Source of the DNA: an uncultured Eubacteriales bacterium
GTDB lineage: Bacteria; Acidobacteriota; Aminicenantia; Aminicenantales; UBA4085
Reading direction: 5' to 3'
Assembly: GCA_964537875.1 (NCBI GenBank)
Contig: CAZIDN010000007.1
Location: 6,720 to 70,719, forward strand
Length of the DNA stretch: 64,000 nt
Part shown: positions 1-64,000 of the stretch, one piece after another
Layout of the letters: each line of letters starts with the position of its first letter
Numbering within the stretch: the first letter of the stretch is position 1
The notes under the pieces: generated by a model
What the model saw: the letters and a program-made list of their open reading frames with translations, nothing else
The model's database searches: none
Told to the model about the DNA's origin: nothing
Made by a program: the position numbers and the translations under genes

Positions 1-1
1 C

Positions 2-1558
2 GGTTCTGCATCCGGCCTGACCGCCGGATCCGTTCGGTTCGCCGTTTCCATCGACCCCGCGATCAGGACCGAACCTACATCGGGACGTATCCTGTTTCTC
101 CTCTCGCGGACCGAAAAGTTCAATCTGGGCATGAACGGGTCGCCCGTCTTTGGGAAGAACGTCGATGACCTAAGGCCGGGAGACCGGGTTTATATCGACG
201 AGACCGCCTTCGGCTATCCTATCCGGAGCCTGCGCAACATTCCCGAAGGCGAATATTTTGTTCAAGCCTGGCTTAACATCTACACGACCTTCAAGCGCTC
301 TGACGGCAAAATCATCAAGCTCCACATGGACCAGGGAGAAGGCCAGAACTGGCGCCGATCGCCGGGGAATCTTTTCAGCGACCCGGTTAAGGTAAAAATC
401 GCTGCGGCGGGTGAAGCCGAGCCTGCTCCCATCGTCCTAAACCGAGTCGTGCCGCCTATCCCCCCTTATCAAGACACGATGCATCTCAAACACATCAAAA
501 TCCAGAGCAAGCTTCTGACGGAATTCTGGGGACGGCCGATGGAAATCGGGGCGAACATCCTGCTGCCCAAGGGCTACGACGAGCATCCGGATGTCCGCTA
601 CCCGGTTCATTACATCCAAGGCCATTTTCCGCGCGGCAACGTCGGGCGCTTCAGCGAGGATCCCAACAACGCCGCCAACAAGATTTGGAACTCGGATAAT
701 ATGCCCCGCTTCATCCAGGTGACGATCGAGCACGCCTGTCCGTACTATGACGACTCCTACGGGGTGAATTCCGAGAACGCCGGTCCCTACGGCGATGCGA
801 TCATCACCGAGCTCATCCCTATCATTGAGAAGACCTTCCGGGCCATCGGCCAGCCTTGGGCCCGGGTGCTTTCGGGAGGCTCGACCGGAGGCTGGATTTC
901 CCTGGCCATGCAGGTCTTCTATCCCGACTTTTTCGGCGGAACCTGGACTTTCTGTCCCGACCCGGTGGATTTCCGAAAATACCAGATCGTTAATCTCTAT
1001 AATGACAAGAACGCTTACTATATCGAATATGAATGGACGCGCGTGCCGCGCGGCGGCGAGCGGGATACAAGCGGCAACATCATATACACTCAAGAACAGG
1101 AGAACCTTTACGAGGAAGCGATCGGCGACCGGTTCCGGTCTGGAGGACAATGGGCTATATGGAACGCGGTCTTTGCGCCCGTCGCTGAGGACGGCTACCC
1201 CAAGCCGCTCTGGGACCCGGTCACGGGAAAGATCGACAAGGATGCCGTAGCTTGGGCCGGCGAGCGCTACGATTTGCGCCGCTACTTGGAGAAGAACTGG
1301 GCGGCGGCCGGAACGAAGCTCGCTGGCAAAATCCACGTCTATTGCGGGCGCATGGATAACTTCTACCTCAACGAGGCCTGTTACCTGCTCCAAGAGTTTC
1401 TGGAGAGCGCGACGAATCCGCCCTATGGAGGCGAGTTCAAGTACGGCGACCGCGGCGGACACGGCTGGAACCCGTTCAGGGGCGACGCGCTGCAGCGAAC
1501 CATGGCCGAGCATGTCCTGCAAAATTCGCCGGATAAAAAGAAGGATTGGATCTATTGA
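2..1558 (+). CDS. Putative esterase / alpha-beta hydrolase family protein (enterochelin-esterase-like). The N-terminus lies outside the window, because the frame is open from position 2.
   Basis: No stop codon occurs in frame from nt 2 up to the listed ATG at 131, so the gene is 5'-truncated by the window. A GGSTGGW-type motif lies in an alpha/beta-hydrolase-like context. The family assignment is by recollection only. Confidence 0.4.
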   Translation, partial: GSASGLTAGSVRFAVSIDPAIRTEPTSGRILFLLSRTEKFNLGMNGSPVFGKNVDDLRPGDRVYIDETAFGYPIRSLRNIPEGEYFVQAWLNIYTTFKRSDGKIIKLHMDQGEGQNWRRSPGNLFSDPVKVKIAAAGEAEPAPIVLNRVVPPIPPYQDTMHLKHIKIQSKLLTEFWGRPMEIGANILLPKGYDEHPDVRYPVHYIQGHFPRGNVGRFSEDPNNAANKIWNSDNMPRFIQVTIEHACPYYDDSYGVNSENAGPYGDAIITELIPIIEKTFRAIGQPWARVLSGGSTGGWISLAMQVFYPDFFGGTWTFCPDPVDFRKYQIVNLYNDKNAYYIEYEWTRVPRGGERDTSGNIIYTQEQENLYEEAIGDRFRSGGQWAIWNAVFAPVAEDGYPKPLWDPVTGKIDKDAVAWAGERYDLRRYLEKNWAAAGTKLAGKIHVYCGRMDNFYLNEACYLLQEFLESATNPPYGGEFKYGDRGGHGWNPFRGDALQRTMAEHVLQNSPDKKKDWIY

Positions 1559-1565
1559 GAGGTAT

Positions 1566-1634
1566 GGGGTCAAACCTACTCGTTACGCTAAATTCTCTCG
1601 GGGAAGATGCGTAACGAGTAGGTTTGACCCCGGA
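1566..1634. repeat. Family-A palindromic element, copy A1. GGGGTCAAACCTACTCGTTACGC / loop TAAATTCTCTCGGGGAAGAT / GCGTAACGAGTAGGTTTGACCCCGGA. A partial tail TATTGACCCGGGATT follows.
   Basis: A perfect 23-bp stem is seen directly in the sequence. It sits immediately 3' of the stop of the first CDS. Three related copies are at 13529, 14064 and 16609. Confidence 0.85.
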
Positions 1635-1663
1635 TATTGACCCGGGATTCTTTCGGGAGCAAC

Positions 1664-2371
1664 ATGACGGAAAAAAAAGACAGGAAAAAAAGAGATAAGA
1701 GCGTCGTCCGCGAATATTTTGAGCTCATCGCCGAGACGGCCGTCTTCGTCTTTTTCGTGATGACGTTCGTCGTCCAGGCTTTCCAGATTCCCACGGGCTC
1801 GATGGAGCCGACGCTCCTCGTCGGCGACTTCCTCCTGGTCAACAAGCTCATCTATGCCAACACGATCTCGCCCATCGAAGAGAAAATTCTCTCCCGGAGA
1901 AATATCAAACGGAAAGACATCATTGTCTTCAAATGGCCGAATGACCTGACCAAGGATTTCGTCAAACGCGCCATCGGGCTGCCGGGAGAAAAACTGGAGA
2001 TCAAAAACAAGCAGGTTTATATCAACGACAGGCCGTTGGAGGAAAAATACAAGGTCCACTCCGACAGCGATATTAGGTCCGCGAATGATGCTGCCAATTA
2101 CAGTAATGACCCCCGCGACAATTTCGGCCCGGTCATCGTCCCCGAAGGGCATATTTTTGCCATGGGCGACAATCGCGACAACAGCGATGACAGTCGCTTC
2201 TGGGGCTTTTTGCCGCTCACCAACGTGAAAGGACGGCCGTGGTTCATCTACTTCTCTTACCAGGCGGAGCGGGACGCATACCAGAAGACCGGCTTCAGGG
2301 ACAGGTTGAATAAGCTGGTCAATTTCCTGCCGAAAGCAAGGTGGCGGCGGATCCTGAAAGTGATTCGCTGA
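1664..2371 (+). CDS. lepB: Signal peptidase I (S26 family)
   Basis: An N-terminal TM segment is present. The motifs GSMEPTL (catalytic Ser box), KRAIGLPGE (Lys box) and GDNRDNSDDSRFWGF (box E) are present. The ATG at 1664 is preferred over the tracked TTG at 1637 because a GGGAG Shine-Dalgarno lies 5 nt upstream. Confidence 0.85.
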   Translation: MTEKKDRKKRDKSVVREYFELIAETAVFVFFVMTFVVQAFQIPTGSMEPTLLVGDFLLVNKLIYANTISPIEEKILSRRNIKRKDIIVFKWPNDLTKDFVKRAIGLPGEKLEIKNKQVYINDRPLEEKYKVHSDSDIRSANDAANYSNDPRDNFGPVIVPEGHIFAMGDNRDNSDDSRFWGFLPLTNVKGRPWFIYFSYQAERDAYQKTGFRDRLNKLVNFLPKARWRRILKVIR

Positions 2372-2444
2372 TCGGCAAAATGAGATTTTTTTCTTTTAAT
2401 TTATTCCCAGGCTACGAAAAAAGGCCGGTTTTCGAAAACCCAAA

Positions 2445-2473
2445 TTGACAGGGCCTGCCGTATTCCTTATAAT
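2445..2473 (+). promoter_or_regulatory. Consensus sigma70-type promoter, TTGACA-17nt-TATAAT. A 14-bp perfect palindrome GGTTTTCGAAAACC (2427-2440) abuts the -35 and is a possible operator.
   Basis: Both hexamers match consensus exactly with a 17-nt spacer. The element lies 32 nt upstream of a small ORF that has a strong Shine-Dalgarno. Confidence 0.45.
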
Positions 2474-2504
2474 TCCTTCATGATTATGCAGGGGAGAAAA
2501 TAAT

Positions 2505-2687
2505 ATGTACGTTCTCACCGTCCACTTTAATGATGATACTTCGATTTCCGAGGATTTCGATATGCTGAGCCAGGCAGAAATCAGAGCCCACAAATTTTTG
2601 CAATCCGGATATAAAGGGAAGCAGGGAGAGAAGACGATCTTTTATCCTGTCCATACGATCAAAAAACTCGAGATCGCAACGAAATAG
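2505..2687 (+). CDS. Orphan small protein (60 aa), function unknown
   Basis: A GGGGAG Shine-Dalgarno sits 8 nt before the ATG. A perfect consensus promoter is upstream and a hairpin downstream. The ORF lies in an AT-rich (~40% GC) patch of a ~60% GC genome. No recognisable motifs were found. Confidence 0.4.
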   Translation: MYVLTVHFNDDTSISEDFDMLSQAEIRAHKFLQSGYKGKQGEKTIFYPVHTIKKLEIATK

Positions 2688-2713
2688 GAGACAGGGACAT
2701 CTGGGGGGACATA

Positions 2714-2735
2714 GCACTTTGTCCCCTGCTTTGAA
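2714..2735 (+). terminator. Hairpin GGGGACA-tagcactt-TGTCCCC followed by TGCTTTG. Weak intrinsic-terminator candidate for the small ORF.
   Basis: A 7-bp GC-rich stem with a U-containing tail lies right after the stop at 2687. Confidence 0.25.
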
Positions 2736-2982
2736 AAAGATATTTATTGGAAAATATTTCCTCTTTGCCGCGGCCGGAGCCCTGAACTCGGTAATTTCGC
2801 TTTTTTATTATTTTCGCATCGGCAGGGCTATGTTCATGGAAGAGAGTCTTCCGGATGTCCGCATCGAGCCTTCGGTCCCTGTCATTGCGGTCCTGGCGTT
2901 TTCGGCCCTGGCCCTCCTCGTTTTCGGTATTTTTCCTTCTCTCCTGACATCCTTGGCGGCCGCCTCGACCCTTCTCAATTAG
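2719..2982 (+). pseudogene. NuoN / antiporter-subunit C-terminal remnant (~85 aa, ...SVISLFYYFRIGRAMFMEE...), probable gene fragment
   Basis: The sequence matches the conserved C-terminal helix of NuoN/MnhD-type subunits (aVisLyYYlRvv...). There is no N-terminal 400+ aa. Its ATG lies inside the preceding hairpin and no Shine-Dalgarno is present. Confidence 0.35.
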
Positions 2983-3019
2983 CCGCAAAAATAACTTCGT
3001 TTTTCCCTCCAAGAAAGCC

Positions 3020-3049
3020 TTGACATTCCCCTTCGGAAAAAAATATACT
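3020..3049 (+). promoter_or_regulatory. Candidate promoter of the hydrogenase operon, TTGACA-18nt-TATACT
   Basis: The -35 is consensus and the -10 is near-consensus, ending about 12 nt before the ATG at 3061. The leader is therefore very short. Confidence 0.35.
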
Positions 3050-3060
3050 TTGCCTTCAAA

Positions 3061-4485
3061 ATGAACATTGAGACAATAACACTTCTCACTGTTTTTGTCC
3101 CAATCATTGGCGCCCTCACCATCCCGCTGGCCAGCCTCATCTCTAAGTCCGCCCGGTCGGCCTGGTCCGTCCTCCTCGGCGGCGTCACCGCGCTCCTCCC
3201 CTTGCTCCTCATCCCGACGGCCATCAGCGGCGGCGAAACCATTATCCGGAAGGAGTTCATCCTGGGGCTGGACTTCATCCTCATCATCGACCCTCTGTCC
3301 ATTTTCATGTCCATCGTCTCCTCGTTCGTCGGCTTCCTGATCATCGTCTATTCCCTCGGCTACATCCATCACGAGGAAAACCAGAATGAATACTACCTGA
3401 TGGTGGTCCTCTTCATCGGGGCCATGATGGGGCTGGTGTATTCGGGAAACCTGATCTTCATCTATCTTTTCTGGGAGATCATCGCCATCTGCTGCTGGCG
3501 CCTGATCGGATTTTACCGGCTGAAGGATCATATCCTCAAGGCCGACAAGGCCTTCCTGGTCACGTTCTTCGGGGCCGTGGTCATGCTCCTGGGATTCATC
3601 CAGATCTACGGAAGCACGAATTCATTCGACTTGACGGCAATGCGCGGAACTATGATTCCCGGGACCGCCGTCCTGATGATCCTCTTCGGCATGTTCTCCA
3701 AATCGGCGACGGTGCCCCTTCACACCTGGCTACCAGACGCCGGCGTCGCACCGACGACGGTGACCGCTTTGCTCCACGCGGCGGTGCTCGTCAAAATCGG
3801 CGTCTATGCCTACGCCCGACTTTTCTTGTATACGTTCAAGCTCCCCGGTGACTGGCCGCAGGTCATCCCCATCCTGGCCGTCATCTCGAGCTTGATCGCG
3901 GCCGCTGCGGCGACGGTTGAAAACGACTTCAAGCGCATCCTGGCCTACTCGACGGTAAGCCAGATCGGCTATATCTTTCTTGGCTTCAGTGTGGCCAACC
4001 AATCCGGGGTCTCGGGCTCGTTGCTTTTCATCCTGATGCACGGCCTGGCCAAGGCCGGACTCTTCCTCTGCGCCGGGATCGTCATCCACGCTACGCACAA
4101 ACGGGACATCCGAGAAATGGGCGGGCTGATCAAGACCATGCCCATCACCGCCGTCGCCTTCCTGCTCTGCTCTTTCTCGGTCATCGGCATTCCTCCCTTC
4201 GGAGGCTTCTTCTCCAAGTTCCTGGTCATCATGGGAACCGTCCAGGCCGGACAGGTCTGGGTTGCGGCCGTCGCCCTCTTCACGGCCGTCCTGACCATGT
4301 TTTACCTGCTCAAGGTTTTCAGCCAGGTCTTCCTGGGAGAAGTGAAAATCGCCGCGCCGGAAAAAACGAGATCCATGATTTTTGTCGTCGCCCTCCTGGC
4401 CATCTTATCCCTGGTCGCGGGCATCTTCGTCTCTTATCCCGCCAAAATGGCCGAGATCGCGACGACCCATATCATTGGCGGCTAA
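3061..4485 (+). CDS. Group 4 [NiFe]-hydrogenase membrane subunit, NuoL/M/N-type proton-pumping antiporter-like (HyfB/MnhD-like), copy 1
   Basis: Polytopic membrane protein. It carries the hallmark motifs PLHTWLPDA...TTVTALLHAA...KIGVYAYARL and AYSTVSQIGYIFLG. Confidence 0.8.
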   Translation: MNIETITLLTVFVPIIGALTIPLASLISKSARSAWSVLLGGVTALLPLLLIPTAISGGETIIRKEFILGLDFILIIDPLSIFMSIVSSFVGFLIIVYSLGYIHHEENQNEYYLMVVLFIGAMMGLVYSGNLIFIYLFWEIIAICCWRLIGFYRLKDHILKADKAFLVTFFGAVVMLLGFIQIYGSTNSFDLTAMRGTMIPGTAVLMILFGMFSKSATVPLHTWLPDAGVAPTTVTALLHAAVLVKIGVYAYARLFLYTFKLPGDWPQVIPILAVISSLIAAAAATVENDFKRILAYSTVSQIGYIFLGFSVANQSGVSGSLLFILMHGLAKAGLFLCAGIVIHATHKRDIREMGGLIKTMPITAVAFLLCSFSVIGIPPFGGFFSKFLVIMGTVQAGQVWVAAVALFTAVLTMFYLLKVFSQVFLGEVKIAAPEKTRSMIFVVALLAILSLVAGIFVSYPAKMAEIATTHIIGG

Positions 4486-4486
4486 A

Positions 4487-6352
4487 ATGACACCGAACAT
4501 GCTTCTATGGCCGATTCTCCTGCCGGCCCTCATTGCCATCATCTGCCTGATCATTCCCAAGCGCATCAAATATCTCAGAGAAGCCATAGCCCTGATAGCC
4601 TCCCTCGTCGTCCTCTACATGGGATTTAAGCTCTTCTCCGTCAAAAACCTGGAATTCCGCCTCCCCTGGATGGGACAGGGCATTAATTTCGAGCTTCGGC
4701 TGTACCATTTTTCGAGCTTCATCCTGCTCGGCCTGGCCGGATTTCTCTTCCTCATCACCCTATATTCCATCGTCAAGATGAAGGACCACCCACGCCGGAA
4801 TGAATATTATGCCTATGTCTTCCTGTCCGCCGCGCTGGCCAACGGGGCCGTCTTAGCCGACAACTTCGTCCCGCTGGTCTTCTTCTGGGAAGGCCTGCTT
4901 TTGACGCTCTACGGCCTGATCTCGCTCGGCCGGAAAGAATCCAACCGGACCGCGGTCAAGGCGTTCATCATCAGCGGGTTCTGCGATTTTTGCATGATCC
5001 TCGGGATCGGCATCCTCTGGACGATCACCGGCACGCTGACCATGTCCCAGATCTCGATCAAACCCGAAGGCCCGGCCGCGGCCGCGTTCATCCTGATGAT
5101 GATCGGCGCCATCGGAAAAGCGGGGGCCATGCCGTTCCACACCTGGATCCCCGATGCCGCCATCGATGCTCCCGTGACCTTCATGGCCTTCATGCCGGCC
5201 TCCTTTGAAAAGCTGCTGGGCATCTACCTTCTGGCCCGGATCACGCTCGACCTTTTCAAATTGGAAAAGGGCAGCGCTCTGTCCCTCACTCTGATGATCA
5301 TCGGCGCCGCGACCATCGTCTTCGCGGTCATGATGGCCCTCATCCAGAAGGATTTCAAGCGGCTGCTCTCCTATCACGCCGTGAGCCAGGTCGGATACAT
5401 GATCCTGGGCATCGGAACGGCCATTCCCATCGGCATTGCCGGCGGGATCTTCCACATGATTAACCACGCCATGTATAAATGCGGGCTCTTCTTGAGCGCA
5501 GGCTCGGTCGAGCACCGGACCGGAACAACGGAGCTGAAAAAACTGGGCGGCCTGAGCAGAGAGATGCCCTGGACGGCCTTCGGTTTTTCAGTTTGCGCTC
5601 TGGCCATCTCGGGAGTCTGGCCCCTCAACGGCTTTGTCTCCAAGGAAATGGTGTTCCACGGCGCCCTGGAAAGCGGCTATACCATCTTCGCCATCGCCGC
5701 TTGGGTCGGCGCGATCTTCACTTTCGCCTCGTTCCTCAAGGCCGGCCATTCCGTGTTCTTCGGGCCAAGAACGAAGGACGTTCCCGCCGTCAAAGAGAGC
5801 CAAGGCGCCATCGTCGTCCCGATCCTGATCCTGGCGATCCTCTGCATCACCTTCGGCGTGTTCAACAAGCTGCCCTTGACCAACTTCATCCAGCCCATTC
5901 TTGAAGGCCACTTCGAGGCCGGCGAAAGCATCGACTTCACGGCCCATGCCCTGAGCATCTTCAACCCCGTGGCCGGCATCTCGATCCTCTGCCTGCTGAT
6001 CGCCCTGGCCATCCATTTCTACGGCTGGAAACGCGGCGGCAAGAAAGCCTACATGGCCTCCGAGCCCGTTCACAAGTTCCCCGGGATCAAACAGGTTTAT
6101 GACCTGGCCGAAGCCCGCGTCTTCGACCTCTACGAACAGGGCATCATCTTCCTGAGAGGGCTGTCGGTCGTCCTGTTCAAGGGAATCGACCGGCCCATCG
6201 ATTTCTTCTACGAGAAAATCGTCACAGCCGTGGGCAGGGCCTTCACCGGCGTTTTGAGTAAAGCCCATACCGGCCATTACGCCAATTACCTGGCCTGGTG
6301 CCTGGCCGGGCTGCTCGTCATTGCCACCCTGATCAATTTGCTGATAAAATAG
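4487..6352 (+). CDS. Group 4 [NiFe]-hydrogenase membrane subunit, NuoL-type antiporter-like (long form, ~620 aa), copy 2
   Basis: Motifs MPFHTWIPDA and SYHAVSQVGYMILG are present. The ATG at 4487 follows the stop of the previous gene by 1 nt. The tracked start at 4382 overlaps the upstream gene and is unlikely. Confidence 0.8.
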   Translation: MTPNMLLWPILLPALIAIICLIIPKRIKYLREAIALIASLVVLYMGFKLFSVKNLEFRLPWMGQGINFELRLYHFSSFILLGLAGFLFLITLYSIVKMKDHPRRNEYYAYVFLSAALANGAVLADNFVPLVFFWEGLLLTLYGLISLGRKESNRTAVKAFIISGFCDFCMILGIGILWTITGTLTMSQISIKPEGPAAAAFILMMIGAIGKAGAMPFHTWIPDAAIDAPVTFMAFMPASFEKLLGIYLLARITLDLFKLEKGSALSLTLMIIGAATIVFAVMMALIQKDFKRLLSYHAVSQVGYMILGIGTAIPIGIAGGIFHMINHAMYKCGLFLSAGSVEHRTGTTELKKLGGLSREMPWTAFGFSVCALAISGVWPLNGFVSKEMVFHGALESGYTIFAIAAWVGAIFTFASFLKAGHSVFFGPRTKDVPAVKESQGAIVVPILILAILCITFGVFNKLPLTNFIQPILEGHFEAGESIDFTAHALSIFNPVAGISILCLLIALAIHFYGWKRGGKKAYMASEPVHKFPGIKQVYDLAEARVFDLYEQGIIFLRGLSVVLFKGIDRPIDFFYEKIVTAVGRAFTGVLSKAHTGHYANYLAWCLAGLLVIATLINLLIK

Positions 6353-6383
6353 TTAATTTGAAGAAAGATATAGAGGAGGACCT

Positions 6384-7865
6384 TTGATTTTCCTGTTCAT
6401 CGGCTTGCCCATCCTGGCCGCCGCCGTCCTGCCCCTGATAGGGAAAATATCCAAAAAATTTCTGCCCGATCTCGTCTCCAACGCCGTTTTCCTCTTCCTC
6501 CTCGTCCTTGCCGCAACCTCCGGCCGCCAGATGATCAGCCAGGGTCCCATCCTCAAGCAGCTCAACTGGCTGGGCGAACCGGTCAGCATCCAGGTCGCGG
6601 TCGACGGCTTCAGCCTGTTCATGCTGATGGTCATTTCGCTCCTGACCCTGTGCGTCGGCCTGTTTTCCATCAACTATATGGACCATTACGGCTCCAAGTC
6701 CATCTACTACGCCCTCCTTCTGATGATGATGGCGGGGATGAACGGGCTCGTCCTCGTGACCGACCTCTTCAGCGTTTATCTTTTCCTGGAAGTCGCCGCG
6801 ATCGCTTCCTACTCCCTTGTCGCCTACGGCCTGGAGCACGACGAGCTCGAGGCCTCCTTTAAATATTTGATGCTCTCGGTCATCGCCTCGGCGGGCATTC
6901 TGCTCAGCATCGCCGTCATCTTCGGAATGACGGGGAACCTCGGCTTTGCCGCCGTGGCCGAAAGCCTGCGGAGCCTGGACGCCAAATTCGTGGTCGGTTT
7001 TTGCGCCGCCCTCTTTATCATGGGCTTCGGCTTGAAGGCGGCCCTCGTCCCCTTTCATGCCTGGCTTCCGGACGCCCACCCTTCCGCGCCGGCCCCGATC
7101 TCGGCCATCCTGTCCGGCCTGCTCATCAAAGTTTCCGGCGTCTATGCTCTGGCCAGAATATTTTTTAACGTCTTCGGCCTGACCCCCGCCCTTTCCCAGA
7201 TCTTAATGTATCTCGGCGCCATTTCCATCGTGGTCGCCGCCTTTCTCGCCCTCGGCCAGAAAGACATGAAGCGCATGCTCGCCTACTCTTCGATCAGCCA
7301 GGTGGGATATGTCGTCCTGGGCCTGGGGATCGGCACGCCGCTGGGAATCGCCGGCGGGCTCTTCCATCTCTTCAATCACGCCGTGGCCAAAGGGCTCCTC
7401 TTCTTGAATTCAGGCTCGGTCCAGCAGTCGACCGGAACGCGAAACCTTGATGAAATGGGAGGATTGGCCAGGCGGATGCCCGTGACCGCGGCCACCAACC
7501 TCGTCGGCTCGCTCTCGATCTCGGGCGTACCGCCCCTCGGCGGATTCTGGAGCAAGCTGATCATCATCATGGCCCTGGTCCAGGCGGACGAGTGGTTCCT
7601 GGCCGTCGTCGCCGTCCTGGCCAGCGTGCTCACCCTCTGGTACTATCTCCTCATCCAGCGCAAGGCCTTCTTCGGCAAGTTGAATGAGCGCTGGAAGGAT
7701 GTCAAGGAGGCGCCGTTCTGGATGACGGCCTCGACCGTCATCCTGGCGCTCCTCGTCATCGGCATCGGCATCTTTTTCTCGACCGTCATATCATCCTGGA
7801 TCCAGCCCGCTTCGGACGTGCTGGCCAAGGGAGTCAATCTCTTGTTCGCGTCATGGGGATTTTAG
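6384..7865 (+). CDS. Group 4 [NiFe]-hydrogenase membrane subunit, NuoM/N-type antiporter-like (HyfD/F-like), copy 3
   Basis: Motifs VPFHAWLPDAHPSAPAPISAILSGLLIKVSGVYALARI and AYSSISQVGYVVLG are present. It uses a TTG start preceded by a GAGGAGGA Shine-Dalgarno. Confidence 0.8.
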   Translation: MIFLFIGLPILAAAVLPLIGKISKKFLPDLVSNAVFLFLLVLAATSGRQMISQGPILKQLNWLGEPVSIQVAVDGFSLFMLMVISLLTLCVGLFSINYMDHYGSKSIYYALLLMMMAGMNGLVLVTDLFSVYLFLEVAAIASYSLVAYGLEHDELEASFKYLMLSVIASAGILLSIAVIFGMTGNLGFAAVAESLRSLDAKFVVGFCAALFIMGFGLKAALVPFHAWLPDAHPSAPAPISAILSGLLIKVSGVYALARIFFNVFGLTPALSQILMYLGAISIVVAAFLALGQKDMKRMLAYSSISQVGYVVLGLGIGTPLGIAGGLFHLFNHAVAKGLLFLNSGSVQQSTGTRNLDEMGGLARRMPVTAATNLVGSLSISGVPPLGGFWSKLIIIMALVQADEWFLAVVAVLASVLTLWYYLLIQRKAFFGKLNERWKDVKEAPFWMTASTVILALLVIGIGIFFSTVISSWIQPASDVLAKGVNLLFASWGF

Positions 7866-7868
7866 AAG

Positions 7869-8351
7869 ATGATTCTGCAAATCGTTCTTTTAAGCGGATT
7901 GCTTCTCTTCTCCATCCTGGCCATCCTGTCCAAGGACCTTCTTAAATCGGCCATCAGCCTGGCCATCGCCAGCCTCCTTCTCGGAATCATTTTTTTCCGA
8001 ATGAGCGCTCCCTACGCCGGCGTCTTCGAGATTTCGGTCGTGGCCGGCTTGATCACGGTCCTCTTCATCCTGACCATCGCCCTAACCAAGGCGGAAGGCG
8101 ACGTCCGCGAGGCCAAGCTGGCCAAGCTCGTGTTCCCCCTGTTTTTCGTGATCTTCATCCTCATCGACGTCTTCGTCATGAAGAGCCTCCTCCAGAAGAT
8201 ACCGGCGCTCCCCGAGACCGCGGAGCAAGGCACCTTCGGGGATGTCCTGTGGAAGCAGAGGACGTTCGACCTCATCGGCCAGCTGGCGGTCATACTGGCG
8301 GGAGTCTTCTCCGTCCTGGCCCTGTTCCGAAAGAGGGACAAAAATGAATAA
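7869..8351 (+). CDS. Small hydrophobic hydrogenase/Mrp-type subunit (MnhB-like)
   Basis: A 160-aa protein with four predicted TM helices. Its position in the operon matches MnhB/MbhF-type subunits. Confidence 0.45.
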   Translation: MILQIVLLSGLLLFSILAILSKDLLKSAISLAIASLLLGIIFFRMSAPYAGVFEISVVAGLITVLFILTIALTKAEGDVREAKLAKLVFPLFFVIFILIDVFVMKSLLQKIPALPETAEQGTFGDVLWKQRTFDLIGQLAVILAGVFSVLALFRKRDKNE

Positions 8352-8652
8352 CACCTGGTTTCTATACATGGGCTTCGCGGCCGGCTTGATTTTTGTCGGC
8401 GTCTACTGTCTGTTGGCCATGAAAAACGTGATCAAGCTCTTCATCGGCATCGAAGTCATCAGCAAGGGCGTCAGCCTGGCCCTGCTGGCCAGCGGATTCG
8501 TCAGGAAGAACACGCTCCTGGCCCAGAGCCTGGTCATCACCTTCATCGTGGTCGAAGTCAGCCTCGTCGCCACCGCCTTGGCCATCATCATCAACATCTA
8601 CAAGCACACCAAGAGCCTGGACATCCGGAAGCTGACGAAATTGAAAGGGTAA
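8344..8652 (+). CDS. NuoK/MnhC-like small membrane subunit
   Basis: About 100 aa with 3 TM helices and a KNVIKLFIGIEVISKGVSLALL pattern typical of the NuoK/MnhC family. The ATG at 8344 overlaps the upstream stop by 8 nt. Confidence 0.5.
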   Translation: MNNTWFLYMGFAAGLIFVGVYCLLAMKNVIKLFIGIEVISKGVSLALLASGFVRKNTLLAQSLVITFIVVEVSLVATALAIIINIYKHTKSLDIRKLTKLKG

Positions 8653-8655
8653 ATT

Positions 8656-8997
8656 ATGAAAGGGATCGATATTCTTATCTCGCCGCCCGTGGCCTTCGTC
8701 CTCTTCCTCATCATCGCTTTTCTGCTCACCCTGCTCGGCAAGCGGATGGCGCCTCGGCTCACCAAAACCGGCGGAAAGCTCACAACCTACGCCTGCGGAG
8801 AGGACATCCCGGGCGTAAAGGTCCAGTTCGGCTACCGGCTTTTCTTTTTCGTGGCCTTGTTCTTCACCATCATGCACGTCGCCACCCTGATGATCGCGAC
8901 GGTGCCGTCCGGCAAGATCGTCTGGTTCGCCGTCCTGTACCTGGCCGTGATCTTCCTGTCCATCATGGCCCTCGTGACAAGGAGCGGAAATGCTTAA
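8656..8997 (+). CDS. NuoA-like membrane subunit
   Basis: A 113-aa protein with 3 TM helices and a YACGEDIP motif, which matches the NuoA YECG signature. Confidence 0.5.
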   Translation: MKGIDILISPPVAFVLFLIIAFLLTLLGKRMAPRLTKTGGKLTTYACGEDIPGVKVQFGYRLFFFVALFFTIMHVATLMIATVPSGKIVWFAVLYLAVIFLSIMALVTRSGNA

Positions 8998-9409
8998 CCG
9001 ACTTGTTCGCTGGTCCCGGATCAAGTCGCCGTGGATCCTGCATCTCAATTCGGGCGCCTGCAACGCCTGCGATATCGAGATTGTCGCGGCCCTGACCCCC
9101 CGCTTCGATGTCGAGCGGTTCGGCGTTCTTCTCAAAGCGACGCCTCGGCATGCCGATGTCATCATCGGCACGGGGCCGGTGACCCGTCAGATCAAGGACC
9201 GGATCATCCGCATCTACGATCAGACGCCCGACCCGAAATTCGTCATCGCCGTCGGCGCCTGCGCCATGTCGGGATGCGTCTACCGCGGCGCCTATAACAT
9301 CATGGGCGGACTGGACCAGGTCATTCCGGTGAATGTCTATGTCCCCGGCTGCCCAGCTCGTCCCGATGCCATCCTGGACGGCGTGATCAAGCTCCTGGGC
9401 AAACTCTAG
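8990..9409 (+). CDS. [NiFe]-hydrogenase small subunit, NuoB-like (EchC/MbhJ/HycG family)
   Basis: Four Cys ligands for a proximal [4Fe-4S] cluster are present (GACNAC..., GACAMSGC, VPGCPARPD), with the conserved NuoB fold motifs. Confidence 0.8.
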   Translation: MLNRLVRWSRIKSPWILHLNSGACNACDIEIVAALTPRFDVERFGVLLKATPRHADVIIGTGPVTRQIKDRIIRIYDQTPDPKFVIAVGACAMSGCVYRGAYNIMGGLDQVIPVNVYVPGCPARPDAILDGVIKLLGKL

Positions 9410-9422
9410 ATTTGAGGAGTCT

Positions 9423-9896
9423 ATGAACGACCTAGAGATTATCGAAAAAACGAAAAGCCTCCTCGGCGATAAGATCCTCGAGATTGCCAATCCGGCCGTG
9501 AGGCGCATTTTCATAAAAGTCGAACCCCAGAATCTGGTGCCCGTCGTCGGCGGCCTCAAGAAGAACCTCAACATCACCTATCTGGCGACCGTAAGCGGCG
9601 TGGATTTGGGAGAGTACTTTGAGATTCTCTATCATTTCGGCCACAACAACGGCAGCCTGACCGTCCGGACCCAGATCCCCAAGGCCAATCCCCACATCGA
9701 AAGCATCTGCTCCGTCATCCCCGGAGCGATCCTCTATGAACGGGAACTCCAGGATATGTTCGGCATCGTCGTAGACCATCTCCCCGACCCGAGACCGCTG
9801 GTCCTCCCGGATGGATGGCCGGCCGGCAACTTCCCCCTCCGGAAGGAGTGGAAATTCGAGCGTCCCGAAGAGATCATCCCCGGAGGCAAGAAATGA
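9423..9896 (+). CDS. NuoC-like (30 kDa) subunit of group 4 hydrogenase (EchD/MbhK-like)
   Basis: Size and position between the NuoB- and NuoD-like genes fit. The family fit of ERELQDMFGI is weak. Confidence 0.6.
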   Translation: MNDLEIIEKTKSLLGDKILEIANPAVRRIFIKVEPQNLVPVVGGLKKNLNITYLATVSGVDLGEYFEILYHFGHNNGSLTVRTQIPKANPHIESICSVIPGAILYERELQDMFGIVVDHLPDPRPLVLPDGWPAGNFPLRKEWKFERPEEIIPGGKK

Positions 9897-11095
9897 AGTT
9901 CACTATTCCCATCGGCCCCCAGCACCCCGCTCTAAAAGAGCCGATCAGCCTGCGGATGACCGTCGAAGGGGAAGTCATCCAGGACGCCGACATCCGCCTC
10001 GGCTATAACCACCGCGGCTTGGAGAAGCTGGCCGAAGAAAGGACATGGATTCAGAATATCTACCTGACCGAGCGCATTTGCGGCATCTGTTCCCACTCCC
10101 ACGCCACCTGCTATGTCCAGGGCGTGGAGAAGCTCATGGAGCTCAATCCTCCCAAGCGCGGCTTGTATATCCGGACGCTCGTCGCGGAGCTCGAGCGCAT
10201 TCACAGCCATCTGCTCTGGTTGGGCGTGGCGGGCCACGAGGCTGGCTTCGACTCGTTCTTCATGTACACCTGGCGGGATCGCGAAGTCGTGATGGACCTC
10301 CTGGAAATGATCTCGGGGAACCGCGTTCACTATGCCATTAATGCTATCGGCGGCGTGCGCCGGGACATCGACGAGATGCAAAGAAAGAAGATCCTGGACG
10401 GATTGGAGATCTTAAAGACGAGAACCGAATACTACTTCAAAATAGGCGTCAATGAGCCGACTTTCGTCGGCCGCCTGGCCGGAGTCGGGTATCTGTCCAA
10501 GGAAAAAGCCGTCGACCTGTGCGCCGTCGGCCCGATGGCCCGGGCTTCCGACCTGCCCCAGGACGTGCGCAAAGACGATCCCTATGCCGTTTACGATGAG
10601 GTCCCCTTTGATGTCTGCACCGCGGACACCTGCGATGTCCTGGGAAGGACTGTGGTCCGGATCAAGGAGCTGTTCGAATCCTACAAAATCTGCGAATTCC
10701 TGATGAAAAACCTCCCTCCCGGAGACATCGCCGTCAAGGCTCCGACGCGGGCCAAGCCGAACGAGGTCGTCAGCCGCTACGAAGCGCCCCGGGGAGAGAA
10801 TACTCATTACATCAAGTCCAACGGAACAAACAAGCCGGAGCGGCTGAAAGTCCGGGCGCCGACCCTGGCCAACTATCCGGCCACGGTGGAAATGCTCAAA
10901 AACGGGTTCATCGCCGATATTCCCCTGATTTTTGCCGCCATCGATCCCTGTATCTGCTGCGCCGAGCGGACCGTGAACATCGTCAACGCCCAAACCGGCG
11001 AAGAAAAAATCCTGCGCTTCGACGAGCTGAGGGCCCTGGCCGAAGAACGATTTAAAAAAATGCCTCCAAAAAGGAATGCGGTGTGGCCGTTCTGA
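9893..11095 (+). CDS. Group 4 [NiFe]-hydrogenase large (catalytic) subunit, NuoD-like
   Basis: The L1 motif RICGICSHSH and the L2 motif DPCICCAER are both present. These are the four Ni-Fe-ligating cysteines, which complex I NuoD has lost. A ~40-aa tail follows the L2 motif, the usual substrate of a HycI-type endopeptidase. The start is the ATG at 9893, overlapping the upstream stop. Confidence 0.85.
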   Translation: MKFTIPIGPQHPALKEPISLRMTVEGEVIQDADIRLGYNHRGLEKLAEERTWIQNIYLTERICGICSHSHATCYVQGVEKLMELNPPKRGLYIRTLVAELERIHSHLLWLGVAGHEAGFDSFFMYTWRDREVVMDLLEMISGNRVHYAINAIGGVRRDIDEMQRKKILDGLEILKTRTEYYFKIGVNEPTFVGRLAGVGYLSKEKAVDLCAVGPMARASDLPQDVRKDDPYAVYDEVPFDVCTADTCDVLGRTVVRIKELFESYKICEFLMKNLPPGDIAVKAPTRAKPNEVVSRYEAPRGENTHYIKSNGTNKPERLKVRAPTLANYPATVEMLKNGFIADIPLIFAAIDPCICCAERTVNIVNAQTGEEKILRFDELRALAEERFKKMPPKRNAVWPF

Positions 11096-12054
11096 AGGAT
11101 CTGCTTTACCTGATCGTCTATCCGGGGATCATTTTTCTCTTCGTCTATTCCACATTCTGCGAATGGTTTGACCGGAAAGTCTATGCCCGCCTGCAGAACC
11201 GAATGGGCCCGACACACACGGGCCGCTGGGGCCTCCTTCAGCCGGTGGCCGATTTTTTCAAGCTCATGGCCAAGGAAGACATCGTCCCCGATAAAGCCGA
11301 CAAGACGCTGTTCAACCTCCTTCCGGTCTTCGGCCTGGCCATCGTAGCCACGGCCGGGCTTCTTCTTCCCCTCTGGCACTATAATCCGGCAAAAGCGGGT
11401 TTCAATTCGTTCCCCGGAGACGTGATCGTTGTTCTCTATCTCTTGAGCCTGCCGACCTTGATCTTCTTCCTGGCCGGCTGGTCGTCGACGAATCTCTTTT
11501 CGACGATCGGCGGCACGCGCGTGCTGACCATGCTCTTCGGCTATGAAGTTCCCCTTTTCATGGCCGTCCTCAGCCCGGCCATCCTGGCCAATTCCTGGCG
11601 GCTCGTCGAGATCGCCGCGTTCTACCAGAAAAAACCGTGGCTCATTCTGCCCAACCTGCTGGGTTTGGTCATCGCCATCATTTGCGTCCAGGCCAAGCTG
11701 GAGCGGACGCCGTTTGATATTCCCCATGCCGAAACGGAGATCGTCGGGGGAACTTTCACGGAATACTCGGGCAAGAAGCTGGCCTTTTTCAGGCTGATGA
11801 CCGACATCGAAATGGTCGTCTCGAGCGGGCTTGTCGCCGCGGTCTTCCTGGGAGGCTTTCCAGGCGGGCTGTGGCTCGGCCTGCTGAATTTTGTCGTCAA
11901 GACGCTCTTTGTGATTTTCTTCCTGTCGCTCATCCGGGCTCTGACGTCGAGGATCAGGGTCGATCAGGTCGTCTCCTTCGCCTGGAAATATCTGGCTCCC
12001 CTGGCCGTCCTCCAGCTTCTCATCGTCATCTTAATCAAGGGATTGCTGTTATGA
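11083..12054 (+). CDS. NuoH-like membrane subunit (HycD/EchB/MbhM family)
   Basis: The motif ...RKVYARLQNRMGPTHTGRWGLLQPVADFFKL... is the NuoH/HycD signature. About 8 TM helices are predicted. It uses a GTG start. Confidence 0.8.
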   Translation: MAVLKDLLYLIVYPGIIFLFVYSTFCEWFDRKVYARLQNRMGPTHTGRWGLLQPVADFFKLMAKEDIVPDKADKTLFNLLPVFGLAIVATAGLLLPLWHYNPAKAGFNSFPGDVIVVLYLLSLPTLIFFLAGWSSTNLFSTIGGTRVLTMLFGYEVPLFMAVLSPAILANSWRLVEIAAFYQKKPWLILPNLLGLVIAIICVQAKLERTPFDIPHAETEIVGGTFTEYSGKKLAFFRLMTDIEMVVSSGLVAAVFLGGFPGGLWLGLLNFVVKTLFVIFFLSLIRALTSRIRVDQVVSFAWKYLAPLAVLQLLIVILIKGLLL

Positions 12055-12494
12055 AATTAGCGGTTTTTCTTCCGGAACTTCTTCGGAGTCTCTTCAAGAA
12101 GCCGAACACGGTGGATTATCCGTTCAAAAAACTTGAAGTTCCGAAGGATTTCCGCGGAACCCCCTTTCTCCATCCGGACCTCTGCATCGCCTGCCGGGCC
12201 TGCGAGCGGGACTGTCCGGCCGAGGCGATCGAGATCACTTCGGTGAGCGACGCCGAGAAGAAATTCAAGATGGTCATCCACAACGACCGCTGCATCCACT
12301 GCGCCCAATGCTTGGACTCCTGCCCCGTCGCGCCCGTGAAGGCCATGGATATGGACCACCTGTTCGAAATCGCCGACTTCGACCGCCATGACCTCAAGAA
12401 GGATTGGGTGTTCGTCAGGGCCGTCCTCAAGAAAGAGCCCAAGCCCGCGCCGCCTAACCCCGAACCCTCCCCGAAAACCGAGCCCGCCCAATAA
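12052..12494 (+). CDS. NuoI-like 2x[4Fe-4S] ferredoxin subunit (HycF/EchF/MbhN family)
   Basis: Two CxxCxxCxxxCP motifs are present (CIACRACERDCP and CIHCAQCLDSCP). The ATG at 12052 is preferred over the upstream-overlapping tracked start. Confidence 0.8.
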
Positions 12495-12630
12495 CAATAC
12501 GGGGACAGGTACTTCCGACCTTTTTTTCCAACTCATTGTTTAACAACGAACGGGAATTCATATCAGGACTCTGAGGTTTTTTGAAATAGTTTATTTATCT
12601 TTGGAAGGAAGGATTTCCATATATGTAATT

Positions 12631-12755
12631 TGGATGAGGTGCCGGAATCGCCCCCAGTCCCCTGGGGAACCAGTCCCGTCGGTTCCCCCCGTCGAATAAC
12701 GACGGGGCCCCCCTCCGCTATGGGGACTTTAGGGGCGATTCCGGCACCTCATCCA
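12631..12755. repeat. Family-B structured repeat, copy B1 (core in reverse orientation relative to B2-B4). The outer 23-bp stem is TGGATGAGGTGCCGGAATCGCCC / GGGCGATTCCGGCACCTCATCCA.
   Basis: The core (reverse complement) is CCCCATAGCGGAGGGGGGCCCCGTCG-ttatt-CGACGGGGGGAACCGACGGGACTGGTTCCCCAGGGG. It lies between the last hydrogenase structural gene and the maturation-protease gene. Confidence 0.85.
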
Positions 12756-12859
12756 AACCAAATAAACGGATATGCTTACTTTTTGGGATGCGTCCTGTTT
12801 TTTTACAACAAGAACGCTTAAAATATAGAAGTGAGTTTAGGCTCACGGTATTCGGTTTT

Positions 12860-13390
12860 ATGAAAAAAGATATGTCCTCTCCTCCTGCCGCCTGGAAAGG
12901 CCGGCTCAAGAAGGAAATCCTTTCCGCCCGAAGGATCGTCATCCTGGCCGCGGGAAATCTCACCAAAGGAGATGATGCCGCGGGCATTCAATGCGCCCAA
13001 AAGCTAAAAAAATTGATGGGCGGGAAAGCCCGCTCATGCTTGAAGATTTTGCTCGGCCATGAAACCCCGGAGAATGCCACAGGCGAGATTCGGAAGTTCC
13101 GGCCTGACCTTGTCCTGATCCTCGATGCCGCCCAGGGGGGACATAATCCCGGAACTGTTTTTATCGTTGAGAAAAACCAGATCGAAGATGAAAGCGTCTC
13201 AACACACACAATTTCGTTGGCGTTGCTTGTCGTTTATCTGGAAGAAACAATCGGCTGCAAAGTGATGGTTCTGGGGATTCAGCCCCTCAGCCTAGGCTTA
13301 GGCGAAAAAGTATCGGCCCGGATAATAAAATCTGCCGGGAGCCTCGCTGCTTTTCTTGCCCACGTTTTCACGGATACGAGCCTTAATTAG
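12860..13390 (+). CDS. Hydrogenase maturation endopeptidase (HycI/HyaD family)
   Basis: The motifs ILAAGNLTKGDDAAG, LVLILDAAQGGHNPG and TVFIVE match the metal-binding Asp/His pattern of hydrogenase C-terminal proteases. The ATG at 12860 (MKKDMS) is chosen because the tracked start at 12788 runs into the repeat. Confidence 0.7.
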   Translation: MKKDMSSPPAAWKGRLKKEILSARRIVILAAGNLTKGDDAAGIQCAQKLKKLMGGKARSCLKILLGHETPENATGEIRKFRPDLVLILDAAQGGHNPGTVFIVEKNQIEDESVSTHTISLALLVVYLEETIGCKVMVLGIQPLSLGLGEKVSARIIKSAGSLAAFLAHVFTDTSLN

Positions 13391-13528
13391 AACATTCCCG
13401 CCATATGTACCGCGCAAACCTTCGGTTTTCAATGGTCTTAGACTATGAATTCGCCCGTAGCAGGATCAACCCCGCTCATATGTTCCGGATCGGCCCGACG
13501 ATGACGCCGGCTGCCGCAGAGCATTGAC

Positions 13529-13613
13529 GGGGTCAAAGCTACTTTTTACGCATTATTCTCTCGGGGGGAAAGTGCGTAAAAAGTAGCTTTGACCCCGGAC
13601 TATTGACCCCGGA
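13529..13613. repeat. Family-A palindromic element, copy A3 (GGGGTCAAAGCTACTTTTTACGC / loop / GCGTAAAAAGTAGCTTTGACCCCGGA), plus a tandem partial repeat CTATTGACCCCGGATTTT
   Basis: Same architecture as A1/A2. The inner stem differs at 3 positions and each change is compensated. Confidence 0.85.
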
Positions 13614-13626
13614 TTTTCCCGGATTT

Positions 13627-13911
13627 TTAAGCCCTGATCTCAGCCCTGGCGTAGGCGTATTCCTTGAAAATCTTATCCCGAGACTCATGCTTTGAGCATT
13701 TCATCAAAAGAAGAAAGAGGTCTTCTTTGAGCCTTCTCCAAGCTTCTTCCTTGGTTTTTCCAACAGACCAAAAATCATAGATCGGGCAGTAGCAGAAATA
13801 GTATTTGGTCTGGTTTTTGATCTGTATGGGGGTTGATGGCGTCGCTGTTGCTGAAGTCTTCATAGTCCACCTCATCCAATCATCTTTGGTCGTCTGTTCC
13901 ATATCTCGCAA
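13627..13911 (-). CDS. UPF0150/HicB-like small protein (possible orphan antitoxin-like RNase-H-fold protein). Start codon uncertain; internal ATGs at 13902 and 13863 are alternatives.
   Basis: The segment IQIKNQTKYYFCYCPIYDFWSVGKTKEEAWRRLKEDL fits the UPF0150/HicB N-domain pattern (Y.a.vPe..G....G.T.EEA..n..eal). It lies in a 42% GC islet. No HicA-like partner ORF of at least 60 aa is present. Confidence 0.35.
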   Translation of the reverse strand: MRDMEQTTKDDWMRWTMKTSATATPSTPIQIKNQTKYYFCYCPIYDFWSVGKTKEEAWRRLKEDLFLLLMKCSKHESRDKIFKEYAYARAEIRA

Positions 13912-14063
13912 CTTTTCTTCCTTCCAGGATCATTTTTTCTTTTCCATATATATATACGAAGGCAAGGCCTGTTTTGTTGCCTCGTCTTTGCTAAAAATGA
14001 AAAAAATATGGTGAAGAGGGATGGAAGAGGGAAAGCCCCGTTTGCCGGTAAAATCCCTAGACG

Positions 14064-14132
14064 GGGTCAAACCTACTCGTTACGCATAATTCTCTTGGGG
14101 AGCGTGCGTAACGAGTAGGTTTGACCCCGGAT
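14064..14132. repeat. Family-A palindromic element, copy A2 (nearly identical to A1)
   Basis: GGGGTCAAACCTACTCGTTACGC-ATAATTCTCTTGGGGAGCGT-GCGTAACGAGTAGGTTTGACCCCGGA. Confidence 0.85.
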
Positions 14133-14217
14133 TTCTTATCAAGGAAAAGATATGGAAGGCCTAAGAATCCCCCTTCCCCCCAAACAAAGGCACAGGAGGA
14201 AAGGGGGATTCAACTCT

Positions 14218-15378
14218 CTAGATGATCTCGAGATAGTCCTTGCCGGGCAGCTTCGGGAAGGGCGCGTGCGGTTCGACCTGGTACCAATAGGCAACCGAGG
14301 CGATATCATCCTGGAGGGGCAGGTATCGCCCGCCGGACCTCCAGCCGAGCGCCTGGATCGTCACCTTGAGGTCTTTCTCGAAACGAACCGGGTCCATGAT
14401 GTGCCACCGATAGAGGCCGAAGCGCTGCTCAACATTGTAATGGCCGTCGCCCCGGATGACTTGGGCCAAGCCTGCGTACGGCGTCGTAAACTCGGTGTAG
14501 CGGATAACCCCATCCGGGCCGGGGGCATCGAAATCGTAAGATCCGCAGAAGTAATCCTCGGTCCCGGTTCCGGCGATCGTCGGAAAATCCGTGTCGCCGT
14601 CGAGGAAGAACTTGATTTCTCCCTCGCCCCACCAGCCGTTGTTGTTGACGCCCCAGGCCATATAGGTGCCGACATAGTGGCCCCAGCCTTTGACGCCGTC
14701 AAGGAGCGTATAGACGTTCTTATACGGCACCGGATTGACGCGCCGGAACTGGGCATGGAAGTAGCCGGCATCCTCGGGCACCTCAGTCAGGGTGTAATTG
14801 ATCTGGTAGTAAATCGTGAAATTTTCCTCGGCCATGTTTTCCAGGGTAACCTTGAAGGACTTGCGGAAAGGCATCTGCCAGTAAGAGTTGAAAGCCCGGC
14901 CCGGGTTGACGCAGACCGGAAGGGACGAGATTTGGGCGTACTTTCCCCAGCCGCAGGCGAAGAAATCGCCGATCGGAGCTTCGATCGAGGGCTCCTTTTC
15001 GCCGTCCCAATAGAATCGCAGGATGGCAAAGCGCCAGGTGCCGGACGGAGTCATCCAGATCTGTTGGATGGCGCCCATGCCCTGAACGTCGGCCAGGACG
15101 AACGTCTCTTTCGGCTTGATCACGACATAGGGTGACACCTTCCAGCCCTGGCCCAGGTCGCGTGCGGACTTCAGGGCCGGCCCGTCCGTCGACATGCCGG
15201 CCTTGCCTTTTTCGCCCGTGAAATTCTCCGGGCTGATCGACCGCGTCTTAGCATGAGACAGCCGGGAGAGGTTCCCCAGGTCAAGATAGAGTCCATCAAA
15301 CGGTTTTTTTTCCTGGGCGGCGTAAAGAACGATCCCCGCCAGCAGAACGACTGCCAATTTAACAACAGCTTTCTTCAT
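14218..15378 (-). CDS. DUF2961 / GH172-family glycoside hydrolase, secreted
   Basis: A signal peptide (MKKAVVKLAVVLLAGIVLYA) follows a perfect AGGAGG Shine-Dalgarno. The WGEGEIKFFLDGD and GTGTEDYF motifs are characteristic of DUF2961. Confidence 0.6.
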   Translation of the reverse strand: MKKAVVKLAVVLLAGIVLYAAQEKKPFDGLYLDLGNLSRLSHAKTRSISPENFTGEKGKAGMSTDGPALKSARDLGQGWKVSPYVVIKPKETFVLADVQGMGAIQQIWMTPSGTWRFAILRFYWDGEKEPSIEAPIGDFFACGWGKYAQISSLPVCVNPGRAFNSYWQMPFRKSFKVTLENMAEENFTIYYQINYTLTEVPEDAGYFHAQFRRVNPVPYKNVYTLLDGVKGWGHYVGTYMAWGVNNNGWWGEGEIKFFLDGDTDFPTIAGTGTEDYFCGSYDFDAPGPDGVIRYTEFTTPYAGLAQVIRGDGHYNVEQRFGLYRWHIMDPVRFEKDLKVTIQALGWRSGGRYLPLQDDIASVAYWYQVEPHAPFPKLPGKDYLEII

Positions 15379-15620
15379 AAAAACCTCCTTCCGAAATCGT
15401 TGATTTGATTTATATTTGCCGCGTCGAAAAAAGTCAAGCTTCTTCCTAGGTATCCAAAGCTGCCGATAATAGGAACGCACCAACCACGGTCTCTGAGCCT
15501 TCCATCAAAGCGCAACGAAGTGCCGACGCCCGACGGTGATTCTATCCGCGCATCTGGCTCAACAGAGGCTCGATAAAATCCGAAAATTATCGGATAATAG
15601 TCGCAAACGCCGGAGGATCC

Positions 15621-16592
15621 ATGGAACGACATCCCAAAAATCCGATATTGACCCGTAAGGATATTCCCGACATCCCTCCCCTGCTGACCGACGCCACATC
15701 GGTCTTCAATCCGGGCGCCGTCAAGTTCGGCGGCAAATATCTTCTCATGCTCCGCGTTCAGAGCCGCTCGCGCGAAACGTTTTTCTTGATGGCCGAGAGC
15801 CAGGATGGCGTGAAATTCACTGTCACCCGTGATCTCGTGGAACTCAAGGGAATCGAGAAGGTCAAAGAAAAAATCTACCATGTCTACGACGCCCGTATCA
15901 CTCAAATCGAAGGGGCTTACTACATCATGTTCGCCATGGATATGGACAGCGGCTGCCAGCTCGGCCTGGCTAAAACAGCCGATTTCCGCAGCTTCGATTT
16001 TCTTGGGATCACATCGACGGACGACGTCCGGAACGGCGTGCTCTTCCCGGAAAAAGTGGGCGGTAAGTATCTCCGGATGGAAAGGCCCAACAAAGCGCGC
16101 CTCGAAGGCGGTCCGACGACCGGCAGCACAATATGGCTGTCCGAATCCGAGGATCTCATCCATTGGAAAGAGCGCGCCCCACTGATTAGCGGCCGATTTC
16201 ATTACTGGGACGAATTTATCGGTTCCGGGCCGCCGCCCGTAAAAACACGAAGCGGCTGGCTTCATATCTACCACGGCGTAGCCACCCATTTCGGAAGCGC
16301 CAACATCTATCAGGCGGGCGTGATGCTGATGGACCTCCATGACCCGGCCAAAGTCATCGGCCGGTGCAGAGGAAATATCCTTGAGCCGCGTGAGTTGTAT
16401 GAGCTTGCCGGCCAGGTCCCCAACGTCGTTTTTCCCAGCGGGATGATCGTTGAGAAATTCGATCAGGCTGGATTCGCGATCCCTGAAAGTCCAGTGAAGG
16501 TTTATTACGGCGCCGCCGACACTACCGTCTGCCTGGCTACAACGACCATTCGGGAACTGCTTGCCGCCGCCCATGAATCGCCGATAATGTGA
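15621..16592 (+). CDS. GH130 family glycoside phosphorylase (beta-mannoside phosphorylase-like)
   Basis: The N-terminal NPILTRKDIP...VFNPGAVKFGGKYLLMLRV and the five-bladed propeller signatures of GH130 are present. Confidence 0.75.
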   Translation: MERHPKNPILTRKDIPDIPPLLTDATSVFNPGAVKFGGKYLLMLRVQSRSRETFFLMAESQDGVKFTVTRDLVELKGIEKVKEKIYHVYDARITQIEGAYYIMFAMDMDSGCQLGLAKTADFRSFDFLGITSTDDVRNGVLFPEKVGGKYLRMERPNKARLEGGPTTGSTIWLSESEDLIHWKERAPLISGRFHYWDEFIGSGPPPVKTRSGWLHIYHGVATHFGSANIYQAGVMLMDLHDPAKVIGRCRGNILEPRELYELAGQVPNVVFPSGMIVEKFDQAGFAIPESPVKVYYGAADTTVCLATTTIRELLAAAHESPIM

Positions 16593-16608
16593 TTGGCGGG
16601 ATCTTGGC

Positions 16609-16687
16609 GGGGTCAAGCCTCAACATTCAACATAATCTCTTTGGACTCACTCTTTATTCTTCTTGTTGAATGTTGAGGTTTGACCCC
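16609..16687. repeat. Family-A element, divergent copy A4. Conserved ends GGGGTCAA/TTGACCCC; unrelated 16-bp inner stem GCCTCAACATTCAACA/TGTTGAATGTTGAGGT; 31-nt loop containing TAATCTCTTTGG.
   Basis: Seen directly in the sequence. It lies immediately 3' of the GH130 gene and 5' of the Fur-family promoter. Confidence 0.7.
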
Positions 16688-16696
16688 GTTTTTCTC

Positions 16697-16745
16697 TTGA
16701 CAAGGACCCATAGTTTGTATAGAATCCAATTTGTAATGATTACAA
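16697..16745 (+). promoter_or_regulatory. Sigma70-type promoter TTGACA(16697-16702)-17nt-TAGAAT(16720-16725), plus the perfect 7-1-7 palindrome TTGTAATGATTACAA (16731-16745) that resembles a PerR/Fur box
   Basis: The palindrome spans the predicted +1 and the ATG (16736) of the Fur-family gene. It matches the PerR-box consensus TTATAATnATTATAA at 13 of 15 positions. Confidence 0.45.
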
Positions 16746-17188
16746 ATAAGGCATTGCTCAAAGACCGGCTCATGAGCAAGGGCATCAAGCCCACCTACCA
16801 GAGGACCGCCATTCTCGGCTTCCTCTTGGATAACAGAATCCACCCCACGATCAAATCCCTGCACCACAGCCTGGTCAAGACCATCCCCACCCTCTCCAAG
16901 ACAACCCTGTACTCGACCCTCGAACTGTTTGCGGCGAAAGGGCTGGTTGCTCCCTTAACCATTGATCGTTCCGAGGTCCGCTATGACGGTCTGGCCTCGT
17001 CCCATCATCATTTTTTCTGCGAGCGCTGCGGCCGGATCATTGACCTCGATGTCTCCTGCGCCAACAGCCGGCGGGGCGAGATCGAGGGACACCGGATCAA
17101 GGAAGTCCATGGCTATTTCAAGGGCATCTGTAAAGACTGCTTGAAGCAAACATATAAAACCAATAAAAGGAGAATTTTTCATGCCTAA
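16736..17188 (+). CDS. Fur-family metalloregulator, probably PerR-type peroxide sensor
   Basis: Shows the [13 protein letters not shown]-binding helix, an HHHF motif, and the CERCG...CKDC structural Zn site. It lies directly upstream of dfx and rbr. The start is placed at the ATG at 16736 (MITNKALL...), giving the normal ~18-aa lead before the TxQR helix and a leaderless mRNA. Confidence 0.75.
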
Positions 17189-17564
17189 CGTTTCAAAACG
17201 CCTGCAGGTATTCCGCTGCGCAGTCTGCGGCAACATCGTCGAAGTAATGCGCGTTGGCGCCGGCGAGCTGGTCTGCTGCGGCCAGCCGATGACGCTACTT
17301 GTCGAAAACACAGTGGATGCATCCAAGGAAAAGCATGTCCCGGTGATCGAGAAGACCGCGGACGGCGTCAAGGTCAAAATCGGCAGCGTTCCCCATCCTA
17401 TGGAGGAAAAGCATTACATCCAGTGGATCGAGCTCATCGTCGATGACAAGACCTACATCGCCTTCCTGAAGCCCGGCCAGGCGCCCGAAGCCTCATTCTG
17501 CGTAAAGGGCACGGCCATGACGGCCAGGGAATACTGCAACTTGCATGGCCTTTGGAAATCATAA
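17181..17564 (+). CDS. dfx: Desulfoferrodoxin (2Fe superoxide reductase)
   Basis: The N-terminal desulforedoxin site [10 protein letters not shown]...CCG and the C-terminal SOR site ([28 protein letters not shown]) are both present. Confidence 0.85.
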
Positions 17565-17582
17565 AGAATAAAGGAGTTACCC

Positions 17583-18161
17583 ATGGCAAAATCCACCAAA
17601 GGAACTAAGACCGAGAAAAATCTTTTAGCCTCTTTCGCCGGCGAATCCCAAGCGCGGAATCGTTACACGTATTTTTCAAGCGTCGCCCGGAAAGCCGGCT
17701 TCGAGCAAATTTCCGCGATCTTTCTGGAGACCGCTGAAAACGAGAGAGAGCATGCCAAGCGGTTCTTCAAGCTGCTGGAAGGCGGAGATCTAGAAATCGT
17801 GGCCGCCTACCCGGCCGGCGTCATCGGCGACACCGCCGCCAACCTAGAGGCCGCTGCCGCCGGCGAACATCTGGAATGGACCAAACTCTACAAGGAAGCC
17901 GGAGAAGTCGCGGCCAAGGAAGGATTCCCGGAAATCGCCAAGCAGTTTCAGGAGATCTCCGAAGTCGAAGCCGAGCATGAGAAGCGCTACCGCAAGCTCT
18001 TGAAGAATGTCAGAGAGGGCAAAGTCTTCAAGAAGGACACGGTTGTCAAGTGGAAATGCCGGAACTGCGGCTATGTCTCTGAAGGAATTGAGGCGCCGAC
18101 GAAGTGCCCGGCCTGCGACCACGCCCAGGCGTTCTACGAGCTGATGGCGGAAAATTACTGA
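17583..18161 (+). CDS. rbr: Rubrerythrin
   Basis: The diiron motifs ENEREHAKRF and EVEAEHEKRY and the C-terminal rubredoxin-like CRNCGY...CPACDH are present. Confidence 0.85.
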   Translation: MAKSTKGTKTEKNLLASFAGESQARNRYTYFSSVARKAGFEQISAIFLETAENEREHAKRFFKLLEGGDLEIVAAYPAGVIGDTAANLEAAAAGEHLEWTKLYKEAGEVAAKEGFPEIAKQFQEISEVEAEHEKRYRKLLKNVREGKVFKKDTVVKWKCRNCGYVSEGIEAPTKCPACDHAQAFYELMAENY

Positions 18162-18179
18162 AAACGCAGATATCCTTGT

Positions 18180-19172
18180 TTATATGATTTGGGGCCGGAT
18201 GACGCGGGCGCCACGGTTCGTGAGTTCGGAGACCAGCGTATCGTACATCTCCTGGCCCTTGTAGATTCCGAGAATCGACCCGCCGGACCCGGCGAACTTG
18301 GCCGAGGCGCCCAAACGGCGGGCGGTTTCGATCATTTCTATGTTGCCCGGATGGATATTCATGATCTTGCGCCGAAGGTCGAAATTCTTGTTCATCATGT
18401 CGAACAATGCTTCCCTGTCTCCGGCGAGCATAGCCGCTTTTCCCATCTCGGCGAGGCCGGCGATCTGCCGCAGCGTTTCGATGACAAACGCATCTCCCCT
18501 CTCGTGACGAATCCGGATATCGTTCAGGACCTTGCCTGAGACCTTCCCGAGCGACGGTTTGTATGCCAAGTAAAGGTCCGGCAGAAGCTGCGGATTGAGT
18601 CGCTCATAAATACCGTAGCCCTTTTCTTTGATCATCGCTTCAGGGAGGTCCATATAGACACAGCCCTCATAGACCTGGGTTACCCTGTCCATAAAACCGG
18701 CGCTTATGTCCAGCTCATCCCGTTCCGCGCTCAGGATGAGGGAAGGCTGGATATGGATCGGAATCTCGACTCCGTAGAATTTCATCAGAGCCCGGAGGGT
18801 CGCCGTGACGATGGCGCTCGAACCTCCCAGCCCGACTTGCCGGGGAATCGTCGATTCATAGCGGATGGTGAAGTTCTGTCCTTGAAGAGGGATGTCCTGG
18901 CTCCGGCAGTATTCGTAAAATTTCTTCAGCGCCGCTTTGATTAAACGGACACCACCGTAATACCCGTAGAGGCCCACGGACTCGGCCAGTTCCTGGAGAC
19001 TTCCGTACGCTTCCCTGTCCTCGGCTCGAAGCTCGATCCGGAGTTGTGCGGATTTTTCAAGGATGCAGCGGGCGGCAAAATTTTTGACAGAAATAGCGAT
19101 GATCTTCCCGAAATAGCCGTCCGATGGATTTCCCAGGATGCCCGCCCGCGCGTAAGCAACGCCTTCAATCAT
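18180..19172 (-). CDS. GHMP-family sugar kinase (specific substrate not determinable)
   Basis: The GHMP ATP-binding motif PRQVGLGGSSAIVTA is present. Total length is 330 aa. Confidence 0.6.
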   Translation of the reverse strand: MIEGVAYARAGILGNPSDGYFGKIIAISVKNFAARCILEKSAQLRIELRAEDREAYGSLQELAESVGLYGYYGGVRLIKAALKKFYEYCRSQDIPLQGQNFTIRYESTIPRQVGLGGSSAIVTATLRALMKFYGVEIPIHIQPSLILSAERDELDISAGFMDRVTQVYEGCVYMDLPEAMIKEKGYGIYERLNPQLLPDLYLAYKPSLGKVSGKVLNDIRIRHERGDAFVIETLRQIAGLAEMGKAAMLAGDREALFDMMNKNFDLRRKIMNIHPGNIEMIETARRLGASAKFAGSGGSILGIYKGQEMYDTLVSELTNRGARVIRPQII

Positions 19173-20035
19173 GCTTTTGCCCCGTCGATCGCGGCCAATG
19201 CGCCTCGGATATAGCCGATGGATTCGGCGGCGCCGGGAAGAGGATCTTTTTCGTCCTTCTCATATTCCAGGCTGACCGTCCCGGCATAGCCCAGCTTTAT
19301 CAGCGTCCTTAAAAACTTGGGGATATCGATCACGCCCCGTCCGACCTCAATGGCTCCCCCTTCGGCCGAGGAGGCCGTGACGTCCTTGATATGGACGTCG
19401 AGCAGGCGGTCGAAAAACTGCTCGGCCGCCGCCGCCGGGTCCACGGCACTGCGCTGGGTATGACCGATATCCAGGCATAGGCCGATTCGCGGATCGAGCT
19501 CCTTGATCTTCTCGACAATGCTCTCAGGCGTTGGGTAGAGCTTGTCCGACGGGCCATGGTTGTGGATTGCCATCCGGATGTCGTACTCCTGCACTTTTTT
19601 ATGGACCAAGCCCAGCAACTCGTGGTTCGGAACGCCGACGATGATCTGCATGCCGGCAGCTTTGGCATAATCAAAGGCTTGCTGCACTTCCTGCTCATTC
19701 TTCATATAGATCACACCGCCTGCGTAGGGATCGAGACCGGCCGTTTTGACTTTCGTCACCGCCGCCTGGATGGCCTCGGCGGTGCTGTCGAGCGGCAGAT
19801 GGAAACTTTTAAAGGAGATCCTCTCCAGTCCCAGCCGTTTTGTGAAGATGAGCGTCTCGTCCAGGCCGAAGGCTCGAAAAGTGTATGAAGCCATGCCGAG
19901 CTCGAATTTTGGCGCGGCCTTGGGGATTTCTTGGCGGCTTTTCTCAGGCGAAGTCCGGACCATAGTCGCGCACGACGGCGCGGCCAGAGTAATTCCTAAG
20001 GCTTTTAGGAAATGCCTTCGCGATGTTTTTTTCAT
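19169..20035 (-). CDS. Xylose-isomerase-like TIM-barrel protein (sugar phosphate isomerase/epimerase family), TAT-secreted
   Basis: A twin-arginine signal (SRRHFLKALGITLAAPS) is present. The AP-endonuclease-2/XylA-like barrel motifs ...MAIHNHG...CLDIGH... are present. Confidence 0.65.
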   Translation of the reverse strand: MKKTSRRHFLKALGITLAAPSCATMVRTSPEKSRQEIPKAAPKFELGMASYTFRAFGLDETLIFTKRLGLERISFKSFHLPLDSTAEAIQAAVTKVKTAGLDPYAGGVIYMKNEQEVQQAFDYAKAAGMQIIVGVPNHELLGLVHKKVQEYDIRMAIHNHGPSDKLYPTPESIVEKIKELDPRIGLCLDIGHTQRSAVDPAAAAEQFFDRLLDVHIKDVTASSAEGGAIEVGRGVIDIPKFLRTLIKLGYAGTVSLEYEKDEKDPLPGAAESIGYIRGALAAIDGAKA

Positions 20036-20149
20036 ATCTCTGTCCCTCGGTTCAAATCGCCTTCACTGGCTTGGGCTTTTTGATGCTTTTTATATATACA
20101 CTAAAAAAAGAGCCGATTCCAGCGGACGCAGAAAGCAGGTCAATTTGTG

Positions 20150-20286
20150 TGATTTCAAAGAAGCGTGGCAGTTGCCCCTGAGGCCCCCATAGCGGAGGGG
20201 GGCCCCGTCGGTTTGTCGACGGGGGGAACCGACGGGACTGGTTCCCCAGGGGGCAAGGGGGCAACTGCCACGCTTCTTTGAAATCA
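20150..20286. repeat. Family-B structured repeat, copy B2. A 30-bp perfect outer stem TGATTTCAAAGAAGCGTGGCAGTTGCCCCT / AGGGGGCAACTGCCACGCTTCTTTGAAATCA encloses the conserved core.
   Basis: It sits in the divergent intergenic region between the TIM-barrel gene and the DUF1080 gene. Confidence 0.85.
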
Positions 20287-20366
20287 TATATTTGGGGAGG
20301 CTTTCGGGAACCATTGCCGACAGTTGAAATTTTCGGCCGGGTTTGTCATGATGACCGTGAAGGAGA

Positions 20367-21176
20367 TTGAATCCCATGAGAAGAAAGATACATACGGCTA
20401 TTTTCATTGCGGCCGCGACTCTGGTCATGGCTTCCCTATGCGTCCAATCGGCCCAGAACAAGACCGCAGCTCCTCAATCCACGCCAAACCTCAACGCTCT
20501 GACAAAAGATGAAGCCGGACAAGGCTGGATCTTGCTCTTTGACGGAAAAACCTTCAACGGCTGGCGCGGGCTGGGCCGCAATGCGGTCCCTAAAGAGCAC
20601 TGGATCCTCGAGGACCATGCCATCAAAAAAGTTCCCACCAAGGATGTGCCTCGCCAGGCGGACGGCCAGCCCCTCGCCGGCGGAGACCTCATGACGATCG
20701 AGACGTTCGAAGATTTCGAGCTGGCCTTTGACTGGAAGATCAGCCCGGCCGGGAACTCCGGCGTGAAATACAACGTCTCCGAGGAGATGTCTGTGGCCAA
20801 TGCCCCCAATCGCGCCGCCCTCGGCTTTGAATACCAGGTTCTTGACGATGAGAAAAATGCGGACGCCAAAAACGGCCCCAACAGGACGGCCGCCGCACTC
20901 TATGACCTCATCCCGCCCCAGAATCAAAAACTCAAGCCGGTCGGCGCGTATAACACGGCCAAGATCGTCTTCAAGGGCAGCCACGGCGAGCACTGGCTCA
21001 ACGGCCTCAAAGTGCTGGAGTATGACCTAGGGACGCCCCGAATGAACGAGCTCCTGGCTAAAAGTAAATACAAAAATATCCCCAATTTTGCCCAGAAGCG
21101 GAAAGGCCACATCGTGCTTCAGGACCACACGGATGCGGTCTGGTATAGAAACATCAAGATCCGCAGGCTCAAATAA
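20367..21176 (+). CDS. DUF1080 family protein (3-keto-disaccharide hydrolase-like, concanavalin-type fold), secreted
   Basis: A signal peptide is present. The motifs GW..LFDGKTFNGW, DFELAFDWKISPAGNSGVKY, EYQVLDD and HIVLQDH fit the PF06439 pattern. Confidence 0.6.
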   Translation: MNPMRRKIHTAIFIAAATLVMASLCVQSAQNKTAAPQSTPNLNALTKDEAGQGWILLFDGKTFNGWRGLGRNAVPKEHWILEDHAIKKVPTKDVPRQADGQPLAGGDLMTIETFEDFELAFDWKISPAGNSGVKYNVSEEMSVANAPNRAALGFEYQVLDDEKNADAKNGPNRTAAALYDLIPPQNQKLKPVGAYNTAKIVFKGSHGEHWLNGLKVLEYDLGTPRMNELLAKSKYKNIPNFAQKRKGHIVLQDHTDAVWYRNIKIRRLK

Positions 21177-21188
21177 GAAGGACGACGG

Positions 21189-22094
21189 TTATTTCCACAA
21201 TTTTTTTGGATAGACGCCGGCGCCGACAAGCTTCACCAATTCTTCCTTGACTCGGGGCTTGTCCTCTCGATAGGTCACGCCGAACCATTTTTCCTTGGTC
21301 TCCAGGACCTTGACCGTAACCTGCCCGTTCTTCACCAGTTTATTGATCACCAGGGGAATGAAAATCTCAGCCTTGGGGTTCTTCAGGTTTTCCGCGAGGA
21401 AATTCTCGAACGCCCGCTTGGCAAAACCGAAAAACGTCGGCGTGAAACCCCAAAAATTCATGGACACGATCTCATCCCCCCGGAAGGGCGCCAACTGGCC
21501 CTGGTCATCCTTGAAAAATATCCCGCGCGGCGTTTTTTCGATATGGACTCTCTCGACGATGTCCAGGAGCATACCCTGATCGTCGGCCTGGCAGACTCCC
21601 CTAGCCACCGAGCCGTGTTCAGACAGGGTGCTGCTGAGGTCATACCCGACCAATGAGTACGCGTTTTCCTCACTTTTTACTTTCAGCAGAAAGTCCGCCA
21701 TGACTTTGAAGGCGCCCGCCCCGTAAAAATCATCCGCGTTGATGACGGCAAAAGGTCCGCCAATATTCTTCTCGGCGGCGAGCACGGCATGGGATGTTCC
21801 CCACGGCTTTTTTCTGTCGGGGGGGACCTGGAATCCAGCCGGGACGTCCTCCAGTTCCTGGAACACATAGCCCACGTCGGCCCGGCGTTCCCAGCGCTTG
21901 AGGAGAGCTTCCTTGAACTCCTCCTCGATGCTCTTGCGGATGACGAAAATCACGTCCCCGAAACCGGCCCGCAGGGCATCAAAGATGGAATAATCGATGA
22001 TCGTTTCCCCTGAGGGGCCGACTTGGTCGACCTGCTTCAGGCTTCCATAGCGGCTGCCAATCCCCGCGGCCAGGATGACGATCGACGGTTTCAT
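21189..22094 (-). CDS. Sugar-phosphate nucleotidyltransferase family protein
   Basis: The N-terminal IVILAAGIGSRYG (NTP-transferase G-rich loop) and the KPWGTSHAVL...INADDFYG core are present. The start is placed at MKPSIV. Confidence 0.55.
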   Translation of the reverse strand: MKPSIVILAAGIGSRYGSLKQVDQVGPSGETIIDYSIFDALRAGFGDVIFVIRKSIEEEFKEALLKRWERRADVGYVFQELEDVPAGFQVPPDRKKPWGTSHAVLAAEKNIGGPFAVINADDFYGAGAFKVMADFLLKVKSEENAYSLVGYDLSSTLSEHGSVARGVCQADDQGMLLDIVERVHIEKTPRGIFFKDDQGQLAPFRGDEIVSMNFWGFTPTFFGFAKRAFENFLAENLKNPKAEIFIPLVINKLVKNGQVTVKVLETKEKWFGVTYREDKPRVKEELVKLVGAGVYPKKLWK

Positions 22095-22218
22095 GATCAA
22101 AACTCCCGCCCCTATTCCTATCATATTCTATCCCGCATTGACAACCTTCTCTGCTCATGTTTTAATTCTAGTTGAAAGAAGAGACCAAGCCGCGCCGTCT
22201 AAAAGATGAGGACGACCG

Positions 22219-24150
22219 ATGAAATGCCCATCCTGTCAGGCTGATAACCGCGAAGACAGCCGGTTCTGCCACCAGTGCGCGACCCCTCTTCCTAAGGACA
22301 TTCAGCCGCCTGTCGCCCCGACAAGGACCATGCTGACCCCTTTCGAGGACCTTTCCCGGGGCACGGTCTTTGCCGGCCGCTACGAAGTGATCGAAGAGAT
22401 TGGCAAGGGCGGCATGGGCAAGGTCTTCAGAGTCTATGACCAGAAGATCAACGAGATCGTCGCCTTGAAGCTCATCAAGCCCGAGATCGGCTTCAACGAA
22501 AAGGCCGTCGAGCGCTTCAAGAATGAGCTGAAGATCGCCCGCAAGATCTCTCACAGGAATGTCTGCCGCCTCTACGACCTGGGCGAATACGGCCTGGCCC
22601 ACTTCATCACCATGGAATATGTGGAAGGTGAGGATCTCAAGAAATTCATCCGGCGGGCGGGCCAAATGACAACGGGCAAGGCCATCTCCCTTTCCAAGCA
22701 GGTCTGCGAAGGATTGATCGAAGCCCACCGTCTCGGGGTCGTCCATAGAGACCTCAAGCCGCAGAACGTCATGATCGACCGCGACGGCAACGCCCGGATC
22801 ATGGACTTCGGCCTGGCCCGTTTCGTCGAGGCCGAAGGCGTGACGGGCTCGGGCGTCCTGCTCGGCACTCCCGAATACATGTCCCCGGAGCAGGTGGACC
22901 TCAAGGAAGTCGACGCCCGGTCGGACATCTACTCGCTGGGCATCATTTTATATGAAATGGTGACGGGAAAAGTCCCCTTCGAAGGAGAAACGCCGCTCAG
23001 CATCGCCATCAAGCACAAGAATGAAAAGCCGAGGGATCTCCATGAGCTGAATCCGCTGGTGCCGGACTCCCTGACCCGCGTGATTTATAAATGTCTGGAA
23101 AAAGACCGCGCCGAGCGCTACCAGAGCGGGGAGGAGCTTCTCCAGGACCTGACCCGGATCGAAGAGGGACTCCCGACGGCCGGCAAAGAGAAGCCTAAGA
23201 CAAAAGGCGAGCCTCTGGGGACCAAGGAAATCACTGTTAAGTTCACGCTGAGAAAGCTTCTCGTTCCCGCGCTCCTCCTGATCATCATCGTCCTCGGCGC
23301 TCTGATCCTTTTCAAAAAGCCAGCCCAGGACACGCGCGGAAACCGGCCGCCTTTTTCCACCGACGCAAGCTCTGGAAAAACGCAACCTTCTTACTTCCGT
23401 GATGTCAATCAGCCTCCTCCTCCGGGAACTCCGCCGAGCGATACTTTGGGACGGATCGGAAGCGCTCTCTCCAAATTTATCCCTTCCAAAGAACAGCTCG
23501 ACGTTCAGGGGACTGAAAAATTCATGGAGAGCATCAAAGGGATCATCCCGGAAAAGGGGCCCTATCAGGAGGCCTACAATAAGGCGGTCGAGCTCATCCA
23601 ACAAAGAAAAAAATTAAGCGACACGGGAAATTCAGAGGGCGCCCGACAGACCAGCAAAGACGCCCAGGGAGAAATGCAGAAGCTGCTATCCCTGGTCTCC
23701 GAACGTCAGTCGGCCCAAAAAGCGAAGGAAATCATGACCGTCGCCAAAACGCAGGCCAGGCAAAAAGCCAATCTGGAAAAGAATCTTTTGTTCCGGCTGG
23801 CCAGCTACGAAGAAAGCAATGCCAACGAAGCCTTCGTCAAGAACGACTACTCCGGCGCCAAGATCCTCTACCAGCTCCTGGATAGGATTTTCGTTCTCTG
23901 CCCCCAATGCGGAAACGATAAAAGCTGCGTCGACACTCTTCAGCTCTTGGTGGCCGGCCTCAAGAAAGACGTGGAGAGATTGCCGGCGGGCTCGGTCGAT
24001 CAATGGCTGAATGAATACGCCAGGCAGATCGAAACTCAGGCGGCGGCATTCTTGGAGAAGCGGGAGTTCGAGAATGCAGGCGGGGCTTATATCCGAGCGG
24101 CCTTCCTCTATGAAAAGATTCTTGAGCCGGCCTCTCCGGCAGGCAAGTAA
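22219..24150 (+). CDS. Hanks-type Ser/Thr protein kinase with N-terminal zinc ribbon, single TM and C-terminal extracytoplasmic/coiled-coil domain
   Basis: The zinc ribbon is CPSCQ...CHQC. The kinase motifs GKGGMGKV, VALK, HRDLKPQN, DFGLAR and SPE are present. A TM segment is at LLVPALLLIIIVLGALILF. Confidence 0.8.
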   Translation: MKCPSCQADNREDSRFCHQCATPLPKDIQPPVAPTRTMLTPFEDLSRGTVFAGRYEVIEEIGKGGMGKVFRVYDQKINEIVALKLIKPEIGFNEKAVERFKNELKIARKISHRNVCRLYDLGEYGLAHFITMEYVEGEDLKKFIRRAGQMTTGKAISLSKQVCEGLIEAHRLGVVHRDLKPQNVMIDRDGNARIMDFGLARFVEAEGVTGSGVLLGTPEYMSPEQVDLKEVDARSDIYSLGIILYEMVTGKVPFEGETPLSIAIKHKNEKPRDLHELNPLVPDSLTRVIYKCLEKDRAERYQSGEELLQDLTRIEEGLPTAGKEKPKTKGEPLGTKEITVKFTLRKLLVPALLLIIIVLGALILFKKPAQDTRGNRPPFSTDASSGKTQPSYFRDVNQPPPPGTPPSDTLGRIGSALSKFIPSKEQLDVQGTEKFMESIKGIIPEKGPYQEAYNKAVELIQQRKKLSDTGNSEGARQTSKDAQGEMQKLLSLVSERQSAQKAKEIMTVAKTQARQKANLEKNLLFRLASYEESNANEAFVKNDYSGAKILYQLLDRIFVLCPQCGNDKSCVDTLQLLVAGLKKDVERLPAGSVDQWLNEYARQIETQAAAFLEKREFENAGGAYIRAAFLYEKILEPASPAGK

Positions 24151-24251
24151 TAGCAGGGCCGGGTCAACTTTAGATTCAATGAGAGGGATTGCCGGAACAG
24201 GTTCTCCGAACTCTTGTCATAGATCGTGACTTCCCGATAGTTGTAAACCAG

Positions 24252-27614
<3,363 letters not shown>

Positions 27615-27835
27615 GACAATCTCCTTTAAGCATTTTTCCCTGATAGAGATAGGAGCCCGTCATTCCGAGAAGCGAAGCGACGCGGCAATCTCATTGGGAA
27701 TATTATATAAAGAAAGGCAAAAAAATCCATTCTTTATCTATGACGAAATCTAGAATTGAAAAGTTCACCTTGGGGGCGTCAAGAACTCCGGGTTATGCGA
27801 AATCGCAGCGAATTCTCGTGGAAGCACCCAAACAA

Positions 27836-27973
27836 GTGATTTTCTATCGGTACCGCAATCGCCCCCAAGGCCCCATAGCGGAGGGGGGCCCCCGTCGGCT
27901 TTTCGACGGGGGGAACCGACGGGACTGGTTCCCCAGGGGCCGGGGGGCGATTGCGGTACCGATAGAAAATCAC
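27836..27973. repeat. Family-B structured repeat, copy B3. A 31-bp perfect outer stem GTGATTTTCTATCGGTACCGCAATCGCCCCC / GGGGGCGATTGCGGTACCGATAGAAAATCAC encloses the conserved core.
   Basis: It sits in the divergent intergenic region between the tricorn-like and M48 genes. Confidence 0.85.
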
Positions 27974-28061
27974 ACAGGCGGATATGCTTACGAGTCCCTC
28001 TTTCAACTTGCCAACACGGCTGTGTTCTCTTACTATAGGGAGACGGTAGCCGGAGACCGAC

Positions 28062-29804
28062 ATGGAACAACGAGCCTTGAAGCGAAACCTGGCCCGGGAC
28101 TTTTACGAGATCCAAAAACAGCAGTCCAGGAAAAGTCAGGGGATCCTGGCCGTCCTCGTTGTTTTTTATTTCCTGGCCGTCAGCCTGATCGCGTTCACCA
28201 TCTGGCTGAGCACGGGCTTGATTCTGGCCAGGGCCCCTCTCTTCACCGGCGCCTTCTGGACAAAATTCCTCCTTACGTGTTTCGGCGCAGCCGTCATCTT
28301 CGCCATCCTGCATTATTATGATGCCCGGAAGTTTGGCGCCTCATTCATCCTCAGGAGGCTGTGCGCCCAAGAGCCGGACCGGTCCGACCGCTATCACCTG
28401 CAGTTCATCAATGCCGTGGAGGAGATGCAAATCGCCAGCGGGCTGCCCAAGGTCAAGCCCTCGATCCTTCCCACATTTGCCATCAATTCGCTGGCCCTTA
28501 TCGAATCTGACAAGACTCCCTGCGTCGTCGTGACCGAGGGGCTCCTGGCGGATTTCACAAGGGACGAGCTGGAGGCCGTCGTCGCCCATGAACTGGCCCA
28601 CATTGCCCGGGGCGACACACTGTATATGACCCTGGTCTGCTCGCTGGCCAATTTTTTTGAGCGCATCAGGGAAGCCTTAGAGCCCGGGGATACGGACTCG
28701 GGAGAATTCGCCGAAACCCGGGGCGACAGGCGCCATCCTTCATCCCTGGTCTATGTGGCGGTGGCCATTTCGACGATGGTGATGCGTCTTCTCAGCATGT
28801 TGATCAGCCGGCAACGCGAGCTCCTGGCGGACGCTGCCGCCGTCGAATTCAGCCGAAATCCTGTAGCCTTAGCCCGGGCTATCTACAAAGCTCATGTCAA
28901 AAATTCGTTTGTCGGAGATTTCAACCAGACCTACAGCCCGCTGTTCATCGTCGCCCCGGACGCCCACAGTGAATCCGAGGACTTCCTGAGCCGCCTGATC
29001 AGCACTCATCCGCCGCTCATGACGCGCATCGGGCACCTGGCTCAAATGGCCGGCCTGACCCCAGCGGCCGTCATCGATCAGGTGCGGGACATTCAAAAAG
29101 AGAGAGAAAAAGCGAAAATCGTCCTTCATGCCTTTGAGGAAACGCATCAAGGAGCCGTCCTGCCGGCTCCCGATCCCTCGATCTTGTCGGCTCTTGCCCA
29201 AGACAAGGTCTGGCTGATCCTTTCTCCCAAGCAACAATGGCAGGGGCCCTATTCCCTTCAGGACCTCCTCTTTCTCCCGAACTTCACGCCGCTCGTCCTC
29301 ATCAAAAATATCCAGGAAGGCGTCGAAGCCCGGGCCCGACAATTCCCCCAGATCCGGACCGCCCTGGAAAAGCTGGCCCGCAAAAAGCCGGTCAACGAAG
29401 CCGTCCTCAACAAATGCCCGCGCTGCAAGATCCCCTTGACCGATACCTTCTACGAGGGCGTCCCGGTGAAGATCTGCAGCCGGTGTTCCGGGAAGCTTGT
29501 CGACCAGGCCGCCATGGAGCGTATTCTCGACCGCCAGGAGGTCGGATTCTCCGAGGATCTGGCCAAGAAGGCACAGGAATTCAAGGAAAAATTCTTGCTC
29601 AACCCGATCAAAACGCAGAAAATATCGGCCAAGGAGCAGCCCAATTCATACTGTCCGAATTGCGGCTACAAAATGACGCCTCGACCTTACAACTACCAGT
29701 ATTTCATCCCGGTGGATAAATGTCTCTCCTGCTTCAAGGTCTGGTACGATGCCGACGAGCTCGAAATCCTTCAGGTTCTCGTCGAGAAGGCCAAAGCCGG
29801 CTGA
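28062..29804 (+). CDS. M48-family (HtpX-like) zinc metalloprotease with N-terminal TM helices and two C-terminal zf-TFIIB-type zinc ribbons
   Basis: The HELAHIARGD (HExxH) motif lies after TM helices. The C-terminal CPRC...CSRCSGKLVDQAAMERIL and CPNC...CLSCFKVWYDADELEILQ each match the CPxC...CxxCgGvWlDagEL ribbon pattern. Confidence 0.65.
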   Translation: MEQRALKRNLARDFYEIQKQQSRKSQGILAVLVVFYFLAVSLIAFTIWLSTGLILARAPLFTGAFWTKFLLTCFGAAVIFAILHYYDARKFGASFILRRLCAQEPDRSDRYHLQFINAVEEMQIASGLPKVKPSILPTFAINSLALIESDKTPCVVVTEGLLADFTRDELEAVVAHELAHIARGDTLYMTLVCSLANFFERIREALEPGDTDSGEFAETRGDRRHPSSLVYVAVAISTMVMRLLSMLISRQRELLADAAAVEFSRNPVALARAIYKAHVKNSFVGDFNQTYSPLFIVAPDAHSESEDFLSRLISTHPPLMTRIGHLAQMAGLTPAAVIDQVRDIQKEREKAKIVLHAFEETHQGAVLPAPDPSILSALAQDKVWLILSPKQQWQGPYSLQDLLFLPNFTPLVLIKNIQEGVEARARQFPQIRTALEKLARKKPVNEAVLNKCPRCKIPLTDTFYEGVPVKICSRCSGKLVDQAAMERILDRQEVGFSEDLAKKAQEFKEKFLLNPIKTQKISAKEQPNSYCPNCGYKMTPRPYNYQYFIPVDKCLSCFKVWYDADELEILQVLVEKAKAG

Positions 29805-29807
29805 GGC

Positions 29808-30530
29808 TCAATCGAATATCTTCTCCAGGGCTTGATACTTGGTGTGGAGCGTGTCCACGCCTTTTTCCATGCCGGCATGGTCGTGGGCTTGACCGGCGGC
29901 ATCGAGAGCCTTGGCCGCGTCCAAAAGCTCAGCCGCCGCCGTCTTAAAAGCTCCGGCCTTGGCTTCTAGCCTTGTTGGAAGAGTCGTTTTGGTGACGGCC
30001 TCCGCTTTACCCACGAGGTCCGCGCCGGCGCCCCGGATCTTGTCGTATTCCTTGTTGGGCAGGTATTTGTGATAGACGACATATAGAACCTGATGGAAAG
30101 CATCCATCTCTTTGAGGACCGGTCTGAGAGTCCTGACCAGGGATTCATACTTGGCATGGAGCGCCTCGGCCGCGTTTAGAAGGGCCTGGTCATCCTTGCC
30201 GGCTGCGGCGGCATTGTAGTCGTCAACAGACTTTTCGAGCTGGGCCACGCCCTCTTTCCACTTGGCTTCCTTTTCGCGAAGGATTCCGGGCAGCTTAGCA
30301 CCGTAAATTTTGGCCGCCAGCTCATTGATCTGGGGGACGAAGCTGCGCAATGCCTTATAATCTTTATCCGGATAGGCCGTGTGCCAGATTGGATAGATCA
30401 CGTCATGGAAAGCGGTCAGCTCGGGCACCTCGCTCTTGGTTTCGGCCGATTGCTCCTGGGCCACCGCCCAGGCGCTCACGCCGCAGACCAGCATCATCAG
30501 GCCAAACAGGCTTAAAATTCTCTTATGCAT
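29808..30530 (-). CDS. Secreted protein of unknown function with an internal tandem duplication
   Basis: A signal peptide is present. The two halves are similar (FHDVIYPIWHTAYPDKDYKAL... versus FHQVLYVVYHKYLPNKEYDKI...). Confidence 0.4.
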   Translation of the reverse strand: MHKRILSLFGLMMLVCGVSAWAVAQEQSAETKSEVPELTAFHDVIYPIWHTAYPDKDYKALRSFVPQINELAAKIYGAKLPGILREKEAKWKEGVAQLEKSVDDYNAAAAGKDDQALLNAAEALHAKYESLVRTLRPVLKEMDAFHQVLYVVYHKYLPNKEYDKIRGAGADLVGKAEAVTKTTLPTRLEAKAGAFKTAAAELLDAAKALDAAGQAHDHAGMEKGVDTLHTKYQALEKIFD

Positions 30531-30605
30531 GAAAACCTCCAGAATAAGGAAATAATGAGCTACCTATTATGATCAACTTTCAGAAATTTTCAAGCTCTTG
30601 ATCGG

Positions 30606-31691
30606 CTATAAAATCGATTTTTTTCTTTCCAAATAATACAGGTAATTCTCAAAAGTGACATCCGGGGGGACGCGGTGGTCCACCGTGGGGATAAATCCGC
30701 CTTTGGCGATGAGCGGAACGAGCCCCTCCAACTCACGATCAATCGCCTCGCGGCCCCGGATGAGGCTCAGCTTGTTGACGCCGCCCAGAAGCAGGACCCG
30801 GTCGCCGTAGATCTCCCGCAATTCGAAGGGATCTGTGTGCAGCGCTTCGATAGGAAACATGACGTTGATTCCTGCTTCAAGCCAGCCGGGAACGAGCTCG
30901 TAGATCCGGCCGTCGCAGTCGAGGACATTGAGGTCGATCCCAAGCTTCTTTAGCGCCGCCGTCACCCGCTTATAGCGAGGGACCATCATTTCCTGAAAGA
31001 GCTTGGGGGAAAGGAGAGGGCCGTGGTTGTAGCACATGTCCTCCCACCACCAGCCGACGTCAATTCCGTTCTCCGGAAATCCTTTCTCTATGAGATAGAG
31101 TGTCATCTCCGTGAGATGCTCCATCATCTCTTCGACCCAGGGCCGATCTTCCATAACGGCGATCGAAAAATTCTCGAGCCCCATCCAGTTCCGCGGCCAG
31201 CCGTAGAGAGACCCGGGATCGAAAATGACGAGCGTCCCGGACGCCCGGGCTTCGTCGACGGCTTTTTTGACATCGCCGATACGGCCGGGATTCTTATAAT
31301 CCAGATACTCACGTTTCACCCGCTCCCAATCCTGCCGGCTCTCGATGATATACTTGAGAAACTTCGGCATGGTGCCGCGCCCAGGGGGAACTTCGCAGAG
31401 GTTACCGTCCTCATCCTGCATCAGCAGGCGGTCGCCCAAATCCTTGATGACTTTTTTTTCAAAGGCCGGAAACAGGCCGTTTTTGATGGGCACTTTCGTG
31501 AAAATGGAAACCCCCTCCAGGCCCAAATATCTTTCCACGGCCTCGTTGTCGTGAATGTTCAGCGGCAGCCCCTGCCTGTGCCAAGCTTCGATCGTCTCGT
31601 CCCAGTAGCCGAACTCCAGGTTGGGCAGCCGGTCGGGCGCTTGCCAATGAAAGACCCGCAGAAACCGCTCCCGCGTCGTCATCGGCTTCAT
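30606..31691 (-). CDS. Uroporphyrinogen-decarboxylase (URO-D/MtaA)-like family protein
   Basis: The N-terminal MTTRERFLRVFHWQAPDRLPNLEF matches the family signature (M..rER....DRvPv). The TIM-barrel length fits. Confidence 0.5.
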   Translation of the reverse strand: MKPMTTRERFLRVFHWQAPDRLPNLEFGYWDETIEAWHRQGLPLNIHDNEAVERYLGLEGVSIFTKVPIKNGLFPAFEKKVIKDLGDRLLMQDEDGNLCEVPPGRGTMPKFLKYIIESRQDWERVKREYLDYKNPGRIGDVKKAVDEARASGTLVIFDPGSLYGWPRNWMGLENFSIAVMEDRPWVEEMMEHLTEMTLYLIEKGFPENGIDVGWWWEDMCYNHGPLLSPKLFQEMMVPRYKRVTAALKKLGIDLNVLDCDGRIYELVPGWLEAGINVMFPIEALHTDPFELREIYGDRVLLLGGVNKLSLIRGREAIDRELEGLVPLIAKGGFIPTVDHRVPPDVTFENYLYYLERKKSIL

Positions 31692-34180
31692 GGACCCGGC
31701 TTTCTCGCGACCTTGATCGTTTTGATCTCGAAGGGCTCGAAGGAAAGGCCGATGGTCGTTCCTGCCGCCTCGATTTTTTTGACCGGCCGCTCGATCAGGT
31801 CCGTCTCCCAGGCATCCACGGGCCAGGGCAACTCGATCTTTGCCTCTGTCTTTTTGCCGAAGGCTTCATAGAACCGCAGGATCAAGCCGCGGTTGTAATA
31901 GCCCATTTCTTTTTTGAGCGCGGAAAGGATGATGTTGTCGGGCCCGACGTTGACGAACGACCGGCTTGCCGGAAGCGGCCCGGGGTGGGCCATGGCCACT
32001 CTCGGCATGAGCGGGCTGTTGAATTCATAGCCGCGGCGGACGGTCAGGGCGTCTTTCCATGTGCCGCGATGAGGATAGAGGGAATAAAGGAGTTCGTGAG
32101 GCCCCCGGTCGGCTTCCGGATCCGGGTTTGTGGCGCCGTGTATGACCGAAAGCCTGAGTGTTCCGTTCTTCACATCAAACCCGTATTTGCAGTCGTTCAG
32201 CAGGCTGACTCCATAGGCGCCGGACTCATCGCTCAGGTCGACCCAGCGGAGGGCCGGCACTTCCCGGCCGTCGGCAGGCCTGGAAATAGACCCGAAAGGA
32301 ATCTCGAAATCCGCTTTGTCATTTTTCAGGTTGAGCGGGAAGGCCGCCTTGACCATGACGTTCCTCTCCTGCCAGTTCAGACCCAGCCGAAAATCAAGCC
32401 GCGGAATCTTGCTGTAAAGGATGATGTCCTGGCTGAACGCAGAATTCCGAAAAAGACTTTTGACCCGAACCACGGCCCGCACCGGCCCTGCTTCAAGGAC
32501 CTCAACCTTGGCCCCCTCTTCTCCGATATTCCAGGATTGATCTTTCAAGCCAAGCTCCCAGGCGGACATGTTTTCGGGCTCATCCACGATCGCCTGCAGG
32601 ACGTTGCCCCGCCCCTGCAAGATTTCCCGGTTATTGACCTTATCGAAAATGCTCTCCAGCCAGCCCGTAGACGGGTTCAAGCGGACTTTGAAGAATTCGT
32701 TCTCGAGCGAGTCGGCGGCGGCGGTTAAAGCCGATTTGAATTCGGGCGCCTTATCCATACCCGTGACCCGGTACAGTTTATAGCCGAAGGACGGGACGCT
32801 CTCGGCGATAAACACGACTCTGAAGCGATTCTGCGGTCCTTTGTCGTCTTTCAAGACGACTTGAAACGGGATCTCCGTTCCCTGTTCATCCAGGATCTTG
32901 AAGCCGTTGAATTTTTTCATTAGATAGAATTCGGCGACAACGGGCTCCGTCCTCTCCCAAAACAGCGGATTGTACACTACCAGCGGCAGGCCCTCGCCCC
33001 TCGTGTCGATGCTGTTGGAGACCGCCTCCAAGGAAAAATTGAGAGCCCGCCGTCCCCTCTCAAAAACTTGTTGATAGAATTCCTTCACCTCATCATAGAC
33101 GGGTCCGATGCTCGAACCGTCCAGGATGTCATGGAATTGATTTCGAAGCACGATCTTCCAGGCTTCATCCAGGTCCCTTTCCGGGTAATAATCTCTGTAG
33201 CCGCCCGCCGCAGCCAGAGCCGAAAATTTTTCTGCCGTTAGCAACAGGGCTTCCGATTTTCTGTTGTTCTTCTTTGTCAGGGCTTGGGTCGTGTAGCAGG
33301 CCGGGAAGGTGAAATTCAGCTCGTTCGCAAAAACGGGGATTTCCAGTTTCTTGGTTTCGAGGAGCTTGAAATAATCGTCGGGCCCGGCGAACTTCATCCG
33401 GGGTTGGGCTTTGTCCTTTTTGAACTTCTTGATGGCCTCAACGTCCGAATCTCTGGGCCCGCCGCCGTGGTCGCCTTCTCCGTAGAGAAGCAGATAATCC
33501 ATGAGCGGCGAAACCTTGGCCGCCTCAAAAATCACGTCTTTCGTCCCATTCTTGAGGTTTGCCAGATACCAGCCCGGCGGGACATAAGCCAAGACCTTCG
33601 ACCCGTCCATGCCCTGCCACTGGAAGAGGTGCGTCTTTTCCGGGGCACATCGCTCGAAGATGTAATATTTAAGGCCGGCTTTGGCCATGATCTGCGGCAG
33701 CTGCCAATTGTGTCCGAACGAATCCGGATTCCAGCCGACCTTGACGTCCACGCCGAACTTGTCCAGGAAATATCTCTTCCCATAGAGAAGCTGCCTGGCC
33801 AGCGACTCGCCGTCGGGCATGTTCAAATCCGGCTCGACCCACATGCCTCCTACCGGAAGCCAGGTGCCTTCCTTGACTTTGGCCTGAATGGCCTTGAATA
33901 AATCGGGATAGCTTTTTTCGACGGCCTCATAGACGGCGGCCTGGCTCTGGGCAAATGTCAAGCCGGGCATCTTGTCCATCTGGGCCAGGGTTCCTTTGAA
34001 CGTTTGGACGGCGACATCATGGACGGTCTCTTCCCATCGCCAGAGCCAGCTCAGGTCGATATGGGCGTGGCCGATGAGATGAGCCGTAAAATCGCGCGGA
34101 TTTTTTTCCTGGGCAAAATTGGCCGAGCCCAGAAACAACGTTAAGAGGCCTATCAAAAGAATTTTGTGGATGCTTCGCAT
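31688..34180 (-). CDS. GH38 alpha-mannosidase, secreted
   Basis: A signal peptide is present. The GH38 catalytic-domain motifs HIDLSWLW, GGMWVEPDLNMP and WNPDSFGH are present. Confidence 0.8.
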   Translation of the reverse strand: MRSIHKILLIGLLTLFLGSANFAQEKNPRDFTAHLIGHAHIDLSWLWRWEETVHDVAVQTFKGTLAQMDKMPGLTFAQSQAAVYEAVEKSYPDLFKAIQAKVKEGTWLPVGGMWVEPDLNMPDGESLARQLLYGKRYFLDKFGVDVKVGWNPDSFGHNWQLPQIMAKAGLKYYIFERCAPEKTHLFQWQGMDGSKVLAYVPPGWYLANLKNGTKDVIFEAAKVSPLMDYLLLYGEGDHGGGPRDSDVEAIKKFKKDKAQPRMKFAGPDDYFKLLETKKLEIPVFANELNFTFPACYTTQALTKKNNRKSEALLLTAEKFSALAAAGGYRDYYPERDLDEAWKIVLRNQFHDILDGSSIGPVYDEVKEFYQQVFERGRRALNFSLEAVSNSIDTRGEGLPLVVYNPLFWERTEPVVAEFYLMKKFNGFKILDEQGTEIPFQVVLKDDKGPQNRFRVVFIAESVPSFGYKLYRVTGMDKAPEFKSALTAAADSLENEFFKVRLNPSTGWLESIFDKVNNREILQGRGNVLQAIVDEPENMSAWELGLKDQSWNIGEEGAKVEVLEAGPVRAVVRVKSLFRNSAFSQDIILYSKIPRLDFRLGLNWQERNVMVKAAFPLNLKNDKADFEIPFGSISRPADGREVPALRWVDLSDESGAYGVSLLNDCKYGFDVKNGTLRLSVIHGATNPDPEADRGPHELLYSLYPHRGTWKDALTVRRGYEFNSPLMPRVAMAHPGPLPASRSFVNVGPDNIILSALKKEMGYYNRGLILRFYEAFGKKTEAKIELPWPVDAWETDLIERPVKKIEAAGTTIGLSFEPFEIKTIKVARKPGP

Positions 34181-34245
34181 AATTTCTCCTCCCTGGACAA
34201 CCTCGAGACTAATATCAGCGTAATAATTAAAATGACATCCCCGTT

Positions 34246-34373
34246 GGGGGCGGCGCTTAGGCCGTCCTAAAGCCCCCGTAGCGGAGGGGGGACCCGTCGG
34301 CTTTTCCGACGGGGGGAACCGACGGGACTGGTTCCCCGGGGCCCGGGGGCTATGGGCGGCCTAAGCGCCGCCC
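34246..34373. repeat. Family-B structured repeat, copy B4. The imperfect 19-bp outer stem GGGGGCGGCGCTTAGGCCG / CGGCCTAAGCGCCGCCCAT encloses the core, which carries one variant (GTAGCGG instead of ATAGCGG).
   Basis: It lies between the GH38 gene start and the 3' end of the beta-barrel gene. Confidence 0.8.
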
Positions 34374-34404
34374 ATACATTGTCACTTTATTTATCGCGTT
34401 AATA

Positions 34405-35163
34405 TTAATATTCCATACCGACGGCCAAGCCAAAGTTGGTGACCGTCGGTCTCTCAAGCAAATGGCGCATGTCTTTATCCAGTCGATGGTTCCATTCAAG
34501 ATGCGGTCGGACATAGAGAAAATCTTTGAGATAGTAGGTCAGGGAGATTTCTACGGCCATCCCGTTAAAGGCAGATTTTTCCCAAAGGGCATAAACGCCG
34601 TTGAACTTGGCATTCGCCCAATCGAACCGCAGGGCCCCGTCGACCGATAATTTCGAGGAAATTTCCCGGTGGTATTCCAATCCCACTTCTCCGACATAGG
34701 CTCCGCCGTACTCCATAAAATCAAAATAATGGGTGGTTTGGATAACAAACGGACCGGCGAGATAAGACACCTGGACAGAAAGTTCTCCGGTCGCAGGCTC
34801 TCCTCTCTGGTTAGGATAAATATAGAACTGAATCGCCGGCTCAAACTCAAAATTCTTCCATTTGCCACGGTATGAAAGGCGGCAGTCAAATTCATTGAAC
34901 CGGCCCTGGTTGGGCTCCTGGTTGAGGACAAAATTGCTCCAGCCGGAAAGCGTGAAGCTTGAGCGCGAGACCCAGACACTTGGCTGGATGACGGCACCCT
35001 CGCTCCAAGCGAGTCCCCGCCAGATATAGATGGAGTTAAAATCCGCCTCGCCGCCGAACATCCACGACCTCTTTTTTTCTTCGGTGGCCTGGCCAAGGAC
35101 GAAGAGAGGATACACGATCAAGCCCAAGAAAAAAAATCCGGCGGCGAAACATTTTATCTTTAT
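34405..35163 (-). CDS. Putative outer-membrane beta-barrel protein
   Basis: An N-terminal signal/TM segment is present. Alternating amphipathic strands are seen and the C-terminus ends in an aromatic residue (...GMEY). No specific family is recognised. Confidence 0.3.
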   Translation of the reverse strand: MKIKCFAAGFFFLGLIVYPLFVLGQATEEKKRSWMFGGEADFNSIYIWRGLAWSEGAVIQPSVWVSRSSFTLSGWSNFVLNQEPNQGRFNEFDCRLSYRGKWKNFEFEPAIQFYIYPNQRGEPATGELSVQVSYLAGPFVIQTTHYFDFMEYGGAYVGEVGLEYHREISSKLSVDGALRFDWANAKFNGVYALWEKSAFNGMAVEISLTYYLKDFLYVRPHLEWNHRLDKDMRHLLERPTVTNFGLAVGMEY

Positions 35164-35276
35164 CATAGACGCCTTTCTCTCTGCCGGCCACAAACGGCCG
35201 CATGATAAAAATCATTCCCCGCGGCAAGTCACGGAGCATATTCGCCGCTCGTCACCTATTATCCCTGAATGATCCA

Positions 35277-37307
35277 TTATTTGACAGAAACCGTAGGGAA
35301 CGAAGAGATCCGCAATCGAGCGCATCCCATCGGAATCAGGGTGATGTCCTCCAGGGGTTCGCTCGTCTGGACCGGGCTGGCCGGCAGCTCGCCGGCCATG
35401 CGCTTTTCCTCCTTCCACAGCGGGATGCGCCTGGCTTTAGCCCTGAGGACGATAGGCGCCGCTTCCGGCGTGAAAGGCTGGTAGCCCGGCGGCTTTTGAG
35501 CGGTGAGGCTGATCGTGGATGCCGGGCTTGCGGGATTAAGGGCGAGCCCGTAGTTCCATGATGTCGTGGGCAGAATTTCAAAGGCCGGCCACTCGTCCGT
35601 CCCGCTATAGCGGTTCCATCTTTCCCCGATCTTCAGAGAATACCAGAGCGGGCCCCGCCGGACGGAAACCGCGTTCCCCAGCTTTGTCCAGGTTTTCACT
35701 TCGATATTCTGGGGAAGCTCGAGCCGGATTTGATCTCCGTTGGACCAAGTGCGCTTGAGAACGACATACGACGAAGGCTGAACCTGGGCTTTTAAATCTT
35801 CGCCGTTCACGAGAATTCTCGCGTTCTTCGACCACTCCGGAATCCGCAGATAAAGAGGGAACTCAACAGACTTGTCTGTCCATAGGGTCAGGTCGATAAA
35901 ATCTCCGAAGGGATGCCAGGTATCCTCCGCAATCCGGACTTCGGCCCCGTCCCCCACGTTGGCCGTCACCTGAGAAGGCGCATAGAGAACGGCGGCCAGC
36001 CCGTTGTCCTGCGTGGCCAGCCAAAGATGCTCGGAAAAATAAGGCCAGCCGAAGGCGAAATTGTGCTGGCAGCAGCGGTAGCTCCAGGGATCGTAAGAGA
36101 CGAGCGTGCCGCCGTTTTGGAAATCATGATCGCCCGAGCTGTCGCAGGAAATGAGGTTGGGCGCCGTCAGGTAATGAAGCCCGCGCAGGTCTGGCGTCAA
36201 AGCCGCGGGCAGGGAATTAAAAGCGATTTCTTCGCAGCGCTCGGCATACCGCGTGTCTCCGGTGATTTTCAGGAGCGACTCGTTCGAATACATGAATTCG
36301 ACCATCGAGCACGTCTCCGCGCCCTGCCGCGGATCGCCGTAGCCCGGCCTGATATTCTCGTCGGCGCCGAACATGCCGCCCGGTTGCTGGCCGTATTCAT
36401 CCATGACCTGCCTGTAATTTCGCTCGACGGCCTCCAGATATTTTTTGTCCTTGGCCTGCTGGAAATACACGCCCGGCTGGCGAAAGCCCATGGTGATGTT
36501 GACTCCGTGATAGAACGAGCTCGCTTCGAGCTTTTTATCCCTGTCGGCCGTGAGGATGGGAGACGTCCAGTCCGATGTCCTCTCGAAAAGCCGCCGTCCC
36601 AGGTCGAGCAGAAATTTTTCACCGGTCCGGTTATAAAGCCAATAGACGCTCTCGAGGTTATCGCCGCCTCGCAGCTTCTGCCAGCTTCCCGAGAGGAGCT
36701 CGTCCGCGGGCAGGTTGAGCTCGTGGCGAAAATATTTCGTCATGAACGGGACGACACGCTTGTCTCCGGTCGCTTCATAAAAGCTCTGCAGACAAAAAAG
36801 TACGAGCATGTTGGGCCAGAGGTCATGGTTCTTTTTGTTGTCGGCCGGCCCGAAATAGCCGTCCGGCTGCTGGTTGCTGAGCGCTTCGTCCAGCCATTGC
36901 CTCGCCTCGGCGATCAGCGCCGGGTCTTTCAAGATATAGCCGAGGTCGCCGAATCCCTTCAGCCAGTAGGGCATCTCCTCCCAACCCTTGTCCTTCAAGG
37001 TCAGCCAGCCGCTGCCGGAGCTCAAAAATTTACTCAGTTCCTTGAGGCGACCGCTGAATCCGTTCCGCATCAGCTGGAGCTGGCTGAGCAGCCAGCCTTT
37101 GGGCTCGATCGCCCCGATGGGAAGCTTGATCAGCGGGCTGGACGCGAGGGGTTCCTTGTTCGAGATATAATGGCGGTTCTGGCCGACCGTGGCAGGGACC
37201 TTCACCATAAAGATGCTTGTATTCAGGCTTTTTTGACCGGCCGATTCGCTCGAGCGGACGGCCAGCAAACAAACGGCACAGGCCATAACAAGAAAAACAT
37301 ATTTCAT
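35277..37307 (-). CDS. GH127 / DUF1680 family (beta-L-arabinofuranosidase-like), secreted
   Basis: A signal peptide is present. The Glu-x-Cys (AETCSM) and adjacent Cys-Cys (RCCQHN) are 79 residues apart. This reproduces the Zn-binding Glu338/Cys340/Cys417/Cys418 arrangement of characterised GH127. Confidence 0.65.
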   Translation of the reverse strand: MKYVFLVMACAVCLLAVRSSESAGQKSLNTSIFMVKVPATVGQNRHYISNKEPLASSPLIKLPIGAIEPKGWLLSQLQLMRNGFSGRLKELSKFLSSGSGWLTLKDKGWEEMPYWLKGFGDLGYILKDPALIAEARQWLDEALSNQQPDGYFGPADNKKNHDLWPNMLVLFCLQSFYEATGDKRVVPFMTKYFRHELNLPADELLSGSWQKLRGGDNLESVYWLYNRTGEKFLLDLGRRLFERTSDWTSPILTADRDKKLEASSFYHGVNITMGFRQPGVYFQQAKDKKYLEAVERNYRQVMDEYGQQPGGMFGADENIRPGYGDPRQGAETCSMVEFMYSNESLLKITGDTRYAERCEEIAFNSLPAALTPDLRGLHYLTAPNLISCDSSGDHDFQNGGTLVSYDPWSYRCCQHNFAFGWPYFSEHLWLATQDNGLAAVLYAPSQVTANVGDGAEVRIAEDTWHPFGDFIDLTLWTDKSVEFPLYLRIPEWSKNARILVNGEDLKAQVQPSSYVVLKRTWSNGDQIRLELPQNIEVKTWTKLGNAVSVRRGPLWYSLKIGERWNRYSGTDEWPAFEILPTTSWNYGLALNPASPASTISLTAQKPPGYQPFTPEAAPIVLRAKARRIPLWKEEKRMAGELPASPVQTSEPLEDITLIPMGCARLRISSFPTVSVK

Positions 37308-37334
37308 GGCTCTCTCCTTGCGGAATGGTCCCCT

Positions 37335-38558
37335 TTATTTCTTGAGGATGGCGCCGGCGACGACGTTGGCCACACGGCATCGTTTGATGACGATTTCGCC
37401 CTTGTCGTCGGGATGGACCCTGTTGGTGAGGAAAATCACGACGGTCTCTGTTTCCGGGTCGATCCACATCGATGTTCCCGTGTATCCTGTATGTCCGTAC
37501 GAGCGCGGGCCAAAAATATCGCCAGCCGAGCTAGCATACGCCGAGCTAAGATCCCAGCCCAAGCCGCGGCCAGCAAAAGCGGCTTTGGGATAGACCGAAG
37601 TCATCCGCTCCACGGTGAGAGGGCTGAGAATCCGGACACCCTTGAATTCGCCCTTGTTCAGAAGCATCTGGGCAAATATGGCTAGGTCATCGGCCGTGGA
37701 AAAAAGCCCGGCGTTCCCGGAGACACCTCCCTGGAGCCGGGCCAGAGGATCATGGACGATTCCGACGAGCGGCTTCTCCTCATAGACTTGCGTCGGGACG
37801 CAGAGGCTGAGGAATTTTGGCGGCGGGTTGTAGAACGTATGCCTCATTTTGAGAGGCCGGAAGATATTTTGTTCGGCGAATTCGGCGATCGTCTTCCCCG
37901 TGACCTTTTTGACGATGTAGGCCAGGGTGATATAGCCGAGGCAGCTGTACGTAAACTTCTCTCCCGGCGGCGCCTCTTTTTTAAGTTGTCCGATTTGGAT
38001 GACCAGCGTATCGACGGGGCAGGGACGGCCATATTTCTTTTCAACTTCGTCGGCAGGCGTGTATGCCGGGAGACCGGAGGTGTGGGTCAGAAGATGCCAG
38101 AGCCGGGCGTCCTCTCCCGGTTCGACCTTCTTGTTCGGTTCGGTCTTTTCAGCCATGTAAGGAGTAAATTCCGAGACATAATCCTTAACTTTTTCATAAA
38201 GGCTGAGCTTCCCCTGCTCAGCCAGGATCATGAGGGACGTGGCCGTGGCAATGGGCTTGGTGAGCGAGGCCATGTCAAAAATCATTTCCGCCGTCATCGG
38301 CTTGTGCTGCGGGACCCATTGGCTCTCGCCATAAGCCTCGCGCAGAACGACCTTGCCCTTGCGCGACACGAGCAGAACCGCCCCCGGAAAATCCTTACGA
38401 GCAATGGCCTCTTTGATGACGACCGATGCCTGGTTGAGGCGATCCTTCGACATGCCGACATCCTCGGCGCCCGATCGAGGCAGCGTCTTGCGTCCGCAGC
38501 TAAGACTGATAAAGAGGATCGCGAGAAGACTGAGGGCAATTTTTTGCGACGATTTCAT
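37335..38558 (-). CDS. Beta-lactamase-family serine hydrolase (PBP/esterase type), lipoprotein
   Basis: A lipobox (LSLSCG) follows a GGGGAGG Shine-Dalgarno at the start 38558. The S-x-x-K active-site motif (MASLTKPIA) is present. Confidence 0.65.
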   Translation of the reverse strand: MKSSQKIALSLLAILFISLSCGRKTLPRSGAEDVGMSKDRLNQASVVIKEAIARKDFPGAVLLVSRKGKVVLREAYGESQWVPQHKPMTAEMIFDMASLTKPIATATSLMILAEQGKLSLYEKVKDYVSEFTPYMAEKTEPNKKVEPGEDARLWHLLTHTSGLPAYTPADEVEKKYGRPCPVDTLVIQIGQLKKEAPPGEKFTYSCLGYITLAYIVKKVTGKTIAEFAEQNIFRPLKMRHTFYNPPPKFLSLCVPTQVYEEKPLVGIVHDPLARLQGGVSGNAGLFSTADDLAIFAQMLLNKGEFKGVRILSPLTVERMTSVYPKAAFAGRGLGWDLSSAYASSAGDIFGPRSYGHTGYTGTSMWIDPETETVVIFLTNRVHPDDKGEIVIKRCRVANVVAGAILKK

Positions 38559-38764
38559 CGGTGCCTCCCCTGGCTTGGATAAATGGAGGAGTTTCTCATA
38601 TGCCACCTGAAATCTCCAAACACTATTAACACATTTTGGTGTTCTTTGCAAAACCCTCTAGGCCGGACAAGGCTGTGCCGCGCAGGCAGAGAAATCGATT
38701 GCGAGGCGCTACGAAGTGTTGGGGAAAGACGATGCCCTATCGGAAGGTGAGATGACGAAGGGCT

Positions 38765-39862
38765 TTATTCTTTTATCCCTTCCCGTATTTTGTTGAACTC
38801 ATCTTTGAGTTCAACAAAGGCCTTGACGATCTCCGGGTCGAAGTGCGTCCCGCTCGAGGCAAGAACGATCTTCGTGCTCTCTTCATGAGAAAAAGCGGGT
38901 TTATAACAGCGCTTCGCCCTCAAGGTCTCATAGACGTCTGCCACCGCCATGATGCGCCCGGCCAGCGGGATCGCCTCGCCCGCCAAACCCTGGGGATAGC
39001 CGCTGCCGTTCCACTTCTCATGATGAGATCCGGCGATGGTGATTCCCATGTCGAGAAGGGCATTTCCCGGGTATTTCCGCCGGACGGCCTCCAGAGTATC
39101 AGCCCCGAGCCTGGCGTGGGTCTTCATCACTTCGAATTCTTCAGGCGTCAGCTTGCCGGGCTTGAGGAGAATGTGATCCGGGATGGCGACTTTGCCGATA
39201 TCGTGCATAGGACTCGCATGAAAAATGTTCTCGACAAAGGCTTCATCAATCTGTCCGCTCCAGCGGGAGCGCTGTTTCAGCTTGGCGGCCAGCCGTTTGC
39301 AAAAAACCTGGACTCGTTCCAGATGCATTCCGGTATCATCATCGCGAGATTCTGCCAACTTGGCCAGGGCAAATATCATGGCCAGCTGCGTGTCTGAAAT
39401 TTGCTTCACCTGGGCTTGAACAAGCTTCTCCAATTCGAGGTTATGCATCTCGAGCTCTTTTTGAAGGCATCGGAGCTTCAGGTGTGTTTCCACGCGAGCC
39501 TGGACTTCCTCAAACTGAAAGGGCTTGGAGATGTAGTCAACTCCGCCGACGGAGAACGCCCTGACTTTGTCCAGGATTTCGTTAAGAGCGCTGATAAAGA
39601 TGACGGGGATTTCCTTCAGCTGTCCGTCCGCTTTCAGGCGTTCACAGACTTCGTAGCCGTTCATCTCCGGCATGTTGATGTCGAGCAGGATCAGGTCCGG
39701 CGGGTCGCTCCGGGCCGCTTGAAGGGCCAGAATTCCGCTGGGAACCGGCCTCGTTTTATACCCTCGTTCCTTCAGCATATTCGCCAACAGCTGGAGGTTG
39801 GCCGGGGTATCATCCACGATAAGGACATTCGGCTCAGGTGGATGGGCGATGGATGATTTCAT
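38765..39862 (-). CDS. Response regulator with receiver and HD-GYP (c-di-GMP phosphodiesterase) domains
   Basis: The receiver carries VLIVDD...DLILLDINMP. The HD-GYP domain carries HASPMHDIGK and HHEKWNGSGYP. Confidence 0.8.
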   Translation of the reverse strand: MKSSIAHPPEPNVLIVDDTPANLQLLANMLKERGYKTRPVPSGILALQAARSDPPDLILLDINMPEMNGYEVCERLKADGQLKEIPVIFISALNEILDKVRAFSVGGVDYISKPFQFEEVQARVETHLKLRCLQKELEMHNLELEKLVQAQVKQISDTQLAMIFALAKLAESRDDDTGMHLERVQVFCKRLAAKLKQRSRWSGQIDEAFVENIFHASPMHDIGKVAIPDHILLKPGKLTPEEFEVMKTHARLGADTLEAVRRKYPGNALLDMGITIAGSHHEKWNGSGYPQGLAGEAIPLAGRIMAVADVYETLRAKRCYKPAFSHEESTKIVLASSGTHFDPEIVKAFVELKDEFNKIREGIKE

Positions 39863-42800
39863 CGGGCGTTTCTTCTTGTCTGTAAAAGCTCAAGGAGTTC
39901 CGAGTATTCAAAACGTTCGATAAGACTTCGCAGTTCCTGGGCGACAAGGATGTTGTGGTCCTCGACGCCGCCGGCCAACTCCATCATTAGGTCGAAGTCC
40001 GCGTTGGTAACGGCGTCCCGCATCTTATTGATGGACTCCTCCGGCAGAACCGACAAAATTTCTGCCGTCATTGCGCTCATCACCGCGGCGCCGGGCAGCA
40101 GTTTTGCGAGCCCAGCCTCATCGGAAAAAACGTACGCAACCCCCAGGAGCTTTCCGATCGTCTCGTAAAGCACCGCTTCCCGAAAAGGCTTGGCAATAAA
40201 ATCGTCGGCGCCGGCCCGGAGGGCTTCCTGGCGGTTCTGGGAAAACGCGCTGGCCGATATACTCACGATCTTGACGTCCCGGCCGCCGGCGCCGGCCCTG
40301 ATAAGGCGGATGGCGTCGTAGCCGTCCATCACGGGCATGCGCATGTCCATGAGGATCAGGTGCGGCTGCCAGGCCGTGAACTCCTCGACGGCTTCTTGGC
40401 CGTTGGTCACCTGCCGTGTCTCGAACCCGATATTGCCGAGCATCTGGGAAATGAGCGTCAGGTTCGTGTCCTCGTCATCGGCAATCAGGATTCGGTACGT
40501 CGGCTGTCCCGGCCGGAGGCCTTTCACCCGAGCCGATTCCGGCTTTTTCTTGTCTGAGCCAGCCTCGCACTCTCCCAGATGAACATCGAACTTGATTAAG
40601 CTCCCAGTCCCGTCCTTGCTGTCGACCGTGATGTCCCCTTCCATCAGGCGGACAAATTCCTTGCTGATCGCCAGGCCCAAACCCGTGCCCGATCCAGCCC
40701 GGCGGCTATTCTGCGTTTGCTGGAAAGGCTTAAACAGGTTATTCAGTTCCGTTTCCGGAATGCCCACTCCCGTGTCTTCCACTTCCGCTTGCAAACGAAG
40801 TCTGTTCGAACTCTCCTGATTCATATGCACTCTCAGAACGATGCCGCCCTTTTCGGTGAACTTTACGGCGTTCCCGAGCAGGTTGATGAAGACCTGGCGG
40901 AGTTTGCCCTCATCCCCCACGACATAATCAGGTATATGACTTAGGCCCTCCACGGCAAAATCCAGCTTTTTCGCATCCGTACGCACGCGAAACATCATCT
41001 CCAGATCCTCGAGCAGCGCCCGGAGGTCGAATGTCGTGGCGTTGAGAGTCGTCCGGCCGGCTTCTATTTTCGACATTTCCAGCACATCGTTAATGAGCGC
41101 CAGCAGGTGCTCGCCGCTCCGGTTGATGGTGTCAAGATGCTTTCGTTGCTGGGGATTCAGCGTATCATCTTGCCCCATCAGCTGGGAAAATCCAAGGATG
41201 GCGTTCAGCGGCGTCCGAATCTCATGCGACATATTGGCCAGGAAGATACTCTTGGCCCGGTTGGCCGCATCGGCGTCCTGCTTCGCCCCTTCGAGCTCTT
41301 TGGTTCGCTCCTTGACAAGTTCCTCGAGGTGCTCCCGGTGCTTGCTCAGCTCTTCCTCCCCCCGCTTGCGCTCGGTGATGTCGCTGAGAAAATTCAATGT
41401 CGCGGGTTTGTCTTCCCAGGCGACCAAGACCGCATCGATCTCCACCCACTTGATGCTCCCGTCTTTGTTAATCAACCTGAACGCATATCTGGGCAGAGAC
41501 ACATCGCCCTTGAGGCGTCTCAAATAATGCTCGCCCACCATCTGCCGGTCATCCGGATGAACGAACTCGAGAAAAGGCGAGGAACGCAGTTCTTGCTCCG
41601 AATAACCGGATATCTCACTCGCCATACGATTGACGAACTTCAGCATGCCGTCTTGGGCGATGAGGATGGCTTCGGCGGCGTTTTCCACCAGAGTCCGATA
41701 TTTCTCTTCGCTCTCTTGCAGCGCTTCTTCGGCCCGCTTGCGCTCGGTGATGTCTTCAATGGTTCCATCGAAATATTGGATGCTTCCGTGCTCATCTTTG
41801 ACGGCAACCGCCGATAGGGAATAAATGAACGGTTTCCCGTCCTTTTTCTCGACGTGTACTTCCTCATTTCTGATAAATCCTTTGGTGAGCAGCTTTTCGA
41901 TGAGTCTTTCTCTGTCCTCTACGTTTTGGTATAAATCGGAGAGGTTTAAGGCCAGGAATGCCTTTCTATTCTTATAGCCGAACATCCTGACCAGGGCGGG
42001 ATTGGCCTCCATAAATCGGTTTTTGGGTCCTGCCGTGTTTCTAAAGACGCCGACGTTGATGTTTTCCGTCAAAGTCCGATACTTCTCCTCATTTTCCTTC
42101 AACGCCTGTTCGCCTTTCTTGCGCTCCGTGATGTCTCTGGCGATTCCCAGGACGACCGCTTTTCCCTCTAATCTTACGGGGTGGGTGCTGATTTCAACCG
42201 CGACCTTGCTGCCGTCTTTTCTTTTCAAAATAAATTCATCGGGCCCGGTCGGCTTGCCTCTTAGGTTTTTGACTAAAAGATAAGCGGCTTTCGGAATAAG
42301 CTCCGCAGAAAGCAGGTTCAGCTTCAAAAAGCTCATTCCGACGAGCTCCTCCCTCTTATAGCCCGTCAGTTTCTCCGCGGCCTTATTGCCGTCAATAAAA
42401 TGGCCTTTCAGGTCGTTCAAATAGTAGGCGTCGGGAGCAGATTCGAACACAAGTCTGAACCGCTCTTCCGACCTTTTGAGATCTTCCTCCGCCCGCTTGC
42501 GTTCGGTGGTGTCGCGGAAGAATCCAACGAGATACGGCCTGCCGGCAATGGCAACCGTGGTTGCGTTGATGTCCGCGTAGAAAATGGTTCCGTCCTTCCT
42601 GAGGCAGGGAAGATCCGTGGCTAGCGTTTTCTCTCCCCGTATCTGGGCTTCGAACTCGGCCGCAACGTGCGACAAAGCATCTTTCGGGTGAATGTTCGAA
42701 ACGCCTAGAATTCTCAATTCGTCCTCGGTATATCCGAGCATTCGACACATAGCCGGGTTCGCGTACTGGAAACCTTTCGTTTCATTGTCGGCGATCAGGA

Positions 42801-44898
42801 TGCCATCGGCGTTGTGTTCAAAAAGCGCGTGGTATCTTGCTTCAGAATCCCGCAGCGTCTCCTCCGCCCGCTTGTGCTCGGTGAAGTCTTCCCCTGAGCA
42901 AAGGATGCCCATGAAGTTCCCGGCTTCATCTTTCAAAGGAATATTGTGCCAGGCGATGATTCTCTCCTCCCCTCGTTGAGTGAGAACCGGATTTTCATAG
43001 TATTCAAGAGGCTCGACTTCTCCGGCCGCCAACCTTTTGAAAACATGTTGTACCTCATTCTTGATTCGTGCCGGTAAGAAGGTCTCGCACCAGTTCTTTC
43101 CGATGATCTCATGCTCCGGATAGCCGAGAATTTCGCATCCTTTTTTATTGATTAGGGTAACCGTGGCCGATGAATCCAAAATGACGATCATCACGCCTGC
43201 GATATCCAGATATCTTTGGGCCTTATCCTTCTCCTTACCCAGCTCTTTTCTCTTCTGCTTCTCGTCGATGATGTGGGCAATATAGCTGGCGATAGCCTGA
43301 AGGACTGAGACATCGTCTTCAGAGAAGGCGTTGACCTGCGTCGCCTGAAGGTCGAGAACGCCGATGAGCTGATCTTGGACAACCAGGGGAATGATCAACT
43401 CCGCTTTTGTCTCCGTGAGGTGAAAAGCGATATAGTCCGGCTCTTTGAAAACGTCGTTGGCGACGATCGTTTGTTTCAAGTGCCCCGCCTTGCCGATCAG
43501 CCCTTGTCCCAGCTTCTGTCTATGGCCCCTGGGGATAAGAAGGCCCGATTTGTTCCAGCCGGTCAGATATTCGATTTCCTCCGTTTCCGGATCATAAAGG
43601 TTCACGGAAATCTTGTAATATCCGAAGGACTTCCCGATGCTTTCGGCTGCCTGGACGATCACCGTTTCAATATCGGTATTCACCGGAATTTCGCTTTGAA
43701 TATGATGAATCAGCTCGAGCTGGATGTTGCGCTTTTGAAGGGCCTCTTCGGCCTGTCTCCGGTCGGTCATATCCCACATGTAGGAGCGAGTCCCGACAAG
43801 CCGTCCGTCTTCTCTCAAATCAACGACATCCACCTCAAGATATCGGACGGATCCATCTTTCTTGATGCCTCTGAATTCATATTTCGATGGGACATTTTTA
43901 TTTCGAAGACGTTCTTCATGATAGGTCACGACCTTTTCTCTGTCCTCAGGATGGACGAGTGATTGGACAGGCTGTTTTAGCATCTCCTCCATAGAATATC
44001 CAAAAATTTCCGCGTACCTTTCATTGAAATATTTGAGATTCCCTTGGCTGTCATCGCTTGATATAGCGATCCGGGATTTTTCGACTAAATCCCTAAAATG
44101 TTCTTCTGATTTTTTTAAGGCCTCCTCCGCCCGCCTGCGCTCGGTAATGTCTCTTGTAACTGCGACAAAGCCTTTCAGCTCTCCTTCGATACCACAAACC
44201 AGGGCGGAACTGAGTTCACCGATAAATCGGGTTCCGTCTTTCTTAAGCAGGGTATATTGTGCGTCTTTTAGAATGCCGTCTTTCATAGTTATCTGAAGAT
44301 TTTTCTTCGCCCGTTCGCGATCCTCCGGAGAAATGAGCTCAAGAGCGTTTTGCCCGATGAGCTCTTGGGGACTTTTAAAACCGTGGAGCTCGAGAGTTCG
44401 GGGGGAAACGTAGGTAATCCTGCCCTCCATATCCGTTGCCGTGACCGCTTCCGGAGAGGTTTCGATCATCATTCGAAACCATTGTTCGGACTTGAGAATA
44501 TGTCGTTCTGTTTTTTTGCGTTCAATGGCGTAGCTGATCGACGTCGCCAGCCGGCTGGTGTTGAGTTGCTCTTTGACAAGATAATCCTGTGCCCCTCTTT
44601 TTATGGCATCGAGAGCAACCGTTTCATCGGCGAGACCAGTCAGCACGATAATCGGAACCTCTTGTTTCTGAGCATTGACCTTGATGAACGTCTCAAGTCC
44701 CCGGCTGTCGGGCAACCCGAGATCCAAGAGGATGACGTTATGCAAGGTCTCTTCGATTTTCTCCAAGCCCTCCTTGAGGCAGGAGGCAGTTTCAAGATCA
44801 AACAGGCTGATGTCCACTTCCTTAAACATTTCGCGAATGAGGAGGATATCCCCCGGGTTATCCTCGATCATCAGCACCTTGATCTGTTTGTCGGTCAT
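39859..44898 (-). CDS. Multi-sensor hybrid histidine kinase (N-terminal receiver, about 7 PAS/PAC, GAF, HisKA-HATPase, two C-terminal receivers)
   Basis: Receiver motifs occur at the N-terminus and twice at the C-terminus (ILIADDEDTNL...; ...DMRMPVMDG). Repeated PAS signatures are present (RDITERKRAEE x6-7). The H-box SHEIRTPLNAI and the N/G boxes are present. It overlaps the downstream RR gene by 4 nt. Confidence 0.85.
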   Translation of the reverse strand: MTDKQIKVLMIEDNPGDILLIREMFKEVDISLFDLETASCLKEGLEKIEETLHNVILLDLGLPDSRGLETFIKVNAQKQEVPIIVLTGLADETVALDAIKRGAQDYLVKEQLNTSRLATSISYAIERKKTERHILKSEQWFRMMIETSPEAVTATDMEGRITYVSPRTLELHGFKSPQELIGQNALELISPEDRERAKKNLQITMKDGILKDAQYTLLKKDGTRFIGELSSALVCGIEGELKGFVAVTRDITERRRAEEALKKSEEHFRDLVEKSRIAISSDDSQGNLKYFNERYAEIFGYSMEEMLKQPVQSLVHPEDREKVVTYHEERLRNKNVPSKYEFRGIKKDGSVRYLEVDVVDLREDGRLVGTRSYMWDMTDRRQAEEALQKRNIQLELIHHIQSEIPVNTDIETVIVQAAESIGKSFGYYKISVNLYDPETEEIEYLTGWNKSGLLIPRGHRQKLGQGLIGKAGHLKQTIVANDVFKEPDYIAFHLTETKAELIIPLVVQDQLIGVLDLQATQVNAFSEDDVSVLQAIASYIAHIIDEKQKRKELGKEKDKAQRYLDIAGVMIVILDSSATVTLINKKGCEILGYPEHEIIGKNWCETFLPARIKNEVQHVFKRLAAGEVEPLEYYENPVLTQRGEERIIAWHNIPLKDEAGNFMGILCSGEDFTEHKRAEETLRDSEARYHALFEHNADGILIADNETKGFQYANPAMCRMLGYTEDELRILGVSNIHPKDALSHVAAEFEAQIRGEKTLATDLPCLRKDGTIFYADINATTVAIAGRPYLVGFFRDTTERKRAEEDLKRSEERFRLVFESAPDAYYLNDLKGHFIDGNKAAEKLTGYKREELVGMSFLKLNLLSAELIPKAAYLLVKNLRGKPTGPDEFILKRKDGSKVAVEISTHPVRLEGKAVVLGIARDITERKKGEQALKENEEKYRTLTENINVGVFRNTAGPKNRFMEANPALVRMFGYKNRKAFLALNLSDLYQNVEDRERLIEKLLTKGFIRNEEVHVEKKDGKPFIYSLSAVAVKDEHGSIQYFDGTIEDITERKRAEEALQESEEKYRTLVENAAEAILIAQDGMLKFVNRMASEISGYSEQELRSSPFLEFVHPDDRQMVGEHYLRRLKGDVSLPRYAFRLINKDGSIKWVEIDAVLVAWEDKPATLNFLSDITERKRGEEELSKHREHLEELVKERTKELEGAKQDADAANRAKSIFLANMSHEIRTPLNAILGFSQLMGQDDTLNPQQRKHLDTINRSGEHLLALINDVLEMSKIEAGRTTLNATTFDLRALLEDLEMMFRVRTDAKKLDFAVEGLSHIPDYVVGDEGKLRQVFINLLGNAVKFTEKGGIVLRVHMNQESSNRLRLQAEVEDTGVGIPETELNNLFKPFQQTQNSRRAGSGTGLGLAISKEFVRLMEGDITVDSKDGTGSLIKFDVHLGECEAGSDKKKPESARVKGLRPGQPTYRILIADDEDTNLTLISQMLGNIGFETRQVTNGQEAVEEFTAWQPHLILMDMRMPVMDGYDAIRLIRAGAGGRDVKIVSISASAFSQNRQEALRAGADDFIAKPFREAVLYETIGKLLGVAYVFSDEAGLAKLLPGAAVMSAMTAEILSVLPEESINKMRDAVTNADFDLMMELAGGVEDHNILVAQELRSLIERFEYSELLELLQTRRNAR

Positions 44899-45327
44899 TT
44901 TTTATCTTCTGTAGGGAGTTTCATCGTGGCCAGCCCGTTAAGGTTTCCAGCGCCTTCCGAATCTGAGCTTGTCTCATCATGTTGACGGATGTCTTCATCT
45001 TAATTTCTCTGTTTCAGGAAAAAATGATGAGCTGCTGTTTTCCTCCCCTCACGGCCCCAGGATTATGGCGTAATGCTCTCCGTGCCCGTCAGGCCTGTCT
45101 GAGATATACCACCTCGATTTCTGCTCGGCATGCTAAAATTGTCGGGGGAATCTTTCAGTTTAACAATCCCCTCTTTGAATGAAGTTTAAGATGATTTTTA
45201 TTCGGGTTTTATCACCTATAAGGGGGATGTCGGCTTAATTACAGACGTCTTGATCTGTAAACTTTCTTACAAGTTATTTATTTTAAAGGAGGTTAGAGGA
45301 TGAAAAGGATATTTTTCCTCGTCATTT

Positions 45328-45789
45328 TCACTTGCTTCCGTCCGGCGGCAGCTTGACCACAGTCAGCCAGAAGTCCTCGATGGATTTCACGACCTTGATG
45401 AATTGATTCAGGTCAATGGGCTTTGTGATAAAACAGTTCGCATTGAGGTTGTACGTCTTCAGGACGTCTTCCTCATCCTTAGAAACCGTCAAGATAACCA
45501 CTGGGATTCGCTTCAGGTCGGGGTCTCCTTTGATCTCTGCCAGAACCTCCCGGCCGTCTTTTCCGGGAAGGTTGAGGTCCAGCAGGATGAGGTCGGGCCG
45601 CTGCACTCGAGCATGCTTACCCTCTTTCCGGAGAAAATCCATCGCCTCCTGGCCGTTATCCACCAGATGCAGAGTGTTGCGGACTTTGGCGTCCTGGAAA
45701 ACTTCCCAGGCCAGCCGGGCATCCCCCGGGTTGTCCTCAACCAATAAGATTTCGATGGGATGGACCGCGATTTCGGAAACCATAATCAT
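45328..45789 (-). CDS. Single-domain response regulator (CheY-like)
   Basis: [10 protein letters not shown]...[14 protein letters not shown]...K receiver motifs are present. Confidence 0.75.
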
Positions 45790-47003
45790 TCCCTCCTTTT
45801 TGGTATTGTGAAAAAGAAAGTGGAGCCATTGCCGGGCTCTGATTCCACCCAGATCCGCCCGCCATGCCTTTCCACAATCTTCTTGCAGATGGCCAGCCCG
45901 ATGCCCGTTCCCGGATACTCTTCTCTGCTGTGCAGACGCTGGAAGATGACGAAAATTCGGTCGAAATATTCTTTGGCTATGCCTATGCCGTTATCCCGGA
46001 CTCCAAACATCCATTCTTCCTCCCTCGACTCAGAAAAGACATGGATCCGGGGCGGCTCCTTTCCCCTGAATTTTATGGCATTTCCGATCAGGTTCTGGAA
46101 TAGATGGAGCATCTGGGAAGCATCGGCAGTGATCTCAGGCAAGGATTCATGGGTTAGAAGAGCCTGGTTCTCCTCTATTAAAAGAAGAAGGTTGACGTGA
46201 ACGTGGGCCAGGATCTCTTCGCTGTTGACAGGCTCGAAAGGCATGCCGCGGGTGGAAAGGCGGGAGTAGGATAAAAGGTCATTGATCATGTGCTGCATGC
46301 GGTTGGCGCCATCCACGGCAAACTCGATGAATTCATCGGCGCTCTTGTCGAGTTTTCCTTTATAGCGCTGCTCCAAGAGCTGGGTGAAGCTGGAGATCAT
46401 TCTCAGCGGCTCCTGAAGGTCATGAGAGGCGACATAAGCGAACTGTTCAAGATCTCTGTTGGAACGTTCCAGTTCCCTGTTCAGGGCGGAGAGTTGAACG
46501 ACCCGGCTCTCAAGGTCCTTATTTAATCTTATGATCTCTTCCTCAGCCTTTTTGAGGGCGGTGATGTCCTGCTGGGCCATAAGTAAGACTCGCTGTCCGC
46601 CTAATTCTATCTGGTCGATGTTGAGGAGAGCATAAAAAGCTGTCCCGTCCTTTCTCTTCATCCTGACTGTGTAATCCCGGACTTTGCCTGTTTCCTCCAG
46701 GATTTTGAGCATCTCCCTGCGATCGTTGGCATCCGCGTAAGTTTCCCCAACATTGATTGTCTTGAATTCCTCTTGCGAATAGCCTGTCATCTCCTCCACC
46801 ATCCGGTTTATAGAATAGACATTCCCCTTCAGGTCTAATATCCCTATGCCTACGGGCACCGCCTCAACCAGCTTGGGCAATTTCTCCTCAGATTCACGGA
46901 GCGCCTCTTTCACCCGCTTGAGCTCGGTGAGACGTGAATCCGCGCCGGCAAGTGACGGAGGGTTTTTCGATTTCTTTTTTTTGATATTAGCTTTTCCTTC
47001 CAT
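45786..47003 (-). CDS. PAS-domain sensor histidine kinase
   Basis: PAS signatures, the H-box SHDLQEPLR and HATPase N/G boxes ([14 protein letters not shown]) are present. It overlaps the receiver gene by 4 nt. Confidence 0.75.
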
Positions 47004-47290
47004 ATTTAGGCCATCCTATTTGGGTGCGTTTTTTTAAGCAGGATTCGCTTTTGTTCCTGAGCATGGCTATGCTTTCGAAATCGATGATCGAGCTCTCTAG
47101 CATGATTAGCCAAAAACCCCTCCGCCCTTTCAGCTGAATTTTATCTTGTGCTCTATGGGGAAGATCATAAATCGAGACCCGCGCGATTGTCAAGCCGGCG
47201 ACACCGGTGCTTTTTCCTTTAGGATGAAAGAAAATAGCGAGACATCACTCTGGGGGGATTACCTCTTTTTTTCATCCTCTCTATAATCGA

Positions 47291-48400
47291 TTATTTGTCC
47301 TTCCACACTTTCCCGTCCTGGCTGATGTACCAGGCCTCGCCGGATTTGCCACGGTAAATGGCCTCAAACAGGCTTGTCGTGGTCTGGATGACGGGCGGAA
47401 AGACAAAATCGTCGACTTTGAGGTCTTTTTCTTTGAGCCCGAGAGCTCCCAGGTCTGGGGAAAAATTTCCTTTTTCGGCTTTGAAGGCCCACTCTTTATA
47501 GTAGATTTTCCGTAGAGCCCATTTAGCTGCTTCCTCAGGCTTGTCCTGGAACGAATCTTTTCCCCGGCCGGCGGTCTTCCCGGAGAACTGGACATAGCCC
47601 CACATCTCGGGATAATGGATGTTGATCAAGCCCATGGGCGACCAGACCCAGTTGTCTTCGGCAAAAGGCTTTCCCGTCGCCGGATCCTTGGCTTTGACAT
47701 ATTGCCCGTTCTCGACGTTTATGCGATATTCCACCCGGGAAAAGTTGACGCGCCATTGATCTCCCGGCTTGGGCAATGACTTCGCCGCGGCGGCTTCTTT
47801 GAGGACCTCCCAAGGCATGGCGATCTCGACAAACCAGCCTTTGTCCTTGTCGCCGGGATTGTTGACTGTCCCGTTGACCTTGACCGCCGTCTGGAGTCCC
47901 TGGATATCCCAGGCATGGATCGCAGGCCCCCCATCCCGGTAGGGCCTGACCAGGAAAAGATCCCAGACCGTATTCAGGGCATTGATCTCGAGCTCGTAGT
48001 AGTTGTGGGTATCGCCGTCGGGATCGATGAAGACCTCGAAATCATTGTCTTGGTAAATGATCGAATCGCGCTTGGTCAGCGTGGCCCAGACATCGGGCTC
48101 CTCGAGAAAGGCTCCGAAGTAAAAATAATCATTGTCCCAGAGCATTTTGACCATCGTTCGGTGCCGCGGCTTAGAACGGAGCGAGCCTTCGATATCCACA
48201 AAATTGTCCGACCAGGGGACCTTGGACCAGACCTCTTCATCCAAATTGCCGTCGACTTGGACCGGCCCGGCCGCCCTGTAACAAATAGATTTTTTGGGAT
48301 TAAAGGCAATCTTCGGCTCGGGAACCTTGGTTCCGTCCGAAAACCCTAGGATGATCGCAAGAAAACAAGCAGAAACAAGAAAAAAAATCCGCGATTTCAT
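47291..48400 (-). CDS. Secreted CBM9-like / DOMON-like carbohydrate-binding family protein
   Basis: A signal peptide is present. Aromatic-rich WSD...DNDYFYF...FEVFIDPDGDTHNYYE motifs resemble CBM9-like domains. The assignment is by pattern only. Confidence 0.4.
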   Translation of the reverse strand: MKSRIFFLVSACFLAIILGFSDGTKVPEPKIAFNPKKSICYRAAGPVQVDGNLDEEVWSKVPWSDNFVDIEGSLRSKPRHRTMVKMLWDNDYFYFGAFLEEPDVWATLTKRDSIIYQDNDFEVFIDPDGDTHNYYELEINALNTVWDLFLVRPYRDGGPAIHAWDIQGLQTAVKVNGTVNNPGDKDKGWFVEIAMPWEVLKEAAAAKSLPKPGDQWRVNFSRVEYRINVENGQYVKAKDPATGKPFAEDNWVWSPMGLINIHYPEMWGYVQFSGKTAGRGKDSFQDKPEEAAKWALRKIYYKEWAFKAEKGNFSPDLGALGLKEKDLKVDDFVFPPVIQTTTSLFEAIYRGKSGEAWYISQDGKVWKDK

Positions 48401-48609
48401 CGTTCTCTCCTATGCCCGTTTTCCCTTATTTCTAGTTTTCCGAGGTGTGAGGGCAAACATTCTATTTACCTCCTTTAATGTCCAAGGAGAAAGGAAGTTT
48501 AATAATTTTCGTTCTGCTCCATTTTATTCGGAAAACATAGTGAGGAAACGATCCGGATTGTTTCGCCTTTCTGTTCTCACGAAATGTGAGAGACTCATTT
48601 CTTCTTACC

Positions 48610-49770
48610 TTATCTTCCTTTCAATACTTCGCCAAGGGCCTTCCAGTGCTCATCCGTCATCGAGCTCATGGCGAACAGGGTGATTCCTCGCGCTCCGCCC
48701 TTGAAGGATCCCTCAACCGCTCGAGAAAGCTCCGCGGGCTTGATCTGAGAGATAAAAAGGCCGCTGTAAAGAGGACGCGACGAAGGCAGCTCGGCGACGC
48801 CCTCCCGTGTGGCCGGCTCCAGCCAATCCAAATCCTTGGCGTAATAATAATGATAGATCATCGGATGGACTGTATCGAGCCTCCACTTCGGCCAGTCTTG
48901 GCGGACGTAGCGGCGGGAGAGCTCCGGCGTGGCAAAGACCGCCGCCGAAATCGGCTTTCCTTTTCTGTGGGCCGCATCGGCCAGCTTGTCGACGATGTTG
49001 GTAATCGTCTGATAACGGTAGTTCTTCCAGGCTTGATGAGAGGAAGGATCCTCGATTCTAAGCGGGTCGATGCCTTCGATCTCTTCGAAATTCTTGCGGC
49101 AGACAGGACAATAACAGAAATCGAACTGGGGATACTCTTTATCCTGGACGAGATTGTACTTGGGCTGCAGGGCTTCCGGCAGAATCACGTCCGGGTAGCG
49201 GATATAATCGAGGTGGATGCCCTTGATCCCTTCAATATCCGCCAGTTCCCGCACGAAATTTTCCAGGTATTCATAAACTTCGGGGCGCGAAGGACAGAGC
49301 CATTTGTAAGAAGGGATATATGGCTGTTTGGCCAGCGTCGAATCGCCGCTGCGGCTGACAACGAACCAGTCGGGATGATCTTTCTCGACGGCCGCGGCAT
49401 TGCAGATCAGGGCGCAGATCCAGGCGTGGACTTCGAGACCGGCTTGCTTGGCCGCGGGCAAAATCTTGGCCAATTCATCGACCTCATGGACGGCAAAAGA
49501 GCTTGGATAAAAGGCCTTGGCCCCGGTATAGCTCAGAAGATGGACCGCCTGGATCCCCGCCCCGGCCGCTTGGTCGAATTTTCTTTTCCATGACTCGGCC
49601 GAAATTTTCGGGTCAGGATGAGCCCACATCCAGTTCTTAATCTCATTTTTCGGCGCCTTTTCAAGCGGCTGCGCCTCTTTCGTGAATAGATGAGTCCCGG
49701 CGATCGTTAAGGCGCCCGCTCCCAAGCCGGCCAAAAATTCCCGTCTTTTCATACGACCTCGTTCATTCAA
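48610..49770 (-). CDS. Glycoside-hydrolase-like family 10 (GHL10/DUF187) TIM-barrel protein, TAT-secreted
   Basis: A twin-arginine signal (RREFLAGLGAGAL) is present. The VHAWI and HLDYIRYP motifs fit GHL10. Confidence 0.45.
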   Translation of the reverse strand: MNERGRMKRREFLAGLGAGALTIAGTHLFTKEAQPLEKAPKNEIKNWMWAHPDPKISAESWKRKFDQAAGAGIQAVHLLSYTGAKAFYPSSFAVHEVDELAKILPAAKQAGLEVHAWICALICNAAAVEKDHPDWFVVSRSGDSTLAKQPYIPSYKWLCPSRPEVYEYLENFVRELADIEGIKGIHLDYIRYPDVILPEALQPKYNLVQDKEYPQFDFCYCPVCRKNFEEIEGIDPLRIEDPSSHQAWKNYRYQTITNIVDKLADAAHRKGKPISAAVFATPELSRRYVRQDWPKWRLDTVHPMIYHYYYAKDLDWLEPATREGVAELPSSRPLYSGLFISQIKPAELSRAVEGSFKGGARGITLFAMSSMTDEHWKALGEVLKGR

Positions 49771-49973
49771 TTTAAACAGAAAATTATGAAGGGGTCAAAT
49801 CCCAAAATTCCCATTGGGATCCGCCATTATTGATAGCCGAATGCTATTCATGAAGATAGATTAATAGAAAGGAGCATCCTCCCATGAATTCATCGCCAAA
49901 TGCTCCTGGGAAGGAAGGAAACCCTAGGCAAGGGTTTTCTTCCAAGAGTATCCGACAGGCCCCGCGCCTTTTC

Positions 49974-52900
49974 CTAGAATCCCGGATAGAAGCTGAATTG
50001 CCAGTAGCCGCTCTTACTGTAGAGGGGACGGTCGAACGGCCAGACATAGTTGACGCCGAGCACGAGATACCCCAGGAGGTTGACTCTCAGGCCGAAACCC
50101 GCGCTGGAAATGGGCTTCTGGATTCCATGCGGCGAAAGGATCGGCAAGCGCGGACTGTTGGTGGAATCCCAGGCGACTCCGACATCATAGAAGGCCAGGA
50201 AATCCACGGGGAAGATCCCGTAAAATCCCTTGCCGATTCCCAGGGCCCCGAACAGCGGAAAACGCAGTTCAAAATTGGCGACCATCATCCGGCTTCCCCA
50301 CAGCCTGTTGAAATCGAAAGTATCTTTGGTTTCGGGATCGACTTCCTGCGCGGTAAAGGACCCGTAGTTGTAGCCCCGCACGAGAGTATCGTATCCGAGA
50401 AACATCGGATACAGCCTCTGATCATCAGAGCCCTTTCCATAGCGTCCATAAGTCATGACACGGAAGGCCAAGGTGAACGGCTTGACGGGCATTAAATACC
50501 GCCTGTAATCCCCCAACAAGGAATAAAATTTGAGCGATCCGACGGTAGGCGAAGCCTCGAGTCTGTAGCTCTGGCCCAGAATCGGGGCTGTCGCGCCGAA
50601 GAAGGCGCTGTCATAGACCAAGGCGGCGGAGGCATAGGCCATGGCCAGGCCCGGAGGGGACGGCAGCTTGGTTTTTTCATCCAAGATGAGGGTGTTGTCG
50701 TACATGGAGTAAGCGCGGGTGTAGACGACATTGTTAAAATCAATGTAATTTAGTCCAGCCGACAATTCAAACCGTTGCATCTGACTGAAAGGATAGGAAG
50801 CAAAGCCTCCGATCTGATAATAGATCTGTCGATAAAGAACTTCCTCTTCGATATAGGCCGGCTCATTGAAGACATAGTCTGTGTAGACGTTATAGCCGCC
50901 ATAAACATAGGGGATGCGATAGGCAATGGCCCCCCAATTCAGGCGATTCCTCGAGTTCACGTACTGGGCGAGGAAAGAGGAATCTTCCAGCCGGTTGTAG
51001 ACCTGGACCATCGTGGCCAGGTTATGGAAGCCGAGCATGTCGCTCCAGAACAGGGTGATCCCGCCGCCCCCGTAGGTGCCGTAGCGGTCGACGCCGACTC
51101 CCATCTGGGGCGGCGTGGCAAAGTCCAGGGACAGCTTGGGCTTGTACTGGCTGAAGCCGAATTTGGTTGCATCCGGAAGCCCGAACCAGGGATTCTTGAG
51201 CAGTCCGAGAATCTCGGATCCGGATCGCTCTTTGGGAGGCAGCACGGCCGGAGAGTATTGCCCTGCCGGGACCTCCACGGCTTTGCCCGCCAGCAAATCA
51301 TGAGGTTCGATGGTGTAGATGCTGAAATTTCCGTCGTCATAGACGCTATACAGCAGGTCATTCGTTTTCGCTGCGATCGACAGGGCCGGGCTGAGCTGGG
51401 TTATCCCGCTGACCCCGGTATAGAGGTTGGTGACCTCGGTTACATTTCCGGATTCGATGGCCAGCCTGTACACGTTGGGAATGCCGTTTTGGTCGGAGAT
51501 AAAGTGGAGACTCTTGGAATCCGATGACCATTGGGGATTGACGCTTTTTGCGGCATCAAATGTTTTCAGCTCCTTGATCTCGCCCGATTCAGGATCCATC
51601 AAGGCCAGACGGAAACCGCCCATATTCAACACATCCATCTTCGTCGTGAATCGTTCGGTCACGAAGGCGATCGTGCGTCCGTCCGGCGACCAGACGGGAT
51701 GAATATCTCCGTAGGGATCCCCCGTCATATTCTTCAGTTTCTTCGTTTCCAGGTCATAGATATAGAGATCGGTATAGCCGCCGGCCAATCCCGAGAAGGC
51801 GATCTTTTTGCCGTCCGGTGACCAGGTCGGGTTGAGGATCTCGCCGAGTTCGGGGAACTTGATTTCCTCGCTGATCTTCTGACCTTCGACATCGAGAAGG
51901 GCCAGCACCGGCTTGCCGGCGCTCACCGCCCCGAAGACAAACTGTTTGCCCGTCATGTCCCAGGAGCCGGCGGAATTGATAAACTGGATGCTCTGGAAAT
52001 GGGGATCTACAGACGTCCGGGTGATTCTTCTGGTCGTTTTTCCCGTCTTTGCGTCTCCGATGAACATATCGAGTGAGAACAAGTCTCTCGAAGAAATGTA
52101 GACAAACTTCTTGCCGTCCGGGCTGAGCACGGGAGCGACATTATACGGGTCGTATTCAGAGCCTTTGACCAGCAGCCGTCCCGTCGCCGTCGGGGGCTGG
52201 GTTGTCTGCTGGTAGGGGCTGTAATCTTTCTTCAGGGCGGCCTGCCAGTCTTCGGACAATTTTTTCAAGTTGATGCCGAGCGCCCTTTCCATGGCCTTCT
52301 CGTAGTCGGCGCCCCGGACGATGTCTTTCATCACTTTAACCACGACCAGGTCGCCCCAACGGCCGCCGATATACGCCCAGACCGCCTGGCCGTAGCGGTA
52401 GGGAAAATAGCGATAAGGATCCCTGAGGTCTTTGATCGTGGGCATCTTCTTTTTCTTGATCACATCCCGCATCCACATCGCCGTGTTCGAGTCCACGGGA
52501 CCGATCGAAAGATATTCGGCCATCCCCTCGACGACCCAGAGGGGCGCCCGTTCCAAGCCGCCCATGCTCTGTCCGGAATACTGTTGAGCCGGCCCGGCCG
52601 CCATATCGTACTGGAAGGCATGGACCAGCTCGTGGCCGATGACATGGTCTGTTTCTTCGAGCGAGGCGCCGAAGGGCAGGATGATGCGCCGCTTCATGGA
52701 TTCCGTGACGCCGCCCGTCCCTTCGCCGATGATATCGGACAGGACCGTGGTCTGCTCAAACTGAGGGTGGCTGGCGTACATAATCAGGGCCTGGCGGCCG
52801 CGCAGTTCGTAATTGAAGAGCCGGGCGTATCTCTTGTACCAGCGCTCGGCCATCCGGGCGCCCACCTTGGTAGCCTGTTCTTCCTCCGGATAAAAATAGA

Positions 52901-53072
52901 CGTCGAAATGCTCGGTCTTTAAAACTCTATAATCAAATTTCTCGTATTGGACCTTGTTCCGGCCGAAGTACTGCCCGAACACGGGCTGTAGGGTCAACAC
53001 CAGGCCTAAACACAGGGCAGCCAAGAAAAAAACCGTCTTCCGAGGGCGTTTTAACATTATCCTTGAAATCAT
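49974..53072 (-). CDS. Fusion outer-membrane protein: N-terminal HExxH metallopeptidase-like domain, PD40/TolB beta-propeller, and C-terminal Omp85/BamA-type beta-barrel
   Basis: A signal peptide (MISRIMLKRPRKTVFFLAALCLGLVL) at the ATG 53072 is preferred over the tracked start. The HELVHAFQYD motif is present. Repeated SPDGKKIAF blades are present. The C-terminus (...FELRFPLF...GFGLRVNLLGYLVLGVNYVWPF...FSFYPGF) resembles the PF01103 barrel. Confidence 0.5.
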   Translation of the reverse strand: MISRIMLKRPRKTVFFLAALCLGLVLTLQPVFGQYFGRNKVQYEKFDYRVLKTEHFDVYFYPEEEQATKVGARMAERWYKRYARLFNYELRGRQALIMYASHPQFEQTTVLSDIIGEGTGGVTESMKRRIILPFGASLEETDHVIGHELVHAFQYDMAAGPAQQYSGQSMGGLERAPLWVVEGMAEYLSIGPVDSNTAMWMRDVIKKKKMPTIKDLRDPYRYFPYRYGQAVWAYIGGRWGDLVVVKVMKDIVRGADYEKAMERALGINLKKLSEDWQAALKKDYSPYQQTTQPPTATGRLLVKGSEYDPYNVAPVLSPDGKKFVYISSRDLFSLDMFIGDAKTGKTTRRITRTSVDPHFQSIQFINSAGSWDMTGKQFVFGAVSAGKPVLALLDVEGQKISEEIKFPELGEILNPTWSPDGKKIAFSGLAGGYTDLYIYDLETKKLKNMTGDPYGDIHPVWSPDGRTIAFVTERFTTKMDVLNMGGFRLALMDPESGEIKELKTFDAAKSVNPQWSSDSKSLHFISDQNGIPNVYRLAIESGNVTEVTNLYTGVSGITQLSPALSIAAKTNDLLYSVYDDGNFSIYTIEPHDLLAGKAVEVPAGQYSPAVLPPKERSGSEILGLLKNPWFGLPDATKFGFSQYKPKLSLDFATPPQMGVGVDRYGTYGGGGITLFWSDMLGFHNLATMVQVYNRLEDSSFLAQYVNSRNRLNWGAIAYRIPYVYGGYNVYTDYVFNEPAYIEEEVLYRQIYYQIGGFASYPFSQMQRFELSAGLNYIDFNNVVYTRAYSMYDNTLILDEKTKLPSPPGLAMAYASAALVYDSAFFGATAPILGQSYRLEASPTVGSLKFYSLLGDYRRYLMPVKPFTLAFRVMTYGRYGKGSDDQRLYPMFLGYDTLVRGYNYGSFTAQEVDPETKDTFDFNRLWGSRMMVANFELRFPLFGALGIGKGFYGIFPVDFLAFYDVGVAWDSTNSPRLPILSPHGIQKPISSAGFGLRVNLLGYLVLGVNYVWPFDRPLYSKSGYWQFSFYPGF

Positions 53073-53432
53073 GGTCAGGTCTCCTTTCCGCGGCTTGCCG
53101 CCCGGAGGGGCAGCCGCAGGTTTAAATATAGGTAATCCTATAGGATTTGTCAATTCTAAGGTGGAGCACAAATCTTTCATCCTGGTCTCTTGCCTCTCTT
53201 GTATACAAAAAACGTGCCAAGTCAGCCTTCCTGAACGAAGAAAAAGGGAAGGCCCAGACTGTCCTTTGTTGGTGACAACTGACTGTCCTCAAGGTCATTG
53301 CTTGCATATCTTAACCCATAAATTAGACAATTCAAAATCAACTTTTCTTGGCACGGCCATCCCCTTCTAATCATTAAAGATATGAGGTGATGCGGGCCAA
53401 ATTCCGCAGATTGCGGAAGACAGCCCCGGAAT

Positions 53433-56087
53433 TCATCGAATCTCGATCTTTGCGGTCAGGACCTGGTCAGGCCATTCGGCCGCCTGCCCCTTGAAGCCGG
53501 GCTGGATTCCTCCGACGGACACCTCAAACACCCCCGGTTCGACAGCCCTCTTAAGATCCTTGCCAATCAGCGAAAATTGTTCGGGCCTCAGGCTGAATCT
53601 GACGGTTTTCTTTTCTCCGGGGTTCAAGAAAACCCTCTCAAAACCCTGCAGCGCCTTTAGAGGAACCGGAACGGAAGCTACGACATCCGTGAGGTAAAGT
53701 TGGACGACCTCCTCACCCGCCTTGGCTCCTATGTTCTGGACGTCCACGGCGACAGTCACGTCGCGATCGGCCGTTACGATTTCGGGGACCGCAAGATTCG
53801 AATACTCGAATTTCGTGAAGCTCAGCCCGAAGCCGAACGGATAAAGCGGCCGGCCTTGGAAATAGCGGTAGGTGCGTCCTTTCATCGCATAATCCTTAAA
53901 AGGAGGGAGGTCGTTCACGGACCTATAAAATGTGACCGGCAGCCGGCCGCCCGGATTATAGTCGCCGAACAAAACGTCGGCGACGGCATACCCGGCTGCC
54001 TGGCCGGGGTACCAGGCTTCGATGATAGCGGGGATGTTCTCGCTGGCCCAGTTGACCGCCACGGCGCTGCCATTCAGAAGGACCAGGACGACCGGCTTGC
54101 CGAGCCCGGCGACCGACTTCATGAGGTCCTCCTGGACGGCCGGCAGGTCAAGGGTGAGCCTGTCCCCGCCCGCAAACCCCTCTACGGGCACATCCATCTC
54201 TTCTCCCTCGAGCCGCGGGGACAGGCCCATGGCCAAGATCACGACATCCGCTTTCCCGGCTTTTTCCAGGGCCTCTTTCTTGTGATCGATGCCGGGCAGC
54301 CTCCATAAAAGCCTGATCTGGGCGTCGCCCGCCCGCTCAAAAAATTCAACCTTGATCTTGTAGCGCTTGCCGCCGAGGAGGTCCACAGGCTTATAGGTTT
54401 TTCGAGGATGATGCGTCCCCTCAAAACTGACAAGAAGCTTTTCGTCGAGAAAAATCCGGAATCCGTTGAACCCTTCGGCGCCGAGCATGTAGATCCCGGA
54501 CACCGGCGGGACGATCTCCCCTGTCCAGCGCACGCCGAAATTGTCCGGGTCAAAATTTGGGTCCGGCGCTCCGTCCCACCAGTTGAAATCGAGCCTCTTG
54601 TCGATACGCATGAACACCGGCTCTCCCTGAAAATCACGGTTATTGAAATATTCGCCCTTCAGGCCGTTCACCGGTTTGCCGGCATCAGAGGTGAGGAAAG
54701 CCGTGGCCGGCACGACTTCCAGGACCGGCATATTCGCCGCCCATTCGCAGCCCAGAGCGTAAAGGACTTTCGTCTCAGGACCGACCTTGTCGATGATTCC
54801 CTGCAAAAGCGTTTCCGGATTGGACGGTGTCCCGTTATAGTTGCCGAGCAGGACTTCCACATCGGCGGCGTTCGGCCCGATAACCGCGATCGTCTTCAAA
54901 GCCCTGGACAAAGGGAGAATTTCCTTATCGTTCTTTAAAAGAACGATCGATTTTCTGGCGGCTTCGAGGGCCAGGATCCTATGCGACTTGCTGTCGACGA
55001 CCGAATAGGGGATCTTCGCGTAGGGCACCATCTCCGGCGGGTCGAACATGCCCAGCTTGAAGCGCGCCCGGAAAAGCCTTTTGACGGAAACGTCGATCTC
55101 TTTCTCTGTGATCCACCCTTTCTTGACGGCCTCCATCAGATTCTTGTACTCGTGGCCGCAGCTGAGATCGCATCCGGATTTCACGGCCAGCGCCGCCGCT
55201 TCGGCCGAAGTTGCGACGATCTTGTGTCCCGCGGTGATATCGGTGATGGCGCCGCAGTCAGAAACGACATATCCGCTGAAACCCCATTCATTGCGCAGGA
55301 TGGACGTCAGCAGACGGGAGCTGCCGCAGCATGCTTCGCCCATGTATCTGTTGTAAGCGCACATCACGGAAAACGCCTTGGCTTCCATGATGCAGGCCTG
55401 GAAATGAGGCAGATAGGACTCGAGGAAGTCCCGCTCGTCCGTGACGGCGTCGAAGGAATGACGGTCTGTCTCGGGCCCGCTGTGGACGACATAATGCTTG
55501 GGCGTTGCGACGACCTTCAAATAACGCGGATCCTGGCCTTGCAGACCCTGGATGAAGGCCACGCCGAAGCGGCCGGTCAAATACGGATCTTCTCCGTACG
55601 TCTCCATCCCCCGGCCCCAGCGCGGGTCGCGGAACAGGTTGATGTTCGGCGACCAGAATGTGAGACCCTGGTAGATCCCGCGCAGGCCCCTCCGGACGAA
55701 CTCGTGGTGTTTGGCCCTGGCTTCGTCCGAAATTGCCGTCGCCACCCTTTGCATGAGATCGGTATCCCAAGTTGCGGCCAGCCCGATGGCTTGGGGAAAA
55801 ACTGTGGCCAGGCCCGCCCGCGCCACGCCGTGCAAGCCTTCGTTCCACCAGTCATATTTTGGAATGTCGAGCCTGTCGACGGCGGCCGCATCGTTCATCA
55901 TCTGGGAGACTTTTTCCTCAAGCGTCATCCGCGAGACCAAATCATAGAGCCGTTTTTCAAGGGGGAGTCCGGGGTCTTTATAAGCCGGCCCAGGACTCAT
56001 CTTTTTCGCGCACCGGCTGCCGCCAACGACAAAGAAAACAGCGATCAAAAGAGGGGAGAAAAGTTTCCAATGACGGCGCACGTCCAT
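53433..56087 (-). CDS. GH3 beta-glucosidase/beta-xylosidase-type enzyme with PA14 insertion, secreted
   Basis: A signal peptide is present. The GH3 nucleophile motif GFSGYVVSDCGAI is present. A PA14-like segment and a C-terminal Fn3-like domain are present. Total length is 884 aa. Confidence 0.8.
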   Translation of the reverse strand: MDVRRHWKLFSPLLIAVFFVVGGSRCAKKMSPGPAYKDPGLPLEKRLYDLVSRMTLEEKVSQMMNDAAAVDRLDIPKYDWWNEGLHGVARAGLATVFPQAIGLAATWDTDLMQRVATAISDEARAKHHEFVRRGLRGIYQGLTFWSPNINLFRDPRWGRGMETYGEDPYLTGRFGVAFIQGLQGQDPRYLKVVATPKHYVVHSGPETDRHSFDAVTDERDFLESYLPHFQACIMEAKAFSVMCAYNRYMGEACCGSSRLLTSILRNEWGFSGYVVSDCGAITDITAGHKIVATSAEAAALAVKSGCDLSCGHEYKNLMEAVKKGWITEKEIDVSVKRLFRARFKLGMFDPPEMVPYAKIPYSVVDSKSHRILALEAARKSIVLLKNDKEILPLSRALKTIAVIGPNAADVEVLLGNYNGTPSNPETLLQGIIDKVGPETKVLYALGCEWAANMPVLEVVPATAFLTSDAGKPVNGLKGEYFNNRDFQGEPVFMRIDKRLDFNWWDGAPDPNFDPDNFGVRWTGEIVPPVSGIYMLGAEGFNGFRIFLDEKLLVSFEGTHHPRKTYKPVDLLGGKRYKIKVEFFERAGDAQIRLLWRLPGIDHKKEALEKAGKADVVILAMGLSPRLEGEEMDVPVEGFAGGDRLTLDLPAVQEDLMKSVAGLGKPVVLVLLNGSAVAVNWASENIPAIIEAWYPGQAAGYAVADVLFGDYNPGGRLPVTFYRSVNDLPPFKDYAMKGRTYRYFQGRPLYPFGFGLSFTKFEYSNLAVPEIVTADRDVTVAVDVQNIGAKAGEEVVQLYLTDVVASVPVPLKALQGFERVFLNPGEKKTVRFSLRPEQFSLIGKDLKRAVEPGVFEVSVGGIQPGFKGQAAEWPDQVLTAKIEIR

Positions 56088-56263
56088 AAGGCCCTCCTTG
56101 AAATTGGGACGGTTATCTACTCCGACGACATCGTTTCAGAAAAGAGGGCCGTCCCTTTGATTGACTTTTTTGATCTGCCCTGCATGGCTTCGATGGGGAC
56201 GATGTTCATCTCGATCCGTTCCTTGCCCCGGATGATGGTCAAGACGAGCGGCTTCCGGGGAAA

Positions 56264-58111
56264 TCACCAGGCGATCCCGTAATCATCGCCGAAATTGCTC
56301 GAGCCTCCCCAGAACGTGCCGTGCTTCCAGTCGAAAAAGATGGCGTTGATCGGACCGGAGGTGTATTTTTTGACATCGAGGGCATAGCCCATGGCTTTAA
56401 GCTTTTCCCGGACATCCGGCGGGACTTTCTCGTTGATCTCGAGCTTTCCCGGAATGGGCCTATGGTCATCAAAAGAGTTTCTCATCTGGTAGCTCGTGAT
56501 GTTTGGCGCTTCGCAGGCCTCCTGGACATTCATCCCCCACTCCACGACATCCAGGAAAAACTGAAGCAGGTTCTGGTCCTGGGTATCCCCTCCCTGGACG
56601 GCGAAGGAAAGGAAGGGCTTCCCGTCCTTGAGGGCGAGACCGGGGGTAAGCGTGGCCCTCGGCCTTTTTCCGGGTGCGATGACGTTGAAAGGATTCTCCG
56701 CTTCGGCCAAGACAAAGCTTTGGGCGCGCTGGCTCTGGCCGATCCCCGTCCTTCCCGCGATCACGGCCGGGACCCAGCCGCCGCTGGGGGTGACAGACAC
56801 GACCCAGCCCTTTTCATCGGCCGCTTGGATGGATGTCGTGCCTCCCCAGAAACTTTCTTCCTTGGCGGCCGTCTCTTTTTCCGAGGGCGGCCACTTCTCC
56901 AAATATCTAAGGAACGGATTCTTTTTGCCTTCGTAAGGATACGGGTCGCCGGGTTTTGTTCCCGGATCGTTCCGGCTCCAATTGATGAGCTTCATTCGCT
57001 CCTTGGCATAGGCTTTGGACAAAAGGCCTCTGATCGGTTCCTCGGGAGGAAAATAGGGATCTCCGTAATAAAAATCGCGGTCGGCGAAGGCCAAGTTCAT
57101 GACCTGATAAAGCGCGTGGATGTAGCTGGCGCTGTTGAAACCCATGGATTCGAGATCCAGGTTCTCCAGCATGTTCAGCGCCTGGAGCATCACCGGTCCC
57201 TGGACCCAGGAATTCAGCTTGTATACGTCGATCCCTTTGTACCTTCCCATCACCGGTTCTTCGATATAGACCTTCCATTTGGCCAGGTCTTCCATGGTGA
57301 TGAGACCGCCCTGTTCTTTGGAGCCGCGGACGAATTCTCGGGCAATGTCGCCCTTGTAGAAGCGGTCATAGGCGGCTAAAAGGGCTTCCTTCCGGTTTTT
57401 TCCCTTGGCCAATGCCTCCTGCTCGGCGCTGACCAATTTTTTCAAGGTCTCCAAAAGGTCCGGCTGGCGGAAAATCTCGCCCGGCAAGGGAGCTTCATGG
57501 TTCTCGCCCAGATGAGGGAGCATGACCTCTTTGGAATAGGGCCACTGCTTGATCTTTTCCTTGTCTTTTTCAATCCTGTCGGCCGTGTCTTTCTCCATCG
57601 GATAGCCCTCTGCCATCTGCATGGCGGGAGCGAGCACATCTTTAAGGCTCATTGTTCCGTATTCGGCCAGCATCGTGATCAGGCCGCCGGGCGTGCCCGG
57701 AGTCACCGCAGACAGCGGGCCGGTCGCCGGCGGATAATTCATCCCCTTGGATCTATAGAACTCGGGCGTCGCCCCGGTCGGGGCCACGCCCAGGGCGTTG
57801 ATGGCTATTACCTTCTTTGTCCCGGGATTGTAGATGAGGGCTTGGGTCTCCCCTCCCCAGCTCAAGACGTCCCACATTGTGCAGACGGCGCCGAGCATGG
57901 CGCAGGCAGCGTCGACGGCGTTCCCGCCTTTGGCGAACATCATGGCGCCTGCCGTAGCGGCAATCGGCTTCCCGGTGATCGCCATCCAGTGCTTTCCGTG
58001 GAGCACCGGCTTTTCCGTCCGCTCAGGATACATCGAATTCGCTCCGATCACGATCATCAAAGCCAATAAGAGAACACATCTTCGACCCCTTGACAAGCCT
58101 TTTGTAAGCAT
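56264..58111 (-). CDS. Gamma-glutamyltranspeptidase (Ntn-hydrolase family)
   Basis: A signal peptide is present. The autoprocessing/nucleophile region GGTTSIQAADEKGWVVSVTPS...AVIAG parallels GGT TTHYSVVDKDGNAVAVT...IVAG. Confidence 0.65.
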   Translation of the reverse strand: MLTKGLSRGRRCVLLLALMIVIGANSMYPERTEKPVLHGKHWMAITGKPIAATAGAMMFAKGGNAVDAACAMLGAVCTMWDVLSWGGETQALIYNPGTKKVIAINALGVAPTGATPEFYRSKGMNYPPATGPLSAVTPGTPGGLITMLAEYGTMSLKDVLAPAMQMAEGYPMEKDTADRIEKDKEKIKQWPYSKEVMLPHLGENHEAPLPGEIFRQPDLLETLKKLVSAEQEALAKGKNRKEALLAAYDRFYKGDIAREFVRGSKEQGGLITMEDLAKWKVYIEEPVMGRYKGIDVYKLNSWVQGPVMLQALNMLENLDLESMGFNSASYIHALYQVMNLAFADRDFYYGDPYFPPEEPIRGLLSKAYAKERMKLINWSRNDPGTKPGDPYPYEGKKNPFLRYLEKWPPSEKETAAKEESFWGGTTSIQAADEKGWVVSVTPSGGWVPAVIAGRTGIGQSQRAQSFVLAEAENPFNVIAPGKRPRATLTPGLALKDGKPFLSFAVQGGDTQDQNLLQFFLDVVEWGMNVQEACEAPNITSYQMRNSFDDHRPIPGKLEINEKVPPDVREKLKAMGYALDVKKYTSGPINAIFFDWKHGTFWGGSSNFGDDYGIAW

Positions 58112-58192
58112 CGCATTTACCTCCCTAGAATATTCCAGCTCACCAATAATCGTTTTATCATCACGAGTATCTCCGGCCTAAATGGAAATTTG

Positions 58193-58445
58193 GATGGGTT
58201 GTCGGAATGGCAGAAGCGACCATAGAGGGTTTAGCCTTCGCGAACCGCCTTTCGAGGGTACCCGCTTGTTCGGGCGCCGAGAATGTATGAGCTTCAGCGA
58301 AAAAGGGCAGTCGCCACAATGAGGACAAGGACACTCTTGATGCAGCTCTGTTTAATCATGCGAGAAACGCAGGCGCCGAGAAAGGCGCGGTGAGCGAACG
58401 GCGTTAAAAACCCGAAAGGGAGCAAGGTCATTCCGACAACCCATC
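58193..58445. mobile_element. MITE-like element: 253 bp bounded by 17-bp perfect terminal inverted repeats GATGGGTTGTCGGAATG / CATTCCGACAACCCATC, with no ORF
   Basis: The inverted repeats are seen directly. The interior contains an internal short repeat GGCGCCGAGAA x2. No target-site duplication is evident. Confidence 0.3.
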
Positions 58446-60488
58446 TCACTTCTTAACCCTGCTCTTCTCGAACCAGGCCATGAGGTAGGCCTGCTGGAGA
58501 AGCCGGTGCGACGGCCGCCTCCAGCCGTGAAATTCCTCGGGCATCCGGACGAGGAGGGTGTCTTTCTTCAACATTTTGAGGGCGCGGTAGAACTCCTCGC
58601 TCTGGCTGATCGGCGTCCGCAGGTCGGCCTCCCCCGTCATGACCATGGTCGGCGTGGTCACGTTGGCCACATAGTTGAGCGGCGAGCGCGCCGCATATTC
58701 CAGCGGATCTTCCCAGGGATATTTTTTGAACTGCTTGTACCAACTCGGGCCGTCCGTGATGCCCACGAAGGAATGCCAGTTGATCACCGGCCGCATGGAA
58801 ACCGCGGCCCGGAAGCGGTTGGTGTGGCCGACGATCCAGGCCGTCAGCACGCCGCCGCCGCTCCCGCCGCAGACGAATAAATTATCCTTGTCAATAAAAC
58901 CCTTGGCCAGGGCCGCATCGACGCCGGCCATCAGATCATCGTAATCTTTGCCGGGATAGGAGTATTGAATGCCATTCACGAAATCCTGGCCGTAGCCCGT
59001 GCTTCCCCTGGGATTCATGAACAGCACCGCATACCCGTTCGCGGCGAAGTTCTGCCAATCCCAATTGAAGGCCACCGAATACATCGACCAGGGGCCGCCG
59101 TGGATATAGAGCAGCATGGGATATTTTTTGGCCGGGTCGAATTCGGCCGGCTTGATCAACCACCCCTGGAGGTCAAGGCCGTCCGGCGCCTTGAACCTTA
59201 GCTCCTCGACGTCGCCGAGCTTGACGTCCGTCAGGATATCGGTATTGACGTCCACGAGTTCTTTGACGGCATCGGGCTTCATCATCTGAAAAGCGACAAG
59301 ACAGCCCGGCCGGTTGGAGGTCGTGAGGATGGCCGCCGCCTGGCCGTTTCTGGCTGTGGAAACACCCGACAGGACATGGGCGCCTTTCGTGATTTTCTTG
59401 ACGGGGCTGGCCAGTCCGGCAAAATAAAGATTGGCCTCGCCGCTCGAATCCATCTGGTAATAGACGCCGGAATTGTCCGGGGCCCAGAAGACATTGGATG
59501 GCGAGCTCGGCAGATTCCCGGCCAGAAGCCGCTTGGCCCCGCCGCTTGAATCCATGAGATAGAGGCTCGAAAGATGGCTCGTGTAATTCTTCTCGTCATA
59601 GCCGGTGTAGGCGACCCATTTCCCGTCCGGGGAGAGGCGCGGGCTTCCATCCGGACCTTTGCGGTCGGTCAAGGCCTTGATCTCCAGAGTTTTGAGGTCG
59701 ACGGCATAGATCTCGGAATCGCCGAACTGGTATTCGGCATCCGGCTTCCGGATGGCGCTGAAATAAATGACCTTTCCGTCGGCCAACCATTGGGGATCAT
59801 TATGCGAATAGTCGCCTGATGTGACCTGCTTGGGCGTCCCTCCCAGCTCGGCATCAATGATAAAGACATGGGTATATCCCTTGGGAAGCCATCCCCGTCC
59901 ATCGGCGCGCCAGGCAAGCCGGTCTACGAGCACGGCCGGCGCTGCCCACTTCGCGCCCTCAGGCCGCTTGGGAAGCTTGACGTTGAGGATCGGCTTATCG
60001 TCCGGAACAAACGCGGTGAAGGCCAGCCTCTTGCCGTCGGGGGACCAGACAAGGCCGGCCGGGGCCCGTTCCAAGTGGGTGAGCTGGGCCACTTCGCCCG
60101 TGTCGAGCCACATGACATGGATCTGGGTCGTTTCGTCGCGTTCCGAAAGAAAGGCGATCTTCTTCCCGTCCGGCGACCAGACCGGCGAAGAATCGCGCCA
60201 GTTGCCGCGGGTCAGCTCCCGGACTCGCTTCCCTTCGATGTCGGCGATCCACAGATTGCTCCGCGATTGATCGTTGATCTTATCGATCCAGCCCCTGGTG
60301 AAGATGATGCTTTTGCCGTCGGGCGAAATCTGGGGGCTGCCGACCGATTCCATTTCAAAATAGGTCTCGGTCTCGAGCAGCTTATAGTTCTTCTGAGCGG
60401 CCGGGGACATTCCCAGCAGAAGAAAAACGGTCGCCAGGCACAGAATGAAAGACCGGAAAAAGTTTTTTTTCATATGATCCTCCGACAT
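58446..60488 (-). CDS. S9-family prolyl oligopeptidase/acylaminoacyl-peptidase (N-terminal beta-propeller plus alpha/beta hydrolase domain), secreted
   Basis: PD40 blades (SPDGKKIAFLS) are present. The nucleophile elbow is GGSGGG. The catalytic Asp/His regions lie in the C-terminal domain. Confidence 0.75.
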   Translation of the reverse strand: MSEDHMKKNFFRSFILCLATVFLLLGMSPAAQKNYKLLETETYFEMESVGSPQISPDGKSIIFTRGWIDKINDQSRSNLWIADIEGKRVRELTRGNWRDSSPVWSPDGKKIAFLSERDETTQIHVMWLDTGEVAQLTHLERAPAGLVWSPDGKRLAFTAFVPDDKPILNVKLPKRPEGAKWAAPAVLVDRLAWRADGRGWLPKGYTHVFIIDAELGGTPKQVTSGDYSHNDPQWLADGKVIYFSAIRKPDAEYQFGDSEIYAVDLKTLEIKALTDRKGPDGSPRLSPDGKWVAYTGYDEKNYTSHLSSLYLMDSSGGAKRLLAGNLPSSPSNVFWAPDNSGVYYQMDSSGEANLYFAGLASPVKKITKGAHVLSGVSTARNGQAAAILTTSNRPGCLVAFQMMKPDAVKELVDVNTDILTDVKLGDVEELRFKAPDGLDLQGWLIKPAEFDPAKKYPMLLYIHGGPWSMYSVAFNWDWQNFAANGYAVLFMNPRGSTGYGQDFVNGIQYSYPGKDYDDLMAGVDAALAKGFIDKDNLFVCGGSGGGVLTAWIVGHTNRFRAAVSMRPVINWHSFVGITDGPSWYKQFKKYPWEDPLEYAARSPLNYVANVTTPTMVMTGEADLRTPISQSEEFYRALKMLKKDTLLVRMPEEFHGWRRPSHRLLQQAYLMAWFEKSRVKK

Positions 60489-60616
60489 TTTAGATCCTCC
60501 TGAAAAAAATGGGGATAGATACTTGATTCGGGAAGCACGTACCTGTCCCTATTTTTTGTCCTCATTTTTGTGTGTCCCCATTTTTGTATACCCGTTTTTT
60601 CAGCTTCTTTTTAGCA

Positions 60617-61876
60617 TTATTTTGCGATAGTGTCTATGATTTCCTGGAGACCGATAAACAAGAAAAAGCCCAGGATCAAGATAAGAATGAGGTTCGTGAT
60701 CCATCTGTTTTTGAATTCCCTGCCGACCCAGGCCGGCCTGGTGTTCAGGAGAAGCAAGGTCAGTGCTAAAAGGGGCATGAAAAAAGCGCCCATCACCGCA
60801 TAGATAAGCTGGACCTGCTGCACTTTAAACCAGAGAAGATGGATGGGCACAAGGGCGAGGGCCAGCAGGTAACCCCGATATTCCTTGGTCTTGGTGATAT
60901 TTTTATCCCGGCTTTCGTCAAGGATGATGCCCCGCCGGAGATGGAGGAAGTCGGCAAACAAGTAAGGAACGCTCTGCCAGACTCCGAGAAGACTGGAAAA
61001 GACCGCGCCCCAGAATCCCCAGAGAAATATCCATTTCCCGGCCGGTCCCAGGACGCCGGCAAGCTGGTCGGCCAGGACGAGCGCCACAGTAGCGCCCTGG
61101 CCTTCGATCGTCACCCTGGACCCGATGATGACCATGGCGGCGCCAAAAAAAGCAGTCAATCCATAGCCTATCCCGAGGTCGAGACGGCAGTCCTTGACGC
61201 CTTGCCGGCCGGCCCTATTCTTCTCCCGAACCCAATAGCTGTAGGAAAGTAGCGTCACGGTCCCGCCGATCCCTCCCAGCACTCCCAGGAGCCAGGCGGT
61301 TCCTCCTCTGGGCAGGGCGGGATGGAAAATCGTTTTCCCTATCGCCGCCCAATCAGGCGATATCAAAAATACCGTCGATAAAACGGTCACGAACATGATC
61401 GCGGTCAGGAACGACATGGCAACCTGGAAGATCCTGAAGCCGCCGATCCAAACCAGCGTCAGTCCGACGACCGAATGGACGATCCCCCAAAAAATTTTCG
61501 AAGTTTGCGGATCGCCGATAGGAAGCAAGCCCACTCCGGCCACACCGCAGGCATTGATCAGGGCGCCGCCGACGCAATAAGACCAGAGAACAAAATAAAT
61601 AAAAAAGATCCATTGAACCCAGCGGCCGAGCCGCAGCACCCAGCCTTCGAGGACCGTCGTCCCGGTAGCCATCTGCCAGCGGGCGATGCCCTCTGCCAGG
61701 ACAAACTTGATGAAGGCGCCCCCCAGGGCCGCCCAGACCAAGACGACGCCGATCTGCGACCCGGCCAAGCTGGCCGTGATTAGATCGCCGGCCCCGACGC
61801 CCGTGGCCGCTACGACAAGACCCAGGATGATTTTTGAAAACCAGAAATCGCCTGAACGACTCGGTCTTTTGGACAT
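60617..61876 (-). CDS. NRAMP-family divalent metal (Mn2+/Fe2+) transporter-like membrane protein
   Basis: About 11 TM helices are predicted. An N-terminal GAGDLITASLAGSQ segment resembles the NRAMP DPGN region. The family call is by pattern only. Confidence 0.45.
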   Translation of the reverse strand: MSKRPSRSGDFWFSKIILGLVVAATGVGAGDLITASLAGSQIGVVLVWAALGGAFIKFVLAEGIARWQMATGTTVLEGWVLRLGRWVQWIFFIYFVLWSYCVGGALINACGVAGVGLLPIGDPQTSKIFWGIVHSVVGLTLVWIGGFRIFQVAMSFLTAIMFVTVLSTVFLISPDWAAIGKTIFHPALPRGGTAWLLGVLGGIGGTVTLLSYSYWVREKNRAGRQGVKDCRLDLGIGYGLTAFFGAAMVIIGSRVTIEGQGATVALVLADQLAGVLGPAGKWIFLWGFWGAVFSSLLGVWQSVPYLFADFLHLRRGIILDESRDKNITKTKEYRGYLLALALVPIHLLWFKVQQVQLIYAVMGAFFMPLLALTLLLLNTRPAWVGREFKNRWITNLILILILGFFLFIGLQEIIDTIAK

Positions 61877-61949
61877 TAATACTTGTTATTAAGGGCGTGA
61901 TTTTCCGACGGTTCCTATGATCACAGCCGAGGCGAATTTCAAGCCGGTC

Positions 61950-62216
61950 TCAATCCTCGACTTTTTCGACGATGATCGTCAATTTGGAAACAAGGGCGGC
62001 GATGGCCCCGACGGCGGCCACGACCGGCGCCAAAGCGGCTCCGACGATGCCTACCGTGAGCGGGATCTCCAGGAACGTCTTTCCTTCCTCATTCTTGAGG
62101 ATGATCCGGCGGATATTCCCCTGGTGGATAAGCTCCTTGAACTTGTTGAGGATCTCGCCGCCGGCGAGCTTGAACTCTTCGGTCCTTGTCTTTCCCGTCT
62201 TTTTTTCTTCGACCAT
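61950..62216 (-). CDS. DUF4342-like small protein
   Basis: An 88-aa protein with the pattern ...FKELIHQGNIRRIILKNEEGKTFLEIPLTVGIVGAALAPVVAAVGAIAAL... Confidence 0.35.
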   Translation of the reverse strand: MVEEKKTGKTRTEEFKLAGGEILNKFKELIHQGNIRRIILKNEEGKTFLEIPLTVGIVGAALAPVVAAVGAIAALVSKLTIIVEKVED

Positions 62217-62267
62217 GATTTTCTCCTCTATTTCAAGATACGTATTTTGCCGCCGCTTTGTTCAAAT

Positions 62268-63512
62268 TCAGCGGGCAAAATAGCCCAGACGATGGCTGAC
62301 GGAATTGTCTTTGTCCTTGACCCGGACAGAAATCGTTCTGAACGAGCCGTCTTTCTGCGCGTTCGTAGGGGTATAATAAAGGAGATAGTATTTTCCCGCA
62401 TTATCCGCTGCCTTTTTAAAGCCGGCGCCCGGGTTCTGAGAGCTATCCATCATGCCGCCCGTGACGCGGATGATCTGGTTGAAGATCCGGAAGACGTCTT
62501 CGGACTGTTCCCGCATCGTCACGCCGTACTGGTATTTGGCTGTGTTATCGATGAAGATGAAGTTGAAATTGGCGCCGCAGTCGGCAAAGGGCCGGCTGAT
62601 CTTGTTCAAGTCGAAACTGATGTCCCGGTTATAGAACTGGAAAAGCTCGGCCAAGCTGGCCCGGATGTCCTCCCGGTCCTGGTTGGCCATCATCAGCTGG
62701 TTCAAGATATTGCCGTTGATTTCCGGCCGGAATTCCCTTTGGTAGAAGAAAAAGACGAATTTCTGACCGCCGCCCGCTCTCAGGAGGTCGGCGAAGCTCA
62801 CGAATTTTTTGGGTTCGACGAGACGCAGGGCCTCGAGCTTCTGAACGGCTTCCTTATAGTGTGTCAGCATGAACTCGAGCGAGGACGTTCCTTCGGCGGA
62901 GAGAGCATCGACATCCCCCGCCGCGGGATCTTGATCGCGGCTCGCACCGGGGCCCGCGATCGTCCTGACAAGCCTTTTCAATTCATTGAGGAGAGATCTG
63001 TATTCACCGGCCCCCTTTTGGATATCCTTTCTCAAAAGGCTGTTCATTTCCTTGGCTAGGCTTTCGCGGGTCTTCGTTTTCAAGGCCTGCGGCGAGAGGG
63101 AGTACGGCTTCAGCGGCGTGATGAGAGTGACGCTGTCTCCGGGCTGGAGCACGTCCTTGAATAGATAATCGATCGCTTCTTCGATTTTGGCGAAGTACTC
63201 CGTCATCTGGAAAAACAGATAAAAAACCCTCGCCGTCTGCGGACGGAAGTTCGTCTCCGGCAACGCCTCCTCTCGGACGACTTGTCCTTTCTCGATCAGA
63301 TACAGCGCTTCGACCTTTTCTGGACGGCCGTCTTCCAAAAGCTCGAAGTCCTCCGGACGCAGGGTCTCGACAAATTGGTTTCCGCCGTAGACCCGCACAG
63401 GAACCTCAATGAGCACACTCTTGGCGGGCGGCGTTTGGGTCTGAGATGCGAACCCTAAAGACCACAGCAAAATAAGAAGGACGAACCATCGCGCGATAAC
63501 TCCACTTTTCAT
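62268..63512 (-). CDS. VWFA-related Acidobacterial domain protein (TIGR03436-like), secreted
   Basis: A signal peptide is present. The N-terminal VLIEVPVRVYGGNQFVETLRPEDFELLEDGRPEKVEALYL matches the characteristic V.V.V.D..G..V..L...DF.V.EDG..Q.I pattern of this Acidobacteria-expanded family. Confidence 0.4.
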   Translation of the reverse strand: MKSGVIARWFVLLILLWSLGFASQTQTPPAKSVLIEVPVRVYGGNQFVETLRPEDFELLEDGRPEKVEALYLIEKGQVVREEALPETNFRPQTARVFYLFFQMTEYFAKIEEAIDYLFKDVLQPGDSVTLITPLKPYSLSPQALKTKTRESLAKEMNSLLRKDIQKGAGEYRSLLNELKRLVRTIAGPGASRDQDPAAGDVDALSAEGTSSLEFMLTHYKEAVQKLEALRLVEPKKFVSFADLLRAGGGQKFVFFFYQREFRPEINGNILNQLMMANQDREDIRASLAELFQFYNRDISFDLNKISRPFADCGANFNFIFIDNTAKYQYGVTMREQSEDVFRIFNQIIRVTGGMMDSSQNPGAGFKKAADNAGKYYLLYYTPTNAQKDGSFRTISVRVKDKDNSVSHRLGYFAR

Positions 63513-63551
63513 TTTTTTGCCTCCTTGTTATTGAAACACATAAAAAAACAT

Positions 63552-64000
63552 CTACTTGCACTTCTCGATGAGAGCCTGGATAGCGGTCCTCTCTTCTTGA
63601 GTCAGTTTGTCTTTTTTAAGCTCAAGGTATTTCTGGAAACACTGAAGGGCCCTGGCCTTATTTCCTTTTTCCAGATAGGCCTGTCCCAAATTCAAGGTCG
63701 AAAAGTCATCGGCCGGGCTGGTTTCAATCGCTTTCTCCCAGGCGGCGATGGCCTCATCGCGATTGCCGGCCGTCTGGAATGCATAACCCAAACCCCTGAA
63801 GGCCAGGTTCATGGTGGGGTCAAGGGCGACGGCTCGGCGAAAATTTTCTACGGCGGCCGTGAGATTCTCCGGCTTCTGATTCTTGAAATACAAAGACAGG
63901 GACACCGCACCGATATTCGAATAAGCCAGGGCAAAGGTCTTATCGAGAGCGATCGCCTTGCCGAAATACTCCAAGGCTTTCTCGAATTCCCCCCTTCTCA
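63552..64000 (-). CDS. TPR-repeat protein (N-terminus beyond window end)
   Basis: Several TPR-like AxxYxxxGxAxxxxGxxxEAI repeats are present. The frame stays open to nt 64000 (...RRGEFEKALEYFGK...), so the tracked M is an internal Leu. Confidence 0.55.
   Translation of the reverse strand, partial: RRGEFEKALEYFGKAIALDKTFALAYSNIGAVSLSLYFKNQKPENLTAAVENFRRAVALDPTMNLAFRGLGYAFQTAGNRDEAIAAWEKAIETSPADDFSTLNLGQAYLEKGNKARALQCFQKYLELKKDKLTQEERTAIQALIEKCK

Follow-up and report, generated by a model that had tools for sequence, protein, structure and literature searches.

We propose that the window, i.e. the whole 64,000-nucleotide stretch of DNA analysed here, carries a negatively autoregulated perR-like-dfx-rbr oxidative-stress operon of an Aminicenantes bacterium, in which the operator lies over the transcription start and the first four codons of the regulator gene, the ATG at the dyad centre of this operator being the start codon of the regulator itself. 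We put the probability of this reading at roughly 0.8. The elements of the region, in window coordinates, are the following:

16608..16693, + strand: long hairpin (arms 16608-16632 and 16664-16688, 31-nt loop), then TTTTT, from folding
16697..16702, + strand: -35 hexamer TTGACA, from the sequence and the promoter scan, invariant in eight Aminicenantes loci
16720..16725, + strand: -10 hexamer TAGAAT, of which TA.AAT is invariant, placed at a constant distance from the box in relatives
16729..16747, no strand assigned: predicted PerR-type operator ATTTGTAATGATTACAAAT, with its 7-1-7 core at 16731-16745, covering the predicted +1 and codons 1-4
16732..16736, + strand: predicted transcription start zone, 7-11 nt past the -10 (T16732 or G16733 most likely), from promoter geometry
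16736..17188, + strand: perR-like gene of the Fur family, 150 aa, TAA at 17186-17188, its last 8 nt overlapping the dfx start (ATGCCTAA)
17168..17172, + strand: Shine-Dalgarno sequence AGGAG for dfx, within the final perR codons
17181..17564, + strand: desulfoferrodoxin gene (2Fe, class I superoxide reductase), 127 aa, PF06397 and PF01880
17572..17576, + strand: Shine-Dalgarno sequence AGGAG for rbr
17583..18161, + strand: rubrerythrin gene, 192 aa, PF02915 and PF21349

The promoter and the palindrome can be read directly from the sequence (16400-18800 was inspected). TTGACA is separated by a 17-nt spacer from TAGAAT, which is followed by CCAAT and then by TTGTAATGATTACAA (16731-16745). This is the order of elements that had been described in an earlier, sequence-only reading of this DNA, except that the palindrome is longer than the 7-1-7 repeat claimed there: it extends by 2 bases on each side to form a perfect 9-1-9 palindrome, ATTTGTAAT-G-ATTACAAAT (16729-16747). 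The operator is therefore 19 bp long, and its first base lies 3 nt past the -10 hexamer. In a promoter scan, the promoter of the perR-like gene showed 11 matches out of 12. Sites of at least 11/12 were observed 6 times in the 64-kb window while 0.48 were expected from shuffles, indicating that consensus sigma-70 promoters are used in this genome.

The exact box occurs only once in 64 kb, and a box matrix derived from homologous loci gave a score of 34.5 bits here versus 9.5 bits for the runner-up in the window. Symmetry by itself is not striking, as 7 perfect 7-1-7 palindromes were observed in the window with 3.7 expected; the significance of this one resides in its Fur-family box sequence and in its conservation in orthologous loci, and not in its symmetry alone. 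The sequence-only reading had suggested searching for additional TTGTAAT-N-ATTACAA boxes; none was found within 2 mismatches elsewhere in the 64-kb window. Two matches with 3 mismatches, at positions 34218 and 53365, are attributable to chance (0.86 expected) and were rejected, as was another 9-1-9 palindrome at position 54928, which is located inside a long glycoside-hydrolase-like ORF and was taken as chance. The runner-up of the matrix search, at 16713-16731, is a degenerate box-like site which overlaps the -10 hexamer and precedes the main box by 16 nt. In WOR-3 and in some Aminicenantes loci, two boxes are arranged with a spacing of 17 nt (see below); the degenerate site may be what is left of such a pair, or a weak equivalent of it.

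The regulator-dfx-rbr operon that had been proposed from the sequence is borne out by family profiles and by its recurrence. The dfx product contains the Desulfoferrod_N and Desulfoferrodox domains and matches TIGR00320 (dfx_rbo) at equivalog level (211 bits for a cut-off of 146.9), while the rbr product contains a Rubrerythrin domain (ferritin-like di-iron) and a C-terminal RUBY_RBDX domain and matches NF045767 with 290.6 bits (cut-off 200). The perR-dfx-rbr order is found in about 25 of the loci described below, and in most of the others rbr and/or dfx are close neighbours in the same orientation. Both dfx and rbr are preceded by AGGAG sites 6-8 nt ahead of their ATGs. The C-terminus of the regulator, RRxxHA (17160-17188), is conserved across the family, the likely reason being that its codons also carry the AGGAG and the start codon of dfx, the two genes overlapping by 8 nt. 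Thus, with the dfx signals at its 3’ end and the operator at its 5’ end, the regulator ORF holds overlapping signals at both extremities.

Upstream, a GH130 gene is present on the same strand, and downstream a GHMP-kinase gene is convergent. The nearest relatives of this DNA are Candidatus Aminicenantes MAGs, with DNA identity of at most 91% and conserved synteny. Between the stop codon of the GH130 gene and the -35 of the operon sits the long hairpin, the 25-nt arms of which are 96% complementary (-52.9 kcal/mol, z = -9.2); within the window it is found here only, and it is also present in the closest relative, L001. It is likely the intrinsic terminator of the GH130 gene, shielding the promoter of the operon against read-through. 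A terminator placed directly before the -35 makes a transcription start of the operon far upstream unlikely. This hairpin is much longer than typical terminators. An Rfam scan of 16000-18600 returned no known RNA family, the sub-threshold matches to microRNA models on the upstream hairpin being spurious.

The conservation of the box was analysed across homologous loci. A scan of GTDB genomes returned 445 relatives, and 80 loci amounting to 567 kb were analysed; boxes were called within 2 mismatches, and gene-start zones were defined as 150 nt, together 2% of the sequence. A box is present at the gene start in 63 of the 80 loci, and 70 of the 85 boxes in the 567 kb lie within gene-start zones, counts which overstate the number of independent events since the loci are phylogenetically related. 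When the loci are anchored on the KPTxQR codons, the box is at exactly the same offset as in the window in 46 out of 72. In 8 Aminicenantes loci, invariant upstream columns are confined to the -35, to TA.AAT within the -10 and to the box, which amounts to a phylogenetic footprint of these elements. Conservation is visible within codons as well: Ile2 is encoded by ATT in 39/39 loci (34% in the rest of the same genes) and Thr3 by ACA in 38/38 (19% in the rest), which indicates selection on the DNA and not on the protein. The non-coding left half-site is conserved to the same extent as the coding right half. Two loci, L018 and L033, have C as the centre base (ATC); their start has moved to a downstream Met while the box has not moved, so that a box is kept there without a start codon, again indicating that it is the DNA, and not the codons, that is conserved. 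Together, the gene-start frequency, the distribution of boxes and the limits of the footprint agree with the earlier suggestion that the palindrome would be an operator-like element tied to this regulator family.

Three arrangements were observed among these loci. In the first, TTGACA-17-TAnAAT is followed after 3-6 nt by a box containing the ATG; this is the arrangement of the window and of most Aminicenantes, Marinimicrobia, Elusimicrobia and Margulisbacteria loci. In another, seen in WOR-3 and some Aminicenantes, two boxes are positioned 17 nt apart, the first holding the -10 and the second the ATG. The remaining one, a single box containing the -10, is found in three loci (L044, L060 and L076).

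The ATG at the centre of the palindrome (16736-16738) is in frame with the Fur-family ORF, and the N-terminus encoded from it, MIT(N/K), is kept in homologues down to about 50% identity. Counted from this start, the protein is in register with B. subtilis PerR to within one position (residue 10 against residue 11), and helix 1 of an AlphaFold model spans residues 5-14, in agreement with PerR. Three public assemblies contain the identical 150-aa protein with the central ATG called as its start, and the identical locus is present in assemblies ERR4334733, ERR4334734 and ERR4334736. In L028, from Elusimicrobiota, the regulator is 4 aa shorter at its N-terminus, and the whole set of promoter, box and ATG has shifted with it.

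We then considered how translation of the regulator might begin. No Shine-Dalgarno sequence precedes the perR-like ATG (the upstream sequence is ATCCAATTTGTA), whereas dfx, rbr and other genes of the window located behind strong promoters have AGGAG- or GGAG-type sites. The distance from the -10 to the ATG is 10 nt here; in relatives it is 9-11 nt in 29 of 41 scored loci, 6-8 nt in two, and 15 nt in eight two-box loci, and this last value indicates that a leader of zero length is not the conserved feature. If transcription starts on the 7th base after the -10, the +1 would be T16732 (G16733 if a purine is preferred), giving a leader of 3-4 nt, and the 9-11 nt spacing of the relatives would correspond to a leader of 2-4 nt. 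As 10 nt is more than the usual 6 nt, a transcript without any leader is improbable by E. coli rules: it would need an unusually long discriminator region. Thus, the near-leaderless transcript with a start at about 16732 that had been suggested fits the promoter geometry and the missing Shine-Dalgarno sequence, while the stricter version, a 5’-terminal AUG, is disfavoured by the spacing. We infer that conservation extends to a very short leader lacking a Shine-Dalgarno sequence (predicted at about 0-4 nt), which need not have zero length. Elsewhere in the window, at 3020-3063, TTGACA-18-TATACT is followed after 11 nt with no Shine-Dalgarno sequence by an ATG at 3061, the start of a gene for a 474-aa Mrp/Nuo antiporter-type subunit (Proton_antipo_M). 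The -10-to-ATG geometry of this gene is like that of the perR-like gene, and this mode of initiation may therefore be ordinary for the organism.

The regulator belongs to the Fur family (Pfam FUR, PF01475, E = 1.3e-21, 77.4 bits for a cut-off of 23.1). Among proteins of known structure, it is most similar to B. subtilis PerR (E = 8e-20) and S. pyogenes PerR. The AlphaFold2 model (mean pLDDT 77) displays an N-terminal winged-helix domain and a C-terminal dimerisation domain, and the top Foldseek matches are PerR/Fur structures, with TM-scores of 0.72/0.78 and an rmsd of 3.4 for holo-PerR 3F8N. C95/C98 and C132/C135 align with C96/C99 and C136/C139 of the B. subtilis protein, which form a structural Zn(Cys)4 site, and are invariant in 33 homologues. 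H36, D84, H90, H92 and D103 align with B. subtilis H37, D85, H91, H93 and D104, three His and two Asp which we take to be the regulatory metal site of PerR, and show no or almost no variation in the family. An Asp at the D104 position is a hallmark of PerR; Fur proteins have a Glu there. Cys108 and His125 are also invariant and Glu123 nearly so; these may form a further metal site specific to the clade. The NCBIfam PerR equivalog models give low scores, the best being NF052545 with 83.6 bits for a cut-off of 180, and the Irr and Fur models match as well. With scores so far below the cut-off, the effector cannot be assigned by homology alone. We place the regulator in a divergent clade of PerR-like proteins which are not equivalogs of the characterised PerRs, and it would probably sense peroxide.

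Could the true start be elsewhere, at the ATG at 16670 (172-aa product) or at Met13 (16772), behind an ordinary leader, with the ATG of the box being merely part of the operator consensus? Some database entries are indeed called at 172 or 138 aa. The central G, and hence the ATG, is also present in boxes away from gene starts, such as that ahead of nrdD in L038; the starts of L018 and L033 lie downstream of the box; and many relatives read MITNM, so that their second Met could be a start. Against this, the 22-aa extension from 16670 would begin upstream of the promoter and is not conserved, and a stop codon directly upstream of the box ATG in four relatives (L007, L009, L012 and L024) excludes the 172-aa form. 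Met13 is replaced in close relatives (by CTG in L001, TTG in L002 and GTT in L003), is not preceded by a Shine-Dalgarno sequence, and as a start would remove helix 1 of the Fur fold. In L005 and L006, there is no other ATG, GTG or TTG between the box ATG and the DNA-binding domain. We therefore regard a start at either of these positions as very unlikely. These observations, together with the conserved MIT and an N-terminus which matches that of PerR to within 1 residue, uphold the central ATG of the palindrome as the start of the regulator, as had been proposed from the sequence. Even less probable, indeed hardly credible, is that the palindrome is there by chance, is an mRNA hairpin hiding the start codon, or is the site of an unrelated protein. 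In favour of chance, the window holds several perfect 7-1-7 palindromes (7, with 3.7 expected, see above), but this one has the sequence of a Fur-family 7-1-7 box and co-occurs with the regulator family across phyla at a fixed position. A role as an mRNA hairpin is made unlikely by its weak RNA fold (-4.3 kcal/mol, z = -0.4, no better than shuffled sequences); moreover, most of the left arm would stay untranscribed, and Rfam yields no meaningful match.

As regards the effector, the regulator could instead be a metal sensor (Fur-, Zur- or Mur-like), in which case the box would make the expression of two iron proteins depend on metal supply. A single base separates the half-site TTGTAAT from the TTATAAT of B. 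subtilis PerR, and a single base likewise separates it from the TCGTAAT of Zur; it is thus as near to the Zur box (TCGTAATNATTACGA) as it is to the Per box (TTATAATNATTATAA), the B. subtilis consensus sequences being those of PMC545781; the 7-1-7 register is shared with the Per box. Dfx and Rbr are iron proteins, and the sub-threshold scores of the PerR equivalog models, together with the matches to Irr and Fur models, point the same way. Yet all five residues of the PerR regulatory site are present, including the Asp at the D104 equivalent, the top sequence and fold matches are PerR, and the genes linked to it are consistently those of ROS detoxification, not those of metal transport. In anaerobes, moreover, rbr and sor operons are established targets of PerR (PMC8546684, PMC545781). 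We conclude that a metal sensor is unlikely and favour the PerR-like, peroxide-responsive repressor in what follows.

For the autoregulated perR-like-dfx-rbr operon, we propose the following mechanism. A metal-loaded dimer of the regulator would bind 16729-16747, about -4 to +16 relative to the predicted start, and block either open-complex formation or promoter escape. Peroxide would oxidise the Fe-bound histidines, as in B. subtilis PerR, and the repressor would be released, allowing all three genes to be transcribed as one mRNA. On this mRNA, the regulator would be translated inefficiently, by leaderless-type initiation from a leader of some 0-4 nt that lacks a Shine-Dalgarno sequence, while dfx and rbr would be translated well from their AGGAG sites, dfx being additionally coupled to perR by the 8-nt overlap. 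In this way, a single promoter would yield a small amount of repressor along with a large amount of enzyme, and newly made repressor would close the promoter once peroxide has been cleared. The proposal of differential translation draws, by analogy, on a measured precedent, the leaderless acuR-acuI-dddL operon (PMC3017554).

We compared this operon with known systems. In B. subtilis, perR is autoregulated, the regulator repressing its own promoter as is predicted here. The regulator described here and B. subtilis PerR are alike in being Fur-family proteins with the same dimeric fold, regulatory-site residues, Cys4 zinc site and 7-1-7 register of the box. They differ in that identity is about 29%, the protein falls below the NCBIfam PerR cut-offs, position 3 of the half-site (TTGTAAT) is G and not A, Ser takes the place of N61 in the recognition helix, and the start codon is at the dyad centre. 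No clean pattern of covariation between the recognition helix and the box variants TTGTAAT and TTATAAT emerged from the homologue alignment. In C. acetobutylicum, rbr and dfx are under PerR control. In the rbr1-perR-rbo(sor) operon of C. difficile, a PerR box is located between a sigma-A promoter and the RBS (PMC8546684; bioRxiv 10.1101/2024.09.17.613384). As in the window, where repression is predicted, regulator, rubrerythrin and desulfoferrodoxin are thus combined in one PerR-repressed operon of an anaerobe with the box just past a sigma-70-type promoter. In C. difficile, however, rbr comes first and a leader with an RBS follows the box, whereas here the regulator comes first, the RBS and, as predicted, the leader are missing, and the start codon is in the box. 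The predicted D. vulgaris perR-rbr-rdl and Geobacter perR-rbr-roo operons (Rodionov et al. 2004, PMC545781) resemble the one described here in having the regulator first, together with rubrerythrin, downstream of a palindrome overlapping promoter elements, and in the local, lineage-specific character of the regulation; they differ in their box sequences, in the location of the sites 36-99 nt before the start codon, and in having predicted Shine-Dalgarno boxes.

Leader-free regulator genes also provide points of comparison. The furA gene of the mycobacterial furA1-katG1 operon is leaderless (PMC12713383). The two systems would be alike in having a Fur-family peroxide regulator as the first gene of a peroxide-detoxification operon, a leaderless mRNA and self-repression via an inverted repeat; the partner, however, is a catalase-peroxidase, and leaderless mRNAs are common in the mycobacterial phylum. 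The FurA site reportedly lies upstream, over the -35 region, and does not include the start codon (Sala et al. 2003). In acuR-acuI-dddL, acuR was measured to be translated less than the downstream enzyme genes (PMC3017554), and the lambda cI gene transcribed from PRM and the tetR gene of Tn1721 are further leader-free repressor genes (reviewed in PMC3017554). In these three cases, as is predicted here, a repressor gene with neither leader nor Shine-Dalgarno sequence precedes genes with strong sites and the operator overlaps the promoter, but the families are unrelated (TetR, cI) and the operators are upstream of +1, not across the start codon.

Autoregulated PerR operons with rubrerythrin and superoxide reductase are already known, and so are leaderless regulator-first operons. 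What appears new is the start codon at the dyad centre of the regulator’s own operator, the MIT N-terminus that this position dictates, and the conservation of this arrangement across several candidate phyla. A literature search for the exact box sequence together with PerR gave no relevant match. The understanding of PerR regulation is unchanged by these results. For several uncultured anaerobic phyla, they offer an operator (TTGTAATNATTACAA) and a promoter model that would apply to the oxidative-stress regulon, and they fix the start codon of a gene which pipelines annotate at 138, 150 or 172 aa. They also provide a clean case of dual coding, in which a protein-binding site sets the first codons of its predicted binder, and a probable Fur-family example, outside Actinobacteria, of the regulator-first, leader-free operon design. 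A more far-reaching view, which we find doubtful, is that promoter, operator and ATG form a conserved and possibly horizontally mobile cassette in Aminicenantes, Marinimicrobia, Elusimicrobia, Margulisbacteria and WOR-3, in which the operator dictates Met-Ile-Thr and leaderless-type (70S) initiation is a selected layer of control. If this were true, leaderless-type initiation would fix a low repressor-to-enzyme ratio, and the repressor would perhaps still be translated under stress, when canonical initiation is impaired.

The box was also used to scan metagenomes. An 8-1-8 version yielded at least 120 matches. The matches listed are mostly chance occurrences in AT-rich contigs, and regulon members for this organism were not derived from them. 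Among the matches listed, 14 adjoin more distant PerR-like genes, and a rubrerythrin gene (in L169) and a reverse-rubrerythrin-perR pair (in L084) lie downstream of a box. In the distant loci, the box directly follows the -10 and is itself followed by a leader of about 13-70 nt, about half of these loci having a clear GGAG-type RBS. The region before the perR-like gene thus looks like the common PerR layout (-10, box, leader, RBS) minus its leader. The distant lineage of L084 illustrates this layout at 6973-8134, where the order is -10, box, RBS-containing leader, reverse rubrerythrin gene (N-terminal rubredoxin domain) and PerR-like gene. In Stahlbacteria, tandem boxes, the first of which embeds the -10, are present before nrdD (NRDD and ATP-cone) in L038 (1740-1771), L057 (799-830) and L061 (1757-1788), and in these three loci a perR-like gene is found directly downstream of the anaerobic ribonucleotide reductase gene. 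The position of these tandem boxes suggests that nrdD is part of the regulon in that lineage.

Follow-up and report, generated by a model that had tools for sequence, protein, structure and literature searches.

A (V/I)RG(Y/F) motif in loop L6 defines the Omp85 family. POTRA domains are typical of the Omp85 superfamily; they are absent from its noNterm, Metallo, and WD40-like subfamilies and from the protein analyzed here. The WD40-like Omp85 subfamily was defined by Heinz & Lithgow in 2014 (Front Microbiol 5:370, PMC4104836), with H1XQ58, D0MEQ5, and L0G1A4 among the UniProt members listed. The main text of that study treats the propeller alone, and the peptidase domain is confined to a supplementary table (Table S3), which gives TolB, BamA, and aminopeptidase matches and has a column “best aminopeptidase hit”; the conserved active site and the N-terminal motif considered below are not described there. 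The subfamily is also mentioned in PMC11358297 and PMC11116518, the latter of which names its members as uncharacterized and an open target. Our search of the literature for a functional study of WD40-like Omp85 members found none.

A related design is that of PlpD, a patatin-like Omp85 protein (former “type Vd”), in which an N-terminal enzyme is likewise fused to a 16-stranded Omp85 barrel. The patatin domain of PlpD was shown experimentally to be exclusively periplasmic (Hanson et al. 2024, PMC11116518). PlpD consists of a patatin phospholipase domain, one POTRA domain, and the barrel, and forms homodimers, whereas the protein considered here combines a zinc-peptidase–like domain with a propeller and has no POTRA domain.

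The gene and its subfamily

The gene lies in a 64,000-nucleotide stretch of DNA, the whole of which is referred to as the window. Its features are as follows:

53125..53153, minus strand: sigma-70–like promoter candidate TTGACA-17-TATATT (11/12 matches), within the 1068-aa ORF call
53081..53086, minus strand: Shine-Dalgarno sequence AAGGAG, 8 nt 5′ of the ATG at 53072, read directly from the sequence
49974..53072, minus strand: CDS of a WD40-like (PD40) Omp85 family protein, 1032 aa plus stop codon
52974..53072, minus strand: Sec signal peptide–like segment MISRIMLKRPRKTVFFLAALCLGLVLTLQPVFG (aa 1-33), read from the sequence, with an inferred cleavage site
52944..52973, minus strand: motif QYFGRNKVQY at the mature N terminus (aa 34-43), more highly conserved in the family than any other stretch, predicted to be disordered
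52182..52940, minus strand: gluzincin (clan MA) zinc-peptidase–like domain (aa 45-297)
52620..52634, minus strand: HELVH zinc-binding/catalytic motif (H147, E148, H151); HExxH is present in 64/64 distant homologs
52515..52541, minus strand: LWVVEGMAE (aa 178-186), a W-x-x-E-G-x-A-x-Y motif resembling the M1 “NEGFA” motif
51309..52181, minus strand: six-bladed PD40/TolB-like beta-propeller (aa 298-588)
51081..51308, minus strand: linker of about 75 aa (aa 589-664) with conserved motifs AVLPP, GLP, and YKPKLxLDY and no POTRA domain
49977..51080, minus strand: 16-stranded Omp85-type beta-barrel (aa 665-1032), ending ...FYPGF
50370..50381, minus strand: VRGY motif (aa 898-901), the Omp85 L6 hallmark, in the loop that joins strands 11 and 12 (position from the model)
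50178..50192, minus strand: FYDVG (aa 961-965), the Omp85 (F/G)xDxG hallmark, on strand 13 (aa 956-968 in the model)

The ORF call on the minus strand extends over 49974..53180, a reading frame of 1068 aa. This longer frame, starting at 53180, was dropped. Since the promoter-like site falls inside the longer ORF call, the start at 53072 is favored, and the Shine-Dalgarno sequence and homologs of 1032 to 1033 aa, which cover 100% of the 53072-start product, also speak for it. The sequence-only reading had thus made the better choice in starting the protein at 53072. The strings that it quoted are found in the product: HELVHAFQYD at aa 147-156 and FELRFPLF, VNYVWPF, and FSFYPGF toward the C terminus.

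Domain searches confirmed the three-part architecture proposed in that reading, i.e., an HExxH domain, a PD40 propeller, and an Omp85 barrel, and we assign the protein to its family and describe its anatomy with high confidence. The architecture is already known as the WD40-like Omp85 subfamily of 2014, and the window gene is an ordinary member of it. The protein is equated with this subfamily on the grounds that architecture and structural neighbors are identical and that the taxa overlap. An aminopeptidase-like N-terminal domain, a TolB-like PD40 propeller, and an Omp85 barrel follow each other in the same order without POTRA domains; the structural neighbors (TolB 2w8b/2ivz; BamA/TamA; F3, ERAP1, APA, 4fgm, and ColT) are the same; and Calditrichia, Bacteroidota, and the Chlorobi/Ignavibacteria group are among the overlapping taxa. 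There is no structural difference, and the window copy comes from Aminicenantes, which were hardly sampled in 2014.

The architecture had been taken for an uncommon one, which is not borne out by its distribution. At E ≤ 1e-30, the N-terminal domain alone retrieved 874 clusters at 50% identity, made up, with few exceptions, of proteins of ~1000 aa, and relatives are encoded by at least 582 species genomes. They come from at least six bacterial phyla, the range including Aminicenantes, other Acidobacteriota, Gemmatimonadota, Bacteroidota, Ignavibacteria, and Calditrichia. Database names of family members are inconsistent: “Tol biopolymer transport system component,” BamA/TamA, “peptidase S9,” and “DPP IV N-terminal domain” are all in use.

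In search of a conserved operon or partner genes, ORFs were called in 80 related loci and in the window and clustered by all-against-all BLASTP. No conserved neighbor was found among these 81 loci: the top family occurred in only 11 of them, at inconsistent positions, and the remaining families (ABC ATPase, oxidoreductase, DUF2207-like, and beta-lactamase–like proteins) represent lineage-specific synteny. In the window, the neighbors are glycosidases and peptidases, and the gene is not in a tol-pal operon. Because no gene neighbor is conserved, the nearby peptidases do not constitute a functional cluster; the tricorn and M48 genes, which had been counted toward a “specialised” protein-degradation capacity, are located more than 20 kb from the gene, and that proposal is not supported.

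Peptidase-like domain, propeller, and barrel

Residues 1 to 33 look like a Sec signal peptide, and the protein is accordingly read as a Sec-exported outer-membrane protein. The cut would fall between ...PVFG and QYFG, as judged from the sequence. Among distant homologs, no segment is less conserved than the signal peptide (19% identity to the query). The QYFGRNKVQY stretch that follows it shows 84% identity in 63 distant homologs, compared to 43% for the peptidase domain, with G37 and N39 being invariant. Despite this top conservation, its pLDDT in the model is below 50.

For the sequence-only reading, membership of the HExxH region in a noncatalytic family would have been a refutation. The N-terminal domain was found to have a thermolysin-like catalytic fold of the gluzincin type (clan MA), with strict conservation of the residues that bind metal. 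Across 64 full-length homologs that share 32 to 56% identity, H147, E148, H151, E182, G183, E186, and Y225 do not vary, and the putative active site HExxH...E...Y is, judging from this alignment, under purifying selection. According to the model and the alignment, HELVH is located on helix 138-159 and E182 on helix 178-190, within the motif WxxEGxAEY. By analogy with family M1, we infer that E182 is a candidate third zinc ligand. The spacing between HExxH and this Glu is 30 residues, as opposed to 18 to 25 in classic gluzincin families.

The N-terminal domain stays below the threshold of every Pfam peptidase model. Peptidase_MA_2 (PF13485) matches it with 28.1 bits, under the 32.4-bit gathering cutoff, and distant family members with 16 to 32 bits. 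The domain is best treated as a separate family inside clan MA. Its identity to the gluzincins of clan MA(E), namely, M30 (lugdulysin/hyicolysin), M9 collagenases, M1 aminopeptidases, and M61, is 11 to 17%. The GxMEN exopeptidase motif of M1 aminopeptidases was not found upstream of HExxH; a GEGTGGVTE loop, in which G121 is invariant and T123 and E124 are at least 90% conserved, sits at a comparable position. M1 models of Pfam or NCBIfam did not match, and the window protein lacks the domains that flank the catalytic one in M1 enzymes on the N- and C-terminal sides. A search of the sequences of solved structures with the N-terminal domain yielded no more than weak TolB matches (E ≥ 0.7), located at the propeller end.

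The propeller gave a PD40 match of 81.6 bits in the Pfam domain search; the Pfam matches in this part of the protein are to the propeller-type models PD40 and DPPIV_N, and the full-family profile retrieved propeller proteins only from among solved structures. TolB-propeller and BamA-barrel models matched only partially. An identity with TolB of the Tol-Pal system was rejected: TIGR02800 scored 113.7 bits against a cutoff of 343, over profile positions 198-299 only, the TolB N-terminal domain is missing, and the gene lies outside any tol-pal operon. An S9 serine peptidase was also rejected, as there was no Peptidase_S9 (alpha/beta-hydrolase) match and propeller-type models alone were hit. The S9 prolyl oligopeptidase/DPP-IV family and tricorn share with the window protein a PD40-type propeller adjoining a peptidase domain, but their catalytic domain is an alpha/beta-hydrolase or an S41 serine peptidase, while here it is metallopeptidase-like.

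POTRA-like folds, which the sequence-only reading proposed to look for in the linker, were found neither in Pfam scans nor in the model. No POTRA family matched the whole protein at E ≤ 1, aa 585-700 of the query and of eight distant homologs gave zero Pfam matches at E ≤ 10, and the linker in the model contains short elements only, with no beta-alpha-alpha-beta-beta unit of ~75 aa. Residues L611, P613, G631, L632, P633, Y643, and D650 of the linker are invariant (alignment A1), a pattern more in keeping with a structured interface than with a loose tether.

The assignment of the C terminus to an Omp85-type barrel was upheld. Omp85 (PF01103) matches aa 829-1027 with 35.6 bits against a gathering score of 24 bits, VRGY and FxDxG are both present, and the model predicts a 16-stranded barrel, as had been anticipated. 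VRGY is located in a 49-aa loop; its R899 and G900, as well as F961, D963, and G965 of the second hallmark, are at least 90% conserved in distant homologs. Since 11 strands precede the VRGY loop and 5 follow it, the loop is expected to be extracellular and strand 1 to start in the periplasm. The AlphaFold model of the three-domain 1032-aa chain has a pTM of 0.75, which suggests that the domains are fixed relative to one another; pLDDT is 46 to 49 at aa 660-669 and at the C terminus, i.e., at the seam between strands 1 and 16. Structurally, the barrel is nearer to BamA, Sam50, and TamA than to TpsB; the barrel alone had no match among the sequences of solved structures. The protein is not a BamA ortholog, because TIGR03303 scores 33.3 bits against a cutoff of 297; BamA is, moreover, characterized by five POTRA domains, and none is present. 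Unlike the BamA/TamA/Sam50 insertases, the window protein lacks both POTRA domains and conserved accessory-protein genes.

Possible function and alternative explanations

The best overall explanation, which we favor with moderate confidence, is that the protein is a WD40-like Omp85 member in which the barrel tethers a periplasmic peptidase-propeller. Because strand 1 of the Omp85 barrel starts in the periplasm and PlpD has its enzyme domain there, the peptidase-propeller module (~630 aa) is most likely periplasmic. Held by the barrel under the outer membrane and facing the periplasm, this module would work as a metallopeptidase tethered to the membrane. By analogy with S9 peptidases and tricorn, extended polypeptides or peptides would be bound or gated as substrates by the propeller; alternatively, the propeller may serve for binding in the way that TolB does with Pal and with disordered peptides. 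The module would most plausibly process envelope proteins, or control their quality, at the outer membrane's inner face, with the degradation of imported oligopeptides as the second choice. For this periplasmic-peptidase mechanism, we see about an even chance. The sub-gathering Peptidase_MA_2 match, the 30-residue spacing, and the lack of a conserved operon partner count against the explanation; it also gives no reason why an Omp85 barrel should be used when a lipid anchor or a simple barrel might do, and it does not account for the invariant N-terminal peptide.

Alternatively, the barrel itself could be active, inserting or translocating clients that the peptidase trims or destroys, with the propeller in place of BamB/POTRA docking; the idea of a “BamA-BamB fusion” comes from Heinz & Lithgow (PMC4104836). 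BamA-like and BepA-like roles would then be united in a single polypeptide. Both VRGY and FxDxG matter for function in BamA and FhaC, and the family keeps them throughout, though barrel stability alone would also keep them. The best matches of the barrel are BamA, Sam50, and TamA; however, every characterized insertase has at least one POTRA domain, and there is none here. The low pLDDT at the seam might suit a labile lateral gate but is weak evidence, and a conserved partner gene, e.g., an equivalent of BamD or TamB, is lacking. We consider an active machine of this kind unlikely.

A further extension, which we regard as rather improbable, is a self-contained outer-membrane proteolytic machine in which the lateral gate or pore hands clients to a propeller-gated zinc peptidase and QYFGRNKVQY is a regulatory or docking strand. 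The clients would be imported polypeptides or outer-membrane proteins that have stalled or misfolded, and one chain would do the work of BamA plus BepA. QYFGRNKVQY might pair with the barrel seam like the PlpD lid or might bind an inner-membrane partner as the N terminus of TolB binds TolA.

It is similarly doubtful that the barrel exports its own N-terminal peptidase-propeller, via the pore or beside it, in a type V–like manner, yielding a surface-displayed protease for extracellular protein feeding. TpsB transporters handle their substrate via POTRA domains. The window protein has no such domain, its barrel is more distant from TpsB than from the insertases, and the passenger of ~630 aa would include a rigid propeller. 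No neighboring peptidase genes are co-conserved with it. PlpD, the only enzyme-Omp85 fusion tested, keeps its enzyme domain periplasmic, and the passage of folded domains through an Omp85 pore has been argued to be energetically unfavorable (PMC11116518).

Last, a noncatalytic scaffold or TolB paralog, with the propeller tethering the outer membrane via Pal-like lipoproteins or peptidoglycan and the HExxH domain reduced to a degenerate binding module, appears very improbable: the strongest sequence match is indeed that of the propeller to TolB, and members are often labeled “Tol biopolymer transport system component” in public databases, but HExxH, E182, and Y225 are invariant in 64/64 homologs down to 32% identity, which is unexpected for a dead enzyme, and the TolB model covers part of the propeller only, in a protein lacking the TolB N-terminal domain and encoded outside a tol-pal operon.

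Implications for the subfamily

For the window, the main outcome is a correction: the protein is real and had been rightly dissected, but it belongs to a large, catalogued subfamily and not to a local protease cluster. This subfamily is one of the few Omp85 branches that have a fused enzyme and no POTRA domain. The strictly conserved zinc site and the highly conserved mature N-terminal peptide provide handles for a first functional study, for which cultivable members from Rhodothermus, Echinicola, and Myxococcus are possible subjects.

Gene start and domain anatomy

The features at the 5′ end of the gene are as follows.

Sequence features around the gene start
49974–53180 (−): longest open reading frame covering the gene
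53153–53125 (−): near-consensus promoter-like site, TTGACA-17-TATATT, inside the longer reading frame
8 nt upstream of the ATG at 53072 (−): Shine-Dalgarno sequence AAGGAG

The ATG at 53072, the start chosen in the sequence-only reading, is better than 53180 because of this Shine-Dalgarno sequence, the internal promoter-like site, and the end-to-end coverage of the resulting product by homologues of 1032 to 1033 amino acids in the protein search. Since the strong promoter-like site and the Shine-Dalgarno sequence for the ATG at 53072 both lie within 53073–53180 (−), translation probably does not cover the 36 codons at the start of the longest call. The same over-extension seems to affect P0001, a database protein of 1067 amino acids with 96% identity. 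With its own promoter-like site, the gene looks monocistronic. In its 1032-residue product, residues 1 to 33 are a typical Sec signal peptide, and the mature protein contains no cysteine.

Pfam searches returned PD40 (81.6 bits), Omp85 (PF01103; 35.6 bits against a cut-off of 24), and Peptidase_MA_2 (28.1 bits, slightly below the 32.4-bit cut-off). NCBIfam models for the TolB propeller and the BamA barrel matched in part, each far under its equivalog cut-off. An AlphaFold2 model built from 59 homologues (mean pLDDT of 82.4, pTM of 0.75) resolved the following parts.

Parts of the protein in the AlphaFold2 model
aa 45–297: alpha/beta peptidase-like domain
aa 298–588: propeller
aa 589–664: linker of short elements
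aa 665–1030: sixteen-strand barrel (eleven strands, a 49-residue loop, then five strands)
aa 898–901: VRGY, in the 49-residue barrel loop
aa 961–965: FYDVG, in barrel strand 13

The propeller has six PD40 repeats in the sequence and six four-strand blades by DSSP. Omp85 and TpsB barrels are marked by (V/I)RG(Y/F) in L6 and (F/G)xDxG in strand 13, and both barrel motifs are conserved in the family. Foldseek matches to TolB (E = 1.5e-10) and BamA (E = 5e-9) were in agreement. The strings on which the sequence-only reading had relied (HELVHAFQYD, FELRFPLF, VNYVWPF, and C-terminal FSFYPGF) are all found in the product; the peptidase-like/PD40/Omp85 architecture it proposed is real, and the barrel has the sixteen strands it anticipated together with both hallmark motifs. 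It had also raised the question of POTRA folds hidden in the linker. POTRA models gave no match to the whole protein at E ≤ 1 or to the linkers of the query and eight distant homologues at E ≤ 10, and the model contains no beta-alpha-alpha-beta-beta unit. The pTM of the model and invariant linker residues suggest that the three domains are held in a fixed arrangement.

Conserved elements of the N-terminal region

Conservation was assessed in 64 full-length homologues only 32 to 56% identical to the query. H147, E148, and H151 of the HELVH motif are among the residues that never vary, as are E182, G183, E186, and Y225. HExxH is present in all 64 proteins and is always followed downstream by W-x-x-E-G-(M/L)-(A/P)-E-Y. 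This appears to resemble the M1 aminopeptidase motif W-L-N-E-G-F-A-x-Y, which carries the third zinc ligand. Conservation of the zinc-site and motif residues speaks for a functional enzyme and against a degenerate module.

Two further conserved segments stand out.

Conserved segments of the N-terminal region
aa 34–43, 52944–52973 (−): QYFGRNKVQY, the ten-residue N terminus of the mature protein
aa 104–130, 52683–52763 (−): highly conserved loop PQFEQTT...GEGTGGVTESMKRR (the GEGTGGVTE...RR part)

The loop, in which F105, G121, and R129 are invariant, is poorly modeled (pLDDT < 50). It directly precedes the edge strand and the HExxH active-site helix, in the place occupied by the GxMEN exopeptidase motif in M1 enzymes, and may be a substrate-binding element that possibly decides specificity. 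No other segment of the family is as well conserved as QYFGRNKVQY (84% identity among distant homologues versus 43% for the peptidase domain; G37 and N39 invariant), which is disordered in both AlphaFold models (pLDDT < 50). Such strong conservation of a disordered terminal peptide suggests a docking or regulatory strand. The N terminus of TolB binds TolA. The lid of PlpD, a patatin-like phospholipase-Omp85 fusion, swaps strands with the barrel seam (PMC11116518). Either could, speculatively, be a parallel.

Distribution of the family and genomic context

The family is large and its architecture constant. The protein search yielded at least 8000 scored candidates, all at E ≤ 1e-5; the best 120 matches are 991 to 1067 amino acids long and 55 to 96% identical, with at least 97% query coverage. 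All 120 carry precomputed matches to PF26549 and PF26550, possibly more recent models of the propeller or of this family in particular. With the N-terminal domain alone (aa 1 to 345), an exhaustive HMMER search of 1.84 billion cluster representatives yielded 3675 clusters at E ≤ 1e-3, falling to 2175 at E ≤ 1e-10 and to 874 at E ≤ 1e-30. Almost all of the best 150 are either ~1000 to 1100 amino acids long or fragments truncated at contig ends; therefore, the domain seems essentially restricted to the three-part architecture. With one genome scanned per species, at least 582 loci were confirmed in Aminicenantes, Vicinamibacterales and other Acidobacteriota, Gemmatimonadota, Bacteroidota, Ignavibacteria, and Calditrichia. 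Given these 582 species loci and the 874 clusters at the strictest threshold, the earlier view of the architecture as uncommon does not hold. The closest locus among those listed (97% identity) is from an Aminicenantes metagenome-assembled genome (MAG) from Lake Pavin sediment. Several records of MAGs that encode this diderm outer-membrane protein (L009, L013, L014, L019, L022, L023, L026, and L031–L033) bear the title "uncultured Eubacteriales" or "Clostridiales"; since their nearest relatives are Aminicenantes, these names are probably placeholders or misassignments.

Genes in the window
24252–27614 (−): tricorn-type protease (PD40 propellers, Tricorn_C1, PDZ_Tricorn, S41)
28062–29804 (+): M48 peptidase fused to a TFIIB-type zinc ribbon
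38765–39862: HD-domain response regulator, following the hybrid kinase
39859–44898 (−): hybrid histidine kinase of 1679 aa (about seven PAS, GAF, HisKA/HATPase, two receiver domains)
45328–47003: second PAS kinase and receiver pair, preceding the hybrid kinase
48610–49770: GHL10-like glycosidase, immediate neighbor
53433–56087: GH3 beta-glucosidase with a PA14 insert, immediate neighbor
61917–63059 (+), 380 aa, and 62268–63512 (−), 414 aa: overlapping reading frames with no Pfam match, of which likely at most one is real

The other immediate neighbors encode a gamma-glutamyltranspeptidase, an S9 peptidase, and an Nramp transporter. The tricorn and M48 genes lie more than 20 kb from the gene, with unrelated genes between, and show no linkage to it in related genomes. 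When reading frames from 80 related loci and the window were clustered, even the most widespread neighbor family was confined to 11 of the 81 loci; recurring families reflect lineage-specific synteny only. The suggested specialized protein-degradation cluster is thus not borne out. Glycan-degrading genes are abundant (31688–37307, 47291–49770, and 53433–56087), encoding a GH38 alpha-mannosidase, a GH127 beta-L-arabinofuranosidase, a CBM9 protein, the GHL10-like hydrolase, and the GH3 enzyme. The window resembles a general polymer-degradation neighborhood more than a protease island.

Proposed topology and role

To our knowledge, strand 1 starts at the periplasmic face in every solved Omp85 protein. 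It would also do so here because of strand parity, as L6 is preceded by eleven strands and followed by five. In PlpD, the only enzyme-Omp85 fusion examined experimentally, the enzyme domain is periplasmic, contrary to the "type Vd secretion" model (PMC11116518). Because of this parity and precedent, we favor a zinc peptidase that would face the periplasm, tethered to the outer membrane by the barrel, with a propeller that would bind or gate extended substrates, by analogy with S9 peptidases, tricorn, and TolB. Its likely role would be processing or quality control of envelope proteins; alternatively, it would degrade imported peptides.

The protein is unlikely to be an active BamA-like machine carrying its own protease, a reading that overlaps with the favored one. 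Surface display of the peptidase-propeller module, which would run counter to the PlpD precedent, is less likely still. A non-catalytic TolB-like scaffold is highly improbable, given HExxH in 64 of 64 homologues and the invariant E182 and Y225.

Homologue names in public databases disagree (Tol biopolymer transport component, BamA/TamA family, peptidase S9, DPP IV N-terminal domain, PD40 domain). Heinz and Lithgow defined ten Omp85/TpsB subfamilies in 2014, including a "WD40-like" one in which a TolB-like propeller replaces the POTRA domains (PMC4104836). A 2024 paper on this subfamily notes "divergent WD40 and peptidase domains" (PMC11358297), and Hanson et al. (2024) place it among those that "have not been well characterized" (PMC11116518); our literature search found no functional study of it. 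The protein is a further member of this known, widespread, and experimentally untouched subfamily, and its architecture is not novel. The locus itself is of modest interest; the family would be of more, if its topology and activity were tested.
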